64,000 nucleotides of DNA, from contig CAZIWB010000010.1 in assembly GCA_964542655.1 (NCBI GenBank), forward strand, positions 137,533 through 201,532, read 5' to 3'. A program made the translations under genes and the position numbers. Positions 1 through 64,000 of the stretch are shown in pieces; positions within the stretch are counted from its first letter, which is position 1, and every line of letters begins with the position of its first letter. Origin of the DNA: an uncultured Cellvibrionaceae bacterium (GTDB lineage Bacteria; Pseudomonadota; Gammaproteobacteria; Pseudomonadales; Cellvibrionaceae). The notes under the pieces were generated by a model that saw only the letters and a program-made list of their open reading frames with translations, was not told where the DNA came from and did not search any database.

Positions 1-1165
1 ATGAAAACAATTTCGACATACCTCCCACAACTGTTTTACCAATAGAGTTGCAATATCTGTATAGTTCATATTCATGGTTTTGGTTAAATCTTGACTTCCC
101 CAATCCCATGACAGCTACCAAATGTCCATTAAACTCCAATCCAAGTTTAATGGATGCATTAATAGAACCCTGAATGTGATTATTTTCACAAAACTCTTTA
201 TATTGGTTTGAATTTAATTCTACAACAGAACATTTTCTGGCATAGATTCTATCACTAATACCGAGAGATGACTTTATAATAGAAATAACAATATCTTCCT
301 TTTCCTCTACTTCCTTGTCAGTAAATTGTAATAACCGTCCATCAAATTTTTCTAATTTATCTAAATGATATTTTTTGTCTTTCTGTGAGTGCCAGTATAA
401 ACCGTTGATTTCTACACCAACATGTTTTTCTGGAAAATACAAATCAATTTCCAATGGAGGTATTACACTTCTATCATTTACTGTGTGTTGAATGTGTTCA
501 AAGTGTCTTCGAACCAATATTTCATGAGATGAAGTAGAATTATTCCATGTGATGTCATCCCTATTGTTTCTTATAAAAGTGGCCACATAATTAGGCGAAC
601 AGCCAGCCATTTCTGATAACATCTTACATGTATATCCACTATCCACCATATTCACAATATGGGGAGACATTAAAAAATCGTTTACTGTGCTGAACTTGTT
701 ATCATTATTGTTTCTTAATAAATCAGCCTTTCTATTAGATATGTATTCGCTACCCAATACGCCCATGATCTTTCGAACTTGATATAATGAAAACCCTGTA
801 TCTTTCGCACATTCTTTTTGGGTTTTGAGTGGATTTTCCGAAATATATTTCAGAACTATGCTTTCGCATTTCTTTGACGCTTCTGCATTTCGTTCTGCAT
901 TTTTTTCGTTTAAGGTAGAATTTGTAATTTTGTTTCTTTCGCCCATGTGTACACTATAACAAGTCTTAGAGCAAAACTTTCTGTATCCATTTTTTACAGA
1001 AATAAACTTAGTAGTTTCGTCACATACGGCACAGCGCGGCGGAACTTCACCTGTAGCTAGTTGGTAGCACTTTTCTAAGTCTACGCTATGGCCAGATAGT
1101 TTCCTACCGCCAATCTTGGTTTTGTTTTTGATGCAATTCACTACGTAATGTTCTATTTCAGTCAT
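1..1165 (-). CDS. Homing-endonuclease-like protein (zinc-ribbon + Vsr/DUF559-like nuclease motif); C-terminus truncated by window edge
   Basis: Minus-strand ORF with ATG at 1163-1165 that runs off the window start. Translation has CAVCDE...CSKTC Cys pairs, DLYFPEKHVGVEINGLYWH (Vsr/DUF559-like PD-(D/E)xK block) and an RIYARKC...NHIQG block shared with ORF 50817..52211. Confidence 0.45.
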   Translation of the reverse strand, partial: MTEIEHYVVNCIKNKTKIGGRKLSGHSVDLEKCYQLATGEVPPRCAVCDETTKFISVKNGYRKFCSKTCYSVHMGERNKITNSTLNEKNAERNAEASKKCESIVLKYISENPLKTQKECAKDTGFSLYQVRKIMGVLGSEYISNRKADLLRNNNDNKFSTVNDFLMSPHIVNMVDSGYTCKMLSEMAGCSPNYVATFIRNNRDDITWNNSTSSHEILVRRHFEHIQHTVNDRSVIPPLEIDLYFPEKHVGVEINGLYWHSQKDKKYHLDKLEKFDGRLLQFTDKEVEEKEDIVISIIKSSLGISDRIYARKCSVVELNSNQYKEFCENNHIQGSINASIKLGLEFNGHLVAVMGLGKSRFNQNHEYELYRYCNSIGKTVVGGMSKLFS

Positions 1166-1214
1166 ATTTACTATATATCACATGGAATGGATAAATAAAA
1201 GATAAATATTCAAT

Positions 1215-1934
1215 ATGACAAACGTATTTTTTAATAACTTCCAAAGCTCTATGGAGCAAGATTTGATAGAAGACCTAACCATAGAATCCATAGGAATCTT
1301 TGGTCACTCTATCTATTATTGCCCTAGAACTGTTGTGGCTAAGGATGATGTCTTTGGCGAAGATGCACGATCAGAATATAATTCTGCATATCAGTTTGAC
1401 CTATACATTAGAAGTTATGATCAATACGAAGGCGATGGCACATTCCTATCTAAATTCAATCTAGAAATCAGGGATCAAGTTAAATTCTCTATCGCTAGAA
1501 GAACCTTCCATAATGAGGTTGGTTCTGTGGAGAAGATCGAACGCCCAAGAGAAGGCGATTTAATTTATTCTCCTATGATGAAAAGAATGTTTATCATCGC
1601 CTATGCAAATCAGACACCAGTATTCTACCAGTTAGGTGCACTTCAAACATGGGATGTTACCTGTGAGGTATTTGAATATTCTTCTGAAAAGATTAACACT
1701 GGTATATACGAAATAGACGAAATTGAAAACAGATATTCCATGGATGAAAATGCATTTACATTTGAAACCGATGGCGATAACCCGCTAACGGATGACGAAG
1801 GATATCCTATCTCTACTGGACAATTTGATTTCGAAGAACAGAACCAAGACACTTTCGCTGACAACCAAGAGTTTCAGGAAGAAAGCACGGGAATAATCGA
1901 TTGGTCACAGATTAACCCATTTAATGAGGCATAA
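1215..1934 (+). CDS. g14: Neck protein, T4 gp14-like (assigned by size and synteny)
   Basis: 239 aa ORF immediately upstream of the gp15/gp16/gp17-like genes, abutting them by 2 nt; acidic C-terminus. Confidence 0.45.
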   Translation: MTNVFFNNFQSSMEQDLIEDLTIESIGIFGHSIYYCPRTVVAKDDVFGEDARSEYNSAYQFDLYIRSYDQYEGDGTFLSKFNLEIRDQVKFSIARRTFHNEVGSVEKIERPREGDLIYSPMMKRMFIIAYANQTPVFYQLGALQTWDVTCEVFEYSSEKINTGIYEIDEIENRYSMDENAFTFETDGDNPLTDDEGYPISTGQFDFEEQNQDTFADNQEFQEESTGIIDWSQINPFNEA

Positions 1935-1936
1935 GC

Positions 1937-2758
1937 ATGTTCGGTAATATCTGGAACCATGACACAATTAGAAAATACATCATTTATTTTGGCACACTCT
2001 TTAGTGATGTGATGCTTTCGCGCGGCGATGGTGACATACCAGATCAGCTAATGAAGGTTCCCATTCAATATGGCCCTAGAGAGAAGTTCTTATCACGATC
2101 AGAAGGAAATCCAGACCTAGAACGCCCGATTGCTATTCAACTGCCTAGAATGGCCTTTGAAATGACAAATATGGTCTATGATCCAGAGAGGAAGCTTATC
2201 AGCGCTAAGAAGCTTAGATCGATTGGTAGTGATCCAGATCAAATGAATTATCAACACACCCCAACACCATACAACTTCACCTTTGAATTAAATATCATGG
2301 TGAAGAATGCTATTGATGGTGTGCGTATCGTTGAACAGATTTTGCCGTTCTTCAGTCCTGATTTCATGGGCACGCTAAACATCAATGATCTAGGCGGCGG
2401 TTGGGATGTCCCTCTAACACTCAACAGTGTGGTTAGGACCGATACCTATGAAGGCTCTTACGAGCAAAGAAGAACACATATCTGGACACTCACATTCACC
2501 ATGAAAGGTTGGTTCTTTGGACCTACGAAGTCTGGTGAGGTAATTAAACAGGTAGAGGTTTATTTCCGCATCCCTAAACCGGGCCACACGATGTACGAAG
2601 CGGTAGGGAATACCCCTAGTGTTCTGGATATCATTATCACGCCGGGGTTAACGCCAGACGGCAAACCTACCTCAAATCCTGCTGAATCCATCGATAAAGC
2701 GTTTATCGTGGCAACAGATGATTATGGATTTATTGAGGAATTTACGGAACACATTTAA
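1937..2758 (+). CDS. g15: Tail sheath stabilizer/completion protein, T4 gp15-like
   Basis: 273 aa (T4 gp15 is about 272 aa); sits directly upstream of the small and large terminase in the T4 order. Confidence 0.5.
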   Translation: MFGNIWNHDTIRKYIIYFGTLFSDVMLSRGDGDIPDQLMKVPIQYGPREKFLSRSEGNPDLERPIAIQLPRMAFEMTNMVYDPERKLISAKKLRSIGSDPDQMNYQHTPTPYNFTFELNIMVKNAIDGVRIVEQILPFFSPDFMGTLNINDLGGGWDVPLTLNSVVRTDTYEGSYEQRRTHIWTLTFTMKGWFFGPTKSGEVIKQVEVYFRIPKPGHTMYEAVGNTPSVLDIIITPGLTPDGKPTSNPAESIDKAFIVATDDYGFIEEFTEHI

Positions 2759-3222
2759 TGTCAGATGAAATTAGGAAGAAACTGGATTTAGCACCATTCG
2801 TGCCAGACAAGCCAGAATCGTATAACATACAGACCGAAGATGATTTTGAATTTGCCAGAAAGGCTATGTACGAAATTATTGCCAAGTCACAACAAGCCCT
2901 AGAAGACATGTTCGATATCGCCAAGTCGCTACAGTCACCACATGCTTATGAGGTTTTAAATTCACTTCTGAAGAACGCTGCATCATATCCAAAGGATTTA
3001 ATCGACATCCAGAAAAAGCGTATTGACATTGCTAAACTGTCTAACAAGGATGCTGATAAGGCAGACACTACAACCACTAACAACAATCTGTTTGTTGGAT
3101 CAAACGAAGATTTAAATAAACTTCTCAATTCCATGGGTATCACCAATGATACCATTGCGCTTGAAGGCGAATTTGAAGAAGTGGAAGACGAAAAAGATAA
3201 CGATAATGAGTCTAGAGAATAA
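2758..3222 (+). CDS. g16: Terminase small subunit, T4 gp16-like
   Basis: 154 aa acidic protein overlapping the start of the large terminase (ATGTCAG overlap with the g15 stop); position matches T4 gene 16. Confidence 0.5.
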   Translation: MSDEIRKKLDLAPFVPDKPESYNIQTEDDFEFARKAMYEIIAKSQQALEDMFDIAKSLQSPHAYEVLNSLLKNAASYPKDLIDIQKKRIDIAKLSNKDADKADTTTTNNNLFVGSNEDLNKLLNSMGITNDTIALEGEFEEVEDEKDNDNESRE

Positions 3223-4852
3223 TACAGGATATAATGGAAATCCCCTTCTTAGAAAGGCGGGGATTAAAATTGAGTGGACGCACGAACAAGTATTAGAATA
3301 CGCACGTTGCAAACAAGACCCTATTTATTTTGCTGAAAAGTATATTAAGATCGTTGACGTTGATAGAGGCTTTGTCAATATCAAATTGTACGATTTCCAA
3401 AAAGATATTATCACGAAATTTAATAATAACAGAAAGACGATTGTTAATAGCTCTAGGCAGATTGGTAAGACCACAACCGCTACCGTGATCATCCTTCACT
3501 ATATCCTGTTTAATGACTCTAAACAGGTAGCTTTGCTTGCCAACAAGGGCGCGGCAGCTAGAGAAATCCTAGATCGTATCCAGAGTGCCTATGAGGCCCT
3601 TCCTTTATGGATTCAACAGGGGATTAAGGAATGGAACAAAGGTTCTGTTACCCTTGAAAATAAGAGCAAGATTATTGCTTCTGCTACAACTGGTTCTGCT
3701 TGTCGTGGTAAATCGTTTGCGCTTCTGTATATTGACGAAACCGCGTTCGTTGAAGGTTGGGATGAATTTGCTGGCGCTGTTCTTCCTACGATTACGTCTG
3801 GTAAGAAAACCAAAATTCTCTATACGTCAACACCAAATGGATTAAACCACTTCCACTCGATCATGACCAAGGCCAAAGACGGTAGAAATGGTTTTGCGTG
3901 GGCTGAAGTGCCGTGGTGGGAAGTTCCGGGTAGAGATGAAGCTTGGAAGAACGAAACCCTTGCATCGATCAACTTTGATATGGAAAAGTTCAATCAGGAA
4001 TTTTGTTGTTCGTTTATTGGTTCGTCTAACACGCTGATATCATCTGCTGCCCTAAAGGCTCTTGTTGATCAAATTCCGATTGTAGAGAAATATAATATCA
4101 AGCAATACAAGGCCCCAATTGATAAGCATCAATATGTTATTGTTGCGGACGTTTCCAGAGGAAAGGGACTTGACTATTCTGCTGCATCTGTGGTAGATAT
4201 TAGCAGAATGCCTTATGAACAGGTATGTGTGTTCAGGGATAACTACGTTACGCCCGCTGATTACGCATCTGAATTATTTAAATTATCGAAAATTTATAAT
4301 GATGCAACAATTCTCGTTGAAATTAATGACAACGGGGAACAGGTATCTTATACCCTGTATAACGAATTTGAATGTGAAACCCTGATATTCACCGAATCTA
4401 ACGGCAGATCGGGCAAACGCATTTCATCTGGTTTTGGTAAAACTGGTATTGATATGGGAATCAGGACAACCAAGACAGTAAAGAACATAGGATGCTCACT
4501 GCTCAAATTACTTGTTGAACAACAACAATTGGTAATTAATGACGACAACACTATCTATGAGTTGTCCCGATTCTCGCGCAAGGGCGCATCATATGAAGCC
4601 GAATCCGGGGCTACGGATGATATCGTAATGGGGCTTGTTCTATTCGCTTGGATGACGGATCAAAGCTACTTCAAGGAACTAACTGATATTAACACTCTTC
4701 AGAGGTTAAGAGATAGAACTGAAGAAGAAATTGAGAACAGCCTAATGCCATTTGGGATACATGATGATGGCAGTGATTATCATAATGATAATTCTGTGAT
4801 TGACTTAACGACCACACCGCATCACCCGGATTTCGGCAACATATTCTTTTAA
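3146..4852 (+). CDS. g17: Terminase large subunit (T4 gp17 family)
   Basis: Walker A SRQIGKTT, Walker B LLYIDETAF, TSTPNGLNHF and a C-terminal nuclease region GATDDIVMGLVLFAW, all alignable to T4 gp17. The true start may be the ATG at 3207, which overlaps the g16 stop. Confidence 0.9.
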   Translation: MIPLRLKANLKKWKTKKITIMSLENNTGYNGNPLLRKAGIKIEWTHEQVLEYARCKQDPIYFAEKYIKIVDVDRGFVNIKLYDFQKDIITKFNNNRKTIVNSSRQIGKTTTATVIILHYILFNDSKQVALLANKGAAAREILDRIQSAYEALPLWIQQGIKEWNKGSVTLENKSKIIASATTGSACRGKSFALLYIDETAFVEGWDEFAGAVLPTITSGKKTKILYTSTPNGLNHFHSIMTKAKDGRNGFAWAEVPWWEVPGRDEAWKNETLASINFDMEKFNQEFCCSFIGSSNTLISSAALKALVDQIPIVEKYNIKQYKAPIDKHQYVIVADVSRGKGLDYSAASVVDISRMPYEQVCVFRDNYVTPADYASELFKLSKIYNDATILVEINDNGEQVSYTLYNEFECETLIFTESNGRSGKRISSGFGKTGIDMGIRTTKTVKNIGCSLLKLLVEQQQLVINDDNTIYELSRFSRKGASYEAESGATDDIVMGLVLFAWMTDQSYFKELTDINTLQRLRDRTEEEIENSLMPFGIHDDGSDYHNDNSVIDLTTTPHHPDFGNIFF

Positions 4853-5100
4853 ACTATTTCAATACTAGCAGTACAGAATGATTCGTATTCGTATAACATT
4901 CTGCCAGATATATATTCGAATGCTTTACCATCTGCCAATGCTTTCTTGGCGTTTTCGGTATCATCACCATACCAATAGCTAAGGCCATTGTCATAGGTTT
5001 GGTTGATACGCTCATTCAAGATGAATCTGGCGATGTCTTCTTTTGTTTCACCGCCAACAATTCTATCATCCCATTTTTCTTTAAACATTAGATAAATCAT
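4849..5100 (-). CDS. Hypothetical protein
   Basis: 83 aa ORF; first of a long same-strand, tightly packed ORF series. Confidence 0.35.
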   Translation of the reverse strand: MIYLMFKEKWDDRIVGGETKEDIARFILNERINQTYDNGLSYWYGDDTENAKKALADGKAFEYISGRMLYEYESFCTASIEIV

Positions 5101-5249
5101 TTTGCGGTCCCTCTTTTATACTTAAATCCTGATAATTAAGCCAGCTATATTCGTTGTACTTAACTATAAATTCCATCTTGTCTAAGACTTCTACATCACA
5201 ATTTAGGAAAGAGCAATACAAAATATCACCTATTTTCACATTTTTGAAC

Positions 5250-5651
5250 TCATTTAGGTTCATCTATAGTTCCAAAATACCTAAGCACATGATAATGGCG
5301 GTTATTTTCTCTTTCCTGATTACAAGGCGAACAAACAAATTCTGAATTATGCCTTAGGGTTGATCCATACCGCCATGGAATGATGTGGTCGCGGGTAGCG
5401 GTTGGGTACCTTCCTTTTTCGTCTGGCTTGAAAATGAAGTCACAATCGATGCACTTAAAATCTTGCCCCTTAAGGAATTGTTCTTTCCTCTTTTTATCGG
5501 TTGTACCACTAGGGCGATTAGCTCCCCTAGATGCTCTAGCGGGGTGTGATACTCCTTCTAGATACCTTTGAAGGGCAAGATAATTTAAGTGGTGATTGTC
5601 TTCAAGGTAAAAAATTTCCACCAAGAATACTTTCAATATCAGGGGTAACAA
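5250..5651 (-). CDS. HNH endonuclease
   Basis: CIDCD..., DHIIPWRYG...N..FVCSPCNQ: His-Asn-His motif with flanking Cys pairs. Confidence 0.5.
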   Translation of the reverse strand: MLPLILKVFLVEIFYLEDNHHLNYLALQRYLEGVSHPARASRGANRPSGTTDKKRKEQFLKGQDFKCIDCDFIFKPDEKGRYPTATRDHIIPWRYGSTLRHNSEFVCSPCNQERENNRHYHVLRYFGTIDEPK

Positions 5652-6237
5652 ATGAATTACCCTTTAGCAACTTACCATCTTCACGGTAAATTGGATTTCC
5701 ATCATCACCAAGCTTCGTTAGGTTTGATGCCTGTACTTCTGCGCCAATCAGATCACCCGGAATGCCAAAGGTGATATCAGCGCCCATAAGAACGTATCTA
5801 AGATCAGCGCTGGCGTCTGCAATCTCCACTACATCAATCTTATCGCGAAAGCCCTTAACGTACTCTGGTTTAACGATAGGGGATGAATCCTTGACCACAT
5901 AAGAAGAACCGCGTTCATTGTAATCAACTTCTTCACGATCAAAAAATTCAAGGCGATAATCAACACCAAAGGCGTCAAGATACTCTTTGAATTCTTCTGC
6001 GATAAGATTGATTCGCAATGCGATTTCTTCGTCTGAAACGTCTGACAGTTTCGGCAATGCCACTGTGCGGATTGATAGGTTGTATAGTTCATGGAACCCT
6101 AAAACCTGATAATAAAGGTTCGTGTCTGGTTCCAGTGTTTTAAGAAGCTGTTCCTTGTCCGTTCTGGTTTCTAAAACAGCTTCAGCGTTTACTCTTGCTT
6201 TAGTTTTCTTCTCTTGCATATATATCCGTATACTCAT
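5602..6237 (-). CDS. MazG-like nucleotide pyrophosphohydrolase (all-alpha NTP-PPase), tentative
   Basis: EEIALRINLIAEEFKEY and VVEIADASADLRYVL acidic helix motifs typical of the MazG/HisE fold. The start is uncertain (internal ATG at 6237 or 6219) because the track ORF overlaps the upstream ORF. Confidence 0.4.
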   Translation of the reverse strand: MSIRIYMQEKKTKARVNAEAVLETRTDKEQLLKTLEPDTNLYYQVLGFHELYNLSIRTVALPKLSDVSDEEIALRINLIAEEFKEYLDAFGVDYRLEFFDREEVDYNERGSSYVVKDSSPIVKPEYVKGFRDKIDVVEIADASADLRYVLMGADITFGIPGDLIGAEVQASNLTKLGDDGNPIYREDGKLLKGNSFVTPDIESILGGNFLP

Positions 6238-6475
6238 ATTTAAGCTCGATTCCCATTTCGCGGGAATCTGCGTAGCCCTCAATAAATTCAGGGCTATATT
6301 CGATATCAATAACACCCCTAGCCTGTAGTTGTGCTATGTGTTCTGCGTGTTCTTCTAGAGTGTCATAATCATAGAAACTGGCACGAAATTCTTCCATGAA
6401 TTTATCATCGAATTTTTCGTCATCCAGCGTGACAAGATATTGTTGGGTAACATCGACCCGAAATGTTTTCTTCAT
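6200..6475 (-). CDS. Hypothetical protein
   Basis: 91 aa ORF in a packed same-strand series. Confidence 0.35.
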   Translation of the reverse strand: MKKTFRVDVTQQYLVTLDDEKFDDKFMEEFRASFYDYDTLEEHAEHIAQLQARGVIDIEYSPEFIEGYADSREMGIELKYEYTDIYAREEN

Positions 6476-7005
6476 CTGTCAAGTTCTTTCTTGATAATCT
6501 CTAGGCACTTTTCTAGGCCTGCTTCGTTGCCATCAATCATATAAAAAGGAATGGTATATTCCTTAAGAATGCCTAGGATTTCTTGTTGCTTCTCATCGCT
6601 TTCATTTTCTGTCTGAAACCGTCCAGCGGGGTTGTATGGCTTAACCCGGTTCACCAGAAAATTAATGTTGCGGTATTGATCGAAAGACCACTTCACCGTT
6701 TCCTTAAAGCATTCTGGATAGTCTTGCGCGTAGGCAAGGTTAAGTAGAATAGGCGAATCTGCAATGATTACATCTACCTTTCCCTTCAGGGACCAAACCC
6801 GGTGATGTTGCTTACCGAACACATAGAACTGGTCTTTTACCGTTTCTGTGCGGTTAGACCAAGCTAGAACCTTAGCATATTCACCGGGTATTTCGCAATT
6901 AATATTTTCACATTTCAGCTTGTAAAATAATCCAGAGGCCATCGTACTTTTACCGGAACCGGGCGCTGCAAATAGATTGACCACTAGTGTTTCTTTATTC
7001 TTCAT
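6472..7005 (-). CDS. P-loop NTPase / kinase-like protein
   Basis: Walker A AAPGSGKST near the N-terminus; DSP (Walker B-like) motif. Confidence 0.5.
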   Translation of the reverse strand: MKNKETLVVNLFAAPGSGKSTMASGLFYKLKCENINCEIPGEYAKVLAWSNRTETVKDQFYVFGKQHHRVWSLKGKVDVIIADSPILLNLAYAQDYPECFKETVKWSFDQYRNINFLVNRVKPYNPAGRFQTENESDEKQQEILGILKEYTIPFYMIDGNEAGLEKCLEIIKKELDR

Positions 7006-7678
7006 TTATCATCCTGTTATATCCACGTTCAATTTCTTTCAAAAGATCATCATGGAATTTTTGGCCTAGGCCATGCGGAACATTAATAGAGATGCCGCCA
7101 ACCGATATCACATCATCGATAGACGTTGAAGGCATGTCGTAATGTTCCCATTTTAGGTATCCAAATACATAACTATACATTTCTCTAGCATACCTTTCGT
7201 TATCATCATCGGCATAATAACGATGTGTACTATAATAGGATTTGTAATTATGTATTAACTGTGGATCGAATTTGTCAGGTGAGAAGTTTTGCTTCATCTG
7301 TGTCGCCATCTCATAATCACGATCAACAAAGTAATACCTGCCACCTTTAGGCGAGACGCCCGACCCTTTACGCAAAATGATAGGTGATTTATTCAGGTTT
7401 ACAGTTACTACTTTTTGCTTTTCTCTATTGAGTTTTCGCGTCAAAGAAATAGTGATGAAATCCCCATACCGGGTTAGATCATAGGAGAATGTCTTTTTAT
7501 ATTCTTCAAACTCTTCTTCCATCTGTTTGAGAATTTTATCATAATTCTCTTGCCTGTACGTAGCGGCCAACTTGTCAGTGATAGCTTTGGCTTCCTCATG
7601 TGTAAGGTTAGCTGGATTCTTTGCCGGTGCCTCAACTTTAGGGGTAGATTGTGGGGTAGGTTTCTTTTTGAAGAACAT
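6995..7678 (-). CDS. Hypothetical protein
   Basis: 227 aa ORF, no recognisable motif. Confidence 0.4.
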   Translation of the reverse strand: MFFKKKPTPQSTPKVEAPAKNPANLTHEEAKAITDKLAATYRQENYDKILKQMEEEFEEYKKTFSYDLTRYGDFITISLTRKLNREKQKVVTVNLNKSPIILRKGSGVSPKGGRYYFVDRDYEMATQMKQNFSPDKFDPQLIHNYKSYYSTHRYYADDDNERYAREMYSYVFGYLKWEHYDMPSTSIDDVISVGGISINVPHGLGQKFHDDLLKEIERGYNRMINEE

Positions 7679-7698
7679 AATAGATCATCCTATAAAAA

Positions 7699-7787
7699 TG
7701 GCGGATAGCTAGGGAGTCGAACCCTACACACCCTTTCGGGTGTTATGCATTAGCAGTGCACTGACTTAGCCGCTTGTCTCGCTATCC
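7699..7787 (-). tRNA. tRNA-Ser (anticodon GCT), type II
   Basis: Hand fold: acceptor GGATAGC/GCTATCC, anticodon loop CTGCTAA, long variable arm ACACCCGAAAGGGTGT, T-arm GGGTTCGACTCCC, encoded CCA. Confidence 0.75.
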
Positions 7788-8125
7788 GTTTCAATCCTTT
7801 TAATAAGTATATTTAGGCTTGTCAACATTGAAAGCTTGGAATATTTTCCGCTTTCAAATACATATCCCCAAATTTCACCGGAATTATCACATTCAACAGA
7901 TGCCCAAATAACAACCCCGTTTAACTGGTTAGACAACGCAAATTCTTGAAACCATTCTTCCCATAGGAAATCTTGGTGTTCCCTTGCATCACCATCAAAA
8001 CAGATATTACCATCTTTCTCAAAATCAATTTCATGATAATTTTCAGATGCTAATTCTTCTAATTCCGTTTGTAAATGACTTGGGATTTGCAAATCATTTA
8101 GCATCAATCCGATAGACCAACTCAT
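7766..8125 (-). CDS. Hypothetical protein
   Basis: 119 aa ORF; its 3' end overlaps the tRNA-Ser 5' end. Confidence 0.35.
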   Translation of the reverse strand: MSWSIGLMLNDLQIPSHLQTELEELASENYHEIDFEKDGNICFDGDAREHQDFLWEEWFQEFALSNQLNGVVIWASVECDNSGEIWGYVFESGKYSKLSMLTSLNILIKRIETDSETSG

Positions 8126-8382
8126 TAAAAATTGTACTTTCTTGTAGTAGGAATCGTTTCAGAAGACCCTTCTTCCTTTTTCACCACAGGTTCAACCACC
8201 ACTGCCTCAATAGAGTCAATGGTAATATACGCCATTTTAGCCATGCCTTCAACATTATTCCATGACATATTTCTTCCATCTTCGTCTTTTTTAAACCCAC
8301 AAAGAGGAATAGTGATGGTATTACCTGATTTAAGATAGAATGTTGCGATTTCAACATCATCAACAGGGTACGTTTTTTCCAT
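8125..8382 (-). CDS. Hypothetical protein (start trimmed to internal Met)
   Basis: The track ORF 8125..8493 overlaps the lipoprotein-like ORF; an internal Met at 8382 removes most of the overlap. Confidence 0.3.
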   Translation of the reverse strand: MEKTYPVDDVEIATFYLKSGNTITIPLCGFKKDEDGRNMSWNNVEGMAKMAYITIDSIEAVVVEPVVKKEEGSSETIPTTRKYNF

Positions 8383-8539
8383 TGATATCTTCCTGTTTAA
8401 CCGCACCAGACGTGAATTGAATATATGAAACACCATCAACACACGTCTTTGCGTATCCTGTCCATTTTGCGGTGGTCCGATCAAGACCACCACAACCGGA
8501 TAGAGCTAGGGCACAAGCCAGAGCTACTACAGCGCGCAT
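8360..8539 (-). CDS. Small putative lipoprotein
   Basis: MRAVVALACALALSGCGG: signal peptide plus an LSGC lipobox. Confidence 0.35.
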   Translation of the reverse strand: MRAVVALACALALSGCGGLDRTTAKWTGYAKTCVDGVSYIQFTSGAVKQEDINGKNVPC

Positions 8540-8540
8540 A

Positions 8541-8951
8541 TTAATTAATCGCGCTCGGTGGAATATTAGCGGTGATACCACTAAGGTTTTCATTCAGTAC
8601 CCGTTCGGTGATCGAAACAAACATTTCCATGGGATCAAGGCCACGATCAACACCAATCTTCAAGAGAGACTGTGAGAACGACATAGCACATGCGTTAAGA
8701 ATGGCATCCGAATTCAGGTAGTCAGTAAACTTTGACATGGCCAGCGAAAGGGCGATATTCTGGAAACCCATGTTGTCAGATATGTTGCGCGATTCTGACA
8801 TACCGCTTGCCATTGCTGCACAGATGGCATCCGCACCCTTGGCAATAATGGCCGCTTCTTCACGTGTGAGGCCAGCACCAGCAACAATATCAAACAGGCC
8901 ATCAATTTCTTCTTGGCTGGTCTTAAACATATTCTTATACTCAATATCCAT
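8541..8951 (-). CDS. Hypothetical protein
   Basis: 136 aa ORF. Confidence 0.4.
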   Translation of the reverse strand: MDIEYKNMFKTSQEEIDGLFDIVAGAGLTREEAAIIAKGADAICAAMASGMSESRNISDNMGFQNIALSLAMSKFTDYLNSDAILNACAMSFSQSLLKIGVDRGLDPMEMFVSITERVLNENLSGITANIPPSAIN

Positions 8952-8971
8952 AATTCAATTCCTTTCAAATA

Positions 8972-9337
8972 TTAAACAAATAGTGCAACAGCAATAATAA
9001 TGTAGGTCACATAATGAAGATACTGATCAACCCCTAAGAGCACCCAATATTCTTCATGTGTGGTTGGTCCCCAACCCCTTGATTTGTTATAAGACATTTT
9101 GAACCAATCGACATGGTAATGAATTATGAACTCTAAAAGAGAAAGGCCTAGCGCCATAGGAAATGACGTGAATCCCAAGAGGATAGCAAAGGTAACTAGA
9201 GCATGTAGACCAGAATGGAGAATTCCTCCTAGATGTCCGTATGTCCCTTTGTTCTGCCACATATACGGTGGTTGGTAAGCAAAGTCAACAATAAAATGCT
9301 TAGTCACCATGATAAAAAAGAAAATGATTTCCATCAT
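8972..9337 (-). CDS. Small integral membrane protein
   Basis: Three hydrophobic segments, with His-rich loops (HLGGILHSGLH, HYHVDW). Confidence 0.4.
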   Translation of the reverse strand: MMEIIFFFIMVTKHFIVDFAYQPPYMWQNKGTYGHLGGILHSGLHALVTFAILLGFTSFPMALGLSLLEFIIHYHVDWFKMSYNKSRGWGPTTHEEYWVLLGVDQYLHYVTYIIIAVALFV

Positions 9338-9681
9338 ACGTTTACTTTCAGTTCATCCAAATTGAAGTGTGGTAGATCAGATTCTTTGTTGCGAACCTTC
9401 AACATGGAGTCAAAAATATCATCATCGATATTCTGGCCGTTCCAAAGATCGAATTTAGTATCACCATTCAAAACAGTGATCGTCACCACACCATAACGGC
9501 AAGGCATAGATTCATAGAAACAGCCATACTTTGTCTTATGTCCGTCATTCCAAATGACGTAATAATATTTCATATCTTCATGTGAAGCGTATGGCTTGTC
9601 CATTTTCTCTTGGTAGAGGAAGAAAGGCCCCTTTCGTTTGAGACGTTTCTTCCAAGCCAAGATTTGATCGTCTAGCGCCAT
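9334..9681 (-). CDS. Hypothetical protein
   Basis: 115 aa ORF; ATGA-type overlap with its neighbour. Confidence 0.4.
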   Translation of the reverse strand: MALDDQILAWKKRLKRKGPFFLYQEKMDKPYASHEDMKYYYVIWNDGHKTKYGCFYESMPCRYGVVTITVLNGDTKFDLWNGQNIDDDIFDSMLKVRNKESDLPHFNLDELKVNV

Positions 9682-10035
9682 TTAATCTTCCTTGTTAATA
9701 AGGTCTTCAACAAAATCACGTGCAACGTGCATAGAATTATCGAAAATACCCAAATACTTGTTACCGTCTGTATGTGTGTCCATACAGATCATCGTGAAGT
9801 GTGTTGTTTCATACACCCATTTAGGCAGAAACCTTTGGGTATAAATGGATGCTTCGTAGTACCCTTCGTTCGCGAAATCTTCTTCGGAATCCGCATATAG
9901 AACGGATTGGTCATCTGCCGTCCAGTAATAATATCTAAAATCTTCTAGAGGGATTGAAACCCAATCTTCCACATAACCAAATGCATCATGGACTTCTTTC
10001 TTGGTTTTAAAATAATCGTCAATCTTTTCTTTCAT
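9682..10035 (-). CDS. Hypothetical protein
   Basis: 117 aa ORF. Confidence 0.4.
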   Translation of the reverse strand: MKEKIDDYFKTKKEVHDAFGYVEDWVSIPLEDFRYYYWTADDQSVLYADSEEDFANEGYYEASIYTQRFLPKWVYETTHFTMICMDTHTDGNKYLGIFDNSMHVARDFVEDLINKED

Positions 10036-10295
10036 CGGATTCTTTCATACTTGTTGTCTTCGTCAACCAGAACATAAAGGAAAAGCTCTTCGTTAGAAAG
10101 CATCTCATTAATTGTCGTGGAATTAAAACGATCATACAACATTTGACCATTTGGCTTTACGGCAGTAAGAGAAATCTTCTTACCGATTGTGCCAAGGCGA
10201 TATTCGTTGCGCGGACCCGCGAACGTCTGGTGAAACACACGAAGGTTATCCGTGCCATATTCACCCATGATTTCCCGAATGTCATATTTCTTCAT
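10032..10295 (-). CDS. Hypothetical protein
   Basis: 87 aa ORF. Confidence 0.4.
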   Translation of the reverse strand: MKKYDIREIMGEYGTDNLRVFHQTFAGPRNEYRLGTIGKKISLTAVKPNGQMLYDRFNSTTINEMLSNEELFLYVLVDEDNKYERIR

Positions 10296-10297
10296 AA

Positions 10298-10570
10298 TTA
10301 AAAATCCCCAATTCTATGATAAGGAAAAGATGCGGTCACCACATTAATGAGGAAGTTTTTATCCTCTTGTGGGATGTCTTCTATGTCATTACTATATAAA
10401 AGTTTAGAAAGCCAGTTTGCGACGTGATAACCAATCTCTTCTTTATCAAGATTTTTGGTGCACTCTAGGCACGGAACATCCTCTACAGGAATCCTTTCAC
10501 ATGTGCAACCATAAATTACAACTGGTTCGATAAAAAAGTTGTTTTCGATGATTTCTTTAATACCAGTCAT
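10298..10570 (-). CDS. Hypothetical protein with CxxC...CxxC motif
   Basis: YGCTCERIPVEDVPCLECT suggests a zinc-binding motif. Confidence 0.4.
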   Translation of the reverse strand: MTGIKEIIENNFFIEPVVIYGCTCERIPVEDVPCLECTKNLDKEEIGYHVANWLSKLLYSNDIEDIPQEDKNFLINVVTASFPYHRIGDF

Positions 10571-10790
10571 CTTCTGTCATTTCCATAAACCTAATCGGGT
10601 AGTCTTGTGGGATAGGTGCCCACAAAGAACCCCGGATAAAAAGGGTTGATAGATCATATCCATCTTCGGCATCTAGAATCTGGCCATCAATATAATGGGC
10701 GATAGCAGAGGAACATCCATCATCACACAGAACTACAATTTTGGTTCCGTTTTCTGGCTGTTCCTTTGCCCATTCTTTCCATTCAAACAT
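10557..10790 (-). CDS. Hypothetical protein
   Basis: 77 aa ORF. Confidence 0.35.
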   Translation of the reverse strand: MFEWKEWAKEQPENGTKIVVLCDDGCSSAIAHYIDGQILDAEDGYDLSTLFIRGSLWAPIPQDYPIRFMEMTEDDWY

Positions 10791-10793
10791 GTA

Positions 10794-11063
10794 TTAATTC
10801 CATACCTGAAGCTTAATTCCCGTATCACTGATATAGGCCATAGCTTCACCGTCAAAAAACTCATTATTGATCATGGTTTCCTGATCAACATGGAATCTTA
10901 CGACATTGCGCGTTTTTGGGTTATACAGCTTCATTTCAGGCGGAAATTGAACCATGTCCAGCGTATCCAGATAAGTTACGCCATTGCCGTTAGCCCACAC
11001 TACAAGATTTGCATCGATCATATCAATCACCCTATGTTTCGTTTTGATGATTTCTTTTATCAA
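10794..11063 (-). CDS. Hypothetical protein
   Basis: 89 aa ORF. Confidence 0.35.
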   Translation of the reverse strand: MIKEIIKTKHRVIDMIDANLVVWANGNGVTYLDTLDMVQFPPEMKLYNPKTRNVVRFHVDQETMINNEFFDGEAMAYISDTGIKLQVWN

Positions 11064-11078
11064 AAGAAAATTAGGGTG

Positions 11079-11264
11079 TCAATAATAATCGTCGGGAAGC
11101 TTTGTTCCATGTTCTGTATAAAAGGCGGCGCGATAATAAATTTCGTCAATGGATAATTTTGAGTCTTTCAGATATTTTACCCATTGGTTGAAACGAGCCT
11201 TTTCCTTTTTGGTAGGCTGTCTCGTATTCCGCATTTGCTCGCCCCAATCAATCATGGGAACCAC
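11079..11264 (-). CDS. Hypothetical protein
   Basis: 61 aa basic ORF. Confidence 0.3.
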   Translation of the reverse strand: MVPMIDWGEQMRNTRQPTKKEKARFNQWVKYLKDSKLSIDEIYYRAAFYTEHGTKLPDDYY

Positions 11265-11521
11265 CAGACCGCCTTAGCATCTTTTGATGTCTTCTCTAGC
11301 GTTGCTCTCTCTTCGTAGAAATCAATCCAGTGGTAATACTCATCTGTTGCTGATTTCTTAGCATTTTCTAATGAATTATATTCACCAACATAAGTCCAGC
11401 TTCTAAAGTATAAAGACCAATGCAAGGCCCTTTCCACCACAAAATTTCCCGTAGTAGTTTCGACTACACGAACACGAACGCCGTGTGGATATTTCTTTTT
11501 AAAGGGCCACATTACCAACAC
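11252..11521 (-). CDS. Hypothetical protein
   Basis: 89 aa ORF. Confidence 0.35.
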   Translation of the reverse strand: MLVMWPFKKKYPHGVRVRVVETTTGNFVVERALHWSLYFRSWTYVGEYNSLENAKKSATDEYYHWIDFYEERATLEKTSKDAKAVWWFP

Positions 11522-11766
11522 TCGTTTGCTTTAATCTCTTCCTTAACGTCTTCCAACGTATAGACATGAATTCCGTAAATCATACCATCAACCTCAAAAG
11601 AAGAACCACCTTCACCAGATGCATACATATCTGGAATTGCTTCCTCTAGAAGCTTGATACATTCTTGTGATTCATAAAAAGAAACACCAGTGCTGCCATC
11701 GCCGTTATCATGGGTTGTATAAAAAATTCTTTCCATAGTTTTCACTCCTTCTTTCCATTTCATCAT
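11512..11766 (-). CDS. Hypothetical protein
   Basis: 84 aa ORF. Confidence 0.35.
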   Translation of the reverse strand: MMKWKEGVKTMERIFYTTHDNGDGSTGVSFYESQECIKLLEEAIPDMYASGEGGSSFEVDGMIYGIHVYTLEDVKEEIKANECW

Positions 11767-11859
11767 GGCACTTCAAGCACCACGTAGAAACGTCTTTGCG
11801 CCCTTCTTCAAACCTAAGAATCCATCCACAATAAACACATTCCCAAGTTTCGAATTTCA

Positions 11860-12279
11860 TTATTCTGTCACTTTAAATGTTTCGGTCACATCTTTGATGA
11901 TTTCTGGTACGTAGAAGACTTCTACCTTCTCGCAGACCCGCCAATACCCATATTCAGATGTACCGATAACAACATATTGTAAATCCCAAAAATCAGCACC
12001 TTCATAAAAATCTTCGTCATAGAAATTATGTTTCAATGCTAATTGGTGCCCCAAATAATTCAACTCGTTGATGGATTCAGTTGTAGATTCTGCATTACCA
12101 AACTTACCCGGATTTTTGTGATCATTTACAGATTTGAATAGATTACAAAAATCAACATAGAACCTTACTTGTTCTACGGTCAACCCATCAAGAGATACCG
12201 TGTTATGATTATCCCAATCATTTTCCCAAGAATGGACTTTGATTAGGAAACCTGATTTAATATCAGTCATTATTTTCAC
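11860..12279 (-). CDS. Hypothetical protein
   Basis: 139 aa ORF. Confidence 0.4.
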   Translation of the reverse strand: MKIMTDIKSGFLIKVHSWENDWDNHNTVSLDGLTVEQVRFYVDFCNLFKSVNDHKNPGKFGNAESTTESINELNYLGHQLALKHNFYDEDFYEGADFWDLQYVVIGTSEYGYWRVCEKVEVFYVPEIIKDVTETFKVTE

Positions 12280-12454
12280 TCATCTTCAAAAAGTTCCTTG
12301 CGAATATTAGACGCCAACAAAGCCATCACACCAAAAAGGGTTATGTCTTCTGTTGTTATCTGTCTTCCCCATAGAGAGGGGATAAACACCCAAAAACCAA
12401 TAATAATAGCTAGAAATAAAAGCACACCAATACTTTTTAACAAGATAATTTCCT

Positions 12455-12865
12455 TTAGGTGAGAGTAGGTAGTTTGCCTAGATCATCATTGACATTATCA
12501 ACCGAAATAGGGCCGATACCTAGACATACAGTAGTAGGTTCTTTGAACACAGTTCTTCCAGCATCGGTTACCAGAGAGGTACCGCAAACGTACTTATAGG
12601 CTTCCTGAAGCTCTTTAAGCTCTTCTACGGTATCGACTACCACAGTGATTTTCATGGCTATTCCGCTGTCTTTATATGCTAATGCCTGTGCCTTTTTCTT
12701 TTCATGAATTTCATCAAATTCACAATCCTGAAACGCATAAGGTTCCATAGCATCCCAATAGGCATGAAGGTAGGCATGGCCAGCCATAGAAGCCATCTTA
12801 CCACGAATCCCGTTGATCTTAGCAAGGGATTCTCTGGCGAATACACAATACATTTTATGCGTCAT
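12455..12865 (-). CDS. Peptidyl-tRNA hydrolase PTH2-like (tentative)
   Basis: The C-terminal LVTDAGRTVFKEPTTVCLGIGP resembles the PTH2 family motif (D-A-G-x-T ... A-I-G-P). Confidence 0.4.
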   Translation of the reverse strand: MTHKMYCVFARESLAKINGIRGKMASMAGHAYLHAYWDAMEPYAFQDCEFDEIHEKKKAQALAYKDSGIAMKITVVVDTVEELKELQEAYKYVCGTSLVTDAGRTVFKEPTTVCLGIGPISVDNVNDDLGKLPTLT

Positions 12866-12870
12866 AACAA

Positions 12871-13182
12871 TTACTCCGGGTAATCTAGTGGTCTAAATAG
12901 AGGCCTTGAAAAGTCCCGTTCCATTTCCACTGTGGTTAGGTCATTTGCAATTATCATCCCTTGGATGTATCCAAGCCATCGGTTAAGCTTGCAAAGGGGC
13001 AATCTATCATCACACCCATTGATAAAATCGCTCATGAATTTATTGAAGGTTATCAATTCGTCTAATGGCATTCCGGTGTATGTTTCACCCCAATACCGCG
13101 TATCATCGATAATGGGAGCGATCATCTTTTTATATCGCTCCCCCATTATCTTCAATGCATCATAATATGCATCTTCATCCAT
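12871..13182 (-). CDS. Hypothetical protein
   Basis: 103 aa ORF. Confidence 0.35.
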   Translation of the reverse strand: MDEDAYYDALKIMGERYKKMIAPIIDDTRYWGETYTGMPLDELITFNKFMSDFINGCDDRLPLCKLNRWLGYIQGMIIANDLTTVEMERDFSRPLFRPLDYPE

Positions 13183-13745
13183 TACTTGATTTCCACGCCG
13201 TCATCAACACCAGTTTCAAAAGCATTACCAGCGTGACCAGAAATTACAATCTTTTCATACTTTTCGAAGAAACCAGACGTAGGATATCCAGCCAGACGAT
13301 AGAAGAATGAAGTAGGCATGGTGCCAAGTGCAGTCTTGTACGAACGCACACGATCAATCTTATCCTTCTGCGCAAGGGCAAAGTCGTTCCGGCCTGCTTC
13401 AATCAGGGTAAGAATCTTAGCATAGGTGGATTGATCCAGATTAGGATTCTGTTCCATGATCCACTGAATAGAGGCCTGTGAACCTTCTTCGCCATAGCGG
13501 CTTTCGTTAGCCTTGGTAATCACTTCTTCAACCGCACTAGCCTGAAGCTTGGTTACGCCAAGGGCTTCCTTCAGCTTTGGTGCATACTGGCCAAGCACGT
13601 TACGCGATTGATCATGGGCCGCAATGATGCTTTGTTCATATGCGTTCGCAGTGTTGTTCGCAGACATATACGAACCGATACCCATGATGATTGCCAGAAC
13701 GAAAGCACCAACAATACCAAGACCAATAATAGAAGTTTTACTCAT
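13182..13745 (-). CDS. Membrane-anchored protein, LemA-like (tentative)
   Basis: N-terminal TM helix (IIGLGIVGAFVLAIIMGIG) followed by a ~160 aa soluble region; size and topology resemble LemA. Confidence 0.3.
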   Translation of the reverse strand: MSKTSIIGLGIVGAFVLAIIMGIGSYMSANNTANAYEQSIIAAHDQSRNVLGQYAPKLKEALGVTKLQASAVEEVITKANESRYGEEGSQASIQWIMEQNPNLDQSTYAKILTLIEAGRNDFALAQKDKIDRVRSYKTALGTMPTSFFYRLAGYPTSGFFEKYEKIVISGHAGNAFETGVDDGVEIK

Positions 13746-13757
13746 TATATAATTCCT

Positions 13758-14783
13758 TTAATTTCTAACAACAACGATACCGATGCCAATTGAAGCGATC
13801 AACCCAAGAATAATTGAGGTAATAATTGCCCATTGCGGTACGTCAATTTCGTTTTCAAGATATTTAAATTCTTCCATGGGTCTACGGATGTAGTGTTCCC
13901 TGATGTTTCTATATACAATATTCAATGTGGTTTGTCTATCTAAAACTTTAGATGCCAGCAATTCATTTCGCATGGCCACATTCACAATATCATTTTTAGA
14001 CCACGAAAACACCTTAACCCATTTGATTTCTGGATAATTTTCTGTACCAATTACTACGGTAACATCATTCTTTTTACCACCAATCCATGCCGCTTGTAGG
14101 GCATCACCATAGGATTCTTTTTGGTTGGTAATCACAGTAACAATGTTTACCTGTTTCTTAGCACCAAGCGTTCTAAGCTGGTTAGAGACACTTTCATTCC
14201 ATAGAGCCAGATCAGGAATCTTTACCCCTACAGGGATAACCCTATCGATCCGGTGATAATCATATGGTGCTGGATAGTTTGGGATTTTACCCTTGTACGC
14301 ATTAGCCAGCGCAAGATGGAACAAGCTATCTGGTGCCGCTTTAACATAATTCGTGTAGTTACGCTCAAACGCCACAGGCTCATACATCTTAACCTGTGCC
14401 CAACGTTCCGGCATTTCAGACCCGCGCCTATCTACACGGGAAATATAGAAAGGCCCTACCGTAGTGTCAACTCGCCAATCCCAATCATTGGTATGTTCGT
14501 AGCAAGTATGACAAGTTCTATGTCCGTTTTTGTCTGTTGAACACATGCAATCATATGAGTGTTCACAGGAAGTTCTTTCCTGTTCCTTGGCGTTTATGTA
14601 TCCATTCACGATATTCGTGTCACCCATCGCGCCCATGGTAGATGAGAAGTACACAATACATGACAGAATCATAGGAACCACTGCCTGCACCGCCATTTCT
14701 GGAATTGTAATTTTGTGATGAAAATAATATTTCATGACCAGCATGACAAGAATCGCTGGCAAAAAGATTAAAAATAAAGTCAT
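13758..14783 (-). CDS. Large membrane protein (N-terminal and C-terminal TM segments, Cys/His-rich ectodomain)
   Basis: TM segments at both termini; cluster SCEHSYDCMCSTDKNGHRTCHTCYEH. Confidence 0.45.
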   Translation of the reverse strand: MTLFLIFLPAILVMLVMKYYFHHKITIPEMAVQAVVPMILSCIVYFSSTMGAMGDTNIVNGYINAKEQERTSCEHSYDCMCSTDKNGHRTCHTCYEHTNDWDWRVDTTVGPFYISRVDRRGSEMPERWAQVKMYEPVAFERNYTNYVKAAPDSLFHLALANAYKGKIPNYPAPYDYHRIDRVIPVGVKIPDLALWNESVSNQLRTLGAKKQVNIVTVITNQKESYGDALQAAWIGGKKNDVTVVIGTENYPEIKWVKVFSWSKNDIVNVAMRNELLASKVLDRQTTLNIVYRNIREHYIRRPMEEFKYLENEIDVPQWAIITSIILGLIASIGIGIVVVRN

Positions 14784-14835
14784 TCACGTCCCCTATTAAA
14801 TATGAATGACCGTATACTTCAAATCATTTCATATG

Positions 14836-15270
14836 TCAAATAGAATCCAAGTTGGTGTGTCTAACAGTCACGGTTTTTTCGCCGCGCAACCTAGCACCTA
14901 ATATTTCATGATGTCCATCGGAAACGTAGTGTTTGCCTTTATGGGTGATCACATGGGCGTTTTTAAATCCGCCATTGATTTTGTTGTGGAGTTTTTCGCC
15001 ATCGCTAACCTTAACAAAGGGCTGTGTGGCGTGTAAGTCTTTTATGTGGAAGGTGGTTTTCTTGTCTTCTATCTTGTGCCCATGTGTTTCGTATTTTTGC
15101 ACGGCAGAACCGATAGAGGAAGGATGACCACGTTTTGAGAGGGGAATGTAAGTGTGTTTATCTGCCTTTAGGCCAGAACCACGATAAGACTTGTTACCGT
15201 GTATTCTGGCCATCCTTAAGGCTGCTTCCTGTCCCGTCTTTTCTGCTAGAAACTCTTTGAAACTTATCAT
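14836..15270 (-). CDS. Putative packaged internal protein with T4-type capsid-targeting N-terminus; basic His/Lys-rich, with a weak ParB-like DGHHEILGARLRG motif
   Basis: The N-terminus MISFKEFLAEK matches the T4 internal-protein capsid-targeting sequence (MKTFKEFLAE / MKTYQEFIAE), including a gp21-type FLAE cleavage context. Confidence 0.45.
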   Translation of the reverse strand: MISFKEFLAEKTGQEAALRMARIHGNKSYRGSGLKADKHTYIPLSKRGHPSSIGSAVQKYETHGHKIEDKKTTFHIKDLHATQPFVKVSDGEKLHNKINGGFKNAHVITHKGKHYVSDGHHEILGARLRGEKTVTVRHTNLDSI

Positions 15271-15277
15271 CTACTAT

Positions 15278-15595
15278 TTATTGAAAAACGTAGAGCAAGC
15301 TTTCTATGAAGGTAATAGCATTAGCACGTGCCTTACGCGGAAACGTAGCAGTTTCAACTTCTGCTACGTCATGCTGAACAACAATGCTGTCTGGTGATGT
15401 GATAAGCCTAGCAGTATATTGGCTGGTAGGCGTACTGAAAAATAAGACTTCCTCCCCCACAATAGTTCTTTTTTCTATAACTAAAAAAGGAAAGGCATCC
15501 TCATTCAACTCATTGCGGTATACTTGTAGTTGCAACCCTGTTACCCCCATGAAATGGGCAGGGGTATTTTTGGTTACCCCTGCCCTATTGATCAA
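15278..15595 (-). CDS. Hypothetical protein
   Basis: 105 aa ORF. Confidence 0.35.
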   Translation of the reverse strand: MINRAGVTKNTPAHFMGVTGLQLQVYRNELNEDAFPFLVIEKRTIVGEEVLFFSTPTSQYTARLITSPDSIVVQHDVAEVETATFPRKARANAITFIESLLYVFQ

Positions 15596-15822
15596 GCCTC
15601 CTTAGGCTTGCGTGGACCATATGCGCGCTTGGCTTTGTCTTGCGCCATACGGATGACATCGGAAGGCTTGATCTTCTCTGCCGTATTGAGGTTGGGGCGA
15701 AACACCGAAATCTTTCGGGGAGACTTCCCTACGACAATACCGATAGAGGGGCGACCACGCCGACCTTCAACCATATATTCGATTTCACTACCAATCGTGA
15801 TATTCTTAAGGCTCTTAGCCAT
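15592..15822 (-). CDS. Hypothetical protein
   Basis: 76 aa ORF. Confidence 0.35.
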   Translation of the reverse strand: MAKSLKNITIGSEIEYMVEGRRGRPSIGIVVGKSPRKISVFRPNLNTAEKIKPSDVIRMAQDKAKRAYGPRKPKEA

Positions 15823-16053
15823 CTCTATTCTCCATCAAAAATATAACACTATATTTACATCATAACAAAAACTAAGACTATTCAAAACCTTAGTGACCAG
15901 TTCAGACTTACCTTCCTTGGTTGTTTCTAAGATATGATTCCTCTTGACTTTTGTCAAGGCGCAAAAAGCGCGCGCTTTCAACGCTTTATAAGATTTCATG
16001 GAAAAATGTTAAACGGAAAACGAATCAAAGAGGCTGATTCGTGATACCTAAAT

Positions 16054-16127
16054 TGGCATCCCTCGTAGGAGTCGAACCCACGCTTGCTGGGTTGGAGCCA
16101 GCCGTGCTACCGTAACACTTGAGGGAT
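16054..16127 (-). tRNA. tRNA-Trp (CCA)
   Basis: Anticodon arm GCTGG-CTCCAAC-CCAGC, T-arm GTGGGTTCGACTCCTAC, encoded CCA. Confidence 0.75.
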
Positions 16128-16135
16128 GCATATGA

Positions 16136-16405
16136 TTAAACCCTGTTTTTGCCTATATGGAACCCATCACAGAACACGCACTTGTATGGACGGAACTTAC
16201 CCCCATGCTTCCTTTGCATACTCTCACAGGCCTTTGTAGCGGATTTTAGAGAACCATAAGCTACCTTATGGTTTCCCGATCCTTGGCTGATATGCGAGTT
16301 GCGATGGAACATGCCCCATGCGTTTCTGGTGACTATGAAGTTAACAAACATCCTCTTTAGGGGTATCTGAAACTTCAAGGCCAGATAGAGATTTTTAATT
16401 TTCAT
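16136..16405 (-). CDS. Hypothetical protein (C-terminal CxxC...HxGKN)
   Basis: 89 aa ORF between tRNAs. Confidence 0.35.
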   Translation of the reverse strand: MKIKNLYLALKFQIPLKRMFVNFIVTRNAWGMFHRNSHISQGSGNHKVAYGSLKSATKACESMQRKHGGKFRPYKCVFCDGFHIGKNRV

Positions 16406-16417
16406 AAGTTTAAAATC

Positions 16418-16492
16418 TGGTACCCGGTGACGGGATTGAACCGCCGACCTTATCCGTGTAGGGGATTTGCTCTACCGCTGAGCTAACCGGGC
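16418..16492 (-). tRNA. tRNA, probable Val (anticodon TAC), C33 atypical
   Basis: Acceptor GCCCGGT/ACCGGGT, D-arm GCTCAGCGGTAGAGC, loop CCTACAC, T-arm GGCGGTTCAATCCCGTC. Confidence 0.55.
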
Positions 16493-16515
16493 ACTATGTG
16501 GTATTTAGTAAATTT

Positions 16516-16587
16516 TGGAGTGGCGTAGGGGAATTGAACCCCTTGACGTATGCTTTGCAGGCAATGTCCTACACCATTACACGCCAC
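16516..16587 (-). tRNA. tRNA-like, anticodon loop CTGCAAA (Cys GCA?), shortened D region
   Basis: Acceptor GTGGCGT/ACGCCAC, T-arm AGGGGTTCAATTCCCCT, CCA encoded. The body is about 4 nt short, so the fold is imperfect. Confidence 0.4.
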
Positions 16588-17002
16588 CCTCTTGCAACTG
16601 GTTGATGGATTGCATCAGCCGAGTTAGACGTTTGTCTTGCTCTTTTGGCCATCCATGAAATGTAAGCTCATTGTATATATGCGCTGCCATCTCGTCAACC
16701 CCATATTTATCATTTTCTATGACTTCCATGTTTTTTAGTTGCGACCATGGGATGAAATCTAAGGCCCATCGCCGCCCATCCTGATCAAGCCCATCCACCC
16801 AAGCCATAGAATCTGAATCTGAATACGCTTCTACCGTGATCGATAGTGCATCTGGATCACCTGTAGCGGTTATGAATGACATGGCAAGCACAAACTTTTC
16901 AAAGGTTTGCACGTTTGCCCACTTGTCATCCCCATAGGATTCTATATAAGCCTCTATCACCTTTTCAGGGGAGGCTTTGGTTATGTAGTCAATCAGTTTC
17001 AT
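16577..17002 (-). CDS. Hypothetical protein (start set at internal Met to avoid tRNA-Gly)
   Basis: The track ORF 16577..17083 would overlap tRNA-Gly; Met at 17002 chosen instead. Confidence 0.4.
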   Translation of the reverse strand: MKLIDYITKASPEKVIEAYIESYGDDKWANVQTFEKFVLAMSFITATGDPDALSITVEAYSDSDSMAWVDGLDQDGRRWALDFIPWSQLKNMEVIENDKYGVDEMAAHIYNELTFHGWPKEQDKRLTRLMQSINQLQEGGV

Positions 17003-17022
17003 AATAATCCTGTAGTGGAGCG

Positions 17023-17099
17023 TGGAGCGGGTAACGGGATTCGAACCCGTACCATCAGCTTGGAAGGCTGCAATGCTAGCCATTGAACACCATACCCGC
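17023..17099 (-). tRNA. tRNA-Gly (TCC)
   Basis: Acceptor GCGGGTA/TACCCGC, loop CTTCCAA, T-arm ACGGGTTCGAATCCCGT; resembles T4 tRNA-Gly. Confidence 0.8.
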
Positions 17100-17435
17100 T
17101 CAAAAATTAAATACTAATCACTCGTGTCATACCGCCTATGTTGCGGTAAACGAATAACATTTTCTTGCTATTCTTAGAATACCTGATTGATATAGACTTG
17201 TTATGCCAGAATTTCAAGACAAATCCAACATTATTTGGATCATCAAAACGATACACATTAAACCCGTATCGTACTTCCTCTAATTCTCGCCTAAACCTTA
17301 TCATCTACTTTTCCGTAGGATTCCCGTGCTGCAATGATTTCATCTCTTTCAGGCGGAATAGACTTCCAACCCCAATAGATTACCGCTGCAAAAATCCCGT
17401 ACCAAACAAATTCCATATTGTAAACCTTTTATTAA

Positions 17436-17510
17436 TGGTGGAGCATAAGGGAATCGAACCCTTAACTGAAGCTTGCAAAGCTACCGTGTTCCCGTTAGCA
17501 CCAATGCCCC
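17436..17510 (-). tRNA. tRNA-Ala (TGC)
   Basis: Acceptor GGGGCAT with a G3:U70 pair, loop TTTGCAA, T-arm AGGGTTCGATTCCCTT. Confidence 0.75.
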
Positions 17511-17535
17511 ACGTGCATCTTATTTATACAAATTT

Positions 17536-17781
17536 TCAAGAATCTTGAAAATTAATTTCTTCTTCAAGCAAAAACCGTATCTTTTCTGAACCTAAATCGA
17601 AGGTATCAGAAAAATTTTCGATTGAAAGTTCTTCATCGGTGATCGATACGCAATAGGGAAATGGAAGGCCTTCATTTATGTAAACAACCTTACCCGGCCC
17701 AACATAATCATATGGACTAGGGGTATCTTTATCTTGGTCAAAAAACGCGACGTTAACCACATCACCAACTTTATATTTCAT
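17536..17781 (-). CDS. Hypothetical protein
   Basis: 81 aa ORF. Confidence 0.35.
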   Translation of the reverse strand: MKYKVGDVVNVAFFDQDKDTPSPYDYVGPGKVVYINEGLPFPYCVSITDEELSIENFSDTFDLGSEKIRFLLEEEINFQDS

Positions 17782-18034
17782 AATCTTTTCCTTGAATGAT
17801 ATCCAACAAAACCCTAGGCCTTACGATCAAACATTTTGATTCAATCTCTTGCAATCGCCTTACAGGTATGTCATAGTGAGGCTTTTTGCCCCCATGGAAC
17901 CAGCACCGGTTAAGCCCTAGTTCCTTTGCCATGGCATGAAGGTTTTCTATGGAATAGGGCACGCAAATTAAATGCCTTGCCCCATCTGTCACATATTTAA
18001 TTGATGGTTGGTTCTTTACCATCAAAATAATCAT
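17771..18034 (-). CDS. Hypothetical protein
   Basis: 87 aa ORF. Confidence 0.35.
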   Translation of the reverse strand: MIILMVKNQPSIKYVTDGARHLICVPYSIENLHAMAKELGLNRCWFHGGKKPHYDIPVRRLQEIESKCLIVRPRVLLDIIQGKDYEI

Positions 18035-18233
18035 CTAAATCTTTGCGTACCTTTTCGGGCAAATCATCAAAATCTACCGGTTTGGAATTTTCAAAGAAAG
18101 AACCATCGGCAATCATACCTTTAATGCTGTTGATCAAATCATCCAGTTCCTCTTGGGTGATGTCAATATTTTCAAACGCACCGGGGGCAAAGGAAATTGT
18201 GAATTCCTTATCGTCGTCTTTTTCATCACTCAT
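17997..18233 (-). CDS. Hypothetical acidic protein
   Basis: 78 aa ORF. Confidence 0.35.
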   Translation of the reverse strand: MSDEKDDDKEFTISFAPGAFENIDITQEELDDLINSIKGMIADGSFFENSKPVDFDDLPEKVRKDLDDYFDGKEPTIN

Positions 18234-18412
18234 TGTTTCAAATTTCCCTTATCCATCATCTCTTGCAGATGTTCGGTTATATTAAAATCAACCCCATCCA
18301 ACACCATCTTAAATGCGTTAGGGTCTTCCAGCGAACGATAGAACCGCATAACGGAACCATCAGCCCTGTTTATCTCTACATGTGGGGTTTCTTCGTACAT
18401 GACAAACCTCAT
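18230..18412 (-). CDS. Hypothetical protein
   Basis: 60 aa ORF; ATGA overlap with the upstream gene. Confidence 0.3.
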   Translation of the reverse strand: MRFVMYEETPHVEINRADGSVMRFYRSLEDPNAFKMVLDGVDFNITEHLQEMMDKGNLKQ

Positions 18413-18420
18413 AATAAATC

Positions 18421-18496
18421 TGGCTCCCCGAACAGGATTCGAACCTGTAACCGTCCGGTTAACAGCCGGAAGCTCTGCCAGTTGAGCTATCGGGGA
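18421..18496 (-). tRNA. tRNA-Asn (GTT)
   Basis: Acceptor TCCCCGA/TCGGGGA, anticodon arm TCCGG-CTGTTAA-CCGGA, T-arm ACAGGTTCGAATCCTGT. Confidence 0.8.
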
Positions 18497-18571
18497 ATAT
18501 ATGTGTATTTATACAGAATAGATTAGAGGTTGTCAATAACAAAAATGGTTATACTGGAATTAAATGATATT

Positions 18572-18826
18572 TCACGTGTGCCAAGCCCACGTTCCTTCAT
18601 CAAGAAAAAATCCCTTGTCGGTAAGCTTTTTGCCCATTTCCGAATCTTCAGGATAATCCTCTTCCGTCACACCGATAAAAATTAAATCGTGTTCGCTCTG
18701 AAGGTAGAAATTTTCATGATGACGAACCAAAAGAAGTCCTTCAATGAAGGGATCATAAATGGTTGTCTTTTCTTTGGTTTTGATGTTCATTTCTTTTCCT
18801 TTTCGATTTCGACAGGAACCCCACAT
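18572..18826 (-). CDS. Hypothetical protein
   Basis: 84 aa ORF. Confidence 0.35.
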   Translation of the reverse strand: MWGSCRNRKGKEMNIKTKEKTTIYDPFIEGLLLVRHHENFYLQSEHDLIFIGVTEEDYPEDSEMGKKLTDKGFFLDEGTWAWHT

Positions 18827-18898
18827 ACAATAATAGACGTTTTCTTGTCAAGCACTTCTTCAAGTTGCTTTTTATATTTTGCAGGTACGTTCTTCGTA

Positions 18899-19243
18899 TC
18901 AATTACGTATTTCATTTGCCACCATGTTAATATGAGCTAGCACAAATTCTGTTACCGTATTGTTGTCATCTGTTAATACGGTACCAACCATTTGCAGACG
19001 CCAATCAATAGATTCCGCTATATGCGAAAGCGGTAGATTTGGGAATAAATCAATTTCTCCGATGATGTTTTTATCATCAATTTTTGCAGAGATAATCTTA
19101 CCGACTACCCTACCCAAATCAAGAATCTTACTATCAAACACAACCAAAACCTTCCCGGTTGATAGATGTTCAATGATTCCTTCTAGGATATCTTGCGGGA
19201 AAATCACATCATATCTACTGTGATCAAAAATAGTTACGTTCAT
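18899..19243 (-). CDS. Hypothetical protein
   Basis: 114 aa ORF. Confidence 0.4.
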   Translation of the reverse strand: MNVTIFDHSRYDVIFPQDILEGIIEHLSTGKVLVVFDSKILDLGRVVGKIISAKIDDKNIIGEIDLFPNLPLSHIAESIDWRLQMVGTVLTDDNNTVTEFVLAHINMVANEIRN

Positions 19244-19413
19244 TCGAAATCCTCACTATGCCCACACTTAGGGCATTTCAGGACATCAACCAACTTAACT
19301 TGGTTTCCTTTAAGGTAGATCGATCCGCCGAAGCCAGTGCAGACATTGCCGCGATCATCATAATCAATGGCTTTGCCTAGGTCCAATTCTACATCGCATT
19401 TAGGGCATTTCAT
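19240..19413 (-). CDS. Small zinc-ribbon protein
   Basis: 57 aa; MKCPKCD...CPKCGH gives two CxxC pairs; overlaps both neighbours (ATGA). Confidence 0.35.
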   Translation of the reverse strand: MKCPKCDVELDLGKAIDYDDRGNVCTGFGGSIYLKGNQVKLVDVLKCPKCGHSEDFE

Positions 19414-19918
19414 TTAATAATTCCAATACTTCTTCGTCTGTCATCTCATCCAAATCCTTAGGGGATTGAAATCCTTTACCAACGGTACGTACAAGCTTAG
19501 CGCCTGCATCATCTGCATCGCCAACGGCAACAACATTAAATTGCTGCCTCATGACTTTAAACCAGCTTTTAAAGCGCTTTGGGGATGATGTCAGGACCGC
19601 TACGGCATTAAACCCTAGACGATGCAGGACAGCCGCTTTGAATACACCCTCAACTACGTAAAGGTCTTTCTTGGAATAATCCAAAAGCTCTAGCCCAAAA
19701 CACCCATCAACACCGGATGGCAGATACGTGAAGTACCTAGCTGATTTGGGGTTATTCTGTTTCTTGGCTGTCTTTAATGGCTTATACTGCTGATACCCCA
19801 CGAGTTGCCCCGATAGATTCCAAAGATAGAATGTTACAACGTTTCCCGAATATGATTTCGAATAGTTGTAAAGATCAGGATTCATCCCGCGATCTTTTAA
19901 ATGCTTAACCAGTTTCAT
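19400..19918 (-). CDS. TOPRIM-domain protein (primase-like fragment)
   Basis: VVEGVFKAAVLHRLGFNAVAV and VAVGDADDAGAKL match the Toprim E...DxD signature. Confidence 0.4.
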   Translation of the reverse strand: MKLVKHLKDRGMNPDLYNYSKSYSGNVVTFYLWNLSGQLVGYQQYKPLKTAKKQNNPKSARYFTYLPSGVDGCFGLELLDYSKKDLYVVEGVFKAAVLHRLGFNAVAVLTSSPKRFKSWFKVMRQQFNVVAVGDADDAGAKLVRTVGKGFQSPKDLDEMTDEEVLELLNEMP

Positions 19919-20114
19919 TTTTAAATCCTTCTCTTAGATAGATGGCACGGTATTTTCAATTGCACCACTTCTCTTTCGCTATAGATCATAGCAATTCACT
20001 ACACTTCTAAGAGAAGAAAATTAAATTACTTTTTGTTGAAAATATAGATGATACACGCTGCCCATGCGACGATAAGAAATCCTGTTAGGATACCAAAGGT
20101 GAAATAATCAGATG

Positions 20115-20432
20115 TCATAGGTTTTCCTCAATATAAACAGCAATGGTATCAAATTGATTACCACCAATATCATTCATTTTAATAAGGATTTCAGCTTCGC
20201 TTGGTACCAACCCATACTTACGAAGTAAAGTTAGTGGCAAATATCCTTCATAGAAATATACAGTATTTCCAAATACACCGCAACGGCCATCACTTGTTTC
20301 TAGATCACCATTGATATGCGCTAGTACACCAAGGCAGCAATATTTACCATCCCTACAAAGATACCCAATTCCTTGTTCATAGTCGCCAGAACGAAGGGCT
20401 TCTACCCATTTTGTTTTGATTTCTTTATCCAT
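20115..20432 (-). CDS. Hypothetical protein
   Basis: 105 aa ORF. Confidence 0.4.
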   Translation of the reverse strand: MDKEIKTKWVEALRSGDYEQGIGYLCRDGKYCCLGVLAHINGDLETSDGRCGVFGNTVYFYEGYLPLTLLRKYGLVPSEAEILIKMNDIGGNQFDTIAVYIEENL

Positions 20433-20787
20433 GGGAGTTAATCAATTCCTTCTGTTCTTCAAAGGCAGCAAGAATAGCTGCATCCATGATAGGCTCTACA
20501 ATAGCGAATACCTTATTAATTTCTTCCTCTTGGAAAGAAACGGCATACCGGCGCATGTGCCAGAAAACATCACTACCAAAGTAGCTAATGACAGCCTTAC
20601 GGATTCCAACGTCACCAGAAACACCATCATTGAACATGCGATAATACGTGTTGTTCATCTTACGAAGGCGTTCCAGCTTGGCATTCTCAACACCCCTTAT
20701 GCGGCCATCATGTTTAGCGATTTCAGCATACAGGAGAGGAAGCTTGTCTTCATGATTTCCGTTATTGTTCCAATAAGCGTTGGTCAT
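20425..20787 (-). CDS. Hypothetical protein
   Basis: 120 aa ORF. Confidence 0.4.
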   Translation of the reverse strand: MTNAYWNNNGNHEDKLPLLYAEIAKHDGRIRGVENAKLERLRKMNNTYYRMFNDGVSGDVGIRKAVISYFGSDVFWHMRRYAVSFQEEEINKVFAIVEPIMDAAILAAFEEQKELINSHG

Positions 20788-20952
20788 ATCAAATTCCTTT
20801 AATCTGTCTATGACTATCTTATCTCACATAATAGAATTGGCGTCAATTATTATTTTAGACAAAATGAAATAGGTCACTACAGAAATAGTAATTCCTATAG
20901 CCATACCCCATTTCATCCCGCGATGAAACCCATCTAAATATCTTTCTTTCAT

Positions 20953-21147
20953 TTAATCATACCACCAAAAGGAAGAATGAAAGAAATAGTTAGTCCAAAC
21001 ACGAAAATATAGAACGTGGAAAATCTTTGTTCCAGTTCCATCGTGTCGCCAATCTTCAGACCACCCAATAAACTTACGGGGTGGTAGTTCATATCCAGCG
21101 GATGCTTCTTTTGGTGTTAGGCTCATGCGATGTGACCTTTCGGGCAT
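20953..21147 (-). CDS. Small hydrophobic protein
   Basis: 64 aa with an aromatic-rich C-terminal TM segment. Confidence 0.3.
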   Translation of the reverse strand: MPERSHRMSLTPKEASAGYELPPRKFIGWSEDWRHDGTGTKIFHVLYFRVWTNYFFHSSFWWYD

Positions 21148-21377
21148 ACCCGGAAATATTCAAAATCGGATTCAGTTGCTGGCTTCAGGTTATCACTAGG
21201 CATGATGATCACATATCCATTTTCCCAATCATATCCACCGTGTTGCGGCTTACCAGCCAGAACGCCAAAATACTCTGGCTGTTCATCAATCACATAACCA
21301 AGCGTGTGACCATCCATGACATAATATTTCGTCATATCAATTTCCCTTAAGTTTGTTTTTCCAAAAGTCGCGTTCAC
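21123..21377 (-). CDS. Hypothetical protein
   Basis: 84 aa ORF. Confidence 0.35.
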   Translation of the reverse strand: MNATFGKTNLREIDMTKYYVMDGHTLGYVIDEQPEYFGVLAGKPQHGGYDWENGYVIIMPSDNLKPATESDFEYFRVCPKGHIA

Positions 21378-21537
21378 CGCGTAACATCTGGCCTACATCA
21401 GAAGATGCCGAAAATTGTTTGATTGTGGAATTAAGGTTGGCAATTTCTTCATGTGCAAACTGCATACCATTCTTTTTGAATGATTCGCGACCTTCCTTAA
21501 TTCCCATCAAATATGCATCTGTGTACTGGTTAGTCAT
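21337..21537 (-). CDS. Hypothetical protein
   Basis: 66 aa ORF. Confidence 0.3.
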   Translation of the reverse strand: MTNQYTDAYLMGIKEGRESFKKNGMQFAHEEIANLNSTIKQFSASSDVGQMLRGERDFWKNKLKGN

Positions 21538-21764
21538 TATATACTAATCCGAATAGGAGATGCGAAGATATTTTTATGCCCAATAGCTTTTAGCTTCTTC
21601 ACTAGGCGCAATGCGCTCTTACGTGTACGAAGCCTTTGCGTGTAGTTGATTGGCTTACTGTGCTCGTTTCCGTTGAAATAACGAATCTCATATCTAACTA
21701 CCGTTTTCATAATCAATTCCCTTCCGTCTTGATGGTTGACGTATAATTGATTCGTGAATTTAAG

Positions 21765-21995
21765 TCAAATTAATTCTACTCGCCAATACCCGCGCCGCTT
21801 ACTAGCTTTGAATGCGCTTTCATCTTTATTCTTAATGGCATCATTAACGCGACGAATATCTGCAATATCACGACCAAAGCTAACATCTTGCCATTTGCTC
21901 TGCGCGAAACATTTATTAACAATAACATGAAAAATTGCCTGTTCAGCAGTTTCATATACTTGATGGCGGCTAAGAGGCTTTACATTGATGTGCAT
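21765..21995 (-). CDS. Hypothetical protein driven by repeated promoter/leader cassette 1
   Basis: The ATG is immediately preceded by the conserved 30-nt leader ...GAAGGGAATTAAAC. Confidence 0.5.
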   Translation of the reverse strand: MHINVKPLSRHQVYETAEQAIFHVIVNKCFAQSKWQDVSFGRDIADIRRVNDAIKNKDESAFKASKRRGYWRVELI

Positions 21996-22054
21996 GTTTA
22001 ATTCCCTTCGTGTCTTGTTGATCTACGTATAAGAGATTTAAATTATCATGTCAA
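21996..22054 (-). promoter_or_regulatory. Repeated sigma70-like promoter (TTGACA-17-TATACG) plus a conserved 30-nt leader/RBS, copy 1
   Basis: Minus-strand reading: TTGACATGATAATTTAAATCTCTTATACGTAGATCAACAAGACACGAAGGGAATTAAAC-ATG. Confidence 0.6.
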
Positions 22055-22078
22055 GAATTAATTTTGCCTTTAATTCCC

Positions 22079-22351
22079 TTAGCGGTAGTAAGCCGCACCA
22101 TAGGCCGAAACCTGCGAAGCGCCATTAGCGATGTTGCCACGAACGCCCTTAGCAGGGGTTGCCCAACTAGCAGACTTCAGGATGTTGCCCGTTGCGTTTT
22201 CAACGAAGCAAAAAACCGAGCGATAGTTACCTGCATGGTTTTCTACGATGCGGGTATACTTGCGGCCCTTCATGACCGAGATAACAAGGTTACGGCCAGC
22301 TTGATCAACCTTGGCCTGTACTTCGTTTACAAAGTTCTGAATGTCGGTCAT
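22079..22351 (-). CDS. Hypothetical protein
   Basis: 90 aa ORF preceded by a diverged copy of the cassette. Confidence 0.45.
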   Translation of the reverse strand: MTDIQNFVNEVQAKVDQAGRNLVISVMKGRKYTRIVENHAGNYRSVFCFVENATGNILKSASWATPAKGVRGNIANGASQVSAYGAAYYR

Positions 22352-22418
22352 GATTTAATTCCTTGTTTGTGTCTCTCTATGATTTGGTTATATGGTAATA
22401 CCAAATCCAAGTCAACAT
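22352..22418 (-). promoter_or_regulatory. Diverged copy of the promoter/leader cassette (TTGACT-17-TATAAC, leader ending AAGGAATTAAATC)
   Basis: Minus strand: TTGACTTGGATTTGGTATTACCATATAACCAAATCATAGAGAGACACAAACAAGGAATTAAATC-ATG. Confidence 0.45.
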
Positions 22419-22446
22419 TTATTTTTCAAAAAAGAAAAAATATCCA

Positions 22447-22638
22447 TTAAAAAGACTGTCCCTTAAGAACGCGCTTTTTGTGTGCCATAATGCGCTTGCC
22501 CAAATCAAGAGCAATGAAAGTGCGCGGCTGGCCCATCTCACGAACTTCTACCAGAAGAGTACCATCAACAGCGCTAGGAAAGAACCCCTTGCAATCGTTA
22601 CCGTAAAAATCAGAAATCAGCTTGCGAAGACCAGTCAT
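22447..22638 (-). CDS. Hypothetical protein, cassette copy 2
   Basis: 63 aa ORF directly after the leader. Confidence 0.45.
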   Translation of the reverse strand: MTGLRKLISDFYGNDCKGFFPSAVDGTLLVEVREMGQPRTFIALDLGKRIMAHKKRVLKGQSF

Positions 22639-22686
22639 ATTTAATTCCCTTCGTGTCTTGTTGATCTACGTATAATAGATTCATTT
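22639..22686 (-). promoter_or_regulatory. Promoter/leader cassette copy 2 (TTGACC-17-TATACG)
   Basis: Leader identical to copy 1 except for the last base. Confidence 0.6.
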
Positions 22687-22801
22687 GATTCGGTCAAGAA
22701 TTATTTTCAAATATTTTTCGCGCCCATGTAAACCATAGCAACACTAGCGACAAGAAAAGCTACACCAACCATATTAATTCCCCTTGAAATATTATGTCAA
22801 A

Positions 22802-23032
22802 TTAACATTCGACATTAATGTCAAGGCGGAAAAAGAAAGTGCCAAGGTTCTTAGAGAAATCATGCTTGGCGCGGTCCATAGAACCAGCGTAATACTTCAG
22901 AAGACGAAGCGTAGCAATTTCACTGCCATAGGCATAAACACAGCCACTAAGATGTTCGATGGTAAGTTCTTCACCGGCTTCCTTGGACCATGCTTGACCG
23001 AGAAGCTTCAGTTGGTTTGCGGTGATTTCCAT
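22802..23032 (-). CDS. Hypothetical protein, cassette copy 3
   Basis: 76 aa ORF directly after the leader. Confidence 0.45.
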   Translation of the reverse strand: MEITANQLKLLGQAWSKEAGEELTIEHLSGCVYAYGSEIATLRLLKYYAGSMDRAKHDFSKNLGTFFFRLDINVEC

Positions 23033-23092
23033 ATTTAATTCCCTTCGTGTCTTGTTGATCTACGTATAAGGGAATTAAATCATCCTGTCAAA
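23033..23092 (-). promoter_or_regulatory. Promoter/leader cassette copy 3 (TTGACA-17-TATACG)
   Basis: The spacer contains GGATGATTTAATTCCC; same leader. Confidence 0.6.
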
Positions 23093-23100
23093 TATTATTT

Positions 23101-23295
23101 TCATTTTTTTCTTAGATATCGTGCCTTGCGAGTGCACCGCCTAAAAGCACTTTCCAAAAGAGAAAGAACAGGGCGATAGTTACCAACCCGCTCTAACCCC
23201 ATCATCTCATACCAATAATGATTAGCCGCAGCCTGCCATTCTTTTGCTGTCCATGATGTCTCTGGACCTTTAGGATATGGGAAGGGATGTGACAT
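23101..23295 (-). CDS. Hypothetical protein (internal Met start)
   Basis: The track ORF 23101..23451 overlaps the cassette-4 gene; Met at 23295 follows that gene's stop. Confidence 0.3.
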   Translation of the reverse strand: MSHPFPYPKGPETSWTAKEWQAAANHYWYEMMGLERVGNYRPVLSLLESAFRRCTRKARYLRKK

Positions 23296-23296
23296 A

Positions 23297-23695
23297 TTAA
23301 TATCCTTCAGGCTGGATTGTGACACCCGGAACAGTCCAACCATTCCAGAAAATGCTAAGCGGCATTTTATTACCAGTATCAGAATAAACACCAAAGCGAA
23401 TCCCAAAGCGATAATCAAACATAGGCTTAATGGTTTCCATAGTGGCACCACCCTTAATTGCTTCCAGAACGGCAGGAACGATATCTTGACAACGCTGGAT
23501 CATCTGTGCCTTTTCAGTGATTACTTTGGTGTTAGAGGCAGACTTGCGGCCATATACAGCCTTACCAGCACAATCGCGACCATAATAAACCACACCACCA
23601 GCTTCATCTTCAAGAGCTACAGTGCACTTCAGGTTCTTCTTACCGCAGCAATCGCAATTGGTGATTTCATCAGTGATACCAAGAATCTTGAACAT
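23297..23695 (-). CDS. Hypothetical Cys-rich protein, cassette copy 4
   Basis: 132 aa; CDCCGKKNLKC...C...DC gives multiple Cys pairs. Confidence 0.5.
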   Translation of the reverse strand: MFKILGITDEITNCDCCGKKNLKCTVALEDEAGGVVYYGRDCAGKAVYGRKSASNTKVITEKAQMIQRCQDIVPAVLEAIKGGATMETIKPMFDYRFGIRFGVYSDTGNKMPLSIFWNGWTVPGVTIQPEGY

Positions 23696-23752
23696 ATTTA
23701 ATTCCCTTCGTGTCTTGTTGATCTACGTATAAGGGATTTAAATGATTCGGTC
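23696..23752 (-). promoter_or_regulatory. Promoter/leader cassette copy 4 (TTGACC-17-TATACG)
   Basis: The spacer has the palindrome GGGATTTAAATCCC. Confidence 0.6.
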
Positions 23753-23938
23753 AAGAATTATTTTTCAAAAATAAAAATTAATTACCGAAATCATATGAGG
23801 GAGTGTTTTCAAAAATAGGCAACGAACCGTTAGATGTTGCTGCCTGAAATTGTCCCCACGAAACAGACGTATTGGTATCTACCCATACGCGCCCGTTTAA
23901 GTGGAGGAAACAAATCCCATGAAAGAAAATCAACATGA

Positions 23939-24121
23939 TCAAGCCGCCTTGACAATGCGATTCAACTCGCGCGGATCGAAGTATGAAGTCTTATCAAACT
24001 TCACGCAAAATTCGGTATCCTTGAGGCGTACAAGATGTCCAATCGCGGCATCTTCAGAAAGGCCACCATCAACCAGAATGGCCATTGCTTTGTGGGGAGC
24101 GAAAAACATTGTGTCGGTCAT
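23939..24121 (-). CDS. Hypothetical protein, cassette copy 5
   Basis: 60 aa ORF directly after the leader. Confidence 0.4.
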   Translation of the reverse strand: MTDTMFFAPHKAMAILVDGGLSEDAAIGHLVRLKDTEFCVKFDKTSYFDPRELNRIVKAA

Positions 24122-24179
24122 ATTTAATTCCCTTCTGTCTTGTTGATCTACGTATAAGGGATTTAAATCATCCTGTCAA
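24122..24179 (-). promoter_or_regulatory. Promoter/leader cassette copy 5 (TTGACA-17-TATACG; leader with a 1-nt deletion)
   Basis: The -35 overlaps the stop codon of the upstream protease gene. Confidence 0.6.
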
Positions 24180-24736
24180 ATATTATTTTTAAATTTATAT
24201 CCATGAATCCACCTTCCAGAATAGGATAGGGAAGCAATAGGCCTGAAATCGCTATCAGTGCTGGATTCAATGATGCTCTTGTTCATGTTATCAAGAATAT
24301 AAAACTTACCATCGATCTTAACAGCCAATACAGCGTGATACTGGTTCATCGATAGAACCTTACCAACCACGATATAAAGATCATTCCTAGAGAAGCCTAG
24401 GCGGGTTAGAATGTGGTATTTCAGGATAGCATAATCTTCACAATCACCTGTAGCAAGTCTTAGGGTTGTGCTAGGTGTTTGCCATGTATCTACAGGTCCA
24501 TCCAGCTTATATGTGACATAGGTATTAACCCAATCATTTACCAGCTTTATCTTTTCCTGTTTGGATAGGTTAGAATGTTTCTTGAAATTAGAAAATTGTT
24601 CAGGGGAATTTTTAGTGCCTTCCCATCTAGCATCGTAGTTTGTCTTTTTGATTTCTATAGGTACAGAATTGTATATAGCCGGGGTGGCATATACTGGTGT
24701 ACTGATAAGGGCTAGTGCTATTAGAAACCTTTTCAT
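24176..24736 (-). CDS. Secreted transglutaminase-like cysteine protease (BTLCP family), paralog 1
   Basis: Signal peptide MKRFLIALALISTPVYA, then the ATGDCEDYAILKY Cys motif, a later His (QYHAVLAV) and Asp (YILD); same family as 29546..30136. Confidence 0.55.
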   Translation of the reverse strand: MKRFLIALALISTPVYATPAIYNSVPIEIKKTNYDARWEGTKNSPEQFSNFKKHSNLSKQEKIKLVNDWVNTYVTYKLDGPVDTWQTPSTTLRLATGDCEDYAILKYHILTRLGFSRNDLYIVVGKVLSMNQYHAVLAVKIDGKFYILDNMNKSIIESSTDSDFRPIASLSYSGRWIHGYKFKNNI

Positions 24737-25004
24737 AATCCTATTTATAAAAAATGGGGTATGAGACATAAGCCCCATACCCCTTAGTTAATTCAATGAA
24801 ATATAAGATAAATGTTATTCAACATTAAACTTAGAGTTAGTGTTGTGTGATAGGACTTTACTACTTTCCTACCTTCAGCGAGGGTTTCCATCGCCAATCG
24901 CATCACAACATACGACGCCCTTATAGGTCTTTACTATTGTCACACACCCAATAGATAGTGTCCATATATCCTTTTAAGCCCCTATATGGAAGGCTAGTAA
25001 ACTT

Positions 25005-25083
25005 GTTGGTTGCGGGAGCGGGATTTGAACCCGCGACCTTCTGCTTATGAGACAGACGAGCTACCGGACTGCTACTACCCCGC
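25005..25083 (-). tRNA. tRNA-Met/Ile2 (CAT)
   Basis: Acceptor TGCGGGG/TCCCGCA, anticodon arm TCTGT-CTCATAA-GCAGA, T-arm GCGGGTTCAAATCCCGC. Confidence 0.7.
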
Positions 25084-25202
25084 AACAAAATGATATTAAA
25101 AGAGAATAGACAATACTTATGGTGATCTAGGAGGATCGATGAAGTATACAAGAAAATGTTGGAATTTTATGTCTATTCTCATTTAATACCACTTTCGTAG
25201 TA

Positions 25203-25454
25203 TTATTCTTTTATTATCCATTCATCTGGAAATACATTAATATGAATGGCATATCTAAGGTAATTGGATACATTAAGCGATGTATCCTTAGCTTCGTATA
25301 TTACGAGTGCCATAGGTTCAAACGTATTTTGATTTACGTATCTCTCCATGATAAGCGGACTACTAATATCACCCTTAATGATATTCTTTATGTTTTCAAT
25401 TTCTTCAACCGAAGAAATTAATCTGTATGTGTTTTCAATTGTAATGTTATTCAT
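25203..25454 (-). CDS. Hypothetical protein
   Basis: 83 aa ORF. Confidence 0.4.
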   Translation of the reverse strand: MNNITIENTYRLISSVEEIENIKNIIKGDISSPLIMERYVNQNTFEPMALVIYEAKDTSLNVSNYLRYAIHINVFPDEWIIKE

Positions 25455-25889
25455 TATGTTATTCCTATTGTATTTATAAGCGTGAGATTACCGCTTTCTA
25501 TAGGTGCCTTTGAACCGTACCGATTGCCTTGCGAGCATCGTTAATCCTTTATCCACTAATCCCTAAGCCTCTTTGGAAGGCTATCATTGGTAACTAGTAT
25601 AACCTAGTGCTGCCGTTTTTGAAGTCTGGCGTTTGACTTGTCATATACTGCTACTCATCCGTCAATCCTACGTCCACTTTTTAGGGCGATTAAGATTCCG
25701 CTAAGAATCACCGTTATCTTTTCGAATAATCCCTTCAGCCTTGCGAGCATCCGAGAACCACGTTACCTTGCGGCCATGGTATTAAGCACCTTTAACAGTA
25801 TACCGGAACAGACTTTGCGTTTTGATGTGTAAATTGTTTTTAGATAACAATCGCGTCTACCGTTCCGCCACTCCCCCATAAATTTTTAA

Positions 25890-26403
25890 TGGTGGGGGAG
25901 GCAGGATTTGAACCTGCAAATCTGTGTAACCTACCTAGAAGTGCTGTTCCTGTTGCTCCCTTCTCTTTCGAAAAAGGAATACCACACTCCTACTGTCTTT
26001 CGTCTTGCGAACTACTAAACCATTCTTCACGACTTAGGGCACTTAGTGCACCCCTTACCATTTGAATTGCTATCTTGCCTTTTTGCGCGAACAATCAGAC
26101 TCAATAACTACCTATTAACTGTCAGCAATCGTAATATTGGCTTGCGATGACGAAAGCGCCAACTCTCTTAGATACTCACCGATCTAGCTCTGTACCCTAT
26201 CCTTTCGGATCATCACTATTACTTACTACCTATCTCCATTCTACAGAAGACCCTTTCGGGTAGTCTTAGGCTTTTATAGACGGATTGTTATGAGCGAACC
26301 CATAACAACAGGGTATTGTAGGAATATCCCTTTTTCAATGTATTACTACATTTTATCCTAGATTTCGGTAGCAAGCTACCTAGTCAGGGGACTATACTCC
26401 CCT
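25890..26403 (-). ncRNA. Candidate structured RNA (~510 nt) with a tRNA-like 3' end; tmRNA-like, intron-containing tRNA or phage stable RNA
   Basis: ORF-free on both strands. The 3' end has a T-arm GCAGGTTCAAATCCTGC followed by CTCCCCC-A-CCA, which can pair with a 5' AGGGGAG at 26397-26403. There are several GAAA-tetraloop hairpins (ACCCGAAAGGGT, ATCCGAAAGGAT). A hairpin CTCCCCCA/TGGGGGAG lies just beyond the 3' end. Confidence 0.3.
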
Positions 26404-26485
26404 ATTTAACTCTTTTGTTGCTGTCATTATATAGTCTTTTATATCCTATGTCAACAACTATTTTTCAATATTCTGCAATTTATTT

Positions 26486-26562
26486 TGGTAGACGTGGGAG
26501 GAATTGAACCCTCAACCTTGCGATTAAGAATCGCCTGCTCTAACCTATTGAGCTACACGTCC
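26486..26562 (-). tRNA. tRNA, probable Lys (CTT)
   Basis: Acceptor GGACGTG/CACGTCT, D-arm GCTCAATAGGTTAGAGC, loop TTCTTAA, T-arm GAGGGTTCAATTCCTCC. Confidence 0.55.
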
Positions 26563-26571
26563 AAATAATTC

Positions 26572-26646
26572 TGGTGAACCATCTTGGATTCGAACCAAGG
26601 ATCGCGGATTAAAAGCCCGCTGCTTTAGGCCTACTAAGCTAATGGT
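26572..26646 (-). tRNA. tRNA-Lys (TTT)
   Basis: Anticodon arm GCGGG-CTTTTAA-TCCGC, T-arm CTTGGTTCGAATCCAAG. Confidence 0.8.
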
Positions 26647-26981
26647 CCAGTTTCAATCTATATAAACGAAGTGAAATCTAATGTCAACCAAAAGTTTCTT
26701 CTTCGTATATTATTTTCAGTCTATTCCGTTACCAAAGTATTTCATATTGGTATAGCTTATGCCAGTATCGATATTTCATAATACATTGCGGGTCACTTCT
26801 CTTGTGTGCTTTCCGCTTCCATTTCCTGTAGCGGTGATACATATAAGCGTTTCTCATCATGAAACCTTTCAACTAACAAATCAATTCCACTGAAACATTC
26901 TTCAAATGGCTTTACTTGTTTTCCTAACTTGCTGTCTGGATATCTTAAAATATTATCCATCAATAATTCCTTTAATAAAAA

Positions 26982-27057
26982 TGGAGCCGGATATCGGATT
27001 CGAACCGATGACCTACCGCTTACAAGGCGGTTGCTCTAGCCACTGAGCTAATCCGGC
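26982..27057 (-). tRNA. tRNA-Thr (TGT)
   Basis: Acceptor GCCGGAT/ATCCGGC, anticodon arm ACCGC-CTTGTAA-GCGGT, T-arm ATCGGTTCGAATCCGAT. Confidence 0.85.
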
Positions 27058-27064
27058 ATTTCTA

Positions 27065-27358
27065 TTAATCTAACACATCGCCATGTTTACTGTCAAGCAA
27101 TGTATCTTCAATCTTCCAACGAATTACATTATATCCGTTTTCAGTAAGGGTATTTATCGTCTCCGAAAGATCGCCTTTGAAATCTTCTAGGGCGGTCCCT
27201 CTAGCAGAACAGAACCACTTACCATGATAATTATCTACCTGATCTTCGTCAAACTTTGAGCAACGATAGGAAGACGGAACAGTTTCAATGAAATGTTGCC
27301 AATCATCACCAGCATCTACCGTGATATGTGCTTCATAATAAAGCCTTGCGTCACTCAT
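27065..27358 (-). CDS. Hypothetical protein
   Basis: 97 aa ORF. Confidence 0.4.
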   Translation of the reverse strand: MSDARLYYEAHITVDAGDDWQHFIETVPSSYRCSKFDEDQVDNYHGKWFCSARGTALEDFKGDLSETINTLTENGYNVIRWKIEDTLLDSKHGDVLD

Positions 27359-27364
27359 AATATA

Positions 27365-27613
27365 TTACTCTTTAACTGGATATACAATTTCAGCTTCGGT
27401 GAAGTCATAGCACCCACAACCATCTTCTTCTGGATCAAATCTATCCAAAGATGAACATGAAAGTATCACTGTGTTTTCTGGCTTGTTATAGATGATAATC
27501 CCATAACCATCATCAAAATCAGTGCCACCACAGAAAGAATCATATGCGACATGAACATATGTATCTTTTGAAAGAGTGCTTAACACATCAATTAAATTAC
27601 CTACTGTCAACAT
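27365..27613 (-). CDS. Hypothetical protein
   Basis: 82 aa ORF. Confidence 0.4.
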   Translation of the reverse strand: MLTVGNLIDVLSTLSKDTYVHVAYDSFCGGTDFDDGYGIIIYNKPENTVILSCSSLDRFDPEEDGCGCYDFTEAEIVYPVKE

Positions 27614-27617
27614 AATT

Positions 27618-28175
27618 TTATCCTATCTTCTTAAGTCCCGGTTCAATGAAAAGCAATTCTGTATTTTTCTTTTCCACAGAATTATCCCATATGATCCATG
27701 AATATGATGTGGTTCCACCACCCTTAACAGGGCTACCGGCTGGATACATAGAAAGTCTTTCAGAAAACACATACACCTTACTAGGTGGATTTTCTGCATA
27801 GAACCTATGATATCTCTTTTGTGATTCTAGAAAGGCTGTTCTAACCAGAATTGCTACCTTATGAGTAGCAAGGGAAAGTGCATGTTCTAGAATATCTTCT
27901 GCAATATTGTAAGGTGGATTTGTGATGATATTATTGAAATTTTCTTTCACATCAAAAAAATCTTTGACTTCACCATATCCACGATCATATAGATCAGAAG
28001 AAAATACTTCACAACCAGTTTGTTTCAAAACCTCTGACATCGATCCATCACCGCAACAAGGCTCTAGGATGGTTCCTGAAAAGGTTTCATACTTAATTAG
28101 GGCTTTGGTGCCCCATGCTGGCGTTGGATAGAAATCCGCCCCCTCATTATTTACTAAACGTCTATTACTTACCAT
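27618..28175 (-). CDS. DNA N6-adenine methyltransferase
   Basis: ADFYPTP, SAM-binding motif I LEPCCGDGS and catalytic motif IV NPPY. Confidence 0.65.
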   Translation of the reverse strand: MVSNRRLVNNEGADFYPTPAWGTKALIKYETFSGTILEPCCGDGSMSEVLKQTGCEVFSSDLYDRGYGEVKDFFDVKENFNNIITNPPYNIAEDILEHALSLATHKVAILVRTAFLESQKRYHRFYAENPPSKVYVFSERLSMYPAGSPVKGGGTTSYSWIIWDNSVEKKNTELLFIEPGLKKIG

Positions 28176-28307
28176 TGTATCCCTTGTAAGTAGGCATTTC
28201 GCGATGACACCGCAACGCTTTCCTTCTATCAGTGCTATAGTAACAGAAGGCGAATGATTTGTTCACAACAGCGCCTACAACTGCCCATTGTCATTCCCAA
28301 TTTAATG

Positions 28308-28383
28308 TGGCGACCGTGAAGGGACTCGAACCCTCCTAAACCTGTTAGACAGACAGGCGTCTTCACCCGATGACTACACGGCC
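28308..28383 (-). tRNA. tRNA, probable Asp (GTC); U37 atypical
   Basis: Acceptor GGCCGTG/CACGGTC, anticodon arm CCTGT-CTGTCTA-ACAGG, T-arm GAGGGTTCGAGTCCCTT. Confidence 0.55.
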
Positions 28384-28418
28384 ATTTAAACTTTAATATC
28401 CTTAACCTTCGTATGGGA

Positions 28419-28488
28419 TTCGAACCCATGTCTTTCCCTGCACGAGAACATCCTATCCGTTAGAAGAACGAAGCAAAGCATATATTGT
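28419..28488 (-). tRNA. tRNA-like element / possible tRNA pseudogene (anticodon arm not resolvable)
   Basis: Perfect T-arm ATGGGTTCGAATCCCAT and 6/7 acceptor pairing, but no clean anticodon stem; no CCA encoded. Confidence 0.3.
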
Positions 28489-28832
28489 ACTGGTTAATTA
28501 CTCCTAACAATAATACACCTTGAGGATATGCTATGGGTTAATTACGTCCACAACAAAAAAATATTAATCATAAAACTTATAATCTTCTATGGGCCAATTA
28601 TAGCCATTCTTTTCTAGATATGCAACAGTTGCTCTTCTCTTCGCCTCTAGGAATTTGATTTCCCGTTCGTAAGATAGCAACTCTGCATACTTCTTAGAAA
28701 GATCATTTTGTGATAATTTCATAATAACATCCTATAAAAACTGGCCCACATTTTATACAGGGTGGGAACTGTACTTTCAGGGCTTCTCACACCCAAGAGT
28801 AAGGTTGGCAAGCAGCAGAGCCTTTTAATAAG

Positions 28833-28903
28833 TGGCGTCGTGGTAGGGCCTTGAACCCTATTATCTAGTACCTAGTTGTAGTAGGACTTGTGTGATCTAC
28901 AAC
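28833..28903 (-). tRNA. Short tRNA-like element (68 nt + CCA), degenerate
   Basis: T-arm TAGGGTTCAAGGCCCTA, acceptor GTTGTAG/CCACGAC, CCA encoded; D region about 11 nt; best anticodon loop is CTACAAC. Confidence 0.3.
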
Positions 28904-29061
28904 ATTCACACGCGAATAGCTCCCGAATAATAGCTCCCGAATAATAGCTCCACGACATAAATTCAGCGGTCTTACTGGTTCGTCACCATGCCGTGTTAAG
29001 TTTAGTAATACAGAAACATTGAATGTATGTCAACATTTATTTGCACTTTAATAGTATAAAA

Positions 29062-29147
29062 TGGTCCTAGGTGTAGGAATCGAACCTACCCGGCCTTTTA
29101 CAGCGATCCGTTATGAGCGGACGGACTCCCCAATCGTCTTACCTAGG
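29062..29147 (-). tRNA. Type II (long variable arm) tRNA with CAT anticodon, atypical
   Basis: Acceptor CCTAGGT/ACCTAGG, D stem GAC/GTC with an 9-nt loop, anticodon arm GTCCG-CTCATAA-CGGAT, 16-nt variable arm CGCTGTAAAAGGCCGG, T-arm GTAGGTTCGATTCCTAC. Confidence 0.5.
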
Positions 29148-29227
29148 ATAAAGTTGCGGGATGTGTTTCGGCTTCCTTTGCAATGAATTAATAAGGAACA
29201 CCCTTAGCAACTATATTTCAATATTTC

Positions 29228-29314
29228 TGGTAGGGATGGCGGGACTCGAACCCGCACGTCACAAAGGACAGGGGATTTTAAGTCCCCGGCGTCTGCCATT
29301 CCGCCACATCCCCA
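29228..29314 (-). tRNA. tRNA-Leu (TAA), type II
   Basis: D-arm GGCGGAATGGCAGACGCC, anticodon arm GGGGA-CTTAAAA-TCCCC, variable arm TGTCCTTTGTGACGTG, T-arm GCGGGTTCGAGTCCCGC. Confidence 0.85.
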
Positions 29315-29315
29315 C

Positions 29316-29564
29316 TTATTCACTCTCACAATCTAAACAAATCCATTCATCTGTTTCTATAGACATTTCGGAAATTTCGTACCACCAACCACAACAAGTA
29401 CACTGGAACGCAAGCGAATCTATTTCTGAACAGAAACTAATATCATTTTCTGCGTGTCCCATATCATGGTCTTCAAGCACTTCATAAAGTGACTTACAGG
29501 AACCCATCAATTCATATGCAATAAATTCAGCGGTTTGATTATATGTCATTTCTTCCAAATCCAA
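29316..29564 (-). CDS. Hypothetical Cys-rich protein
   Basis: 82 aa with FQCTCCGWWYE and ICLDCESE. Confidence 0.4.
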   Translation of the reverse strand: MDLEEMTYNQTAEFIAYELMGSCKSLYEVLEDHDMGHAENDISFCSEIDSLAFQCTCCGWWYEISEMSIETDEWICLDCESE

Positions 29565-30136
29565 GCAGAGGTTGTGTTTAAAGCAACCATGGGAGTGAAG
29601 TTGTAAATAGTAGGATGTGTTACTTCTAATGAGTCATCCTTATTTTCTAGCTTCACAAACTCACTACCAGTATCGGCTATTAGTACTGCATGGCCACCAT
29701 CAATATTCTTGCCAATAGTGACGTAGAGAGATTCAGCGGGAAATCCAGAGGAAACTAACATTTGGTACTTTACTACCACATATTCCTCACAGTCTCCATT
29801 ACCACGCACAAGCGCAGTATCCGCCGTATCCCACTTATCACCTTTAATGTCGGTACGAAACCTAATGTTTTTATTAACCCATGCGTTGATAAGTAGAAGC
29901 TTATCACGGCTATCCATCGATTTTGCCGATGATATTACATCATCCCATTTACCGCGTTCGGTAATCGGCTTTGATATAACCTCATACCATTTTTTACCCC
30001 AATAAAGAGACGGGTCTTTGAATGTTTCTATAGCTTTCTTACCATATATGTTAGGTGTTCTGGATTCCTGTGCAAAGGCATTACCTGCCAGCACCATCGA
30101 AATTGCCCCAATTGCTACTGTAATTTTTTTAAACAT
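29546..30136 (-). CDS. Secreted transglutaminase-like cysteine protease (BTLCP family), paralog 2
   Basis: Signal peptide MFKKITVAIGAISMVLAGNAFA; GNGDCEEYVVVKY; GGHAVLIADTG; paralog of 24176..24736. Confidence 0.55.
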   Translation of the reverse strand: MFKKITVAIGAISMVLAGNAFAQESRTPNIYGKKAIETFKDPSLYWGKKWYEVISKPITERGKWDDVISSAKSMDSRDKLLLINAWVNKNIRFRTDIKGDKWDTADTALVRGNGDCEEYVVVKYQMLVSSGFPAESLYVTIGKNIDGGHAVLIADTGSEFVKLENKDDSLEVTHPTIYNFTPMVALNTTSAWIWKK

Positions 30137-30463
30137 TGCGCGTCTCCTTTCTTGATATATAGATATCATCATTAAAAAGAGAAGTCAACATTTATTTTAT
30201 GAAAAAGTTGCGGGATGTGTTTCTATTTTCCAAAATGAGCGAATAAGGAACACCCTTAGCAACTATATCAAAATTCCCAATCTTTTCGATAACCATATGA
30301 AGTCTTCTTTGACTTACCAGTATCGTCAAGTTTCAAATCCTTAGTTTTATATGAAAATGTGTCATCAGAAACGCGCTGGCCATCAATATAGTAACGATGG
30401 CGATAAAGATTTCCCCATAGGGAACTTGTCATTGTCAGTTTCATAGTATACTCCTAAAAAGGA

Positions 30464-30540
30464 TGGTGCCGTTGGCAGGGATCGAACCCGCATCTCCGAG
30501 GCTTCAACTCGGCGCTAAGACCACATCAGCTACAACGGCA
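30464..30540 (-). tRNA. tRNA-Phe (GAA)
   Basis: Anticodon arm CCGAG-TTGAAGC-CTCGG, T-arm GCGGGTTCGATCCCTGC, acceptor GCCGTTG/CAACGGC. Confidence 0.75.
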
Positions 30541-30564
30541 TTTAAATTTTGGTACGGATAATGA

Positions 30565-30642
30565 TGGTAGCCACGGCGAGATTCGAACTCGCACTGTCTA
30601 GTACCTAAAACTAGTGTCTCCTGCCAATTGGACTACGTGGCC
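30565..30642 (-). tRNA. tRNA with anticodon TAG (Leu-type anticodon) on a short-variable-arm (type I) body
   Basis: Anticodon arm CTAGT-TTTAGGT-ACTAG, variable arm ACAGT only, T-arm GCGAGTTCGAATCTCGC. Confidence 0.5.
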
Positions 30643-30646
30643 ATTA

Positions 30647-31171
30647 TTACTTATTTAGTCTTGTCATCCCGCGCCAAAATCCATCTGGCGCTGGTTCATC
30701 TTTAGGTATTTTCTTGTTAACTATACCGTTAGTATAACATACTAAGTTTGATATAGCAACACTAATGTTTTTCTTATGGTCTTCTTTTTTGGGCTTACCA
30801 ATGTTTCCTTTACCACCCTTGGCGGCAACATTAGAAGCCCTAGAATTCATCTTTCTAGCACCTTCTAAACCATACTTGTTAACCATTTTATCCCATATGG
30901 ATATCTGGCTACCAACACTTGCAGCATCGGCATAATTTTCTTTAGGCGTCCCCCAATATAAATGTTTTGTGTTTGAACACAACTCATTATGACATGCATG
31001 ACAAACATGTATTTTCTTGCCGGATGGTATTGTTGTTTTTAAATGATGTGCCAAAAGACCTTTTAGGTACATGGATTGGCCACCTATATTAATACAATCT
31101 TCAGATAAATCCAAATGAGACTGTCTGTTTTCTTTATCTAATTTTATATAATCTTCTATATCTATGAACAT
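30647..31171 (-). CDS. HNH endonuclease
   Basis: IHVCHACHNELCSNTKHLYWGTPKEN is a classic HNH motif. Confidence 0.55.
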   Translation of the reverse strand: MFIDIEDYIKLDKENRQSHLDLSEDCINIGGQSMYLKGLLAHHLKTTIPSGKKIHVCHACHNELCSNTKHLYWGTPKENYADAASVGSQISIWDKMVNKYGLEGARKMNSRASNVAAKGGKGNIGKPKKEDHKKNISVAISNLVCYTNGIVNKKIPKDEPAPDGFWRGMTRLNK

Positions 31172-31650
31172 AGAAGTATTTAGTAAACTCGTATTTTAGA
31201 AAACCAGCGTGTCTGCCATTCCACCACACCCGCACTATACTTGTATTTAGTCATTGATGCATCAGGATTCTAACCTGCTTTTGGAAGCCCATTTGTTTTA
31301 TGTTGGATTCGAACCAACCACCTAGACCGTATACAGTCTTGCCACATGCACATCAACATTTCTTATCTGTGGAGAGTATTTTAAAGCATATAATAAGGAA
31401 CTCTCTTAACAGATTTAATCAAATTGTGTTTCGTCAATCCATGCTATTGCTAAAGAGATTTCTTCAAAATTCTCCGCAATCGGATCATATTCACCATGTT
31501 CAAACACATCGTAACGATCATCACTTTGAAGGATGATAACATATCCGCGATGATATTTTTGTTTGGTCCGTGCCATGATTAAATCTCCTGTCTCGTTGAA
31601 TTAACTTGTACAGAAGTAATAAAATCATGTCAACTACTATTTTAATTCTC

Positions 31651-31718
31651 GCGACGGCGGGGATCGAACCCGCGATTGCGGCACCACAAGCCGCCGTGTT
31701 ACCTCTACACTACGCCGT
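31651..31718 (-). tRNA. tRNA, probable His (GTG); acceptor top imperfect, CCA not encoded
   Basis: D stem GTGT/ACAC, anticodon arm GCGGC-TTGTGGT-GCCGC, T-arm GCGGGTTCGATCCCCGC. Confidence 0.55.
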
Positions 31719-31726
31719 CATAATAA

Positions 31727-31802
31727 CTGGTGCTTCATGTAGGTACCGCCCCTACCGCCTTTCGCTTATCAGGCGAATGCTCTACTTCTGAGCTAATGAA
31801 GC
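31727..31802 (-). tRNA. tRNA-Ile (GAT) with an aberrant T-loop (GGCGGTA in place of TTCRANY)
   Basis: Perfect acceptor GCTTCAT/ATGAAGC, D-arm GCTCAGAAGTAGAGC, anticodon arm TTCGC-CTGATAA-GCGAA, CCA encoded; the T-stem is GTAGG/CCTAC but the loop is GGCGGTA. Confidence 0.55.
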
Positions 31803-31805
31803 ATT

Positions 31806-32300
31806 TTAATGGTTTAGCCAGCGGGATTTGAACCCGCGCCTTCCTCTCAACGAGGCTGTCCTATCTAATATATTATCCTTAACGTCATTCTGTGTGGCCA
31901 CACAGAATTAATCTTAGTAATATATTCCACCTTAATCGGGGCGCGAATCCTTCATGAAGATGACAGGAGACATCCGTTAGACGATGGCTAAAGATTGGCC
32001 GATAGAGAAGGATTTGAACCCCCGAATATCATAGTGCCCCTTTGTAATCCGTTTGCGCAATTAAATTACATACTCACACTACTATCCACCACAGCCCTTC
32101 GGTACTTCTTCGGATTTCCCTACTTTTCTGCATTACGTGGAATCTATCGTAACTTTATATCTTAATAATATTGGCTTTATGTATTTCTGGTGCCAGAGAA
32201 AGGGATTGAACCTTAGATTTTATATCTGCCTTTGATCTAGAATAGAACAAGATACTTTATCTGCCGGGGTGGTTAGTAGTGCCCGTTTATTACAGTCTGA
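31806..32300 (-). other. ORF-poor region with at least three further tRNA-like T-arm/acceptor signatures that do not fold into complete tRNAs
   Basis: GCGGGTTCAAATCCCGC with CCA at 31810-31842; GGGGGTTCAAATCCTTC with CCA at 31976-32000; TAAGGTTCAATCCCTTT with CCA at 32190-32215. The 5' halves are missing or diverged. Confidence 0.3.
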
Positions 32301-32315
32301 CATAATAAGAAGTTA

Positions 32316-32394
32316 TGGCCTCGCAGGAGGGATTCGAACCCCCATCGATCCAATTACGGTGCTACGGTTTAGAAGACCGTTCCGATACTGCGAG
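32316..32394 (-). tRNA. Atypical tRNA-like gene: canonical TCT (Arg) anticodon arm, but the D-arm position is nearly empty and a D-loop-like 20-nt segment sits between the anticodon and T arms
   Basis: RNA: CTCGCAG-TA-TCGGA-ACGGT-CTTCTAA-ACCGT-AGCACCGTAATTGGATCGAT-GGGGGTTCGAATCCCTC-CTGCGAG-G-CCA. Confidence 0.4.
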
Positions 32395-32531
32395 AACATA
32401 ACCACTCATAAAAATTGTGCGACCCTTGGGCTTCTTACCCCATCATACACTAGGCGGCTCGCAGCGACTCCTAGGCTTAGTTTCTCCTATGACACTGTGC
32501 TATGCAACGAGGGTTTCCATCGCTACACATA

Positions 32532-32608
32532 GGATTTAAATTGGCTGGCCAAGTAGGATTCGAACCTACCATAAGAAGATTAACAGTCTTCCGCGTCCAC
32601 CTAGTTCG
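32532..32608 (-). tRNA. tRNA-Asn (GTT), second copy
   Basis: Perfect acceptor TGGCCAA/TTGGCCA, anticodon arm GAAGA-CTGTTAA-TCTTC, T-arm GTAGGTTCGAATCCTAC. Confidence 0.7.
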
Positions 32609-32625
32609 CCTTTGGCCAATATAAC

Positions 32626-32770
32626 TCAAAAAGGTGTGGAATGGATTTGAACCATTCTATTCCGCTACGACAGGGGGGAGGTAGTACAAAGCGGTCAACA
32701 CAACCGGCCAGTAGCGCCTAGCCCTTGCATCACACAGTTCCGTACTCTACAACATCGCCTAACCCCTGTC
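32626..32770 (-). other. Unresolved 145-nt tRNA-like/structured RNA segment between tRNA-Asn and tRNA-Tyr
   Basis: T-arm-like GAATGGTTCAAATCCATTC at its 3' end, but no matching 5' acceptor was found. Confidence 0.25.
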
Positions 32771-32771
32771 A

Positions 32772-32858
32772 AGCACTAAATTGGTGGGCCTAGATGGATT
32801 CGAACCAACTCACCGGTTAAGGAACAGATTTACAGTCTGCCGCGTCTCTCCTACTTCG
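32772..32858 (-). tRNA. tRNA-Tyr (GTA), type II
   Basis: Acceptor GGGCTTA/TAGGCCC, anticodon arm GCAGA-CTGTAAA-TCTGT, 14-nt variable arm, T-arm GTTGGTTCGAATCCATC. Confidence 0.8.
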
Positions 32859-33026
32859 CCGTAAGCCCTCTATCTTTCATAACTTTAACTCGGTTCTTAT
32901 ACACGAAGATTATCTTATGTGCAAGATAAAATCTGCGCATTCCTACCTTAAAATCAGAAAGATTTATGTCATCAAAATTCTTTAATCTGCCACTAGAATT
33001 CAAGTTATGACTTCTAAGAACGATCT

Positions 33027-33326
33027 TCATAACTCACCACATATCCTTAGACATTCCGTATAATAATTAGCATAACTTTCTGGAATGTATTCTTTAACAT
33101 CCAGAGGCTTGTTGATTATTCTTCGGAATGTTGACCCGTCTTTCCATGTTTCCTCTGGACCATAATCATATGACCATCTCCAAGGCCCTATCCACATATT
33201 TAAGTCTACATTGAAAACCAATGCTTTGTAAAGCAATTTATCCTCAACTGGATTAAAATATCTTGTGTAATAGTACCCTGTTTTATGTGGCACATTTTCT
33301 GGATACGGTATCATCATAATCTCCAA
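33027..33326 (-). CDS. Hypothetical protein
   Basis: 99 aa Trp/Tyr-rich ORF embedded in the tRNA cluster. Confidence 0.4.
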   Translation of the reverse strand: MEIMMIPYPENVPHKTGYYYTRYFNPVEDKLLYKALVFNVDLNMWIGPWRWSYDYGPEETWKDGSTFRRIINKPLDVKEYIPESYANYYTECLRICGEL

Positions 33327-33328
33327 AA

Positions 33329-33404
33329 ATGGTCAGGGTGGCCGGGATCGAACCGACTGTCTCTTGGTCCCAAACCAAGCGGATCACCAATTTTCCTTCA
33401 CCCT
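33329..33404 (-). tRNA. tRNA-Pro (TGG)
   Basis: Perfect acceptor CAGGGTG/CACCCTG, anticodon arm CTTGG-TTTGGGA-CCAAG, T-arm GTCGGTTCGATCCCGGC. Confidence 0.85.
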
Positions 33405-33414
33405 GATAATCAAA

Positions 33415-33506
33415 ATGGCACCCCGGATAGGATTCGAACCTACATTATCCTTGCGGACATTTCCAGTTACCTTACTCAACGTTCGTAGCGCTGGTGGATA
33501 CCGGGG
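33415..33506 (-). tRNA. Atypical long tRNA-like gene: ACG (Arg) anticodon arm, minimal D region and a 34-nt segment before the T-arm
   Basis: RNA: GCCCCGG-TA-TCCAC-CAGCG-CTACGAA-CGTTG-AGTAAGGTAACTGGAAATGTCCGCAAGGATAATG-TAGGTTCGAATCCTA-TCCGGGGT-G-CCA. Confidence 0.35.
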
Positions 33507-33534
33507 CATTATATGTGTATTTATACAATTAAAT

Positions 33535-33619
33535 CTGGTCCCCCGAACGGGAATCGAACCCGCTTGCTTATTAAAAGCCCGACTTGAAAGGACGGTCACC
33601 TGCCATTAGTGGTCCGGGG
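33535..33619 (-). tRNA. Type II tRNA with TTC (Glu-type) anticodon, atypical
   Basis: Acceptor CCCCCGG/TCGGGGG, D stem CAC/GTG, anticodon arm CCGTC-CTTTCAA-GTCGG, 15-nt variable hairpin GCTTTTAATAAGCAA, T-arm GCGGGTTCGATTCCCGT. Confidence 0.45.
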
Positions 33620-33631
33620 GATATGTGAAAT

Positions 33632-33722
33632 TGGCGGAAGCGGTGGGATTCGAACCCACGGACAGGTTTCCCCGTCGCTGGTTTTCAAGACCAGTTCCTT
33701 AAACCACTCGGACACGCTTCCA
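33632..33722 (-). tRNA. tRNA-Ser (TGA), type II
   Basis: Perfect acceptor GGAAGCG/CGCTTCC, anticodon arm CTGGT-CTTGAAA-ACCAG, long variable arm, T-arm GTGGGTTCGAATCCCAC. Confidence 0.85.
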
Positions 33723-34143
33723 CTATTCAACAATACTTAGAAAAGCTTACCCGTACCGTGCACTCGCACGATTTCTATAAGGGGAGTCATCCCTAAAGCG
33801 AACGTTTTGTAAGGTGACTAGCCTCATTTGTCGTTCCATTGGAGGATAAGCTTATCTAAATATTGACAAGCCACGTGTTTCAAGATACCGGGCGAACTAA
33901 AGCCTAACACTTAGTTCCTTTCGCTGACAATGCTTATACTTTATTGTATAAAGCCTGTCAAGACCTAATTTATTCTAACCTACGATGTCAAAGAGCATCT
34001 TATTTATCTTTTTATATCACTATAAATTGAGAAAAACAAGATTTATTTGCGGGAATCTGAGAATAATTTATTCCTTTTCGCCGCGTTGTTGAAGCACTTA
34101 TAGGCGCATCGTCCAACCCTGTCAACATATAAATACACATAAT

Positions 34144-34995
34144 ATGAAAAAATTCAGAGATTTTCTAGAGAACCCAAACCCTCCGGTTATTATCTATGCG
34201 TTGCCTACGCATGGGGCGCATTCTGTTGCGCCTACATCTAACCCATTAGATGAAGCTAAGTTTAGCAGCAAAGAAGAATACCATAGAGAAAACGATAATT
34301 CTCACATTGGCAGCCATGATGAAGTTGACAACCATGTTAGCGAAGGTGCTGATAAACATATCGGCAAACTTAAATATGAACAAAAAACTGCCGTCAATGC
34401 ATATTCTACATCATCTTATCATCTTAACCACCATCTCATATCTAAACACACAGGAAAGGAAGATACTGCTAATAAATACTTCGGCAAGGAACACCATGAG
34501 AGATTAGAGGGAATCGACCATCATCTATCTAATGCCATAAAGTCATCCAAACTTAAAAAGGACATGCACTTATATCATGGCACCACGGGTTTCAATCCGG
34601 GTAAAGAGGCCGCTAAACACCCTGAAGGCCATATCAAGCTACCTGCATATACATCCACTACACATGACAAAGTTATAGCTACAGATTTCAGCAATCCAAC
34701 AAAAGTGAAAAGTATGGATAGAGAATCACACATCATAAAAATACATGCGAAGAAAGGCACACACGCATTACACGTTGCCCATCATTCTCGCTTTGAACAT
34801 GAGAAAGAAACCATTATACATAAAAATGCTGTTCTGAAAATTCACAAGAAACCAGATGTCATTGAACATACAATGAAAGAAAGGGATTCTTTGGACAATC
34901 TAACTGGCAAAACCTTTAAAAGAAGAACCTATGTTTGGCACGCACATGTTGTAGATGACGGTACCACTGACAACAAGAAAGAGAAAAAGAAATGA
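34144..34995 (+). CDS. His-rich protein with a T4-type capsid-targeting N-terminus and an ADP-ribosyltransferase-like motif triad (H-G-T / S-T-T / E-x-E)
   Basis: N-terminus MKKFRDFLE (compare T4 MKTYQEFIAE). LYHGTTGF, then AYTSTTHDK about 27 aa later, then EHEKETII about 40 aa after that, which is R/H-S-E ART spacing. A late-promoter-like TATAAATA sits at 34131-34138. Confidence 0.5.
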   Translation: MKKFRDFLENPNPPVIIYALPTHGAHSVAPTSNPLDEAKFSSKEEYHRENDNSHIGSHDEVDNHVSEGADKHIGKLKYEQKTAVNAYSTSSYHLNHHLISKHTGKEDTANKYFGKEHHERLEGIDHHLSNAIKSSKLKKDMHLYHGTTGFNPGKEAAKHPEGHIKLPAYTSTTHDKVIATDFSNPTKVKSMDRESHIIKIHAKKGTHALHVAHHSRFEHEKETIIHKNAVLKIHKKPDVIEHTMKERDSLDNLTGKTFKRRTYVWHAHVVDDGTTDNKKEKKK

Positions 34996-35900
34996 TCAAA
35001 AAATTCAGAGATTTTATTAAACCAGTTCCACCGATTGTCATCACCGCTGTTCCTGTGCATGGTTCACACGCACAAGAGATTGTTAAGCCACCTGTCAAGC
35101 CTACGGTGATCACTGCCGATCCTACACATGGTAAGCATTCAGAACCTAAAGATGTCAATGAAGAAAAATTTGTTAAAGACAAATATATGCTTCATCACGA
35201 AAATGGGCATATTGGTGATGAAGAAACTACACACAAACACGTAGAAGACGAGGCAGATAAGCATATTAATGCGCTTACACAAAAACAGAAAGATGCCGTT
35301 AAATCTTATACTGGACATTCTAGAGATTTAAATCATAATCTTATTGAGAAAGCAAAGGGTAACCATCACTATCTTGATGACGAAACCAATTTCACAAAGC
35401 ACGGCGCAGCTAGAATTAGAGAGACAGAAAAACATCTTGCTAAAGCCATGAAGAAATCCAGAATCAAAAAGGATATTGTTCTATATCACGGCACCAAGGG
35501 GTACAATCCGGGTAAGGAAGCAGCAAAACACCCAGAAGGGCATATCAGACTTCCTTCTTATACGTCTACATCACATCATAAGAAAAATGCATTTAATTTT
35601 GCCGATCCAAGGGCTAGCAAGAAACAATCAAGAGAAACACACATATTAAGGATTCATGCTAAAGCTGGTACACATGCCATCCACGTTTCGCAACACTCGG
35701 AATTTCCCGAAGAAAGAGAAACAATATTACACAAAAATACTGTTTTAAAAATTCACAAGAAACCAGATGTCATTGAACACGAACACGAAGTATATAAACC
35801 CGGACAATGGGATAAGGAAAAGATCAAGAGAAGAACCTACGTTTGGCACGCACATGTGGTAAGCCAGCACCACGATGATGACGATAAATCTGACAAGTAA
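34992..35900 (+). CDS. Paralog of 34144..34995: His-rich, capsid-targeting-like N-terminus, ART-like motifs
   Basis: MIKKFRDFIK; LYHGTKGY, SYTSTSHHK, PEERETIL; many blocks shared with the upstream paralog (HIxxIHAKxGTHAxHV, KIHKKPDVIEH, KRRTYVWHAHVV). Confidence 0.5.
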   Translation: MIKKFRDFIKPVPPIVITAVPVHGSHAQEIVKPPVKPTVITADPTHGKHSEPKDVNEEKFVKDKYMLHHENGHIGDEETTHKHVEDEADKHINALTQKQKDAVKSYTGHSRDLNHNLIEKAKGNHHYLDDETNFTKHGAARIRETEKHLAKAMKKSRIKKDIVLYHGTKGYNPGKEAAKHPEGHIRLPSYTSTSHHKKNAFNFADPRASKKQSRETHILRIHAKAGTHAIHVSQHSEFPEERETILHKNTVLKIHKKPDVIEHEHEVYKPGQWDKEKIKRRTYVWHAHVVSQHHDDDDKSDK

Positions 35901-35904
35901 TTTA

Positions 35905-35932
35905 TAAGGGGGCTTTCGCCCCCTTATTTTTA
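35905..35932. terminator. Rho-independent terminator hairpin (bidirectional context)
   Basis: TAAGGGGGC-TTTC-GCCCCCTTATTTTTAA, between convergent genes. Confidence 0.6.
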
Positions 35933-36271
35933 ATATCGCTTATGTGCTTTCCGGTTAATATCTCGGCGCTGAATACTCATGCCCGCGCCCCAAATATCCA
36001 AGTAGAAATCATGCAATTCATCATCGCGAACCGTATCCTTGAAATTCGAATACGTAAGGTCTTCTGCGATATAATCCACCATGAATGCCGCGAATTCAGC
36101 GCGGGTAATCAGGATACGAAAGCGGTAGTCATGATTTTCCCATTCAAGGATATCTCGACCCGGAAAAGTATCCTCTAGCCATTCACGCTTGCGCGAACGG
36201 ACCATAAACATGTTCGTATCTTCCTTGCTCTGCACAACAGACACGAAACCAGTGTTAAAACAAATCCACAT
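35930..36271 (-). CDS. Hypothetical protein
   Basis: 113 aa ORF. Confidence 0.4.
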   Translation of the reverse strand: MWICFNTGFVSVVQSKEDTNMFMVRSRKREWLEDTFPGRDILEWENHDYRFRILITRAEFAAFMVDYIAEDLTYSNFKDTVRDDELHDFYLDIWGAGMSIQRRDINRKAHKRY

Positions 36272-36285
36272 AATATAATTCCTTT

Positions 36286-36312
36286 CAAAAGTTTAGAGGG
36301 GCAATCTTATAT
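36286..36312 (-). terminator. Hairpin terminator downstream of 36329..37072
   Basis: AGAGGGG-CAATCTTATATCA-CCCCTCT. Confidence 0.4.
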
Positions 36313-36328
36313 CACCCCTCTTGATTTG

Positions 36329-37072
36329 TCAATCTTTTTTATCTTCATATGAAGCGATTAGCTTCTTTTTTCTTTCATGAAAATTCTTGTGTAGCTCTTC
36401 CCAATTCTTCAATCCAGAGTGCTTAAAGAGATGATGGATATGTTTGTCATCAATCTTCTTAACGGCTTCTAGACCATGATGTTCTGCCTCTGGATGCTCT
36501 TTGAAGGCCTTATTAAAGAGATGAGAAGACTTATAGCCATGTTCACCCCTTAGGCTCTTCTTTTCGTCTATGTCGTGCCCGTAATCCTTATGGCCACCCT
36601 GTGCACGGAAATGGAATGCGCCGCCATGATCGATAGAATGAAGATCACCAGTTTTCTTATGGTGCATCACATTGCCTAGATCGTGTGGCCCTAGGATATC
36701 CCAATTCTTCGTTAGGATACCAGCATGATACATCTTTCCAAGCTGCTTGGCGTGCTTCTTAGAAATCTTATCAGTATGCTTACTGTTCACGCTTTCAAGG
36801 TGTTCATTCCACTTTGATTTAATATGCGTGCCACCATGCATTTCTGGCTTAACTGTTTTTATTCCCATGTGATGGTAAATCTTACCGGTTAGGGCTTCAG
36901 TCTTGGCTTGTTCTGGATTGTGGTACTTCTTCACATAGAATTTATGGCCCTTAGAGTTGGTGTGGATACCACCATCATTAGAGCCATATTGAGTACCTTC
37001 AACTGGTGTTAGCTTTTCTTCTGCTATGAAGTCTTTAAATTTTTTCATAACAGTATTTAGCTTTTCATTCAC
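36329..37072 (-). CDS. His-rich protein with a capsid-targeting-like N-terminus (third member of the family)
   Basis: N-terminus MKKFKDFIAEE (FIAE is identical to the T4 capsid-targeting cleavage context); very His-rich (about 35 His). Confidence 0.45.
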   Translation of the reverse strand: MNEKLNTVMKKFKDFIAEEKLTPVEGTQYGSNDGGIHTNSKGHKFYVKKYHNPEQAKTEALTGKIYHHMGIKTVKPEMHGGTHIKSKWNEHLESVNSKHTDKISKKHAKQLGKMYHAGILTKNWDILGPHDLGNVMHHKKTGDLHSIDHGGAFHFRAQGGHKDYGHDIDEKKSLRGEHGYKSSHLFNKAFKEHPEAEHHGLEAVKKIDDKHIHHLFKHSGLKNWEELHKNFHERKKKLIASYEDKKD

Positions 37073-37391
37073 ACGAATCGAGAATCATCCGCTTGTTAGG
37101 GCGATTCTTACGATTACGATACTTCATGCGGTTCCTACCAGCATAGCCATGGCCACGGGTGTTTTCTACTACAAAGTAACCCTGTGGTTTTACACCAATA
37201 ACACCTACAGGTACATCACCATAATAGTATTTACCGTGCCGATCCTTACATATAATAGGGACATCGCGCCAGATGGTGAAGCCATTATCTTCCATAACCA
37301 ATTCCTTAATAAGCTTGTGTGTATGGTTCCCGCAAGGTTCCATCACTGTTGATTTTGTGTACATGGGCAATGACAGATGTAACCCCATCAA
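37065..37391 (-). CDS. Hypothetical basic protein
   Basis: 108 aa ORF. Confidence 0.4.
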   Translation of the reverse strand: MMGLHLSLPMYTKSTVMEPCGNHTHKLIKELVMEDNGFTIWRDVPIICKDRHGKYYYGDVPVGVIGVKPQGYFVVENTRGHGYAGRNRMKYRNRKNRPNKRMILDSCE

Positions 37392-37527
37392 TATCAGTTA
37401 GGGTTGATTTCGAACCAACACTACCTGTTACCGCCGCATGAGCGATTTCATGAAGTGCATCTTGTTTGGTCTTTGCTTCAAGCACAAGCCAGCGCTGACC
37501 AAATTCTTCAATGATTTCGTTTTCCAT
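37306..37527 (-). CDS. Hypothetical protein
   Basis: 73 aa ORF. Confidence 0.35.
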   Translation of the reverse strand: MENEIIEEFGQRWLVLEAKTKQDALHEIAHAAVTGSVGSKSTLTDIDGVTSVIAHVHKINSDGTLREPYTQAY

Positions 37528-37585
37528 ATCTTCGCTCCATCAAAATGATGAAACTCTTTTATGATAAAAATAAAACCATGTCAAC

Positions 37586-37616
37586 AAAAAGAGGGGGATT
37601 TCTCCCCCTCTCATTT
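37586..37616 (-). terminator. Rho-independent terminator of the SPFH gene
   Basis: Minus strand: GAGAGGGGGAGAAATCCCCCTCTTTTTGTT. Confidence 0.6.
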
Positions 37617-37618
37617 CA

Positions 37619-38962
37619 TCACTTTTTCTTAGTAAGTGAATTTACGATGGCTTGGCCTTGTTCCGTTTGGGTAAAGGCTTCTACCATACCGGCTAGCTGC
37701 GTCCCGCCACTAGGGCTAAAGATCGAACCAATACCGCTTACACCTTCTGCAACAGTTCCGCCGTTGGCAATAACCTTAACATCTGCTTCCGCAATAGCCT
37801 TGGCCATTTCCTTACCAACTTCACCATTCGTCTTGATTTCTTCAAGCTTGACGAGATAGGTCTGGTAACCTTCATTCTCACCAATTTCCTTAGCAAGTGT
37901 AATCTGTGCATTAACAGGAGCGAGAAGGATAAGCTTTTCTGATTCAGCGTTAGCCTTACCGATTGCCTCAATACCTTCAGCATCCTTCTTAACCGCTTCA
38001 AGCTTACCTTCTGCTACCGTGATGGTAGTTTTCTTGTCAGTATCAGCGGCAATCACATTAACTGCCTGTTCCTGCTTAGCCTTAACTTCAGCAACTTCCT
38101 TAGCGATTTCTGCCTGCTTGGTTTCCTGAACACGACGAACCGCCATGTCCTTTTCTGTGGTAATGGCATTCTGGATAAGAACTTCCTGATCAGAACGTTC
38201 CTTGGCAATACCAACTTCCTTGTCCTTTTCAGCGTTGCGAATGCCTACCTGCTGTTCTGCCTGTGTGCGGCTAAGTGCAACATCTCGGCTTGCCTCAATT
38301 TCCTTCATTTCAGCAACACGGTTGTTTTCCGCAACCTTTTCGCGGCTTTCCTTATCAATACGTGACTGTTCCTTAGCCATGATATTGCGGATAACACGGG
38401 AATCATTACTATCGTTAAGGTTCATGAATTCAATCGTCTTGGCAGTCTTAACACCCCATTCCGAAAGCTGTTCATCAACTTCGTTGGTAAATTCTTCACC
38501 AAGCTTAGCACGATCCTGCATAATGTTTTCAAGTTCGTTGGTGCCAAGGATACGACGAACCGCGCCTTGAAGAACGTTTGAAAGCTGTTCCTGAAGTTCT
38601 GTGAAATTGCTTACCCGTTCCGCTGCCTGATTGGGATCATGGATACGGAAGAATGCCGCGATATCTACCACAAAAGGAAGACGGCCCTTATCGTATGCCT
38701 CATAGTTTTTCAGATTGATATCAAAGATGCTAAGCGGATATGAAACATGTTCGATGCCAAACTTAGGAACCCAAGACGGGATTGCGTAATAAACGTTGCC
38801 ATTAGTCGCACCAGAACCATAAGAAACTTTCTTATTAGCATACTGGACGATGTGTACCTGATTGGTAGGAACAACCCTACGCCAGACAAAGGCCAGTAGA
38901 AGAGGGAGAATAGCAAAACAAAATACGGCCAGTGCCGCAAATCCAATAATCATCATATTCAT
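37619..38962 (-). CDS. SPFH/band-7 (flotillin-like) membrane protein
   Basis: N-terminal TM segment, SPFH-like core (PLSIFDINLKNYEAYDKGRLPFVVDIAAFFRI...) and a long Ala/Glu/Lys-rich coiled coil. Confidence 0.6.
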   Translation of the reverse strand: MNMMIIGFAALAVFCFAILPLLLAFVWRRVVPTNQVHIVQYANKKVSYGSGATNGNVYYAIPSWVPKFGIEHVSYPLSIFDINLKNYEAYDKGRLPFVVDIAAFFRIHDPNQAAERVSNFTELQEQLSNVLQGAVRRILGTNELENIMQDRAKLGEEFTNEVDEQLSEWGVKTAKTIEFMNLNDSNDSRVIRNIMAKEQSRIDKESREKVAENNRVAEMKEIEASRDVALSRTQAEQQVGIRNAEKDKEVGIAKERSDQEVLIQNAITTEKDMAVRRVQETKQAEIAKEVAEVKAKQEQAVNVIAADTDKKTTITVAEGKLEAVKKDAEGIEAIGKANAESEKLILLAPVNAQITLAKEIGENEGYQTYLVKLEEIKTNGEVGKEMAKAIAEADVKVIANGGTVAEGVSGIGSIFSPSGGTQLAGMVEAFTQTEQGQAIVNSLTKKK

Positions 38963-38971
38963 ATTATAATA

Positions 38972-39259
38972 TTACTCCTTTAGGTTTTTAATCATATAGT
39001 GGGCAGCACGACACGAATCCGTTCGCATAATTCTCATGTAACCCTCCATAAATTCATCATATTCATGTGGCAGCATGGCGCAAGACGTACCATTCTGTTC
39101 TTCCCATTCGGCAATGTATTTTACTAAATTTTGAATATGATAATAAGCTTCTACGATTTCTCTTGCATTTTCTAGTGATTTTTTGTATGCTGGAAGTTTT
39201 TCCAAAGCATCACTGATATCGTCTACAATACGATTTCTATCAAGCCTGTGTAACGTCAT
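38972..39259 (-). CDS. Hypothetical protein
   Basis: 95 aa ORF. Confidence 0.4.
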   Translation of the reverse strand: MTLHRLDRNRIVDDISDALEKLPAYKKSLENAREIVEAYYHIQNLVKYIAEWEEQNGTSCAMLPHEYDEFMEGYMRIMRTDSCRAAHYMIKNLKE

Positions 39260-39438
39260 GGCGCTATAACCTGTGATCCATCTGGAATCGCTTTAAGGGC
39301 ATAACCATACCACCTAGACCGTTCCCCGTTAATGAGATATTCGGCATAATAAGCAAATTCTATATGGTTACCAATCCGGTTTTCATATCGAAAAATTCGC
39401 CTATCAAGACCGGGCGTTTCTTGTTCAAGATAATACAT
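39256..39438 (-). CDS. Hypothetical protein
   Basis: 60 aa ORF. Confidence 0.3.
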   Translation of the reverse strand: MYYLEQETPGLDRRIFRYENRIGNHIEFAYYAEYLINGERSRWYGYALKAIPDGSQVIAP

Positions 39439-39446
39439 GAAATGGT

Positions 39447-39466
39447 GGAGGGGATTTCTCCCCTCC
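39447..39466 (-). promoter_or_regulatory. Intergenic GC-rich hairpin (attenuator/terminator-like)
   Basis: GGAGGGGATTTCTCCCCTCC between 39474..40430 and 39256..39438. Confidence 0.35.
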
Positions 39467-39473
39467 CTGTCCC

Positions 39474-40430
39474 TTAGGAAGCCATTTCCAAGGCCACTTC
39501 AAGGGCATTCTGGTTAGTGCGGCTACCAGCACCGTACCAGTTAGAGGCAAGGCGGGTATCCGCGCTACGGCCCACAACATGGTTAGTCATGAACGTTACA
39601 GTGTTGTAAAGCTGCCAGAACGTTCCTTCGCCCATTTCTGCCCCCGGCTGGATATCCATCAGGCTCTTAGCGATTTCTGCATTCCGCGATGCTTCCTTTT
39701 CACGAACGTTAGAGGTAAGGGGGAAGATGCGGTTGAAATATTCAACAATATCTTCATCCTTGTAACGCCTTTGCGTAAGAAATTCAGCTTGATCCTTATA
39801 GGTGGCCAGCTTGAACTTTGCAATGCCAAGGGCTTCCTTCACCATATCAGGATCAAAATCGCGGCGATGGTTCACCTTCACGAAGTTCTTAGACTTCTGA
39901 TTAAGTGCCATCGTGATAGTGTTGTTGCAGACAACCCGGATAGGAGTCATACGAACGTCAATGGACTGTCCATAACGATGCGGGTTGGTGAAGTTAAGGA
40001 ACATATCAACCTTATCCTTACCACCGCAAACTTCAAACGATTCGTTAACCCGTGCCAGTGCCCAAACAATCTGGCCACCACGAAGCGAACCGGCAACTTC
40101 CATGTTCATATCGCCGCTGGCAACAAAATCATTGAAGAAATCAAATGCGTCTGCATTCTGGTAGGGCTTCCAATCGCTGGAAATGATGTCAAGCACCTTG
40201 TTATCAGTGGAGCGGATGAGGGCCGAACGATCAACTTCCACCAGCTTTCCGCCGATTTCAGCGAAGCAAGGGGTTGCGTTGACTTCCCAATCAAGACCCG
40301 CTGCCTTGAGAATTTGTGCGGGTGCAAGATCGTGAGGTACTTCAGTACCAAGACCATGCCAAGGCTTTTCACCAGCCCATGCGATAGAGGCCTTACCTTC
40401 AACCATTTCGATCATGTGACATTCGTTCAT
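39474..40430 (-). CDS. DUF932/TIGR03299-like phage-plasmid protein (tentative)
   Basis: 318 aa; N-terminal block EKPWHGLGTEV, recalled as the family hallmark. Confidence 0.4.
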   Translation of the reverse strand: MNECHMIEMVEGKASIAWAGEKPWHGLGTEVPHDLAPAQILKAAGLDWEVNATPCFAEIGGKLVEVDRSALIRSTDNKVLDIISSDWKPYQNADAFDFFNDFVASGDMNMEVAGSLRGGQIVWALARVNESFEVCGGKDKVDMFLNFTNPHRYGQSIDVRMTPIRVVCNNTITMALNQKSKNFVKVNHRRDFDPDMVKEALGIAKFKLATYKDQAEFLTQRRYKDEDIVEYFNRIFPLTSNVREKEASRNAEIAKSLMDIQPGAEMGEGTFWQLYNTVTFMTNHVVGRSADTRLASNWYGAGSRTNQNALEVALEMAS

Positions 40431-40498
40431 AACAATTACTCCGTTTGCTTGTTGATGAGGTACTTCTAAACGATTTCAAAATTGGTGTCAACACATTT

Positions 40499-41029
40499 TT
40501 ACGAAAAAATTTTCTTTCCTGCAAAATGTTCTGCCAAGAGGTATTCGCCTGTGCGATTGACGCGGAAAATATGGCCGCTCTGGATTTTATTATGCTTCTG
40601 TGCGGTAGTCTGGATCGTCACACCGCTAGGGGTTGTGTACAAATAGCGATGGATGGTGCGCTTACGTGCACGGGTAAGCTTATAGGTGTGGCAGCGTTCA
40701 CCAGAACCACCAAGCATACGTGTAGCAGCCTTCCAATTCTTGTTGTGACCCTTAATGCCATACTTAATAGTCTTGAAGCCAACCAGATGCGCAACTTCAT
40801 GGGGAATGGTGTCTTTAATCATATCTTCAGTATATTTTTCTACTGCTTCAGGATTAAAAGAAAGACCATACACCCCATTTTGATAATACGCATATGCCGA
40901 AGCCTGACCCTTCGCAGTGAAATCAATTACAACATCACCCATATCAATGCCAAATTTTTCCGCTGCAAGTTCAAGGCACTTGTAAACAGCGGTCATAAAA
41001 TCAACTTTCTGGTCATGGGTCAGTGTCAT
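40499..41029 (-). CDS. SprT-like zinc metalloprotease
   Basis: HEVAHL (HExxH) plus a C-terminal Cys/His cluster. Confidence 0.55.
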   Translation of the reverse strand: MTLTHDQKVDFMTAVYKCLELAAEKFGIDMGDVVIDFTAKGQASAYAYYQNGVYGLSFNPEAVEKYTEDMIKDTIPHEVAHLVGFKTIKYGIKGHNKNWKAATRMLGGSGERCHTYKLTRARKRTIHRYLYTTPSGVTIQTTAQKHNKIQSGHIFRVNRTGEYLLAEHFAGKKIFS

Positions 41030-41183
41030 AATTCAATCTCCATTCGTTATGCCACCCTTATAGATGTTCATATTTAATCCGTCAACATCAAATTTGAAAA
41101 AATTTCAAAAAATATGAAAGGAGCGAAACGCTAAATATTAGTAATAAAATGTCAAAACATATCAATATAAGGGAGAATAATTT

Positions 41184-43481
41184 ATGGCAATCCAAGTAAG
41201 TCCCGGTATTGTGGCGAATGAGGTTGATCTAACAACCACAATCCCTGCAATGTCCACAACAGAAGGTGCTATTGCTGGTGTATTTAATTGGGGACCAATT
41301 GGAAAATATACCCTAGTAGATTCTGAAATCAGCCTAGCAAAAGCTTATGGTACCCCAAATGATGGGAACTATGAGACATTTTTCGCTGGCGCAAACTTCC
41401 TAGGGTACGGTAATGCGTTATACGTGTCAAGAGCGGCAGTGACTACAGGCAAATCCGTTACATTTTCTACAACTCTATCAGGAAACACTACTTTAACCAC
41501 AAGCAACACGGCAACTACGGTTGTTCCGGGTATGGCTGTTTATGGTAATGGTATTGAGCCTAACACCACAGTAACCAATGTTACTGCAAATAGCTCTGTA
41601 AGCACAATTATTCTTTCAAATGCTGCTTCTGCTACTGGTACAGAAAATATCAACTTCTTTGAGGCTGATTATTCCTTCAACGCTATTGCTAACAGCACAA
41701 ACGTTGTGGATAGAGCAAAAAACATCATCCGCAATGCAGACGAAATTGAAGATTTCGATGGTTCGCCGGGTGTTGAATTTGTTGCTAAGTATCCGGGTGA
41801 ATTTGGTAACTCACTAAGAGTTTCTGTGTGTGGTTCTGATCAACAGTTTGCTTCTTTTGTAAATCCATATGCACTGGTTGTCAACTCTTCAGTTCAAACA
41901 AACACATCAGTAATCCCTAGCAAAGCTGGTATCTCAATTGAAGTTAATGCTACTACAGCTAACGTTTTTATTGCTAACTCTGCTACGCTTCCTTTCTCTG
42001 ACACATATATCGTGGCAGGCGAAATTAAATCTAGCATCTCTACGGGTGACTATATCGTAGTTGGTAACAACACCATTGGCCGTCAATCTCTGAAGGTTAA
42101 GAGTGTGTCTGCGCTTGCTAACACCAACCCGCTATCTCCTACAGGTGAAATATATTTCAATATTGAATTTGATCAGCCTTACAAGCTTTCTACTGCATTC
42201 TCTTCTAATCTAATCAATAGAACATGGGAATTCAATAACGTTCTAGCAACGGCACCGGGCACTTCAGATGAAGTTATTAATGCAGGCAGCAATGTGTGTG
42301 ACCAGATCAGTGTTGTTGTGGTTGACGAAAAGGGCGCATTTAGCGGTACACCGGGCACAATTCTAGAAGCATATTCTAATCTATCCAGAGTACCAAACGC
42401 TAAGACACCAGATGGTGAATCTAACTACTTCAAGAGCGTGATTAATAACAGATCACCTTACATTTGGGCAGTTAATGACCTACCTGATATGCCTAGCGCA
42501 AATGCTTCCACAGTTGCAAATGTAACTACAGATGCACCATACTCTAAATCTTTCGTTGGTGGTACTACCGGTTCTACTGAATCGTCAATTTCCATGGGCG
42601 AACTAGCTGCTGCATACGATCTATTTAAAGATGATACTTCAGTTGACGTTTCCCTAATTATTACTGGTAAGGCTATCGGTTTCGATGGTGCACAGTCGGT
42701 AAATTACCTTGTGGATAACGTTTCCGAAATCAGAAAAGATTGTGTTGTATTCGCATCACCGCCAAGAAATGCAGTTGTTAATAACAAGGGCAACGAGGCA
42801 CAGGACATTAAAATTTGGAGAGGAAACCTACGTGCTTCTTCTTATCTGTTCCTAGATTCTGGTTATAAATACCAGTATGACAAGTACAATGATGTTTATC
42901 GTTGGGTACCTCTAAATGGCGATATCGCTGGTCTAACAGCTAGAACAGACGATACAAACGATCCATGGTTTTCACCGGCTGGTTTTAATAGAGGCCAGAT
43001 CAAGAATATCATTAAGCTATCTTGGAATCCAAATCAGGCAGATAGAGACATTCTGTATAAGGATGACATCAATCCAGTTGTTACGTTCCCCGGTTCTGGC
43101 ACTGTTCTATACGGTGATAAAACCGCACTTGGTAAAGCAAGCGCATTTAGCAGAATTGGTGTTAGAAGACTATTCATCATTCTTAGAAAGACAATTTCTA
43201 GGGCTGGTAGAAATATGTTGTTCGAATTCAACGATGATTTCACCAGATCACAGTTCAAGAATCTCGTAGAGCCTTATCTAAGAGATGTAATGGGCAGAAG
43301 GGGTATCACCGATTTCCTAGTTGTGTGCGACGAAACAAACAACACACAGGAAGTTATCGATAGCAACAGATTTATTGGTGACATTTATGTTCGTCCAAAT
43401 AGATCAATCAACTTCATTACATTGAACTTCGTAAGCGTAAGAAGCGGTCAAGAGTTCACCGAAGTAGTAGGCCAATTCTAA
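41184..43481 (+). CDS. g18: Tail sheath protein (T4 gp18 family)
   Basis: 765 aa; N-terminal AIQVSPGIVANEVDLT and C-terminal conserved sheath blocks; followed by g19 and g20 in the T4 order. Confidence 0.8.
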   Translation: MAIQVSPGIVANEVDLTTTIPAMSTTEGAIAGVFNWGPIGKYTLVDSEISLAKAYGTPNDGNYETFFAGANFLGYGNALYVSRAAVTTGKSVTFSTTLSGNTTLTTSNTATTVVPGMAVYGNGIEPNTTVTNVTANSSVSTIILSNAASATGTENINFFEADYSFNAIANSTNVVDRAKNIIRNADEIEDFDGSPGVEFVAKYPGEFGNSLRVSVCGSDQQFASFVNPYALVVNSSVQTNTSVIPSKAGISIEVNATTANVFIANSATLPFSDTYIVAGEIKSSISTGDYIVVGNNTIGRQSLKVKSVSALANTNPLSPTGEIYFNIEFDQPYKLSTAFSSNLINRTWEFNNVLATAPGTSDEVINAGSNVCDQISVVVVDEKGAFSGTPGTILEAYSNLSRVPNAKTPDGESNYFKSVINNRSPYIWAVNDLPDMPSANASTVANVTTDAPYSKSFVGGTTGSTESSISMGELAAAYDLFKDDTSVDVSLIITGKAIGFDGAQSVNYLVDNVSEIRKDCVVFASPPRNAVVNNKGNEAQDIKIWRGNLRASSYLFLDSGYKYQYDKYNDVYRWVPLNGDIAGLTARTDDTNDPWFSPAGFNRGQIKNIIKLSWNPNQADRDILYKDDINPVVTFPGSGTVLYGDKTALGKASAFSRIGVRRLFIILRKTISRAGRNMLFEFNDDFTRSQFKNLVEPYLRDVMGRRGITDFLVVCDETNNTQEVIDSNRFIGDIYVRPNRSINFITLNFVSVRSGQEFTEVVGQF

Positions 43482-43496
43482 TAGGAGTTTATAGAA

Positions 43497-44033
43497 ATGA
43501 CTTTTAACGTAAATAATATCAAGAGCCAAATTACAGGTGAACTAGCTAGGCAGAATCTATTTCAGGTTCGCCTAGCGAACCCTGCGAACGCTTCGGCGGA
43601 CCTTAAGGCTCCATTCCAAATTCAAGCGGCATCTCTACCTGCATCCAATATAGGGACCATCCAAGTCCCTTACATGGGTAGATTCATTAAACTTGCTGGT
43701 AACAGAACCTTTGATTCTTGGGCTGTTACCATCATGAATGACGAAGACTTTGCTGTTAAGAACGCCATTGAAGAATGGTCTAACAAGATCAACAAGCTTG
43801 AACAGAATACAAGAGAACTTTCACAATACAAATCTGATGCTGAAGTTGTACAGCTAAGTAAGACAGGAAAGGTTCTAAGAACTTACAAATTTGTAGGTCT
43901 ATGGCCTAGCAGTGTTTCATCTATTGAACTTGGATGGGACCAAAATGATACTTACGAAGTCTTCCAAGTTGAATTCCAATATGATTACTGGATTGTTTCT
44001 GGTGGTACTACTGGAAACGCTGGCGGATTCTAA
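43497..44033 (+). CDS. g19: Tail tube protein (gp19-like)
   Basis: 178 aa, directly after the sheath gene. Confidence 0.65.
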   Translation: MTFNVNNIKSQITGELARQNLFQVRLANPANASADLKAPFQIQAASLPASNIGTIQVPYMGRFIKLAGNRTFDSWAVTIMNDEDFAVKNAIEEWSNKINKLEQNTRELSQYKSDAEVVQLSKTGKVLRTYKFVGLWPSSVSSIELGWDQNDTYEVFQVEFQYDYWIVSGGTTGNAGGF

Positions 44034-44058
44034 TATTATTTAATTTTGGAGAATTATT

Positions 44059-45675
44059 TTGGCACAACTTTTTGGTTTTGAATTTGGTAAGAGTAAGGAA
44101 GAAGAGAAGGCTAAAATTGCGTCGTTTGTCCCTAAAGAGGATGATGACGGCGCAGTTTTAGTACAAGGTTCTGGTGTATATGGCACCTACGTAGACTTTG
44201 ATGGTTCAATTAGGTCTGAAGCAGAACTAGTATCTAAGTACAGGGAAGTTTCTAATCACCCTGAAGTTGATATGGCGATTGATGACATCGTTAACGAGAT
44301 GATCACACAGGAACCAGAAGATTCCCCTGTAGAAATTATTCTTGATAAAGTAGAACAGTCAGACAAGGTTAAAAAGCTTATCATTGAAGAATTTGACAAC
44401 GTTCAAAGACTTTTGGAGTTCCACACACTTTCTTATGAAATCGTAAGAAGGTGGTATGTGGATGGTAGGCTTTATTACCATGCGGTGACGGACGAAGCTA
44501 ACCCTAAGCGTGGAATTATAGAACTTCGTTATATCGATCCTAGAAAAATTAGAAAAATCAAGGAAATTAAGAAAGAAAAGCTTGCTGGCGCAATTGATAT
44601 TAATGTGCCCGTGTCTGAATATTTCATTTACAACGAAAGAGGATTTGCAAAAACATCTGGTACTGCTGCAACCCCAACAAACAATAATGTTGGTGGTATT
44701 AAAATTGCGAAAGATTCCATCGTACATTGTACGTCTGGTCTGGTTTCGGATAACGGTGATCTTGTAAAGGGCTATCTACACAAAGCCATGAAGCCGCTTA
44801 ATCAGTTGCGTTCCATGGAAGATTCTCTTGTGATTTACAGAATTTCTAGAGCGCCGGAAAGACGTATTTTCTACATTGACGTTGGTAACCTACCGAAATC
44901 AAAAGCAGAACAATATGTGCGCGACCTACAGATAAGATTTAAAAACAAGCTGGTCTACGATTCAGCCAGTGGTGAAATCCGCGATGATCGTAAATTTATG
45001 ACCATGCTTGAAGATTTCTGGCTTCCCCGTTCTGGTGGTGGTCGTGGTACTGAAATCACTACTCTACCGGGTGGACAAAACCTATCAGAATTAGATGACG
45101 TGGTTTATTTCCAAAGGAAGCTATATAAATCTCTTAACGTTCCTATCACTCGCCTAGAGCCTGAAACAACATATTCCCTAGGTAGAGCAACAGAAATCAC
45201 AAGAGACGAAGTTAAATTTGCCAAGTTCATCAACAGACTAAGAAATAAATTTTCAGCACTGTTCCTTTCTATCCTAGAAAAGCAATTGGTGTTGAAAAAT
45301 ATTATGTCTCTTGAAGATTGGGAAGAAATTAAACACAACGTTCGTTTCCAATATGCCGAAGACAACTATTACGCAGAACTTAAGGAAACAGAAATCCTTA
45401 GAGATAGAGTTTCTATGCTTCGTGATATGGATGATTATATCGGCAAATACTGGTCGCACGAAAATGTTAGAAGAAACATTCTTAAGCAGAGTGACGAAGA
45501 CATAGAGGAAAACGATAAGCAGATTGCGGAAGAAAAGGATGATCCACAGTTCAACCCGCCACTTGATCCTAATATGGATGGTGGTCCGGGTGGTATGGAT
45601 CAAAATGATGACGGTCAAGCAGATTTTAACCCAAATCCACAACCGCTAGATAGCAATCCTCCACAACCTAAATAA
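44059..45675 (+). CDS. g20: Portal vertex protein (gp20 family)
   Basis: 538 aa; position between the tube gene and the prohead core/protease genes; acidic, Pro-rich C-terminus. Confidence 0.8.
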   Translation: MAQLFGFEFGKSKEEEKAKIASFVPKEDDDGAVLVQGSGVYGTYVDFDGSIRSEAELVSKYREVSNHPEVDMAIDDIVNEMITQEPEDSPVEIILDKVEQSDKVKKLIIEEFDNVQRLLEFHTLSYEIVRRWYVDGRLYYHAVTDEANPKRGIIELRYIDPRKIRKIKEIKKEKLAGAIDINVPVSEYFIYNERGFAKTSGTAATPTNNNVGGIKIAKDSIVHCTSGLVSDNGDLVKGYLHKAMKPLNQLRSMEDSLVIYRISRAPERRIFYIDVGNLPKSKAEQYVRDLQIRFKNKLVYDSASGEIRDDRKFMTMLEDFWLPRSGGGRGTEITTLPGGQNLSELDDVVYFQRKLYKSLNVPITRLEPETTYSLGRATEITRDEVKFAKFINRLRNKFSALFLSILEKQLVLKNIMSLEDWEEIKHNVRFQYAEDNYYAELKETEILRDRVSMLRDMDDYIGKYWSHENVRRNILKQSDEDIEENDKQIAEEKDDPQFNPPLDPNMDGGPGGMDQNDDGQADFNPNPQPLDSNPPQPK

Positions 45676-45704
45676 AATAAATATAATATAAAAGGAAAAC
45701 AACA

Positions 45705-46328
45705 ATGTCAACACCAAAAACTCTATTAGAATCGGTTATTGCAAAAGACCCTATCGCTTTCAACGAGGCTTTCCAATCGATCATTAGTGAAAAGATTGTA
45801 GATGCTCTTGAAGAAAGAAAGATTGAAATCGCACGTGCCCTATATTCGAATGAAGAAGCTGATGTAGTTTCTGAAGACGTAGAAGATTTGGGTGAAGAGA
45901 TTGATACTGAAATCGATCTAGACGAACTAGACGAAGCGGTTGATCCAGTTGCGGCAAGAGAATTTCTTGAAAAGCATGGTCTTAGAAACAAGAATTTCTT
46001 CTCTCTTAACACCGATCAGGTAGGTAAGATTGTCGATCATGGCAAGCAATCCAAGTACAGAAAATCATCTAGCGCTCCGGGTTCTTATGGCAGAATGTAT
46101 CACGGCCATTTAAATCGTCTAGCCGACAAGGCAGACAGAATGAAGGCCGAAACTGCTAAGAAATACGGTATCAAAGAAGAATTAGAGAAAGAAACTATTA
46201 AGCACCCCGTTGGGCAAAGACCAAAGGGCGCTGGTTGGGTATTAAAACAGGCAGGAGAACAGACAGGAAAAGATCATTCTGTTTGGGAAAGAAAAGTCAA
46301 AAGAATCGGCAAACCGGAAACAGAATAA
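45705..46328 (+). CDS. Prohead core / internal head protein candidate (gp67/gp68 position)
   Basis: 207 aa acidic-then-basic protein between the portal and protease genes. Confidence 0.35.
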   Translation: MSTPKTLLESVIAKDPIAFNEAFQSIISEKIVDALEERKIEIARALYSNEEADVVSEDVEDLGEEIDTEIDLDELDEAVDPVAAREFLEKHGLRNKNFFSLNTDQVGKIVDHGKQSKYRKSSSAPGSYGRMYHGHLNRLADKADRMKAETAKKYGIKEELEKETIKHPVGQRPKGAGWVLKQAGEQTGKDHSVWERKVKRIGKPETE

Positions 46329-46339
46329 GGTAGGGCAAC

Positions 46340-47008
46340 ATGGATAACATCGTCAAGTCTATTATTGAAGTTTATCGTCCTAAGGTGGAAGGCGAAGTTA
46401 AATTCGCTGATAAACATATTGTGGTTAAGCATAAGGATAGAAACGGCAATGGAGATGATGTTTTCAATGCCTCTAAAATTAAGCCTGTAAAGCGTGCACC
46501 AGATCATGGTTACAACCAAGAGAAGGACACACAAGTATACGAAAATTATGAAAAGAGCCATTTTGTTGATCTTAATCAAAAAACTGGCGACGTGCATGTA
46601 TATGGTCCGGGGAAGACAGGCGAAAGAAAGTTAGTAAAGACTTTCCATAGGGCTGCACATGGTGACAACACACTTTACAAGGCACAAGATTTCGCTTGGG
46701 CACAGAACGAAAAGAATGGTGTTTCTTTAGGAAAGGGCGACAAGAAAATTGGTATGAGAAAGATTACAGAAAAGCTTTCTAAGGATGACGTAATTTCCTC
46801 ATTCATCAACAAGTATGTTGCGGAAGAAAAGACACTAGAAGAAAAGGTTCTTACCGAAATTAAAGATATGTCTGACACACATATCGTCGCCATCATGGGT
46901 CTTTTCGAAAGCCTAGATGAAGAAAACCAAAGACTTCTGTATTTTACTCTTAGAGAAGAAAATGGTGCCAAGGAAGTTCTAGACTTCATTATAGGAGGTA
47001 CAGAATAA
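46340..47008 (+). CDS. Hypothetical head-module protein
   Basis: 222 aa; position in the head module. Confidence 0.35.
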   Translation: MDNIVKSIIEVYRPKVEGEVKFADKHIVVKHKDRNGNGDDVFNASKIKPVKRAPDHGYNQEKDTQVYENYEKSHFVDLNQKTGDVHVYGPGKTGERKLVKTFHRAAHGDNTLYKAQDFAWAQNEKNGVSLGKGDKKIGMRKITEKLSKDDVISSFINKYVAEEKTLEEKVLTEIKDMSDTHIVAIMGLFESLDEENQRLLYFTLREENGAKEVLDFIIGGTE

Positions 47009-47379
47009 TGGCCCTTAATATCCTAGGTAATAGAAAGAATACTTCGGTAGTATTGCACGTATCTGGTGGTAATGAAACCATCACGATTGCTGGTAATACA
47101 AGCACATCTACCATAGCTACTAGTGATGAGATAATTACTGGCGCTTATATTGCACAAGTTATTTGGGGCAATGGTACTGATGGGGTTATTACTCTAACAC
47201 GTGGTGGTACTTTGGTTGCTACCTATGATACCACTGGTCATATTGATTATGCTGGTGTTGGTATGCCGCTTACGCTTAAATCTACTGATAACTTAACAGT
47301 AAATCTTTCTGGCAACTCATATATCATCATTGAACTACAGAAGCAAGGTACGTTCACAAGTGAATATCTGGTTAATTAA
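47008..47379 (+). CDS. Hypothetical Gly/Thr-rich beta protein
   Basis: 123 aa; ATGG overlap with the upstream gene. Confidence 0.35.
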   Translation: MALNILGNRKNTSVVLHVSGGNETITIAGNTSTSTIATSDEIITGAYIAQVIWGNGTDGVITLTRGGTLVATYDTTGHIDYAGVGMPLTLKSTDNLTVNLSGNSYIIIELQKQGTFTSEYLVN

Positions 47380-47388
47380 GAGGGCAAA

Positions 47389-48075
47389 ATGAAACTTATA
47401 ACAGAAATCACAGAAGATATTGAGTACATCACAGAAGCCAAGGAAGACGGTAAAAAGAACCTTTATATTGAAGGAATCTTTCTACAGTCTGCTATCAAGA
47501 ATAGAAACGGAAGAATCTATCCTGAAGGCGTGATGGATAAAGAAGTGGCGCGCTACATGAAAGAATCTGTTGATAGAAAGACAGCGGTTGGTGAATTAAA
47601 TCACCCGCCGTCACCATCGATCAATCTAGATAGAGTTTCCCATAGAATTGTTTCACTTAAGAAAGAAGGAACAAACTATATTGGTAAGGCTCTTATTACT
47701 TCTACTCCCATGGGCAATATTGTTAAGGGTCTTATGGAATCCGGTGTACAGCTTGGCGTTTCATCTAGAGGTATGGGCACACTAAAACCAAACAAACAAG
47801 GAATTAACGAAGTTCAAGAGGATTTTCGTCTAGTTACCGCTGCCGATGTGGTTAGCGATCCTAGCGCACCTTCTGCTTGGGTTAATGGCATCATGGAAAA
47901 CGTAGACTGGATTTATGACGATAAAATGGGATGGAAGTCCGTTGATATTGTTGAAGCCATTGTTTCAGAAACAAAGGGCAAAATCGAATTAGCTATCAGA
48001 GAAAAGATGCTACAAGAAAGAAAAATTCAGCTTTTTGAGAATTTTATGGCTAAAATTTCAAAGCGCGCAATTTAA
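47389..48075 (+). CDS. g21: Prohead core protease (gp21 family)
   Basis: GELNHPPSPSINLDRVSH matches the T4 gp21 active-site region GELGHP. Confidence 0.75.
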   Translation: MKLITEITEDIEYITEAKEDGKKNLYIEGIFLQSAIKNRNGRIYPEGVMDKEVARYMKESVDRKTAVGELNHPPSPSINLDRVSHRIVSLKKEGTNYIGKALITSTPMGNIVKGLMESGVQLGVSSRGMGTLKPNKQGINEVQEDFRLVTAADVVSDPSAPSAWVNGIMENVDWIYDDKMGWKSVDIVEAIVSETKGKIELAIREKMLQERKIQLFENFMAKISKRAI

Positions 48076-48123
48076 TAAATATTAGAACAAATTAAAGACA
48101 TATGTCCAAGGGAGTAATTTAAA

Positions 48124-49368
48124 ATGGCAGTTGATTTTAATAAAATGTCAGATGAAGAAATTCTAGAATACGTAGAAAATCTTTCTGATGAAGAATTCGA
48201 AAATCTTGACGAAGGCGCGAAGGCGTTCCTAGACAAGTACCTAGAAGAAGCATTTGACGAAGACGAAGGCGAAGAAGAAATTTCTGAAGACGCTGAAGAA
48301 GTCACTGAAAGTGAAGAACTAGAAGAAGGCGAAGAACTAGAAGAAGGTACTGAAGCTGCCAATACTCTTAAGCCAAAGGGTGGTTCATCCGCTGGCGATT
48401 CCAGAGCGGAACAGCTTGCAACTTTCACTTCTCTTATGTCTCAACTAGGCAAGGAAGACCTTTCCAAGTTCCTTAATCAAGCACTGGAACAGATCGGCAA
48501 GGAAGCTGACAAGACACCGGGTACACCTGAAGGCAATAGAGCTACTATTACAGCTAAGCCATCTGCGGCTAAGGGTTCTGGTAAGGCAACACCATCCGAA
48601 CCAATGAAGAAGCTAACCAAAGAAGATATCGATGAAATCTTTGCTGGTGACGAAGTTATTTCTGAAGAAACCAAAGAAAAGGCTACCGTAATTTTTGAAG
48701 CTGCACTTCATACAAGATCAATTCTTGAAGAAGCTAAGCTACAGGAAGCTTTTGACGCTAAGATTGCAGAACTAGAAGAAAGCTACGACGAAAAGCTTGA
48801 AACAGAAATCGAATCTATCACTGAAACGCTAATTGAGAAGATCGATAGCTACATGGATTACACTGTCCAAAACTGGCTAGATGAAAACGAAGTACAGATT
48901 ACCAACTCACTTAGAGCGGAAATTGCTGAAGACTTCATTGCTGGCCTTAGAAACCTATTCGTAGAAAGCTACGTAGAAGTTCCTGAAACTAAGCTTGATA
49001 TTGTTGAAGAACTACAGGCACAGGTTGCTAGCCTTTCTGAAGAGCTATCCGCCGCTGTTGATCAGAACATTGAACTATCAAACATTGTTGCAGAATCATC
49101 CAGAGAAAACATCATTAATTCTATCTCCGAAGGCCTAACGGTATCCGAAACTGAAAAGCTTCGTACCCTAGCTGAAAGCGTTGAATTTTCTGATTCCGAT
49201 ACATTCACCAAGAAAGTAGGCATGATCAAAGAAAATTATTTCTCTGAAAAGAAAACACCTACAACCGGTCTGATTGTTGAAGAAATCGATGGTACAGATG
49301 CAGAAGTTAAGAACACAAATCCAACAATGGACAAGTATATTAACGCAATCTCTAAAAACATAAAATAA
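48124..49368 (+). CDS. g22: Prohead scaffold protein (gp22-like)
   Basis: 414 aa, very acidic and coiled-coil, with an EEGEELEEG repeat; lies between g21 and g23. Confidence 0.65.
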   Translation: MAVDFNKMSDEEILEYVENLSDEEFENLDEGAKAFLDKYLEEAFDEDEGEEEISEDAEEVTESEELEEGEELEEGTEAANTLKPKGGSSAGDSRAEQLATFTSLMSQLGKEDLSKFLNQALEQIGKEADKTPGTPEGNRATITAKPSAAKGSGKATPSEPMKKLTKEDIDEIFAGDEVISEETKEKATVIFEAALHTRSILEEAKLQEAFDAKIAELEESYDEKLETEIESITETLIEKIDSYMDYTVQNWLDENEVQITNSLRAEIAEDFIAGLRNLFVESYVEVPETKLDIVEELQAQVASLSEELSAAVDQNIELSNIVAESSRENIINSISEGLTVSETEKLRTLAESVEFSDSDTFTKKVGMIKENYFSEKKTPTTGLIVEEIDGTDAEVKNTNPTMDKYINAISKNIK

Positions 49369-49411
49369 TAAATAAAGTATAGAAATAAACTTTTAAGGGA
49401 GAAGAATAAAA

Positions 49412-50773
49412 ATGAATATTATTTCTGAAGACATCCAAAGAAAGTGGGAACCTGTTCTAGAACACTCCGCACTTCCTGAAATTAAGGATGCACACCGTAG
49501 AATGGTTACTGCAACCATCCTAGAAAATACTGAAAAGGCACTCAACGAAGGTCGTCAAGCAATGTCTGGCCAGAGCCTTCTAGGTGAAGCTGCACCAACT
49601 AACGCAACTGGTTCCAGCATCGATAATTTCGATCCGGTTCTAATTTCGCTAGTTCGTCGTGCGATGCCAAACCTTATTGCGTATGACCTTTGCGGCGTTC
49701 AGCCAATGACTGGTCCTACAGGCCTTATCTTCGCTATGCGTGCACGTTACGACAACCAGACAGGTACAGAAACCTTCTATAACGAAGTTGATACTGGTCA
49801 CTCTGCACGTGGTGGTGCAAACGCATCCGCAACTGCTGCTGGTTACTCTGCTGCTAACGTAGTTGGTGGTCAGGATTCCAACATCGGTACAGCACCGGGC
49901 GCTGCTAACAACGTTGGTGGTAACACATACAACTTTGCTGGTGGTATTGCTACTGCACTTGCTGAAGGCCTAGGTTCTAACACAACTGCTATCTTCCCTG
50001 AAATGGCATTCTCAATTGAGAAAGTTATTGTGGAAGCTAAGTCTCGTGCGCTAAAAGCTGAATACAGCCTCGAACTAGCACAAGACCTTAAAGCAATTCA
50101 CGGTCTGGATGCTGAAACAGAACTATCCAACATTCTTTCTGGTGAAATCCTTGCTGATATCAACCGTGAAGTTGTACGTTCTATCATCACCATTGCTAAG
50201 CCGGGTGCACAGGAAGGCACAGTAACTCCGGGCGTATTCAACCTAGACACCGATTCTAACGGTCGTTGGTCTGTTGAAAAGTTCAAGGGTCTTCTGTTCC
50301 AGATTGAACGCGAAGCTAACGCTATTGCTAAGGGTACCAGACGTGGTAAGGGTAATATCATCCTTTGCTCTTCGGATGTTGCTTCCGCTCTAGTTATGGC
50401 TGGTGTTCTAGACTACACCCCTGCACTTAATGGCAACAACGGTATCAATCCAGACGACACAGGCAATACCTTCATTGGTGTTCTTAATGGCCGTTTCAAG
50501 GTTTATATCGATCCGTATGCAGGCGCTAACTACCTAGTAGTTGGTTATAAGGGTTCTAGCGCATTTGATGCTGGTTTCTTCTATTGCCCATACGTTCCGC
50601 TACAGATGGTTCGCGCAGTTGATCCTGCTACCTTCCAGCCTAAGATTGGTTTCAAGACACGTTATGGCGTTGTTAACTCTCCTTACGCAGAAGGCGCTAC
50701 AGAAGGCCTAGGCCGTCTAGTACAGGATTCCAACGTGTACTACCGTAGAGTTATCGTACAGAACCTTCTCTGA
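49412..50773 (+). CDS. g23: Major capsid protein (gp23 family)
   Basis: 453 aa with a strong RBS; an AATAAATA late-promoter-like box at 49364-49371; canonical position after the scaffold gene. Confidence 0.85.
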   Translation: MNIISEDIQRKWEPVLEHSALPEIKDAHRRMVTATILENTEKALNEGRQAMSGQSLLGEAAPTNATGSSIDNFDPVLISLVRRAMPNLIAYDLCGVQPMTGPTGLIFAMRARYDNQTGTETFYNEVDTGHSARGGANASATAAGYSAANVVGGQDSNIGTAPGAANNVGGNTYNFAGGIATALAEGLGSNTTAIFPEMAFSIEKVIVEAKSRALKAEYSLELAQDLKAIHGLDAETELSNILSGEILADINREVVRSIITIAKPGAQEGTVTPGVFNLDTDSNGRWSVEKFKGLLFQIEREANAIAKGTRRGKGNIILCSSDVASALVMAGVLDYTPALNGNNGINPDDTGNTFIGVLNGRFKVYIDPYAGANYLVVGYKGSSAFDAGFFYCPYVPLQMVRAVDPATFQPKIGFKTRYGVVNSPYAEGATEGLGRLVQDSNVYYRRVIVQNLL

Positions 50774-50794
50774 TTGGTTCTTACCTACAAAATT

Positions 50795-50818
50795 AAAGGG
50801 GGCTTCGGCCCCCTTTTT
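50795..50818. terminator. Strong bidirectional rho-independent terminator
   Basis: AAAGGGGGC-TTCG-GCCCCCTTTTT between g23 (+) and the homing-endonuclease-like gene (-). Confidence 0.75.
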
Positions 50819-52211
50819 ATTGCAATACAAATGTGGCGGTTCCGCTATTCCATATTTTAGGAATATCAAGAATGCCCATTACATCATTCTCTGATAGTGT
50901 ATTATCAAAATCCTTGAATTTATTTTTCATGAATTGTGTCCTAGAAACTCTTTTCTCGCCGTTCACAACATACCAATATGACGGGCGATTTTCTGCTATT
51001 TTAATAAACCCATTCTTAACATATACATCACCGTAAGAATAGCACTTATCCGCGTAAGTGACAATACTGCCTTCATTTAATTTCCTGAAATACTTTAGTA
51101 TCTTACTAAATGACCCAATGACAGATGTATTTAATTTGTTAGCAAATCTGATTAGTTCCCATTCGTAGTTTTTATTAAACCTAGGCTTACCAAAAGTCAT
51201 AACAGAAACCAACTCACCAGAATGATATACACCTATAGATATACTAGATGTCGTATCTCCTTGTATATGGTTGTCATTAAGGAATTGCTTAGCGGTGGTT
51301 CTATCTATAATTTGAACTATACACTTTCTAGCATATATCCGCCTATCAGTAACACCCAAATTATGGGAAATAATAGATTTAATTACCTCTGGTTTGGTTT
51401 TCCAATCATCACTCCATAGATGAAATAATTTAATTCCCTTCTCTTGACATAGAGAAGTTTTATCATAGTGTGACGTTTTTGGTTTAAATTTATCCGTATG
51501 GAAATATACCCCATTATATTCTATAGCATATCCCAATTCAGGAACATAGATATCAATCTCTTTACCTATTATTGATCTATTATTAGTCAATACTTCTTTA
51601 TTGGTAATTGACCGCACAAAATCAAGAATTTCTAATTCCTCTTTCGATACGAAAGATTTTTCTCTTTCATATGAATTGGCTGGCCGCATTTCGATGCCGT
51701 GCTTTCTCATGAAAATGGATAGAGTTGATTTAGAAGTTCCTAATTGTCTCGCAATCAATTCAAGAGTATCACCACTATCATATAGTGTCTGAAGATCATT
51801 CTTATTTTCAAGAATTTTCATAACCTTATATGATGACTGATTGTATTTAACACTAGGAATCCTATGCTTTTCAATCCATTTATTAACAGGGGTGACGGAT
51901 ACCCCTAATTCACCCGCAATGACATCTTTAGACTTGCCTAAATTAATTCTCTGATCATAAAGCCAATCTCTATTACTAAGCTTTTCTAACACCCCTTGTG
52001 GTAGTTTATTCTTACCAGTTTGGTTTCTTTTATTGGCGATAGAAGAAGTTTCCTTGTGACTTCTTCTCTCTATTCCGTGTTCATTTAACCAGTTCCTAAC
52101 AGTAGGATTAGACGTGTTAAATTCTCGCGCCAAAGCACTTATAGAATAGCACTGGTCGATATACAAAGATAACAACACATCCCTGCTAGGAACTTTAATT
52201 TTATTAGCCAT
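50817..52211 (-). CDS. Homing-endonuclease-like protein: three tandem HTH modules plus a Vsr/DUF559-like nuclease motif (paralog of 1..1165)
   Basis: Three repeats of xxxxIAxELxxSxxTVxxWxxKHxI; EIDIYVPELGYAIEYNGVYFH; C-terminal RIYARKCIVQ...NHIQG. Inserted right after g23, where T4 has a freestanding homing endonuclease. Confidence 0.5.
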   Translation of the reverse strand: MANKIKVPSRDVLLSLYIDQCYSISALAREFNTSNPTVRNWLNEHGIERRSHKETSSIANKRNQTGKNKLPQGVLEKLSNRDWLYDQRINLGKSKDVIAGELGVSVTPVNKWIEKHRIPSVKYNQSSYKVMKILENKNDLQTLYDSGDTLELIARQLGTSKSTLSIFMRKHGIEMRPANSYEREKSFVSKEELEILDFVRSITNKEVLTNNRSIIGKEIDIYVPELGYAIEYNGVYFHTDKFKPKTSHYDKTSLCQEKGIKLFHLWSDDWKTKPEVIKSIISHNLGVTDRRIYARKCIVQIIDRTTAKQFLNDNHIQGDTTSSISIGVYHSGELVSVMTFGKPRFNKNYEWELIRFANKLNTSVIGSFSKILKYFRKLNEGSIVTYADKCYSYGDVYVKNGFIKIAENRPSYWYVVNGEKRVSRTQFMKNKFKDFDNTLSENDVMGILDIPKIWNSGTATFVLQ

Positions 52212-52219
52212 GATAATAC

Positions 52220-52609
52220 TTAGGCGTTGTGTTCCATCATATCTACTAGATCAAAGTGTCTCACTGGTAGGAACATCACCGTATTAAAATCTTGTTCCAT
52301 TCCCACAAACTTATAGGATGATTTTGATCCACCAACATTAACTCTTTCTACTTCTAGAAGATCACCAACTTCAAAAAGACTAAGCGCATATTCCAGTTCA
52401 GAATCATACCCGTTCCTACCAAGGAATTTAACCTTGTCGCCACGAACACACATGTTATCTAACACCCATTCCAAAGTGATACCGGGCACCACCAATGACT
52501 CATCTTCATGGTGTTTAAAACCGATGTATTCAGAAACTACGCCATGGGCTTCTAGGCGATCAAACTCTTTATCGTAAATAAATTTTTTATCCATAAATAC
52601 CATATACAC
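52220..52609 (-). CDS. Hypothetical protein
   Basis: 129 aa ORF co-oriented with the endonuclease-like gene. Confidence 0.4.
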   Translation of the reverse strand: MYMVFMDKKFIYDKEFDRLEAHGVVSEYIGFKHHEDESLVVPGITLEWVLDNMCVRGDKVKFLGRNGYDSELEYALSLFEVGDLLEVERVNVGGSKSSYKFVGMEQDFNTVMFLPVRHFDLVDMMEHNA

Positions 52610-52623
52610 TAAATGAGGTAACT

Positions 52624-53100
52624 ATGCAATCACTAAACTTCCTATCACCTATAAATTTTAACTTTGCATTATCAAATGTCCCTACAGTGGAATTTTTGGT
52701 GCAAAAAGCATACCTACCCGGAATTAATCTAGGTTCCGCCTTTGTTCCTACGCCATTCGTTAGATTGCCTACACCGGGTAACATTTCCTATACTGATTTA
52801 CAGATTACACTAAAATTAGATGAGAATATGCAGGCGTATAATGAAATTCTAGATTGGATGGAAGCACTAGGCCATCCTGATAACCTAGAATCCCAATATG
52901 AGAATATCAGGGGAGACGCCAGAATTACCGTACTAAATAGTAGTAACAGACCAATACAGGATTTCACATACACAGATGCATATCCTACGATGCTAAGCCC
53001 ATTACAATTTGATGCTACGTTAACAGACGTTCCTTACTTCTCTTGTGATGTGTCTTTCGCTTTTGGTAGAATTATTAGACATAAAGTGACTAGGAGTTAA
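52624..53100 (+). CDS. Hypothetical protein; gp3-like tail completion protein suggested by cyanomyovirus synteny only
   Basis: 158 aa ORF between g23 and uvsY; no motif recognised. Confidence 0.3.
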   Translation: MQSLNFLSPINFNFALSNVPTVEFLVQKAYLPGINLGSAFVPTPFVRLPTPGNISYTDLQITLKLDENMQAYNEILDWMEALGHPDNLESQYENIRGDARITVLNSSNRPIQDFTYTDAYPTMLSPLQFDATLTDVPYFSCDVSFAFGRIIRHKVTRS

Positions 53101-53101
53101 G

Positions 53102-53578
53102 ATGATTTTAGAATTAGTGAAGCGTAATGATCCTATCTTGAAAAAGGTAGCAGAGAAATTTGATTTCAATAATCCACCAGTAGACCCGCTAGACTTGGCA
53201 ACTGATCTAGCAGAAACCCTATTAGAAACAGATGCAGTAGCAATTGCCGCTAATCAGGTTGGATTGCCCCATAGAGTATTTGTTATCAAAGCTGATGAGC
53301 TTATCGTTTGTTTTAATCCAGTGATCGTAGATCAATCCGAAGAAACCATTAAGCTAGATGAAGCCTGCCTTACATTTAAAGGCGTATCAGCCAAAATCAA
53401 GAGGCCTAGAGTTATCAAGGTTCGTTACACAGAACCAAATGGAAAAACAGTAACAAAAGTTTTTCAGGATATGACAGCAAGAATATTCCAACATGAAATA
53501 GACCATTTAAATGGCCTAACCATGGTAGATCGTTGCTCCTATATAGAGAAGGATAAGCTGTTAAAGAAACTTAAGTAA
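53102..53578 (+). CDS. def: Peptide deformylase
   Basis: The three PDF motifs: AANQVG (GxGxAAxQ), EACLT (EGCLS variant) and QHEIDHLNG. Confidence 0.8.
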   Translation: MILELVKRNDPILKKVAEKFDFNNPPVDPLDLATDLAETLLETDAVAIAANQVGLPHRVFVIKADELIVCFNPVIVDQSEETIKLDEACLTFKGVSAKIKRPRVIKVRYTEPNGKTVTKVFQDMTARIFQHEIDHLNGLTMVDRCSYIEKDKLLKKLK

Positions 53579-53591
53579 TAAAGGAGTTGTT

Positions 53592-54029
53592 ATGAAAATT
53601 GATGATATCATGGATATGTGGGATGCGGACAGTGTAATTGATAGTACAAATCTATCTTTAGAATCACTCAATATTCCTAAGTTACATGCCAAGTATTACC
53701 GAATCTATATTAACGAAAAGTTGGTGCATAAGAAATATGATGCCCAATATAAAGAGTTAAAGATGGAAAAATATGAGTTTTATACTCAAGGTCCAACTAA
53801 AGAACAACTAGATATGGGATGGAGATTACCACCTATTGGTAAGATATTAAAACAGGAAGTTCCACAGTATCTAGAATCCGATAAGGATTTAATCAATCTG
53901 TCATTAAAGATTGGTCTACAGAATGAAAAGATAAAGTTTCTAGAGTCTATCATTCAATCATTAACGGGAAGAAGTTTCAATATCAAGAATGCTATTGAGT
54001 TTGAAAAGTTTAAGATGGGAGTTGGATAA
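53592..54029 (+). CDS. uvsY: UvsY-like recombination mediator
   Basis: 145 aa; the N-terminal IDSTNL block matches T4 UvsY VFIDSTKL; lies next to uvsW. Confidence 0.5.
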   Translation: MKIDDIMDMWDADSVIDSTNLSLESLNIPKLHAKYYRIYINEKLVHKKYDAQYKELKMEKYEFYTQGPTKEQLDMGWRLPPIGKILKQEVPQYLESDKDLINLSLKIGLQNEKIKFLESIIQSLTGRSFNIKNAIEFEKFKMGVG

Positions 54030-54102
54030 ATTTTGGGCATACTATGCCTTAAATCCAAAGACTAAATACTCTATGAAACACTTAGAGAATCAAAAGGCGT
54101 TA

Positions 54103-54200
54103 GCCTTTTGAAACCGCGTAGCGGTTTCAAAAGGCTTACTAGATACCTTTAATGACTCTAGGGTAAACCGCTGCGCGGTTAAAGGATTGCTGCGCAATCC
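54103..54200 (+). promoter_or_regulatory. Three consecutive GC-clamped hairpins in the uvsY-uvsW intergenic region
   Basis: GCCTTTTGAAACCGC-GTA-GCGGTTTCAAAAGGC (14 bp stem), AACCGC-TGC-GCGGTT and GGATTGC-TGC-GCAATCC. Confidence 0.45.
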
Positions 54201-54321
54201 TGTACCATAGGTTTTTATAAGTCATTAATAACCTTTTAAGTCCTTCTATAAAACATCTAATGTTTAGTATACCAAAATCTCAAAAGTTGTCAAGTAAAAA
54301 ATGCATATAAGGTGAAGAAAA

Positions 54322-55785
54322 ATGTCGAATGTTTTTATTGAAAGAGTAGATAACGTGTATATTAGAGTACATGCAGAACCTCATGTAATAATGGAGCTAT
54401 CCGATTACTTAACTTTCAAGGCACCCGGATATAAATTTTCACCGAAATACAAAGCCAAACAGTGGAATGGTGATATTCACTTGTTGAATAGGCTTACTTG
54501 TATGGTTTACGGCGGTCTAATCAAGAGAATTAAAAAGCTTTGTGATGATAGAGGATATCCGATTTCTTGGGATGAAAGTCTATTCTATGACGATATTTCT
54601 AGAGAGGAAGTCATAGAGTTTATTGATGCTCTTGGCATTCCTGTAGAAATTGAGGCCAGAGACTACCAGATAGATTCTATCAGGACATGTGTTTCTTCTC
54701 GTAGACGTACCCTTATATCTCCTACATCTAGCGGTAAAAGCTTTATGATCTACGCCATTACACAATGGTTTAAGAAAGAAAAGGCTCTTATCATCGTTCC
54801 TACTGTCAATCTGGTAAATCAGATGGAATCAGACTTTAGGGAATATGGATATAAGGGAGAAATCCATACGTCTGTTGGTGGCCTATCCAAATCAAATGAT
54901 ATTGATGCAGATATCGTTATTACTACATGGCAGTCTGTGGACAATGGGAAAACCAAACAAACAGATCAGTGGTACAAGCAATTTGGTCTGGTGTTCGGTG
55001 ATGAAGCCCATGGATGTAAGGCAGCATCTCTAATTCGCATTTTAAAGGGTCTATCAAACGCGAAATATCGCTTCGGTACTACTGGTACCCTAGATGATGA
55101 ACCTCTTAACGTAGCGACTATTGAGGGTCTTTTTGGGCCGCAATACAGGTCTATTTCCACCAAGGAAATGATTGATCAGGGATATGCCACCAAGATCATA
55201 ATTAAATGTCTTGTTCTTCGGTATCCAGAGGAAGAACGTAAGGCGTTTGCTAAGGCTAAAAATAGCTATGCGGATGAATTACAGTATATCACAAATCACA
55301 CAAAACGTAATAATTTTGTGCGCAACCTTACCACATCTCTAAAGGGTAATAAGCTGGTATTCTTCAGGCTTAAGGATCACGGAAAGAGATTGTTTGATTT
55401 AATTTCAGAAAGAACAAGTGGTAACGTTTTCTATATTGATGGCAGCGTTAAGGGTGAACTTAGAGAACAAATTCGTAAGGCTATTGAAGACGAAGAAAAT
55501 GCAACTCTGGTTGGTTCTTTGGGGACTACTTCTACTGGTGTGAATATTAAAAAGCTTCACCACATGATTGCTGGTTCGCCATCAAAGAGCAAAACGAAGG
55601 TTCTACAGTCAATCGGGCGTTTGTTAAGACAGCATTCATCTAAAGATGTTGTGTACATGTATGATGTGGTTGATGACCTAACTTGGAAGAAGAACATCAA
55701 CTTTGTTATGAACCACTTCCTAGAAAGAACGAAGATATACGACAAAGAACAGTTTGAATACCAAATATTTCAAATTGATTTGTAA
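54322..55785 (+). CDS. uvsW: UvsW RNA-DNA/DNA helicase
   Basis: The N-terminus aligns with T4 UvsW (FKAPGYKFSPKYKAKQWNGDIHLL versus FEADGYRFNPRFRYGNWDGRIRLL); SF2 helicase motifs PTSSGKS, DEAH and TTGT. Confidence 0.85.
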   Translation: MSNVFIERVDNVYIRVHAEPHVIMELSDYLTFKAPGYKFSPKYKAKQWNGDIHLLNRLTCMVYGGLIKRIKKLCDDRGYPISWDESLFYDDISREEVIEFIDALGIPVEIEARDYQIDSIRTCVSSRRRTLISPTSSGKSFMIYAITQWFKKEKALIIVPTVNLVNQMESDFREYGYKGEIHTSVGGLSKSNDIDADIVITTWQSVDNGKTKQTDQWYKQFGLVFGDEAHGCKAASLIRILKGLSNAKYRFGTTGTLDDEPLNVATIEGLFGPQYRSISTKEMIDQGYATKIIIKCLVLRYPEEERKAFAKAKNSYADELQYITNHTKRNNFVRNLTTSLKGNKLVFFRLKDHGKRLFDLISERTSGNVFYIDGSVKGELREQIRKAIEDEENATLVGSLGTTSTGVNIKKLHHMIAGSPSKSKTKVLQSIGRLLRQHSSKDVVYMYDVVDDLTWKKNINFVMNHFLERTKIYDKEQFEYQIFQIDL

Positions 55786-55838
55786 ATAACGCTTTACTTT
55801 TACTATATAATAGTCTATATGATCACTAAGGAAACAAT

Positions 55839-56444
55839 ATGACACAACGTAAAAAACCAAATCATTACGTAGATAATGAAAAGTTATACTTAGCGATGAA
55901 AGATTTTATTGAGAAGTATAATAAGGCTGTTGCTGAAGGCACACAACTACCCCAACCATCAAACTATATCGGCAAGAGCGTAACTGATATTGCCGAAGGT
56001 TGGGCTAGAAGTCCAAAGTTCAATAGATACACTTTCAAGCAAGAAATGATTGAAGATGGTATTGAGAATGTTTTCAAGTATATTCACAATTTTGATCCAG
56101 TGAAATACAGCAATCCACATGCTTACTTCAGCCAGATTATCTACTTCGCATTTTTAAGAAGAATTAAACTTGAACAAAAAGACCAGTATATCAAGGCAAA
56201 ACTACTGATCGATTCCAGTATTTTCAATGGGTTTAGTGAACTATCACACGATGATATGGTGCACATTAATGATGTATACCCAATGATCAATGATCCAGAC
56301 TTCATTGAACGGTATCAGAAGCTTAAGAATATTTTTGAGCCTGATGACGACAAAGCCAAGGAAGATAAACCCAAAAAGAAAAAGGGAATTGAGGCTTTCC
56401 TAGAGGATAAGGAAGAAGAACTAGAGGGAGATTTAGATGAATAA
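55839..56444 (+). CDS. g55: Late sigma factor gp55
   Basis: KYSNPHAYFSQIIYFAFLRRI matches T4 gp55 [21 protein letters not shown]. Confidence 0.8.
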   Translation: MTQRKKPNHYVDNEKLYLAMKDFIEKYNKAVAEGTQLPQPSNYIGKSVTDIAEGWARSPKFNRYTFKQEMIEDGIENVFKYIHNFDPVKYSNPHAYFSQIIYFAFLRRIKLEQKDQYIKAKLLIDSSIFNGFSELSHDDMVHINDVYPMINDPDFIERYQKLKNIFEPDDDKAKEDKPKKKKGIEAFLEDKEEELEGDLDE

Positions 56445-56601
56445 AAATTCACTTCCCGCTGCCGTTAGACAAATAATTGATTCGTTATTTGACCCTACTA
56501 CAATGCAACATGTTAGGTTTAATAACGAAATCATCCTAGAAAACATTAGGGATTGTTCGGACGAAGCACTTAAGCGGTATAGATCAAAAAAGAAGAAATA
56601 A
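56437..56601 (+). CDS. Small hypothetical protein between g55 and g47
   Basis: 54 aa ORF bridging the two genes with overlapping start and stop. Confidence 0.3.
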   Translation: MNKNSLPAAVRQIIDSLFDPTTMQHVRFNNEIILENIRDCSDEALKRYRSKKKK

Positions 56602-57641
56602 TGAAGATAGCTTTTATTACTGATACACACTTTGGGGCGCGCAACAGTTCCAGAGTGTTTGCACGATATTTCGACAAGTTCTATTATGAATTTTTCTTCC
56701 CATATCTAGAAGAACATGGAATCAATAGAATTATCCATCTAGGGGATTTGGTTGACAATCGTAAACAGATTAATTTCCTAGCCGCAAGAGATTTGCGCAA
56801 ATTTGTTCGTACATGCACAGACAAAGATATTGAGTTTGGTGTTATTGTTGGCAACCATGATGCATACCACAAAAACTCTAATGAGGTAAATTCTCTTAAA
56901 GAAATTTTTTCTGATAGCAATCTGAAATGGACTGCATACGAGAATCCAGAGACAATTAATATCGATGGGTTGGATATCGCTGTTTTACCATGGATCAATT
57001 CGGGTAACTATGCCGAATCGTTCAAATTTATTGAAGAGACACCAGCGGAAATCTTGTTAGGGCATCTTGACATAGCTGGTTTTGAGATGTATAAGGGGTC
57101 CGTTCAGAATCACGGTATCGACCGATCAGCGTTCCGCAAGTTCGATACCGTGATGACAGGGCACTTCCATCATAAATCTACTGATGGCCAGATATTCTAT
57201 CTAGGCGCACCATATCAAATCACGTGGTCTGATTGGAACGACGATAGAGGGTTTCATATCTTTGATACTGACACCAGACGCCTAACGTACATCAAAAATC
57301 CTTTCGAAATCTTCCATAAGATCATCTATGATGACACACCAGAGGAAGAGTTAGACGGCATGGATTATTCTAGCTGTTACATCAAAGTGATAGTGAAGAA
57401 CAAGACCAGCCAGCTTGATTTTGATAAGTTTCTATCAAGGATAGAACAACAAAATCCAGAGGACTTACAGGTATTTGAAGATGCGGTTGGTATCGAGTTT
57501 GATGGAACTGAAATAGAAGCAGGGCAAGATACCCTATCCATAATCAAAACCGAAATACAAAATTCTGAAACTAAAGTTGATAAAGATAGACTCACTGGTT
57601 TCATTAGTGATTTGTATTTCGAGGCAGAGCGCATAGAATGA
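56601..57641 (+). CDS. g47: Recombination endonuclease subunit gp47 (Mre11-like)
   Basis: Metallophosphoesterase motifs DTHFG, GDLVD, GNHD and GHFH. Confidence 0.8.
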   Translation: MKIAFITDTHFGARNSSRVFARYFDKFYYEFFFPYLEEHGINRIIHLGDLVDNRKQINFLAARDLRKFVRTCTDKDIEFGVIVGNHDAYHKNSNEVNSLKEIFSDSNLKWTAYENPETINIDGLDIAVLPWINSGNYAESFKFIEETPAEILLGHLDIAGFEMYKGSVQNHGIDRSAFRKFDTVMTGHFHHKSTDGQIFYLGAPYQITWSDWNDDRGFHIFDTDTRRLTYIKNPFEIFHKIIYDDTPEEELDGMDYSSCYIKVIVKNKTSQLDFDKFLSRIEQQNPEDLQVFEDAVGIEFDGTEIEAGQDTLSIIKTEIQNSETKVDKDRLTGFISDLYFEAERIE

Positions 57642-59344
57642 TAATTTTCAAGGAAGTAAGATATAAAAATTTTTTATCAACGGGTAATGACTTTACCACT
57701 ATCAATTTAAACAAGGCAAAGTCTACTCTTATTGTAGGTGGCAACGGTGATGGAAAATCAACCATCATTGATGCCATCTGCTTTGCCCTATACGGAAAAC
57801 CTTATAGGAAGGTTACCAAACCACAGTTAGTAAACTCTATTACCGGTAAGGGTCTTCTGGTTGAATTGGAATTTTCTATTGGCACCAACTCGTACATGTT
57901 ACGTAGAGGGATCAAGCCAAACGTGTTTGAAATCTATCAGAACAACAATCTGATAGACCAATCATCTGATGTTAAGGACTATCAGGCCATTTTGGACAAG
58001 ATTATTAAAATCGACTTCAAAAGCTTTTGCCAGATTGTTATCCTAGGTTCTGCCAACTACATTCCATTCATGGAACTGACAACAGCGGATAGAAGAGCGG
58101 TTATTGAGAACACGTTAAGCCTTCAGATATTCACGTTGATGAACTCCATTCTTAAGCCTAAGATTGTCCAATTCAAGGAAGATTATAAGGCTCTTGAAGA
58201 TGAAATCAGGCTAACAGAAAATACACTCTCGTTGCTAGAGAGAAATGAAGAATCGTTGAAACAAAATAACGATGAAATCATTGCGGACAAAGAAGATCAG
58301 ATAGCCGCCATTAAGACTGAATTAAAGGACAAGGCGAAACAGGTAGAAGAGCTTAAGGAACAACGAGAGGCCATCCTTAGCACCATTACAATAGATGCTG
58401 ATGAAGTAAGCAAATCGCGGTTTGATATAGGCGAAAAGATATCTGAATATAAAAAGACGATTGCTGATTGTGATAAGCATCTATCCTTTTATAATGACAA
58501 CAATATCTGCCCTACGTGTGATCAGTCGCTAGAAGCCGATCACAAGCACTTTAATATCTCTGGCCTAGAGAAGTCTAAGACAGAAGCATATAACGCTAAG
58601 GTAGCTCTAGAGGCGGAATTGGATGTTATTGTTGCCACTATCCTAGAGGTAGATAGTAAGCAAAAGGCTGCATCTGAAATCACTACTAAGATTAAGGAAA
58701 TTGTTTCTGAATCCAAGTATAAAATCACCACTATGGATTCTATCACCAACGAAATCACCGCTCTTAAGGCTAAGACACAAGAAAACAGCAATGTTGATGA
58801 AATAAACAAGACTAAGAGCATCCTTAACGCTTTATACGACACAAAAGACAGGATGCACGAAGAAAAGGATTTACTTGAAGCCTCTCTTGTGTTATTAAAG
58901 GACGGTGGACTTAAGACAAAGCTTGTCAAAGAGTACATACCTAAGATCAATTCTATCCTTAATGGATATCTGTCCGATCTTGATTTCTTCGTACATTTTG
59001 AGTTGGATGAAAATTTCAACGAAACTATTAAATCAAGACATAGAGATAAATTCTCTTATTCTTCCTTCTCTGAAGGCGAAAAGCAGAGAATTGACCTAGC
59101 ATTGATGTTGACATGGAGGGATATTACGAAGATTCGTAATGCAGCATCAACGAACCTCCTATTCATGGATGAAATCTTAGATAATTCTATGGATTCTATT
59201 GGCGTAGACAATCTATGCCAAATACTGAATAAGAAAGACAAAGACACCAACATTTTTGTTATTTCTCACTCTGAAAAGATGGTTGATAAGTTTCATGCAT
59301 CTATTAAGTTTAAGAAGATCAAGAATTTTAGCAGGATGATATAA
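57638..59344 (+). CDS. g46: Recombination endonuclease subunit gp46 (Rad50/SbcC-like ATPase)
   Basis: Walker A GGNGDGKST, a long coiled coil with a CxxC hook (CPTCDQ), signature FSEGEKQR and a D-loop. Confidence 0.85.
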   Translation: MIIFKEVRYKNFLSTGNDFTTINLNKAKSTLIVGGNGDGKSTIIDAICFALYGKPYRKVTKPQLVNSITGKGLLVELEFSIGTNSYMLRRGIKPNVFEIYQNNNLIDQSSDVKDYQAILDKIIKIDFKSFCQIVILGSANYIPFMELTTADRRAVIENTLSLQIFTLMNSILKPKIVQFKEDYKALEDEIRLTENTLSLLERNEESLKQNNDEIIADKEDQIAAIKTELKDKAKQVEELKEQREAILSTITIDADEVSKSRFDIGEKISEYKKTIADCDKHLSFYNDNNICPTCDQSLEADHKHFNISGLEKSKTEAYNAKVALEAELDVIVATILEVDSKQKAASEITTKIKEIVSESKYKITTMDSITNEITALKAKTQENSNVDEINKTKSILNALYDTKDRMHEEKDLLEASLVLLKDGGLKTKLVKEYIPKINSILNGYLSDLDFFVHFELDENFNETIKSRHRDKFSYSSFSEGEKQRIDLALMLTWRDITKIRNAASTNLLFMDEILDNSMDSIGVDNLCQILNKKDKDTNIFVISHSEKMVDKFHASIKFKKIKNFSRMI

Positions 59345-59346
59345 TT

Positions 59347-59625
59347 ATGAAGTTGTATAGTTTTTATTGGAATTGTGGTCGTGTGGGCGACGTAGAGGGC
59401 GTATTTGTTTCCGATGACGAAACACTAGAAAAGTATTATGGCTCCGAAGTTTATTTCGGAGAAATTCTAGGTAAGCACTCTGAAATTTGTGGCACTCTGG
59501 ATAGAGATGATATTGAAGTTCTATCTGATGATGAAGAAAAGATAGAATGGCTGGTATCGGTAACTGGTGGCGATTATACTATCTCTGGTTACAATCCACT
59601 ATCATATTTGAGTGAAAGAGAATGA
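59347..59625 (+). CDS. Hypothetical protein
   Basis: 92 aa ORF, first of an inserted block between g46 and g45. Confidence 0.4.
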   Translation: MKLYSFYWNCGRVGDVEGVFVSDDETLEKYYGSEVYFGEILGKHSEICGTLDRDDIEVLSDDEEKIEWLVSVTGGDYTISGYNPLSYLSERE

Positions 59626-60427
59626 GATGCATTGGGTTATTAATACTTCTCTCAAAAGAGAATTGGGATATGACGCACTAATCTATAACTTAGAAAGGCA
59701 AAGGGTTGAATATACCCTTTGCCGCAAACCCCCATTCGTGGATTATTTAATTTCAATGGAGGATGATCTAGATGAGAATGGATGTCACAAAGAAATACAC
59801 TTAGATATTGACGGTCATGTGTTTGTATCAGGAACAACGTCCATGAAGGGAGTATCTGATAAACACGGTTGGAAACCCGGCTATATAGATTCACCATCTA
59901 TCATAGAGGGGATAGAACATTGGGGTGACAACTGCCTGCAATATGGGTGTATGATTGGAACCATTAAAGACATAGTTCCACCAGAGGGGAAGGATTTTTT
60001 CATTAAACCAAATGAAGATTCTAAGTCGTTTAGTGGCACATTGATGGATAGTGATAAGTTTGAATCTTTTAGAGATAACTTGTTGAAGATTGATTCTTAC
60101 ACAACAATTCCACCAGAGACAGAAGTGATCATATCGCCCATTAAGAAGATATGGGCAGAATACAGAACTATCATTGTAGGCGGTCGTTATGTCACTGGTT
60201 CTAGATATAAGACAGGCTCTAGGGTTGAATATTCACCAGACGTAGGTGGGCGAATAATCGATTTCGCCAACGAAATGATAGACATCTGGAATCCACGAGT
60301 GGCGGTGACATTAGATATTGCGGACACACCAGAGGGATTGAAAATTATTGAGACAAATTCGATTTCATCATCTGGTTTTTATGCAATTGATATGAGTAAA
60401 TTTGTAGGAGAAATTAGTTCACTATGA
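59612..60427 (+). CDS. ATP-grasp domain enzyme
   Basis: FIKPNEDSKSFSG (K-P...S-G nucleotide loop), EYRTIIVGG, and a C-terminal LDIADTPEGLKIIETNS (E-x-N metal site). Confidence 0.6.
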   Translation: MKENEMHWVINTSLKRELGYDALIYNLERQRVEYTLCRKPPFVDYLISMEDDLDENGCHKEIHLDIDGHVFVSGTTSMKGVSDKHGWKPGYIDSPSIIEGIEHWGDNCLQYGCMIGTIKDIVPPEGKDFFIKPNEDSKSFSGTLMDSDKFESFRDNLLKIDSYTTIPPETEVIISPIKKIWAEYRTIIVGGRYVTGSRYKTGSRVEYSPDVGGRIIDFANEMIDIWNPRVAVTLDIADTPEGLKIIETNSISSSGFYAIDMSKFVGEISSL

Positions 60428-60816
60428 GAAATATTGAAAGGAACGTTATGAAATCAGTACGTATTGAAAAGGATAGATTGTTATCCACTATTAGGGAAAA
60501 CCTAGTGGCACACGTTGAGCAATACACCGAAAGTGTGGAAGATTATGTTAATCTTGTTAAGACTATTGCCAAGCACAACTATAAGATCGCCAACACTGGT
60601 GATATTGAAAAGTTTGGGAAACTTAAGTCATTCCCTAAGCCGCCAACGTCATATGAAGATTCGTATACTAAGGCAATCCGTATGCTGGAATTTGAAGTTG
60701 AGTCTGTTATTGAAATTGACGAAACAACATTTAACCAGTTGGTACTAGATGAATGGGGATGGAAAAGTAGTTTCGTGTCTGCATCCACTTTTTATAAGAG
60801 CGAGAGCGCACTATGA
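60424..60816 (+). CDS. Hypothetical protein
   Basis: 130 aa ORF. Confidence 0.4.
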   Translation: MRNIERNVMKSVRIEKDRLLSTIRENLVAHVEQYTESVEDYVNLVKTIAKHNYKIANTGDIEKFGKLKSFPKPPTSYEDSYTKAIRMLEFEVESVIEIDETTFNQLVLDEWGWKSSFVSASTFYKSESAL

Positions 60817-61109
60817 CAGAAAAAAATATTGATTATCGCTATAGTGAAGACAGAATCCTAGAAGAAATTGCTAAATACATCGATGCCACCTATAACGAAC
60901 ATTATTCGCAAGGTGAAATTCAGGCTACAGAAGTGATTATTGATCGTGGCCGAGGCATCGGATTTACCCTTGGGAATATTGATAAGTATTCACAAAGATA
61001 CGGAAACAAGGGTGAAGTTAAGGATTGGCGTAAAGATTTGATGAAAGTCATTCACTACGCAATAATTGCACTACATGTGCATGATTTAGAACATGGGGAT
61101 AAAAAATGA
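60813..61109 (+). CDS. Hypothetical protein
   Basis: 98 aa ORF. Confidence 0.4.
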   Translation: MTEKNIDYRYSEDRILEEIAKYIDATYNEHYSQGEIQATEVIIDRGRGIGFTLGNIDKYSQRYGNKGEVKDWRKDLMKVIHYAIIALHVHDLEHGDKK

Positions 61110-61288
61110 AGATTGTTTATTATAAAAGTATTACTGAAGATGGCTGTTCGACTAAGGAAGGGCAAGCCGAATTTAAAGACGCTACCACTAAAGATATGAA
61201 AGAATCTGGATTTCTAGGACTTGAAGATTCTGTTTTGTTCGTATTCTCCGACCGCTTCGTTTCTGAAGTGTGTGTTCTTCCATCGTAA
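61106..61288 (+). CDS. Hypothetical protein
   Basis: 60 aa ORF. Confidence 0.3.
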   Translation: MKIVYYKSITEDGCSTKEGQAEFKDATTKDMKESGFLGLEDSVLFVFSDRFVSEVCVLPS

Positions 61289-61300
61289 TTAGGAGACATA

Positions 61301-62251
61301 ATGGAAATTAAAATTGACATTGACTATCTAAGGTCAAGAAAACTAATGATCGGCACACCTATGTATGGTGGCCAGTGTTTCGGGGTTTATTCCAAGTCTG
61401 TAGCAGAACTACAGGGAATTTGTACTCAATATGGCATCCCCCTAGCAAATTATAACCTGTACAACGAATCACTTATCACCCGTGCCAGAGCATATGTAAG
61501 CGATGAGTTTATGCGTTCTGATTGTACTAATCTGTTGTTCATCGATTCTGATATTGGCTTCAACCCTATTGACGTGCTGGCCATGCTATCACTTCAGACA
61601 GATGATAGCCCTTATGACATCCTTTGCGCCCCATATCCAAAGAAGAATATTTCTTGGGAAAAGGTGAAAACTGCTGTTGACAAGGGTATGGGTGATGAAA
61701 ACCCAAACAACCTACAAAATTATATGGGTGATTTCGTGTTCAACCCTGTAGGGGGAATTTTAAATCTTACGGAACCTTCAGAAGTTCTAGAGTCTGGCAC
61801 TGGCTTTATGATGATTCGTAGAGCAACATTCGAAAAGTATGAAGAAGCCTATCCAGAACTGAAATATAAGCCTGATCACGTTAGAACAGAACATTTTGAT
61901 GGTTCGCGCGAAATCATGATGTATTTTGATACTCCTATTGACGGTAAGCGTAATAATATTGTTGAAGAGCTTGGGTTATTCCTTGCTGATAAGCCTAGGG
62001 CAACCCATGATGAAATCCTTGCATTCGTCAAGGATACCAAGAATGGTTACAAGAAATATACGGATAGATACCTATCTGAAGATTATTCCTTCTGCCAGCG
62101 TTCGCGCAAGGCCGGAATGTCTGTTTACCTATGCCCATGGATCAATCTGGTTCACTTTGGCAACATGGCGTTTGGTGGTTCGATTGCTGCTTTAGCATCG
62201 ATTGAAGAGCATCTAACGGCAGACCCTAACAAGGTCAAAAAGGGGGGTTGA
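61301..62251 (+). CDS. Putative glycosyltransferase
   Basis: 316 aa; FIDSDIGF (DxD-like) and EDYSFCQR motifs are reminiscent of nucleotide-sugar glycosyltransferases; lies in the replication module. Confidence 0.4.
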   Translation: MEIKIDIDYLRSRKLMIGTPMYGGQCFGVYSKSVAELQGICTQYGIPLANYNLYNESLITRARAYVSDEFMRSDCTNLLFIDSDIGFNPIDVLAMLSLQTDDSPYDILCAPYPKKNISWEKVKTAVDKGMGDENPNNLQNYMGDFVFNPVGGILNLTEPSEVLESGTGFMMIRRATFEKYEEAYPELKYKPDHVRTEHFDGSREIMMYFDTPIDGKRNNIVEELGLFLADKPRATHDEILAFVKDTKNGYKKYTDRYLSEDYSFCQRSRKAGMSVYLCPWINLVHFGNMAFGGSIAALASIEEHLTADPNKVKKGG

Positions 62252-62270
62252 CATACTAACCCCCTTATAT
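62243..62270 (+). terminator. Hairpin terminator after the glycosyltransferase gene
   Basis: GGGGGTT-GACATAC-TAACCCCC followed by TTATATT. Confidence 0.45.
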
Positions 62271-62297
62271 TATAAGTGAATATGGAGTACATTAATA

Positions 62298-62939
62298 ATG
62301 AATTTTGACAGTAATACAATTAAAATCCTTTCTAACTTTTCGAAGATTAACCAATCAATCCTATTCAAGCCGGGTAAAACCATTAGCACTATGGCTGCTA
62401 GTAGGTCTATCTTTGCTAAGGCTGATGTAGATATTGAGTTTGATAAGAAGTTTGCCATTTATGAACTTAACAAGTTCCTAAGTGCACTCTCTCTTTTCGA
62501 AAGTCCAGAAATCAAAGTGCATGATAAGCACGTGGAAATCAGACAGGGTAGCAAGGTCATTAAGTACCTTCTAACCGAACCTGAATTTATCGTTTCCCCT
62601 CCTACCGATAGCATTGATCTACAGGATATCGCTATCACATTTACCATCACAGAACAACAATATAACGAAGTGATTAAGGCTATGTCTATCTTGGCGCTGC
62701 CTGAAATCTCTATTGTGTGTGATGGCGAAAGCATCCTTCTAAAATCTATCAACACCAAGAATCCAACTTCAGATGAATATAGCATCTGGCTAGGTGATAC
62801 GGATAAGGTTTTCTCTAAGACTTTCAAGGTAGAGAATATCAAGAACATTCCTTGTGACTATGAGGTAACCGTAACCGAAGGTGGGGTTTCTCATTGGAAA
62901 TCTGGTATCGTAGAATACTACATCATGGCGAACGCATAA
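62298..62939 (+). CDS. g45: Sliding clamp gp45
   Basis: 213 aa; aligns to T4 gp45 along its length (KILSNFSKINQSILFKPGK versus ALLKNFATINSGIMLKSGQ). Confidence 0.75.
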   Translation: MNFDSNTIKILSNFSKINQSILFKPGKTISTMAASRSIFAKADVDIEFDKKFAIYELNKFLSALSLFESPEIKVHDKHVEIRQGSKVIKYLLTEPEFIVSPPTDSIDLQDIAITFTITEQQYNEVIKAMSILALPEISIVCDGESILLKSINTKNPTSDEYSIWLGDTDKVFSKTFKVENIKNIPCDYEVTVTEGGVSHWKSGIVEYYIMANA

Positions 62940-63277
62940 TGGGTGTTGATACGAGATTTTACGCCGTGTATGGCGTCTGTATGACAGAATGGGATGATGC
63001 TTTCTATGATGAATATGATGAAAAGTATGACCTAACAGAAGGAAAATGCCCTATCGTTTTTGATGGGATGTCTGGTGAATATTTCGTTATGGGCCACCAG
63101 TTTATGGAAACGGAATCTATGCGATATGAAATGCCATATGGTTTCACGTCCATTGATCCAATGGACCTAGAAGAATATAAGCAAGAATACATATCCAACT
63201 TTCATGACGTATTTCCAAACTGGACACATCTTTTAGATGGCCCATGGGAGATACATGTTTTTGTCCACTATAGCTAA
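62939..63277 (+). CDS. Hypothetical protein
   Basis: 112 aa; TAATG overlap with the g45 stop. Confidence 0.4.
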   Translation: MGVDTRFYAVYGVCMTEWDDAFYDEYDEKYDLTEGKCPIVFDGMSGEYFVMGHQFMETESMRYEMPYGFTSIDPMDLEEYKQEYISNFHDVFPNWTHLLDGPWEIHVFVHYS

Positions 63278-63291
63278 TAGGGAATTATATT

Positions 63292-64000
63292 ATGGAAGAA
63301 ATTTTTTGGGTGGAGAAATATCGCCCTAGAACAATCAATGACACAATTCTACCAAAAGAGTTGAAAGAAACTTTCAAGAATTTTGTGGCGACAAGAGAAT
63401 TTCCCAACCTCATTCTATCTGGTCGCGCTGGCATTGGTAAGACTACTATTGCCAAGGCCATGTTAGATGAATTGGGGTGTGATTATATTGTCATTAACGC
63501 ATCGCTTAATGGTAATATCGATACGCTTAGGAACGAAATTCAACAGTTTGTGTCTACAATGTCTTTTGCTGGTGGGCGCAAGTATGTTATCCTAGATGAG
63601 TTTGATAGTATTTCGTCAAACTCATTCCAGCCAGCGCTAAGGGCGTTCATTGAAGAATTTTCTAGGAATGCAGGGTTTATTATGACCTGTAATTTCCCTA
63701 ATAAGATTCTAGAACCAATCCGTTCTCGTTGTTCGATCATTGATTTCAAGATGCCTAAGGATGAAGTTCCTACGCTTGTCAAGGAATTTTATGATCGTAT
63801 CGTGTACATCCTTAATACCGAAGGGGTGGAATACGATAAGAAGGTTCTACAAACCGTTATCAAGAATAATTATCCAGATTGGCGCAAGATTATTAACGAT
63901 CTACAGCGCTATTCACATTCTGGTAAGATTGATAGCGGTATCCTTCTGAATCCGGCTAGTGAGGTTGTTAAGCAACTGGTTTCCTTTATGAAGGAAAAGA
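63292..64000 (+). CDS. g44: Clamp loader subunit gp44 (RFC-like AAA+), 3' end beyond window
   Basis: EKYRP, Walker A GRAGIGKTT, DEFD and SRC motifs, parallel to T4 gp44. Confidence 0.75.
   Translation, partial: MEEIFWVEKYRPRTINDTILPKELKETFKNFVATREFPNLILSGRAGIGKTTIAKAMLDELGCDYIVINASLNGNIDTLRNEIQQFVSTMSFAGGRKYVILDEFDSISSNSFQPALRAFIEEFSRNAGFIMTCNFPNKILEPIRSRCSIIDFKMPKDEVPTLVKEFYDRIVYILNTEGVEYDKKVLQTVIKNNYPDWRKIINDLQRYSHSGKIDSGILLNPASEVVKQLVSFMKEK

Follow-up and report, generated by a model that had tools for sequence, protein, structure and literature searches.

Probable PeSL-type early regulatory cassettes in the tRNA-rich variable region of a distant T4-type myovirus

Promoter-early stem-loops (PeSLs) were described in the T4-type coliphages RB49 and phi1 (Arbiol 2010, PMC2839356), where their promoter activity and recombination were shown experimentally and the crossovers of PeSL mini-circles were mapped between the -10 hexamer and the SD/ATG (PMC2839356). 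PeSLs and PmSLs have also been reported in PST/T4 and nt-1/KVP40 (Comeau 2014, PMC4122927). A different arrangement is known from the T4 genes e, soc, 49 and I-TevI, in which the SD/AUG forms the 3' strand of a helix and the DNA for the 5' strand has a promoter inside it; there, translation is poor from read-through RNA and proceeds from promoter-proximal RNA (PMC3014915). Single accessory genes with their own promoter between resident genes are known as morons in lambdoid phages (Hendrix et al. 2000, discussed in PMC2839356). Finally, the T4 "uber" early promoters, which are used by the host polymerase, have UP-like tracts and a consensus that extends beyond the hexamers, and stand before small non-essential genes (PMC2988021).

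The window analyzed here, by which we mean the whole stretch of 64,000 nucleotides, belongs to a distant T4-type myovirus, and the array of repeats lies in its tRNA-rich variable region. Pfam matches in the window include Portal_T4 (gp20, E=3e-172), Gp23 (E=4e-145), T4 scaffold, tail sheath (gp18), UvsW_N and Terminase_6N, and the T4-type set also includes a gp46-like protein and a T4-type TerL. The gp23 is 63-67% identical to those of distant T4-like phages, and there are 20-22 tRNA genes. Within 21.7-24.2 kb, on the minus strand, we observed five near-identical units of ~72 nt and two diverged ones. Each is laid out as an AT-rich tract, TTGAC(A/C), 17 nt, TATACG, a 29-30-nt leader, an AAGGGA RBS and an ATG. 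The near-identical copies, all on one strand, span 2.5 kb; the seven copies together occupy 2.9 kb inside the tRNA region. The cassettes and related elements (with nhmmer E-values) are:

24119..24191, minus strand: cassette c24121; AT-rich tract, TTGACA (24179-24174), 17-nt spacer, TATACG, 29-nt leader with a 1-nt deletion (GACA-GAAGG), ATG 24121; -35 hexamer contains the TGA stop of the upstream transglutaminase-like gene; E=1.3e-18
23693..23767, minus strand: cassette c23695; TTGACC-17-TATACG, 30-nt leader, ATG 23695; mosaic spacer, 5' half like c22638 and 3' half like c24121; E=1.8e-20
23030..23102, minus strand: cassette c23032; TTGACA-17-TATACG, 30-nt leader, ATG 23032; spacer arm (23068-23080, ATTTAATTCCCTT) and RBS arm (23033-23045, AAGGGAATTAAAT) are perfect reverse complements, 13/13; E=4.5e-20
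~22770..22800, minus strand: truncated cassette; TTGACA, 9 nt, AAGGGGAATTAAT-ATG, without a -10; before a 22-aa hydrophobic mini-ORF (22704-22772)
22636..22710, minus strand: cassette c22638; TTGACC-17-TATACG, 30-nt leader, ATG 22638; E=5.8e-19
22349..22428, minus strand: diverged cassette c22351; TTGACT-17-TATAAC, 35-nt leader, ATG 22351; own 8-bp hairpin (GATTTGGT/ACCAAATC) across the -10; E=5.4e-11
22069..22080, minus strand: orphan RBS box, exact AAGGGAATTAAA; overlaps the 90-aa gene at its stop codon, immediately before c21995
21993..22066, minus strand: cassette c21995; TTGACA-17-TATACG, 30-nt leader ending AAAC, ATG 21995; E=2.5e-19
21708..21778, minus strand: seventh cassette, c21713; TTGACT-17-TATACG, leader TCAACCATCAAGACGGAAGGGAATTGATT, ATG 21710; -35 hexamer contains the TGA stop of the upstream gene; E=3.2e-14
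31574..31643, minus strand: diverged member; TTGACA-17-TACAAG, leader ttaattCAACgAGACAgGAGatTTAAtc, then ATG; E=6.9e-5
34063..34135, minus strand: diverged member, heading the tRNA array; TTGACA-17-TATAAG, CAACAA...AAGGAATAAAT leader, no ATG adjoining; E=0.0037
40438..40503, minus strand: diverged member; TTGACA-17-TAGAAG, leader tacctcATCAACAAGCAaacGGAGtAATTgtt, ATG of a 318-aa ORF (39474-40430); E=0.0029

The repetition before five genes, which the initial annotation had pointed out, is real. The array holds four exact 35-mers against a chance expectation of 0: TATACGTAGATCAACAAGACACGAAGGGAATTAAA occurs exactly four times on the minus strand (21997, 22640, 23034 and 23697) and in none of 100 shuffles. 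Profile searches gave E-values of 1e-18 to 2e-20 for the five core copies and of 3e-14 and 5e-11 for the two diverged ones, and added the three diverged members at 31.6, 34.1 and 40.5 kb (7e-5 to 4e-3). The annotated hexamers and spacing were found in every copy, as TTGAC(A/C/T)-17-TATACG or, in the diverged copy that had also been annotated, TATAAC (7/7 array cassettes). The ATGs at 24121, 23695, 23032, 22638 and 21995 are the starts of ORFs of 60, 132, 76, 63 and 76 aa, respectively, and AAGGGAATTAAAT-ATG, the SD and start codon of the downstream gene, forms the 3' end of all core copies. The Shine-Dalgarno sequence, AAGGG(A), lies 8 nt before the ATG in an A/C-rich, weakly structured leader. 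Ahead of the -35 is the A/T-rich, UP element-like tract (G/A)AAAATAAT(A/T)(T/C), and stop codons of upstream genes lie 0-30 nt from this tract or the -35, two of them inside the hexamer.

Some of the original description required adjustment. The leader is nearly, as had been stated, conserved to the nucleotide, the exceptions being the 1-nt deletion in the 24121 copy and AAAC instead of AAAT in the 21995 copy. The listed copies all exist, and the seventh copy, the truncated copy and the three diverged members had been overlooked. A palindrome, GGGATTTAAATCCC, proposed to lie in the spacer as an operator or hairpin, is absent from the window (best match with two mismatches); nothing beyond GATTTAAATC or ATTTAAAT is present in the spacers. 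A longer duplicated coding segment, which would have refuted the original idea, does not underlie the repeats, and this speaks in favour of that idea: identity ends at the ATG, and over the first 30 coding nt after it the copies show 73% pairwise differences. Every cassette stands before an unrelated small ORF, and the cargo genes are:

21337..24121, minus strand: cargo ORFs as a set; small, mutually unrelated
23939-24121, minus strand: g60, cargo
23297-23695, minus strand: g132, cargo; coupled to g64
23101-23295, minus strand: g64, cargo; coupled with g132
22802-23032, minus strand: g76a, cargo
22447-22638, minus strand: g63, cargo
22079-22351, minus strand: g90, cargo; DUF7717 / phrog_5014
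21765-21995, minus strand: g76b, cargo
21537-21710, minus strand: g57, cargo; grouped with g66
21337-21537, minus strand: g66, cargo; grouped with g57

Functional annotation assigned a known function to none of the cargo ORFs, and pairwise comparison of their proteins gave no pair at E<0.01. Homologues of g132 (74% and 62%) occur in phages of two types (50% and 60% GC) that are unrelated and do not have the cassette, and GC3 is higher in several cargo genes than in core genes. The ORFs were likely imported, and from the unrelated cargo proteins, the presence of g132 in cassette-less phages and the raised GC3 we infer that the cargo has been shuffled. The list offers probable early accessory genes that are candidates for host-takeover or anti-defence functions.

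Comparison of the array with the PeSLs of RB49 and phi1 revealed a close likeness in organization. In both, intergenic cassettes of ~100 bp are repeated in hyperplastic regions of a T4-type genome; an upstream stop codon in or next to an AT-rich tract is followed by a -35, 17 nt, a -10, an SD and an ATG; the promoter hexamers have an inverted repeat between or over them; and the downstream ORF is small and without homologues. The sequences themselves are unrelated, however, with a -10 of TATACG here and TATAAT there, and the array lacks the G-run/C-run terminator stem-loop after which PeSLs were named. The one inverted repeat in the array is formed by spacer and RBS, with the -10 and start site between its arms, and falls outside the five described subclasses. 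The cassettes of PST/T4 and nt-1/KVP40 (PMC4122927) resemble ours in that their consensus and -35/-10 variants are specific to each phage lineage, in their unbroken series of ORFs whose gaps all contain a cassette, in having degraded "half" cassettes near indels (the truncated cassette at 22770..22800 is similar to these "degraded (1/2) PeSLs"), and in belonging to large tRNA-rich genomes. Their stem-loops differ in lying just upstream of the promoter, and shuffling was shown there from close genome pairs. Identity from the -10 to the ATG is very high among the core copies here. Lambdoid morons have no conserved flanks and are often counter-transcribed, whereas the units here are flanked by conserved repeats and are all co-oriented.

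We interpret the cassettes as a new example of the PeSLs already described in T4-type phages, and no new phenomenon. The suggestion that a modular cassette gives accessory genes common expression signals corresponds to the published PeSL concept (PMC2839356, PMC4122927), with a match in both the unit and its variable T4-type region. PeSL-type cassettes would thereby be extended from the T4 relatives among coliphages, Yersinia phages and vibriophages to a very distant, uncultured T4-like lineage.

The promoters had been called sigma70-like, and the full anatomy of a housekeeping-sigma promoter is indeed present, fused to the leader, RBS and ATG. The -10, TATACG, lacks the -7 T needed by E. coli sigma70, and because of this a standard E. 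coli-style promoter scan misses every copy. In this respect the cassettes also differ from the T4 "uber" promoters, which have a TGn and a canonical -10 with -7T; T4 early promoters resemble each other without being near-identical across the 40 nt that follow the -10. The window contains 27 TTGAC-N18-TAnAnn sites where 3.9 would be expected, and 18-19 of them have a -10 that ends in G (p ~2e-7, or 2e-5 once repeats are collapsed). The genome therefore has a -10 consensus of its own, TAnA(A/C)G, of which TATACG is a normal instance. TATACG would be a poor -10 for an E. coli-type sigma70. Promoters without -7T are the rule in Alphaproteobacteria, whose promoters are known to show the TAnA(A/C)G pattern (PMC7703639, PMC8407463); a -10 ending in G is a usable hint about the host, possibly an alphaproteobacterium. 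For a host with G at the last -10 position, the cassette would provide a compact natural promoter-plus-leader part. Late and middle promoters of T4 type (TATAAATA without a -35, and a MotA box TGCTT at -30, respectively) were considered and rejected, as the cassettes carry TTGAC and TATACG; TATAAATA is not enriched in the window and is absent from the cassettes.

Pairwise differences between copies amount to 2.7% in the leader, 0% in the -10, 26% in the spacer and 24% in the upstream tract. Three copies are identical over the 41 nt from -10 to ATG, and the spacers are mosaics of one another. The contrast between leader and spacer suggests recombination or selection centred on the leader, although leader identity could stem from selection alone, or from recent duplication alone. 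The identical block is the same stretch in which the crossovers of PeSL mini-circles were mapped (PMC2839356). We consider it probable that this phage has, in its hyperplastic and tRNA-rich region, early regulatory cassettes of PeSL type. The host RNA polymerase with its housekeeping sigma would start ~7 nt after the -10 right after infection, and every downstream ORF would receive equal, strong early signals for transcription and translation. This would produce seven transcription units in 2.9 kb, with most gaps too small for terminators. Homologous recombination or gene conversion between copies would keep the 41-nt block uniform; <50 bp of homology is enough for T4-type recombination. Insertion, deletion or exchange of ORFs could also use the block as portable homology, as in the RB49/phi1 experiments. 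A further contribution probably comes from selection for the leader's role in translation initiation. Promoter, start site and early timing are putative assignments that draw on the sequence and on precedent in other phages.

Other explanations of the invariant block can be weighed against this one. A doubtful alternative is that the leader is a shared cis-target through which a trans-acting phage factor shuts off the cassette genes together after the early period, whether an early-mRNA endonuclease or translational repressor (like T4 RegB or RegA) or a DNA-binding shut-off protein whose recognition sites would be the two inverted AAGGGAATTAAAT boxes that surround the -10 and start site. Conservation is ten-fold higher in the leader than in the spacer, and a related motif, ATCAACAAGAC...GGA, is found again in three diverged promoters (31633, 40491 and 11082) and in two relatives (L001:329 and L008:2293). 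RegB cuts early mRNAs inside the SD, RegA has ~30 translation-initiation regions as its targets, and the shut-off of T4 early promoters is itself not yet explained (PMC2988021, PMC3014915). No candidate factor was identified in the window, however, and the leader lacks RegB's GGAG motif; the resemblance across genomes is weak (L008 match E=0.05) and could be accounted for by RBS and composition constraints, and recombinational homogenization explains the sharp identity block equally well. Still less likely, in our estimation, is that one strong promoter was simply duplicated in series not long ago and plays no part in gene mobility, the ORFs having come by unrelated, moron-like illegitimate events. 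This would suit near-identical copies confined to 2.5 kb of one strand, the available sequences demonstrate no shuffling event, and L008 has promoters that are similar in the leader and not homogenized. Uniform youth is at odds, however, with 26% divergence in the spacer against 0-3% in the -10 and leader, and mosaic spacers do not fit. Repeated precise copying of a promoter up to the ATG of unrelated genes itself needs recombination at the cassette, and the truncated copy and orphan RBS box look like recombination scars. That the 40-nt block is instead a promoter for a phage-specified polymerase or sigma is very improbable. A long invariant block starting at TATACG is loosely reminiscent of single-subunit RNAP promoters, and the -10 is non-canonical for E. 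coli, but every copy, diverged ones included, keeps TTGAC at exactly 17 nt while the block itself changes, and TTGACA-17-TAnAAG also precedes tRNA genes and many other genes. T4-type phages are not known to encode an RNA polymerase or to have a -35 in their late and middle promoters, and TATAAATA is not associated with the cassettes.

A further proposal would add to the PeSL-type explanation and not replace it. The spacer arm ATTTAA(A/T)TCCCTT, upstream of the inferred start site, is complementary to the RBS arm, and the resulting 12-13-bp inverted repeat is present in 3-4 of the five core copies (c23032, c24121, c23695 and, more weakly, c21995; not c22638, c21713 or c22351), with no U-tract after it and no covariation. 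Read-through RNA could fold over the SD while RNA from the cassette's own promoter, without the 5' arm, would be translated, so that each gene in a terminator-less array would be expressed only from its own promoter. We regard this as unlikely. A terminator scan found none between cassettes and no G/C-rich stem-loop, the sole candidate hairpin with a U-tract being at 23811-23844; the c22351 hairpin over the -10 has no U-tract following. Stop codons adjoin or overlap the -35, and read-through is therefore unavoidable. The predicted duplexes have energies of -11.3 to -15.5 kcal/mol in c24121, c23695 and c23032 (p=0.002-0.006 versus shuffled spacers; -15.5 kcal/mol and p=0.002 in c23032), with p=0.036 for an independent promoter at 31633 and a marginal p=0.08 for c21995. 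The helix is in register, since sliding the partner leaves 27-65% of cells paired instead of 77%, and in 4/5 copies the predicted probability that SD plus AUG is unpaired is lower in read-through RNA (0.11-0.30) than in own transcripts (0.39-0.62). The topology is that established for T4 e, soc, 49 and I-TevI (PMC3014915); the T4 internal promoters are late or middle and the device delays expression, whereas here a putative early promoter stands in an early array, and the pairing is computed only and confined to one sub-lineage of copies. Because of their shared ancestry the three significant copies count as one event. The c22638 spacer, before an identical leader, has no complementarity (p=0.68), nor do most other promoters of the window, and the L001 and L008 cassette families show none (best p=0.07-0.09). 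Covariation gives no support, as 245/500 shuffles reach the observed pairing, and the predicted effect is ~two-fold, not a switch, with own transcripts only about half open. It is likewise unlikely that the cassette is a self-insulating portable unit, its spacer antisense to its own RBS and read-through silent, with a shared leader through which one phage factor could switch the set off. If true, this would be a PeSL variant whose stem-loop acts on translation and not termination; the pairing, if functional, would reveal how a phage keeps read-through expression from accumulating along a terminator-less array.

Searches for the leader in IMG/VR, metagenome, genome and phage collections did not find it, and no close relative carrying the array was found in the collections searched. 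The nearest relative at the flanking primase-like gene is 86% identical and has a different context, and the array region is not syntenic with relatives at 60-86% identity. Relatives share the promoter grammar, and L001 has a homogenized family of its own, TTGACA-17-TAGACT-AAACTATAAGGAATGGAGAT-ATG, in at least five copies. This independently homogenized family is a second case, and together the two support the view of portable promoter/RBS cassettes as a general T4-type route for plugging foreign genes into the early programme.

A repeated unit was observed on the minus strand at 21.7–24.2 kb, immediately before successive small ORFs. The 35-mer TATACGTAGATCAACAAGACACGAAGGGAATTAAA is present in exactly four copies (21997, 22640, 23034 and 23697) and in none of 100 dinucleotide shuffles, which bears out the description, in the initial annotation, of a near-identical unit before different small genes. 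A 1-nt deletion distinguishes the fifth copy, which precedes the ATG at 24121, and the copy before 21995 ends in AAAC, not AAAT. In all copies TATACG is preceded at exactly 17 nt by TTGAC(A/C). We refer to these five core copies by the position of their ATG (c24121, c23695, c23032, c22638 and c21995) and to the ORFs that follow cassettes, their cargo, by length in amino acids (e.g., g132). The diverged copy that had been placed at 22352–22418 is real, with the form TTGACT-17-TATAAC. The initial count was incomplete, as a seventh copy and further diverged members had been missed. A profile HMM from the seven copies scores them at E=2e-20 to 5e-11.

Additional cassette copies and fragments in the window
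21708–21778, minus strand: seventh copy, TTGACT-17-TATACG, leader TCAACCATCAAGACGGAAGGGAATTGATT
22069–22080, minus strand: orphan RBS box, overlapping the stop of the 90-aa gene
~22770–22800, minus strand: truncated copy, TTGACA, 9 nt, AAGGGGAATTAAT-ATG
31574–31643, minus strand: diverged full-length member, profile HMM E=7e-5
34063–34135, minus strand: diverged full-length member, profile HMM E=0.004
40438–40503, minus strand: diverged full-length member, profile HMM E=0.003
51429–51446, minus strand: partial leader copy CAAGA-GAAGGGAATTAAAT, 19/22, inside ORF 50817–52211

The diverged members keep a looser leader type, ATCAAC(A/G)AGAC...GGA(G)...ATG. The partial leader copy may be a fusion or recombination scar. 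The ORF that contains it encodes 464 aa, with N-terminal HTH domains and a C-terminal Mom-like domain, and the leader copy directly precedes the Mom-like part. The array has a single long gap, of 246 nt between g60 and c23695, in which two features were noted:
23778–23942, minus strand: possible unannotated ORF of ~52 aa, overlapping the stop of g60
23811–23844, minus strand: sole terminator-like hairpin in the array, GGCAGCAAC...GTTCGTTGCC then TATTTTT

Each unit consists of an A/T-rich tract, the -35, a 17-bp spacer, the -10, a 29–30-nt leader and AAGGG(A), 8 nt ahead of the ATG. The gene before it ends 0–30 nt upstream, and in two cases its stop codon is inside the -35 hexamer. This anatomy corresponds part for part to that published for PeSLs (promoter-early stem-loops), the “mobile regulatory cassettes” of T4-type phages, which are defined by sigma70-like boxes preceded by an upstream stop within an AT-rich tract, by a 3'-terminal SD and ATG and by a stem-loop, and which are located in hyperplastic regions among ORFs without homologues (PMC2839356; PMC4122927). 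The PeSLs of RB49/phi1 were shown to be very strong promoters, and recombination among them gives rise to indels and mini-circles; the crossovers map to the stretch from the -10 to the SD/ATG (PMC2839356). The window cassettes have no terminator-type stem-loop but, in one sub-lineage, have a spacer/RBS inverted repeat. By this comparison, the array appears to consist of PeSL-type cassettes in a distant uncultured T4-like lineage. The initial interpretation as a modular cassette system was right in kind, the PeSL concept having been known since 2010; its operator or hairpin part was not, as the palindrome GGGATTTAAATCCC is not in the window, where the best match has 2 mismatches. What is peculiar to this array is its unusually invariant -10-to-ATG block, the spacer/RBS inverted repeat without a terminator-type stem-loop, and the G-ending -10. 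For the window cassettes, promoter activity, its timing and recombination are predictions, as is RBS occlusion.

Conservation among the five core copies is uneven. Pairwise differences are 0% in the -10 and 2.7% in the 30-nt leader, 10% in the -35, 24% in the upstream AT-rich tract, 26% in the spacer and 73% across the 30 nt that follow the ATG. The difference between spacer and leader (Fisher p=3e-14) is only descriptive because the copy pairs are non-independent. The spacers are also mosaic, the 5' half of that in c23695 being the same as in c22638 and the 3' half the same as in c24121. Uniform recent duplication fails to explain this uneven conservation and the mosaic spacers. Recombination or gene conversion with its centre in the -10-to-ATG block would account for the pattern, as would selection on the leader; both may act. 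The initial annotation had allowed that the repeats could belong to a longer duplicated coding segment. This was rejected, given the divergence directly after the ATG and the fact that the encoded proteins are mutually unrelated. A MITE or transposon was also considered and rejected, as there are no terminal repeats and every copy is co-oriented at an ORF start. Late or middle promoters do not fit either, as a -35 is present and the cassettes have neither TATAAATA nor a MotA box.

No copy is picked up by a conventional sigma70 scan, as TATACG is without the -7 T. Such a -10 is no oddity of the cassettes. TTGAC-N18-TAnAnn sites number 27 in the window, against 3.9 expected, and are located before genes and tRNAs; the last base of the -10 is G in 18–19 of them and T in 4. 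The excess of G-ending sites has p of about 2e-7, or 2e-5 once near-identical copies are collapsed, and the general promoter consensus of the genome is TTGACA-17-TAnA(A/C)G. Examples are:
33932–33961, 34096–34125 and 41056–41085, minus strand: consensus promoters
57067–57096 and 62248–62277, plus strand: consensus promoters

The cassette would be a housekeeping-sigma promoter of a host with a preference for -10s without the -7T. Such promoters predominate in Alphaproteobacteria and are rare in other groups (PMC7703639; PMC8407463). Since the -10s of this genome share that feature, they may offer a clue to the host, which is possibly an alphaproteobacterium.

Folding of the intergenic regions revealed that the spacer and the RBS contain arms that are reverse complements of each other. 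The spacer arm, ATTTAA(A/T)TCCCTT, extends to the first T of the -10, and the RBS arm, AAGGGAATTAAAT, to just before the ATG. The arms match at 13/13 positions in c23032 and at 12/13 in c24121 and c23695, and in these three copies pairing exceeds that of shuffled spacers (p=0.002–0.006). Pairing is marginal in c21995 (p=0.08) and in an independent promoter at 31633 (p=0.036), and absent in c22638 and most other promoters of the window. The tests covered 15 promoters of the window and 13 from relatives. As pairing is confined to one sub-lineage and one marginal case, we rejected it as a conserved design. A terminator role for the inverted repeat is likewise unsupported, as it has no U-tract and a scan finds no terminator between cassettes.

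The 5' arm is upstream of the cassette's own start site, and the helix is therefore possible only in read-through RNA, which could fold over the RBS of cassette genes. Such occlusion is used by T4 genes e, soc, 49 and I-TevI (PMC3014915). Alignment of the copies shows the helix in register (77% paired, against 27–65% when slid), and predicted accessibility of the SD and AUG is about two-fold lower in read-through RNA for 4/5 copies. However, pairing was not found in the cassette families of relatives, no covariation support was found on the alignment, and the three significant copies have common ancestry. For these reasons we keep occlusion as a secondary hypothesis and consider it unlikely.

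Exact and degenerate searches for the leader had no hits in IMG/VR, JGI metagenomes or GTDB genomes, and among deposited phages the best that Megablast and blastn produced were matches of E>=0.6, to the AT-rich half. Look-ups by exact protein for g132, g90, g76a and P0121 yielded no contig. The array is missing from the window's own Logan contig, which begins 411 nt upstream of the primase-like gene, itself ~1.4 kb downstream of the array. Among relatives reached through the primase-like protein, none is syntenic with the window in the array region. L001, a 142-kb contig (IMGVR_UViG_3300010334_000029; 60% identity at that protein), carries a homogenised family of its own, TTGACA-17-TAGACT-AAACTATAAGGAATGGAGAT..ATG, which comprises five or more cassettes among tRNAs:
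L001:7568–17171: cassette family, interleaved with at least 10 tRNA genes

The spacer of that family holds a small CCAC..GTGG palindrome. In L008 (65%) the promoter grammar is the same, including G-ending -10s and a leader of similar type, but is not homogenised, and L005 and L010 have few such promoter sites. The resemblance of the window leader to L001:329 or L008:2293 is suggestive and statistically weak (nhmmer E=0.05 at best). L004, 86% identical at the primase-like gene, has a different neighbourhood without cassettes. Upstream, at L004:1–800 and 1100–1570, tRNA genes, together with long non-coding stretches that are GNRA-rich, apparently structured and possibly GOLLD-like, stand in place of the array; L004 also carries a Pyr_excise (endonuclease V-like) gene.

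Searches of Pfam and PHROGs with the cargo ORFs gave no known function for any: g90 matches DUF7717/phrog_5014, and g76a and g57 match PHROGs of unknown function. Two unrelated types of phage, with 50% and 60% GC, carry homologues of g132; one type has a Phage_portal_3 portal and a DnaG primase and the other a DnaB helicase:
L011:6001–6408: g132 homologue, 74% identity
L016:3301–3699: g132 homologue, 62% identity

Each opens an early or replication operon, with a divergent intergenic region ahead of it and no cassette; the cassette thus belongs to the window genome and not to the gene. The small Cys-rich g132-type protein seems to be widely mobile among phages. GC3 in several cargo genes is higher than in phage core genes (0.56 in g90 and 0.51 in g60, against 0.32–0.42), which is only suggestive as the genes are small.

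The window, from a 201.5-kb contig, is that of a T4-type myovirus, with a T4 portal, gp23, scaffold, sheath, UvsW, gp46-like protein and T4-type large terminase. Its gp23 is at most 67% identical to that of any deposited phage, the nearest being Stenotrophomonas, Sinorhizobium, Pelagibacter, Methylophilales and cyanobacterial T4-likes, and a Megablast search gave no match. By these sequence comparisons, the phage represents a distant lineage. There are 20–22 tRNA genes, all on the minus strand. The callers differ, as Rfam adds two tRNAs missed by ARAGORN (31731–31802 and 32319–32394), and the ARAGORN tRNA-Ser and long tRNA-Met (7699–7787 and 29062–29147) are not in the Rfam list at gathering score.

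The array lies in a tRNA-rich variable region and begins at the stop codon of a gene for a secreted transglutaminase-like protein of 200 aa (transglutaminase-like cysteine peptidase; Peptidase_C93/BTLCP, E=8.5e-18). Upstream of the array were found:
24756–24783, minus strand: strong terminator-like hairpin, 12 bp with 7 G-C pairs, then a T-run
25087–25112 and 25170–25195: 26-nt inverted repeat, 88% complementary, 57 nt between arms
25479–25992, minus strand: full-length GOLLD RNA (Rfam RF02032, 155.6 bits vs. gathering score 150, E=1e-41)

The GOLLD RNA is flanked by tRNA-Met and a tRNA-Lys pair and precedes the first cassette by ~1.3 kb, and the inverted repeat is directly upstream of tRNA-Met 25007–25084. 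The hairpin overlaps the longest-ORF start of the 200-aa gene, whose real start is probably the ATG at 24736 (MKRFLIALALIS..., signal-peptide-like). One TATAAATA was observed near the start of this gene, at 24742–24749.

Follow-up and report, generated by a model that had tools for sequence, protein, structure and literature searches.

Two BTLCP genes in a T4-like phage

Two genes for proteins of the BTLCP family (bacterial transglutaminase-like cysteine proteinases), here called A and B, lie on the minus strand of a 64-kb stretch of DNA, hereafter the window, which belongs to a 201,532-bp NCBI contig. PHROG profiles and Pfam matches show the window to be part of a T4-like myophage. The following genes were recognised in it by PHROG profiles.

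3146-4852: large terminase
41184-43481: tail sheath
44059-45675: portal
48124-49368: scaffold
49412-50773: major head protein

A helicase and an SbcC-like nuclease subunit were also identified with the PHROG profiles, and a Pfam search of the window contributed two more, the neck protein of T4 and the tail sheath stabiliser gp15. The window contains 20 tRNA genes, which are spread from 7.7 to 33.7 kb and are all on the minus strand. A and B are both situated within this tRNA-rich accessory region and are co-oriented with the tRNAs. The T4-type terminase, sheath, portal and capsid genes together with the tRNAs bear out the original prediction that the two genes occupy a phage accessory region. 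No GenBank phage has a capsid protein more than 67% identical to that of the window, the best matches being Stenotrophomonas DLP6, Synechococcus S-SKS1, Pelagibacter Mosig and Sinorhizobium phiM12, and megablast of the region gave matches to tRNAs only, with no close sequenced phage. The phage of the window is therefore uncultured and belongs, at some distance, to the T4 group. Database copies of the A and B proteins were found in the NCBI contig and in Logan assemblies of two sequencing runs. The features around the two genes are listed below.

24176..24736, minus strand: BTLCP paralog A, 186 aa, with W85, G97-D98-C99-E100-D101, H134 and D149 (PF06035, LapG match, AF2/Foldseek)
24756..24783, minus strand: 12-bp G+C-rich hairpin and then ATTTTTTAT, a T-run, with 20 nt between its end and the start codon of A (terminator scan)
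25007..25084, minus strand: tRNA-Met (CAT), immediately upstream of A (ARAGORN)
29316..29549, minus strand: small ORF of 77 aa with a CxxC...CxxC pattern, its start overlapping the stop of B
29546..30136, minus strand: BTLCP paralog B, 196 aa, with W102, G114-D115-C116-E117-E118, H149 and E164 (PF06035, LapG match, AF2/Foldseek)
30144..30149, minus strand: Shine-Dalgarno sequence AAGGAG, 7 nt upstream of the B ATG at 30136 (read from the sequence)
30160..30188, minus strand: weak candidate for an early-type promoter of B, TTGACT-17 nt-TATCTA (from the sequence)

Both open reading frames are present where they had been predicted, and the predicted start codons were retained. That of B is preceded by the Shine-Dalgarno sequence listed above. 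The mechanical ORF of A extends to 24778, and its upstream in-frame ATGs are covered by the hairpin, inside which a 197-aa database gene call for A also starts. The ortholog of A in a related phage begins at the Met equivalent to the one chosen here and is preceded by TAGGAG. The hairpin, with an RNA folding energy of -26.1 kcal/mol (z -3.77), looks like a terminator or else a processing or stabilising element. That something so terminator-like stands just upstream of A bears on how A is transcribed and was counted against the main reading given below, the release of host adhesins. The promoter candidate of B has an imperfect -10 hexamer and is absent from the matches of a consensus promoter scan. 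The 77-aa ORF is a called gene in one of the sequencing runs (locus L001) and has a 52% identical homolog downstream of the B ortholog in locus L164; it gave no Pfam match and has no signal peptide.

The arrangement of the window is reproduced independently in two sequencing runs (L001 and L002). A related phage, L003, whose shared proteins are 61–64% identical and which has eight tRNAs, carries an ortholog of A (45% identical) directly after tRNA-Met, the order seen in the window. L003 has, in addition, another BTLCP that differs from this ortholog. Orthologs of B were found in L164 (52% identical), L165 (57%) and L175 (79%), and in L164 and L165 the gene stands among the same Leu, Phe and Met tRNAs. 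Comparison of B with the L175 ortholog gave pN 0.128 and pS 0.786, these values being given instead of dN/dS as the synonymous sites are saturated. Saturation at synonymous sites alongside so low a pN indicates strong purifying selection on B. The finding of the same arrangement, and of orthologs, in independent assemblies shows that the BTLCP genes belong to the phage. Their GC contents, 0.38 and 0.40, match that of the phage (0.40) and not the 62–67% of the genomes of the nearest bacterial homologs, and for this reason the genes must have been long resident in this low-GC phage lineage. The nearest bacterial homologs, given the same difference in GC, are probably not from the host lineage. 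An artefact, whether through chance ORFs or through mis-assembly of bacterial DNA into the contig of a phage, is hardly credible: no point in its support was found, and it would have to account for two independent assemblies of the same arrangement, for orthologs among the same tRNAs in four other assemblies, for the GC match with the phage and for the highly significant family matches given below.

Family, fold and catalytic centre

A and B are members of the BTLCP (Peptidase C93, LapG/HvyA) family with a LapG-type transglutaminase-like fold, in line with the family assignment first proposed from the sequence. Scores against Pfam PF06035 (Peptidase_C93/BTLCP) were 65.1 bits for A (E 8.5e-18) and 63.4 bits for B (E 2.7e-17), the gathering cut-off being 27, and the generic Transglut_core family was matched more weakly by both. 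Identical proteins in the database carry a precomputed Pfam annotation that also gives PF06035. As had been predicted, the two are diverged paralogs, 33% identical over 123 residues (E 2e-23), and a family HMM search of the window found exactly these two copies.

LapG was the best match for both proteins in a sequence search of the PDB (E 4.5e-15 for A, 3.4e-10 for B), and LapG entries 4u65_E and 4fgo were the only solved relatives found by sequence. AF2 models built from 60-sequence alignments had pLDDT values of 92.4 (A) and 89.2 (B). When these models were compared with the PDB using Foldseek, LapG was again the best match, 4fgq for A (E 7e-11, TM 0.60) and LapG likewise for B (E 1.2e-9, TM 0.61). 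The top six were all LapG from Legionella or Pseudomonas (E 7e-11 to 2.9e-8, TM 0.58–0.62), and other transglutaminase-fold cysteine peptidases ranked far below. Superposition on 4u65_E gave 2.0 Å over 122 alignment columns for A and 133 for B.

LapG is a periplasmic calcium-dependent protease that cuts at a di-alanine site behind the N-terminal retention module of adhesins of the LapA type. The cut frees the adhesin from the type I secretion outer-membrane pore, and LapD restrains LapG at high c-di-GMP (PMC4359373, PMC13090378). A and B share with the LapG proteins of P. fluorescens and L. pneumophila (PDB 4U65, 4FGO/4FGP/4FGQ) the Pfam family, a Sec signal peptide, the G-D-C-E-D motif with its calcium ligands, the His, an acidic third residue and a length of ~190 aa. 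However, identity to LapG is 22–35%, and the scores against the NCBIfam LapG equivalog NF045674 (75.7 bits for A and 51.1 bits for B) are so far below its cut-off of 320 that A and B are not LapG orthologs. The conserved segment near their N-terminus, P-x-I-[FY]-G...K-W, follows the alphaproteobacterial type and is unlike that of LapG, and the triad Asp of LapG contrasts with Glu in B.

Family alignments of 16, 60 and ~450 sequences, the last including duplicates, showed (nearly) invariant columns for a Trp, G-D-C-E, the His, two upstream Asp and an acidic third triad residue. The predicted G-D-C-E-D/E-Y Cys motif and its His were found in both proteins and align with those of LapG, but the downstream Asp, which had been expected in both, is present in A (D149) and not in B. 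The triad of A, C99/H134/D149, aligns with the triad columns of LapG and its residues occur in 439–447 of the ~450 family sequences. In B, C116 and H149 are kept and the third residue is Glu164, LEN standing in place of LDN. A second Glu, Glu118, occupies the family Asp position after G-D-C-E. Among the ~450 aligned sequences both of these changes are confined to B and its orthologs P0016-P0018, and some family members have Asn as the third triad residue. The original prediction could have fallen on the lack of a transglutaminase-core match or on a triad that did not align. Both proteins gave such a match and the catalytic centre aligns, in B with Glu as its third member.

The acidic residues flanking the Cys are conserved (D98/E100 in A, D115/E117 in B), as are the upstream Asp residues (D79 and D83 in A, D96 and D100 in B). 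In DvhG, a BTLCP of Desulfovibrio vulgaris, the D316A/E318A substitution of the residues flanking the Cys abolishes calcium-dependent activity (PMC13090378), and in LapG calcium is bound beside the active site (PMC4359373). By analogy, the acidic residues of the D-C-E motif in A and B are predicted to be calcium ligands. W85 of A and W102 of B correspond to the Trp found throughout the family, which is a conserved core residue. A role for a Trp of A and B in binding LapD was considered and dropped, W125/W126 being residues of LapD/CdgS9 (PMC4359373).

The Asp-to-Glu change in B could, to judge from the sequence, alter or weaken catalysis. In the extreme case B would be a weakened or non-catalytic paralog, perhaps a binder or a decoy, and only A would be active. 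Both the Glu in place of the triad Asp and the Glu in place of the Asp after G-D-C-E, each found in the B clade alone, speak for this. Given, however, that B keeps the Trp, the Cys with the acidic residue on either side of it, and the His, that the Glu of the triad position is fixed in four orthologs of 52–79% identity under strong purifying selection, and that the BTLCP HvyA tolerates an Asp-to-Asn change at the triad position (D241N is functional; PMC4241560), so that an acidic or an amide residue may serve there, a loss of activity in B would seem improbable.

Cleavable signal peptides had been predicted for both proteins, and a rule-based check, which is not a trained predictor, found Sec-type features in each. 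In A the predicted signal peptide comprises residues 1-17 (MKR-FLIALALIS-TPVYA, cleaved before TP) and in B residues 1-22 (MFKK-ITVAIGAISMVLAG-NAFA, cleaved before QE). Both N-termini have the n/h/c layout of Sec signals with two positive charges, a hydrophobic stretch of 9–14 residues and a -3/-1 site, and Sec-type features are common to the orthologs of A and B. The same check found no lipobox and no later TM segment in either protein. A and B are thus predicted from their sequences to enter the host periplasm via Sec.

Bacterial and viral relatives

An exhaustive search with A showed the family to be a large one: clustered at 50% identity, the matches number 5,778 at E <= 1e-3 and 1,680 at E <= 1e-10, falling to 5 at E <= 1e-30. 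The bacterial proteins closest to A, as found by searching species-representative genomes, belong to Sphingomonadales and other Alphaproteobacteria and are 33–42% identical to it over residues 19-181, nearly the whole of the mature protein. The named matches in a large protein database were likewise alphaproteobacterial, and Desulfovibrionaceae loci were among the relatives found. The alphaproteobacterial BTLCPs share with A the N-terminal motif and the triad spacing, but in them a linker of ~100 aa separates signal peptide and domain, whereas the phage versions consist of the minimal domain. They also adjoin HlyD, cell-wall hydrolase, ABC, TolC and RTX genes, and the phage copies do not. In Sphingomicrobium nitratireducens (L084:7668-8627), for example, Pfam identifies after the BTLCP gene an HlyD protein, a SleB-like cell-wall hydrolase, an ABC transporter, a TolC-like OEP and an RTX-repeat protein.

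The proteins of S. nitratireducens were used as probes to count type I secretion components within 8 kb of BTLCP genes. At least one component was found in 54 of 80 bacterial loci, HlyD together with the ABC transporter in 40 and all three in 36. The same probes found none in 80 viral loci from IMG/VR. No LapD-like receptor was present in the flanks of four Sphingomonadales loci. A search of the adjacent RTX proteins for [T/A/P]AAG gave one site, PAAG at residue 46 in locus L135, most of the RTX genes running off the ends of the loci. No experimental characterisation of the alphaproteobacterial BTLCPs linked to type I secretion was found in the literature.

The original prediction had called the family bacterial, and this proved too strong. 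Scanning IMG/VR for G-D-C-E-[DE]-Y-[AV] gave at least 143 contigs with a confirmed BTLCP, none of them more than 44% identical to A, and none of 80 IMG/VR loci had two BTLCP copies within 10 kb of the match. BFVD holds phage proteins labelled COG3672 or transglutaminase, including ones from uncultured Caudovirales and from Caulobacter phage CcrPW. Rhizobium phage RHph_I4 has a gene, EVC24_001, annotated 'transglutaminase-like cysteine peptidase', whose product matches B weakly, and the second weak match of B among GenBank viruses was to Methanosarcina virus MetMV. In river single-virus genomes BTLCP was the most frequent auxiliary metabolic gene (AMG) in a 2024 study, which argued for horizontal exchange of BTLCP between viral clusters (PMC11283719). 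These viral BTLCP AMGs resemble A and B in being orphan phage genes with no type I secretion genes nearby. Among GenBank phages there was no match at E <= 1e-3 to A or to a typical bacterial BTLCP, PHROGs held no family matching A or B, and a scan of JGI metagenomes with B gave distant relatives only, of 36–37% identity. No paper describing a functional test of a phage BTLCP was found.

When 69 BTLCP domains were placed in a neighbour-joining tree (148 columns, 200 bootstraps), the B clade was recovered in 100% of replicates. Every other grouping in this tree had a bootstrap value below 10%, including those of A with its ortholog, of A with B and of the phage proteins among the bacterial clades, and the tree favours neither a duplication inside the phage nor two separate acquisitions. 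Phage BTLCPs were already on record and A and B add members to a known kind. What is new is the exported pair of paralogs in a T4-like lineage, the Cys-His-Glu clade of B, and the linkage of the nearest bacterial relatives to type I secretion.

Probable action on the host envelope

A and B are very probably exported BTLCP enzymes that act on the envelope of the host, and they probably cut host surface proteins during infection. The original prediction had proposed remodelling of the cell wall or of surface proteins, or superinfection exclusion. The linkage of the closest bacterial relatives to type I secretion favours cleavage of surface proteins, specifically adhesins, over remodelling of the cell wall. 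By analogy with LapG, A and B may be orphan, LapD-independent proteases which release type-I-secreted adhesins of the host within its periplasm, a reading to which we would give a little less than an even chance. What points to adhesin release is that A and B have in common with LapG the fold, the active centre and a signal for export, that their nearest bacterial relatives are linked to RTX and type I secretion genes, and that no receptor gene was found in the 64 kb. A periplasmic location, protease rather than transamidase chemistry, an adhesin as the substrate and a benefit to the phage are likewise inferred. Counted against adhesin release were the scores of both proteins below the LapG equivalog cut-off, the low bootstrap values of the tree, the high GC of the nearest bacterial homologs and the Asp-to-Glu change in B. 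The LapG system has LapD, type I secretion and an adhesin. By comparison, the scanned ORFs of the window, which covers 64 kb of the ~201.5-kb contig, yielded neither a LapD-like gene nor one for type I secretion or for an adhesin.

A second characterised system of this type is that of DvhG, which is linked to type I secretion and giant adhesins and whose activity needs the D-C-E residues (PMC13090378). LapG of Gammaproteobacteria and DvhG recognise the same [T/A/P]AAG site and cleave each other's substrates (PMC13090378). DvhG is membrane-anchored, with an N-terminal extension of ~180 aa, and is under the control of an HD-GYP receptor, DvhD, whereas A and B are minimal soluble domains without a partner.

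If adhesin release is correct, the phage would make A and B in the infected cell and export them through Sec to the host periplasm, where giant RTX adhesins, held in the outer-membrane pore of type I secretion, would have their periplasmic anchor at the N-terminus cut and so be shed. Being without a c-di-GMP receptor of the LapD type, the phage proteases would bypass the control that the host exerts over adhesin release. The benefit may be that the infected cell leaves a biofilm, that it loses a structure which traps progeny, or that it loses the receptor of a superinfecting phage. Two diverged paralogs could serve two substrates or two types of host. The fullest form of this proposal is that a T4-like lineage uses receptor-free LapG-like proteases to force adhesin shedding, overriding c-di-GMP control and leading to biofilm exit or to loss of a receptor or trap, with B as a new Cys-His-Glu variant having a substrate of its own. 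In that complete form we regard it as rather doubtful.

The main rival is a block of capsulation such as that caused by HvyA. HvyA of Caulobacter crescentus (CCNA_00166) is a periplasmic protein of 272 aa under cell-cycle regulation, its gene being part of a locus for capsule export; it blocks capsulation and thereby controls both capsulation and phage susceptibility, and it requires a Cys/His/Asp triad and a Trp, W178S being inactive (PMC4241560). Exported BTLCPs acting in this way would block the export or assembly of capsule or exopolysaccharide in the infected cell and so remove a surface layer or halt its renewal, the layer concerned being a phage receptor or a barrier. If it were a receptor, the outcome would be exclusion, and progeny would not be re-adsorbed to debris. 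HvyA is the only characterised alphaproteobacterial BTLCP and is tied to phage susceptibility; it has no known adhesin substrate, which counts against adhesin release (PMC4241560). The closest relatives of the phage proteins are themselves alphaproteobacterial, and the W-C/C-H/H-D spacings of 14/35/15 in A and 14/33/15 in B are nearly identical to the 14/34/15 of HvyA, which was compared by its published residue positions alone. However, hvyA lies inside a capsule export locus while the closest relatives of A adjoin type I secretion and RTX genes, and a capsule block in the manner of HvyA would on this evidence be unlikely.

The enzymes could instead have some other target in the envelope or in the phage itself, processing a further protein of the periplasm or outer membrane such as a receptor, a porin, a lipoprotein or a peptidoglycan-linked protein, or could help in lysis or mature an exported protein that the phage encodes. 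Cell-wall enzymes do exist among the transglutaminase-fold cysteine peptidases, Foldseek gave weak structural matches to the pseudomurein endoisopeptidase PeiP (E 1.6e-2 to 3.5e-2), B weakly matches the Methanosarcina virus protein, and BTLCP substrates are known at most from the LapG, DvhG and HvyA systems. Set against this, the PF06035 and LapG matches are better by orders of magnitude than those to any cell-wall enzyme, and no lysis gene is adjacent, the neighbours being tRNAs and small ORFs of unknown function. Such a target appears quite unlikely.

As regards chemistry, the fold is that of the transglutaminases and the authors of the HvyA study list transamidation and deamidation as possible (PMC4241560), so that A and B might cross-link or deamidate envelope proteins, for example sealing the cell against superinfection or premature lysis. 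All BTLCPs assayed so far, LapG and DvhG, are nevertheless calcium-dependent endoproteases (PMC4359373, PMC13090378) and the residues of the calcium site are conserved in A and B, leaving only a slight chance for a transamidase.

BTLCP has repeatedly been flagged as an auxiliary gene in uncultured viruses, and the window provides a clean case of it in a lytic-type T4-like genome. A vague role in 'surface remodelling' can now be replaced by a specific question, namely whether a phage protease frees the adhesins of its host independently of c-di-GMP. Should this not be so, the capsule route exemplified by HvyA would be the next candidate. Should it be so, a lytic phage would be manipulating the adhesion of its host by a new route, and infection would be linked to biofilm dispersal. 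Small, unregulated adhesin-releasing enzymes would then be available as tools, and the same activity could account for the frequency of BTLCP among the AMGs of freshwater viruses.

Elements adjoining the two BTLCP genes

Each of the two protease genes has a close neighbour.

24756-24783 (-): strong hairpin of 12 bp (7 G-C pairs), then ATTTTTTAT; -26.1 kcal/mol, z -3.8
29316-29549 (-): 77-aa ORF with two CxxC pairs (zinc-ribbon-like), its start overlapping the stop of BTLCP B

The hairpin is placed after tRNA-Met and ends just 20 nt upstream of the start of BTLCP A. If it acted as a transcription terminator, no space would be left for a promoter belonging to BTLCP A itself; termination there may thus be leaky, or the hairpin may instead serve to process or stabilise the RNA. 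In the case of BTLCP B, a homolog of the 77-aa ORF (52% identical) lies downstream of the B ortholog in the assembly L164. Given this conservation and the start/stop overlap, BTLCP B and the 77-aa ORF may be co-translated.

The tRNA cluster and the ORFs within it

The cluster comprises 20 tRNA genes (window 7699-33721, -). Met (CAT) and Asn (GTT) are duplicated, with two copies each, and Lys, Leu and Ser are each represented by an isoacceptor pair. The tRNAs around BTLCP B follow one another as Leu(TAG), Phe, Leu(TAA), Met, and L164 and L165, both of which carry B orthologs, keep this order. Two further ORFs have recognisable motifs.

27618-28175 (-): 185-aa ORF with an NPPY motif (ITNPPYN)
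30647-31171 (-): 174-aa ORF with an HNH-like Cys/His cluster (HVCHACHNELC), flanked by tRNA genes

The NPPY motif is typical for N6-adenine or N4-cytosine DNA methyltransferases; a Pfam search with the 185-aa ORF at E <= 1e-3 gave no match. The HNH-like ORF, 64% conserved in the related phage assembly L003 and also without a Pfam match, is probably a homing endonuclease of the tRNA cluster.

Other genes of the window

5602-6315 (-): MazG/PRA-PH-like pyrophosphohydrolase
22079-22351 (-): DUF7717 protein
34144-34995 and 34992-35900 (+): tandem pair of overlapping genes, each matching PF03496 (ADP-ribosyltransferase exoenzyme)
37619-38962 (-): SPFH/Band_7 protein, 447 aa, 61% identical to its counterpart in L003
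39474-40430 (-): DUF932 protein
50817-52211 (-): HNH/homing endonuclease, 464 aa, PHROG 3339/559

The genes for the MazG/PRA-PH-like pyrophosphohydrolase, the DUF932 protein and the DUF7717 protein are further accessory genes. Directly beyond the tRNA cluster and on the other strand lies the PF03496 pair, which recalls Alt/ModA/ModB of T4. SPFH/Band_7 proteins are of a membrane-scaffold type that is unusual in phage. The 464-aa endonuclease gene is found directly past the major head gene, on the opposite strand.

BTLCP relatives in bacteria and related phages

A gene for a SleB-type cell-wall hydrolase (PF07486) separates the HlyD gene from the ABC gene in the Sphingomonadales type I secretion cluster adjoining BTLCP, an arrangement of which we know no earlier description. 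The HlyD, SleB-type, ABC order is conserved in Sphingomicrobium nitratireducens (L084:8628-16477) and in the syntenic loci L088, L089, L092, L094, L095, L098, L099 and L104.

Among the phages, L003 carries a second BTLCP (L003:2381-2965, -) which is not a B ortholog, being 25% identical to B and 32% to A, and which lies on the strand opposite to that of L003's A ortholog. The N-terminus of this second BTLCP resembles a membrane anchor more closely than it does a cleavable signal peptide. The signal peptide of the B ortholog P0018 (L164:1797-2387) contains a lipobox-like L-L-G-C, suggesting that this protein may be a lipoprotein instead of a soluble periplasmic protein.

Follow-up and report, generated by a model that had tools for sequence, protein, structure and literature searches.

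A circularly permuted tRNA-like domain in the linker of a GOLLD RNA from a T4-like phage

A gene-free kilobase in the window (the whole 64,000-nucleotide stretch of DNA that was analysed) encodes one non-coding RNA of ~940 nt on the minus strand that belongs to the GOLLD RNA family, and the linker of this RNA holds a circularly permuted tRNA-like domain, with the two tRNA halves in swapped order. The permuted cloverleaf recurs and covaries in other GOLLDs, and its CCA is invariant among them. GOLLD itself is already known, reportedly from a description by Weinberg et al. in 2009; for a permuted tRNA cargo in GOLLD, we found no report within the searchable literature. The best explanation, which we judge to be about evenly balanced between right and wrong, is that this GOLLD locus carries a permuted tRNA-Leu-type linker cargo that is processed by RNase P.

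The original prediction of a large structured non-coding RNA was borne out, and the Rfam/Infernal search that it proposed was the right test. The GOLLD model (RF02032) matched 25992-25479 on the minus strand over its full length (model positions 1-416 of 416, not truncated) with E = 1e-41 and 155.6 bits, a small margin of 5.6 bits above the gathering score of 150. An nhmmer profile built on GOLLD 3' domains gave E = 2.4e-84 at the locus, and the 3' domain could be aligned with those of 15 other GOLLDs. The layout is also that of the family: a conserved 3' domain, a less conserved 5' domain and a variable linker, in an RNA whose ~940 nt exceed the ~800 nt that is the least expected of a GOLLD. 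The sequence elements listed in the prediction are all present at, or within 3 nt of, the coordinates it gave, including the two GAAA hairpins and the internal repeats that read CCTTGCGAGCATC on the plus strand (25527-25539 and 25739-25751). In the RNA these repeats are the two copies of a GCAA-tetraloop hairpin motif; CUCGCAAGG is also found in another GOLLD (L017), at both aligned places. The claim that neither strand holds an ORF of 60 aa or more was not strictly true: a 64-aa TTG-initiated ORF runs from 25638 to 25832 on the plus strand, antisense to the conserved RNA and with no evidence of being a gene.

The window belongs to a T4-like myovirus with T4-like capsid, portal, sheath and UvsW genes, and it contains over 20 tRNA genes, 20-22 of them on the GOLLD's strand around the locus (ARAGORN, Rfam). 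As for other GOLLDs, the setting is thus a phage and its tRNA array. Within 24800-27200, a single site matches a sigma-70-type promoter at 12/12 positions; it falls in the gap that separates the conserved RNA from tRNA-Lys(CUU), and the GOLLD RNA would be made from this strong promoter of its own inside the tRNA island. The 5' ~430 nt have homologues in the 5' domains of two further GOLLDs (L017 and L164), with conserved blocks that include both GAAA hairpins. A blastn ('distant') search with the 1.1-kb locus gave no match among 50,697 deposited phage genomes; there is no close cultured relative, and the comparisons below were drawn from IMG/VR and metagenome pattern scans.

Table 1. Features of the GOLLD locus, in window coordinates.
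Feature	Position	Strand	Basis or remark
Sigma-70-type promoter, TTGACA-17 nt-TATAAT	26426..26454	-	12/12 match; implied transcript start near 26419
Whole GOLLD RNA, ~940 nt	25479..26419	-	5' end placed from the promoter; 3' end is the Rfam model end
GOLLD 5' (variable) domain	25993..26419	-	Alignment with L017 and L164 5' domains
Local hairpin AGGGGA-GUAUAG-UCCCCU	26406-26383	-	Contains AGGGGAG, 26403-26397
GAAA-tetraloop hairpin ACCC-GAAA-GGGT	26261-26250	-	Motif position and 5'-domain alignment
GAAA-tetraloop hairpin ATCC-GAAA-GGAT	26210-26199	-	Motif position and 5'-domain alignment
Rfam GOLLD-matched region: hairpin, variable linker and conserved 3' domain	25479..25992	-	Rfam, model 1-416
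Direct repeat TTACACA	25929-25923 and 25826..25832	-	Before the T-arm and directly after the anticodon hairpin; copies bracket the permuted unit
Circularly permuted tRNA-like domain	25833..25917	-	Covariance model, 85 bits, E = 1e-18
T-arm GCAGG-UUCAAAU-CCUGC (GCAGGTTCAAATCCTGC)	25901..25917	-	Stem covaries in homologues
3' acceptor strand CUCCCCC (25900-25894), discriminator A (25893) and CCA (25892-25890)	25890..25900	-	
Spacer UUAAAAAUUUAU, variable part of the acceptor-capping loop	25878..25889	-	Predicted RNase P site at its 3' end, 25878/25877
5' acceptor strand GGGGGAG	25871..25877	-	7/7 Watson-Crick with 25900-25894
U8-G9 and Leu-type D-arm GCG-GAACGGUAGA-CGC with A14, G18-G19, A21	25853..25870	-	
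Anticodon-like hairpin AUUGUU-AUCUAAA-AACAAU	25833..25851	-	Stem covaries; 'anticodon' CUA at 25843-25841
Conserved GOLLD 3' domain	25821-25479	-	Within the Rfam match
GCAA-tetraloop hairpin motif GAUGCUCGCAAGG, two copies	25527..25539 and 25751-25739	-	In the 3' domain

Read in the direction of transcription, the domain consists of a T-arm, the 3' acceptor strand, A-CCA, a spacer, the 5' acceptor strand, U8-G9, a D-arm and an anticodon hairpin, and it is open at the variable region (Table 1). The T-arm, acceptor strand and CCA that had been called tRNA-like are genuine. The partner of that acceptor strand had been sought ~510 nt upstream in AGGGGAG, a motif that is indeed present but forms half of a local hairpin; the true partner, GGGGGAG, pairs at 7/7 positions and sits 12 nt downstream of the CCA. 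The permuted order of the tRNA halves had been missed. The D-arm resembles that of the window's class II tRNA-Leu(UAA), and the anticodon stem has 6 bp, a departure from the canonical arm of 5 bp and 7 nt. An origin from the phage's own tRNAs was considered and is unsupported; the permuted unit is unlike any tRNA of its genome. The linker cargo would be a tRNA-Leu-type permuted domain with its acceptor stem closed by a loop starting with A-CCA, and it would be joined to the two GOLLD halves via the variable region, the site of the long extra arm in class II tRNAs. Attachment at this point implies that the domain is held by its core, and that the acceptor end and the anticodon hairpin both point away.

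Neither ARAGORN nor Rfam called a tRNA in place within 25479-26485. Once the halves were rejoined, ARAGORN called a tRNA in 168 of 168 variants, and single-sequence MFE and RNAalifold each gave exactly the four helices. Judged as a canonical tRNA, the element therefore lacks a contiguous cloverleaf but has the four helices and the tertiary nucleotides after rejoining.

The permuted order was found in the same linker slot in four distinct GOLLDs, and the other carriers score 198.8 bits (L017/L110), 188.5 bits (L164) and 92.8 bits (L179, E = 2e-23) as GOLLDs. Covariation in homologues, which the original prediction had named as a check, was seen in all four tRNA-like helices across seven sequences. 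At 20 pairs, 140/140 cells were paired and none broken, 14/20 pairs had changed on both sides, and a control with the partners slid gave 41-55% paired; the sequences were put into register by hand, for some members acceptor pairing had served as a criterion of selection, and with only four distinct permuted-unit GOLLDs the covariation rests on few sequences. The equivalents of U8, A14, G18-G19, A21, G53, T54-Psi55-C56 and A58 are invariant among the homologues, and G is invariant at +1. In 12/12 permuted units, of which six were ascertained without CCA, N-CCA comes directly after the 7-nt strand, and the rest of the loop is conserved neither in length (3 to 12 nt) nor in sequence. Each homologue has its own loop triplet (CUA, CUU, GAU, UUG, GUU, plus two 8-nt loops). 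The non-canonical 8-nt anticodon loops in 2/7 units and the 6-bp stem in the window argue against a decoding role.

On a low-resolution NJ tree of 3' domains, the permuted-bearing GOLLDs are interspersed and form no clean clade, so a single clade is unsupported by this tree. An anchor-based scan of IMG/VR with no CCA requirement returned no further GOLLD-embedded permuted units. An acceptor-specific pattern run on metagenomes and genomes gave mostly chance matches without a T-arm; the only genuine units were L133, L137/L145 and L151, none inside a GOLLD. The same permuted architecture recurs outside GOLLD. Covariance-model searches were swamped by tandem-tRNA junctions below ~35-40 bits, and only matches without flanking ARAGORN tRNAs were accepted. 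One candidate for a fifth GOLLD-embedded case (L116) was rejected, its unit lying ~1 kb downstream of its GOLLD. Another sequence (L173) has a GOLLD-like downstream motif but no GOLLD match, and ORFs occupy the expected place of the 3' domain; we leave it unassigned.

Linker cargo varies among GOLLDs and may be a normal tRNA, nothing or a permuted unit. With linkers gathered by the nhmmer profile (motif-based extraction was narrower, yielding 15 linkers), a tRNA in normal order occupies the same slot in 10 of 19 unbiased GOLLDs, so that in having tRNA-like cargo at all the window GOLLD resembles about half of those sampled. It differs in the kind of cargo: the linker tRNAs described and sampled elsewhere are in normal order, and the sampled ones have weak acceptor stems (0.7 GC pairs) and no CCA (0/10), whereas acceptor stems of permuted units are 7/7 Watson-Crick with a mean of 5.6 GC pairs, better than those of free tRNAs, and CCA is encoded in 5/5. 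Free tRNAs on the same contigs encode CCA in 72/86 cases. In the window phage 19/20 ordinary tRNA genes do so, and part of the CCA signal could therefore be ancestry and not selection. The normal-order linker tRNAs, with no CCA and a weak acceptor stem, seem built not to be released, and a permuted element, whose acceptor stem is perfect and whose CCA is invariant, can be cleaved without leaving the RNA. Both designs suggest cargo that is meant to stay tethered.

How such a cargo might be processed is suggested by the YrlA Y RNAs (RF02553; PMC4201824), which share the order of T-arm, 'acceptor' stem-loop and D-arm together with tRNA tertiary nucleotides, and which are also found in phages. In Mycobacterium smegmatis YrlA, the acceptor stem likewise has 7 bp, a feature tied to RNase P cleavage by Chen et al., and RNase P cuts the RNA in vitro and in vivo into two pieces, the 5' half ending in CCA (PMC4201824). 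The CA is added there, whereas the window GOLLD encodes its CCA. YrlA differs further in its length of ~100-150 nt and in the place where the module is opened. In YrlA this place is the anticodon stem, which leads on into the Ro60-binding helix; in the GOLLD module, which retains a local hairpin for the anticodon and sits inside a 940-nt RNA, it is the variable region. YrlA is also usually found beside an rsr (Ro60) gene. The RF02553 model had no match in the window at E<=1, and no TROVE/Ro60 domain was found among 20 window ORFs scanned, those of the tRNA island included. Permuted tmRNA genes are processed in the same way (PMC10085705), and one adjoins the permuted-cargo GOLLD on the L017 contig.

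By analogy, RNase P would recognise the T-arm and 7-bp acceptor stack of the window RNA and cut before G+1 (25877), and 3' trimming would halt at the encoded CCA (25890). The products would be a 5' piece of ~529 nt that ends in CUCCCCC-A-CCA-3'OH (CUCCCCCACCA-3') and a 3' piece of 399 nt that starts with pGGGGGAG. The tRNA fold would hold the two GOLLD pieces together, and each protomer would show a free, possibly chargeable CCA end, for which A73 and the Leu-type D-arm would make Leu the first amino acid to consider. We infer the cleavage, any aminoacylation and the biological role from these parallels, and a two-piece GOLLD made by the cut before G+1 and trimming to CCA is to us an even call. 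The expected 529-nt piece coincides in size with the stable ~0.5 kb RNA foreseen in the original prediction.

The same permuted fold could instead never be cleaved, leaving a capped acceptor stem as a permanently tethered tRNA mimic like Salmonella Typhimurium YrlA, a reading we regard as possible though rather unlikely. Such a mimic would bind a tRNA-recognising partner inside the cage or on the opened cage, with the CCA read within the loop; candidate partners are modification enzymes, EF-Tu, synthetases, RNase P, ribosomes and, with the mimic as a decoy, host anticodon nucleases. Capping loops shrink to 7-8 nt in L179, L173 and L137, which may make them a poor RNase P substrate and would fit an uncleaved mimic equally. 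S. Typhimurium YrlA and Deinococcus radiodurans Yrn1 are uncut and still work as tRNA mimics (PMC4201824), the normal-order linker tRNAs also look non-releasable, no separate RNA was detected for the embedded pseudo-tRNA of mycobacteria (PMC6582537), and the idea of storage in the cage is present in PMC12990946. The invariant N-CCA right after a perfect 7-bp stem is, however, just what is required of a processed 3' end, and inside a loop no role is known for it; the link between 7-bp stems and RNase P cleavage and the invariant G at +1 likewise speak for cleavage.

In the neutral-scar reading, an ordinary linker tRNA would have undergone tandem duplication or recombination and then lost its outer halves, and the resulting unit, a 3' half beside a 5' half, would itself be functionless. 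The TTACACA repeat that brackets the unit could point this way, although two such short copies may be chance as well as a recombination scar; the variable cargo of GOLLD linkers and the interspersed positions of permuted-bearing GOLLDs on the tree would also fit. Against this, four helices are kept by 14 compensatory pairs with 0 broken even though the 3' domains of the GOLLDs concerned are only ~57-66% identical, and all universal tertiary nucleotides are invariant. Acceptor stems surpassing those of free tRNAs, a unit unlike the tRNAs of its own genome and the recurrence of the architecture outside GOLLD count against it too, and this already disfavoured reading is in our view very unlikely.

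Circularly permuted tRNA genes were reportedly described by Soma et al. in 2007 in Cyanidioschyzon and other algae and in Thermofilum. As in those genes, the 3' half of one cloverleaf precedes its 5' half in the window. Their transcripts, however, are joined into a circle at a bulge-helix-bulge junction and opened again to give a standard free tRNA, whereas here the 'junction' is formed by two large GOLLD domains, and the element, which belongs to a bacteriophage, encodes its CCA and lacks a conserved anticodon. That the unit is a true permuted tRNA gene, released by circularisation and re-opening as a free amber-suppressor tRNA (CUA) for phage stop-codon recoding, is highly improbable. ARAGORN did call the rejoined halves tRNA(CUA), and TAG is the rarest stop among long ORFs (3/83). 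We rejected the idea on the TAG-recoding test, in which TAG recoding lengthened ORFs no more than TGA or TAA recoding, and on 'anticodons' that vary from homologue to homologue. The 'ends' to be joined are, moreover, GOLLD domains of ~500 nt and ~350 nt in place of a short bulge-helix-bulge junction, and the splicing endonuclease pathway that handles permuted tRNAs in algae and archaea is not known from bacteria.

Two-piece (circularly permuted) tmRNA is said to have been described by Keiler et al. in 2000 from alpha-proteobacteria, cyanobacteria and some phages. Its genes (RF01849/RF04321) have the same order of T-arm, 3' acceptor, CCA, intervening loop and 5' acceptor, and their loop is excised to leave two RNAs held by the acceptor stem, an excision that in the window is a prediction; the window module differs in having a full D-arm and anticodon hairpin and neither a tag frame nor tmRNA pseudoknots. 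Two candidates of the original prediction, a tmRNA-like RNA carrying a tag frame and a tRNA interrupted by a group I-like intron, are refuted and keep next to no probability. In their favour, the GNRA hairpins are present, and the stretch from T-arm to acceptor matches the permuted-tmRNA model weakly and in part (26.7 bits vs a threshold of 47, model positions 36-93 only). Against them, ARAGORN found no tmRNA, no tmRNA family reached threshold, and the proposed tag frame (ANITIADS with its double stop, present at 26141-26112) is not conserved in L017 or L164. Intron_gpI was matched neither at the gathering score nor at E<=1, the AGGGGAG upstream is taken up by local pairing, and GOLLD accounts for the whole region. 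GOLLD, which the prediction did not name, explains the locus fully, and its further candidate, a T4 species-1/2 RNA, is not needed.

GOLLDs are among the largest structured bacterial and phage RNAs and form huge RNA-only cages. Homo-oligomeric nanocages are known for the env-38 GOLLD and the Streptococcus agalactiae 3' domain (PMC12286853, PMC12990946). GOLLD cryo-EM is given by Kretsch et al. 2025 (PMC12286853), and the linker has been placed inside the cage (PMC12286853; PMC12990946). By homology with these solved GOLLDs, the window RNA would also be expected to assemble into a multimeric cage with its variable linker facing the interior. Since nothing else in the RNA points into the cage, the linker cargo is the best handle on GOLLD function, and a permuted cargo is a new, testable clue to the role of RNA cages. 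With an RNase P-processed permuted domain, the vague idea of 'tRNA storage' becomes concrete, as a predicted RNase P bond, two fragment sizes and a tethered CCA that could be charged. With this cargo, the permuted tRNA-like principle of YrlA and two-piece tmRNA reaches T4-like phages and a third RNA class, unrelated to the first two, in elements of a kind that tRNA finders miss.

A bolder proposal, which we consider improbable when taken as a whole, combines two-piece protomers made by RNase P, a CCA-3'OH that a host synthetase can charge, a cage that captures factors and a general class of permuted modules so far unrecognised. If it is true, one cage would present ten or more tethered, chargeable tRNA-Leu-like acceptor ends facing the lumen, and it would capture or sequester a synthetase, EF-Tu, ribosomes or anticodon nucleases during T4-like infection. 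Permuted modules with a capped acceptor and an encoded CCA would then form a general class within phage tRNA islands, and YrlA, two-piece tmRNA and the GOLLD cargo would be special cases of it.

When the full set of 4227 Rfam families was scanned against the window, GOLLD (RF02032) was the sole non-tRNA match, found on the minus strand at 25992-25479 with the whole model covered (155.6 bits compared to a gathering score of 150; E = 1e-41). The original prediction of a large structured RNA was therefore correct, yet already accounted for by a known family. Two of its candidates, a tmRNA and a group I intron, were dismissed: in the window, ARAGORN called 20 tRNAs but not a single tmRNA, and a permissive Rfam scan of 25300-26600 gave no further family at threshold, including tmRNA, group I intron and RNase P. 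The 3' domain could be aligned over its length with the GOLLD of L017 (L-numbers denote comparison contigs from IMG/VR and metagenomes) and matched a profile of GOLLD 3' domains with an E-value of 2.4e-84. The ~430 nt located 5' of the Rfam match showed homology to the sequences that precede the L017 and L164 GOLLDs, with both GAAA hairpins among the blocks common to all three. Based on the Rfam match, the 3'-domain alignment and this upstream homology, the ~940-nt unit from promoter to model end appears to be one RNA, consisting of GOLLD plus its variable 5' domain.

Every motif named in the original prediction was found by direct reading of the minus strand at 25455-26480 (see table). The accompanying statement that no ORF of at least 60 aa is present holds in that the region contains no credible gene, but is slightly off because a 64-aa ORF with a TTG start lies on the plus strand (25638-25832). 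A perfect sigma-70 promoter (TTGACA, 17 nt, TATAAT) was identified on the minus strand at 26454-26426, and no intrinsic terminator was found after the GOLLD locus. An 83-aa ORF without a Pfam match (25203-25454, minus strand) starts 25 nt past the GOLLD 3' end, with AGGA preceding its ATG, and may be co-transcribed with GOLLD, as no terminator was found between the two.

Features of the GOLLD locus, and GOLLDs, permuted units and linker tRNAs of comparison contigs
Feature	Contig	Position	Strand	Score or remark
T-arm	window	25917-25901	-	direct sequence reading
CUCCCCC-A-CCA	window	25900-25890	-	direct sequence reading
AGGGGAG	window	26403-26397	-	direct sequence reading
Two GAAA-tetraloop hairpins	window	26261-26250 and 26210-26199	-	direct sequence reading
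Repeated CCTTGCGAGCATC	window	25527-25539 and 25739-25751		direct sequence reading
ANITIADS frame with double stop	window	26141-26112	-	direct sequence reading
GOLLD, permuted unit in linker	L017 (identical in L110)			198.8 bits
GOLLD, permuted unit in linker	L164			188.5 bits
GOLLD, permuted unit in linker	L179			92.8 bits, E 2e-23, full model
Two units besides the GOLLD one	L164	4725-4803 and 10458-10533		
Permuted unit	L116	1631-1713		~1 kb downstream of L116 GOLLD
Two adjacent permuted units	L133	971-1051 and 1134-1215		80 nt apart
Stand-alone permuted unit	L155	near 3560		
Stand-alone permuted unit	L137	4803-4878	-	equals L145 2972-3047
Permuted unit, YrlA-like fold	L151	120-199		weak RF02553 match, 31.5 bits
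Normal-order linker tRNA	L055	2666-2738		
Normal-order linker tRNA	L025	2292-2364	-	
Normal-order linker tRNAs	L038, L106, L120, L099, L060, L076, L088, L015			

The window derives from a T4-like myovirus, encoding the Gp23 capsid, Gp20 portal, scaffold, sheath, UvsW and a T4-type terminase. Its sheath protein shares <50% identity with the nearest deposited phages, and a blastn search of deposited phages turned up no DNA-level relative of the locus. In the window, two tRNAs matched by the Rfam model were missed by ARAGORN (31731-31802 and 32319-32394, both minus strand; 54.9 and 38.8 bits), an 86-nt ARAGORN 'tRNA-Met' (29062-29147) had no Rfam tRNA match at threshold, and, among the 20 tRNAs called by ARAGORN, tRNA-His (31648-31720, minus strand) alone lacked an encoded CCA. 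Two paralogous transglutaminase-like cysteine protease genes (BTLCP / Peptidase_C93; 24176-24778 and 29546-30172, both minus strand) are interspersed with tRNA genes, and one of the two is located ~0.4 kb past the small ORF following GOLLD. A weak HNH / His-Me endonuclease ORF (30647-31171, minus strand) lies between tRNA genes, two tandem ADPrib_exo_Tox (ADP-ribosyltransferase) genes (34144-35900, plus strand) mark the island edge, and a protein with several HTH domains and a Mom-like domain (50817-52211, minus strand) adjoins the capsid gene.

The AGGGGAG heptamer 510 nt upstream, originally proposed as the acceptor partner, sits in a local hairpin (AGGGGA-GUAUAG-UCCCCU). The true partner, GGGGGAG (25877-25871), is separated from the upstream CCA by 12 nt and is followed in turn by U8-G9, a tRNA-Leu-type D-arm (GCG-GAACGGUAGA-CGC) and the hairpin AUUGUU-AUCUAAA-AACAAU. 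With the order T-arm, 3' acceptor, A-CCA, spacer, 5' acceptor, D-arm and anticodon arm, this permuted unit is a cloverleaf whose opening lies in the variable region and whose acceptor end is closed. No tRNA was called here in place by tRNA finders (ARAGORN, Rfam); with the halves rejoined in silico, ARAGORN called a tRNA in 168/168 junction variants. The minimum free energy fold of 25917-25833 alone consisted of exactly the four cloverleaf helices (z = -2.35). Similarity to each tRNA of the same genome was no higher than background, so the unit is not a recent copy. The unit is flanked exactly by a direct repeat, TTACACA (25923-25929 and 25826-25832, minus strand), one copy preceding the T-arm and the other following the anticodon hairpin. 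The repeat could be coincidental or a scar left by recombination during cargo exchange; at the corresponding positions, L017 and L164 show just the related ACA..AG / ACACUU.

GOLLD loci were gathered from IMG/VR by a 3'-end motif, and the permuted architecture was sought using scripts, targeted patterns and a covariance model. Three more distinct GOLLDs (L017, L164 and L179) carried a unit of identical order in the same linker slot. Acceptor stems differed among the permuted GOLLDs, all with 7/7 complementarity (CUCCCCC/GGGGGAG, ACUCCCC/GGGGAGU and CUCUCCC/GGGAGAG), and L173, whose host RNA has no GOLLD assignment, had CCUGCCC/GGGCAGG. In a structure-registered alignment of seven permuted units made by hand, some of which were selected partly by acceptor pairing (D and anticodon stems played no part), standard pairs occupied 140/140 cells, with both-side changes in 14 of 20 pairs and none broken. 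Sliding the partner columns by 1-3 reduced pairing to 41-55%, and RNAalifold predicted the same structure unaided. No variation was seen at the universal tertiary positions U8, A14, G18-G19, A21, G53, T54-Psi55-C56 and A58. On direct reading, the base preceding the T-stem was U in 7/7 units, opposite A15 in 6/7, a Levitt pair of the kind found in E. coli tRNA-Leu.

An architecture scan not requiring CCA yielded 12 permuted units after exclusion of tandem-tRNA junctions, six of them ascertained with a CCA-free search pattern. All 12 had N-CCA directly after the 7-nt strand, while the rest of the capping loop varied in sequence and length (3 to 12 nt). An invariant CCA beside a freely drifting spacer argues for selection; ancestry contributes to the signal, since 19 of the 20 ordinary tRNA genes of the window phage encode CCA. 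The 'anticodon' was unconserved (CUA in the window; CUU, GAU, UUG or GUU elsewhere; two loops of 8 nt) and the window gave no specific sign of TAG recoding, which makes the amber triplet incidental.

Beyond GOLLD, capped-acceptor permuted units with N-CCA were also present on MAG contigs and in the tRNA islands of phages, with the layout T-arm, 7-nt strand, N-CCA, short loop, complementary strand and D-arm. ARAGORN called a tRNA at none of these stand-alone units. In some, the local anticodon hairpin is absent, and these are probably YrlA-like; in others it is retained (for example, L137 and the first L133 unit). They may represent an under-annotated class.

The GOLLD linker lies inside a 14-mer cage, in which the 5' and 3' regions form separate domains, and is unresolved in cryo-EM (PMC12286853). 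A Mycolicibacterium GOLLD, given as an example in a review, holds an inward-pointing tRNA-Phe in J13/15 (PMC12990946), and the embedded element, termed a pseudo-tRNA in a mycobacterial study, could not be detected there as an RNA of its own (PMC6582537). Among 19 distinct GOLLDs sampled without bias, the linker slot held a normal-order tRNA in 10, a permuted unit in 1 and neither in 8. Normal-order elements start right after a conserved GGUAGGU and end just 5' of AAAGCGAAAG, and the permuted unit is found between these two landmarks as well. CCA and acceptor stem set the two cargo types sharply apart: CCA was encoded by 0/10 normal-order linker tRNAs (means of 4.5 Watson-Crick pairs of 7 and 0.7 G-C pairs), 72/86 free-standing tRNAs from the same contigs (5.6 and 3.8) and 5/5 GOLLD-type permuted units (7.0 and 5.6; four in GOLLDs plus L173). 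Normal-order acceptor stems were A/U-rich and mismatched, several sharing the 5' strand UCGCAAA immediately after GGUAGGU. These elements look like non-releasable pseudo-tRNAs.

As read from their sequence, normal-order cargo is joined to GOLLD by its acceptor end. Permuted cargo is attached through the variable region, the site of the extra arm in tRNA-Leu and other class II tRNAs, which leaves its acceptor end and anticodon hairpin free. The same T / acceptor stem-loop / D order and a 7-bp stem are present in M. smegmatis YrlA; RNase P RNA cuts this RNA both in vitro and in vivo, the half upstream of the cut has a CCA end, both halves remain together and shorter-stemmed YrlA RNAs are uncut (PMC4201824). 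Permuted tmRNA genes are also processed to two pieces (PMC10085705). A permuted (two-piece) tmRNA was found in L017 at 8196-8535 on the plus strand (alpha_tmRNA, 150.3 bits; tmRNA_permuted, RF04321, 123.8 bits), inside the same tRNA island as the permuted-cargo GOLLD, so that a CCA-first tRNA-like domain is present in two different RNAs of a single phage.

By analogy with the YrlA and permuted tmRNA precedents, we give an even chance to RNase P cutting the permuted unit before G+1 (25877), with 3' trimming halted at the encoded CCA (25890). The products would be ~529-nt and 399-nt pieces joined by the tRNA fold. Such a two-piece RNA would need a strong acceptor stem and CCA, and the weak, CCA-less stems of normal-order cargo would reflect avoidance of an RNA-severing cut. 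The main rival, an uncleaved tRNA mimic, is less likely, with the 7-8-nt capping loops of L179, L173 and L137 fitting it better. Candidate roles for the tethered domain include charging, factor capture and a decoy for tRNA-targeting defences.

GOLLD is a known family; neither a permuted tRNA-like cargo in it nor the contrast of two cargo designs was found in the searchable literature. The permuted cargo lends itself to a sharp and inexpensive experiment that bears on what GOLLD cages do.
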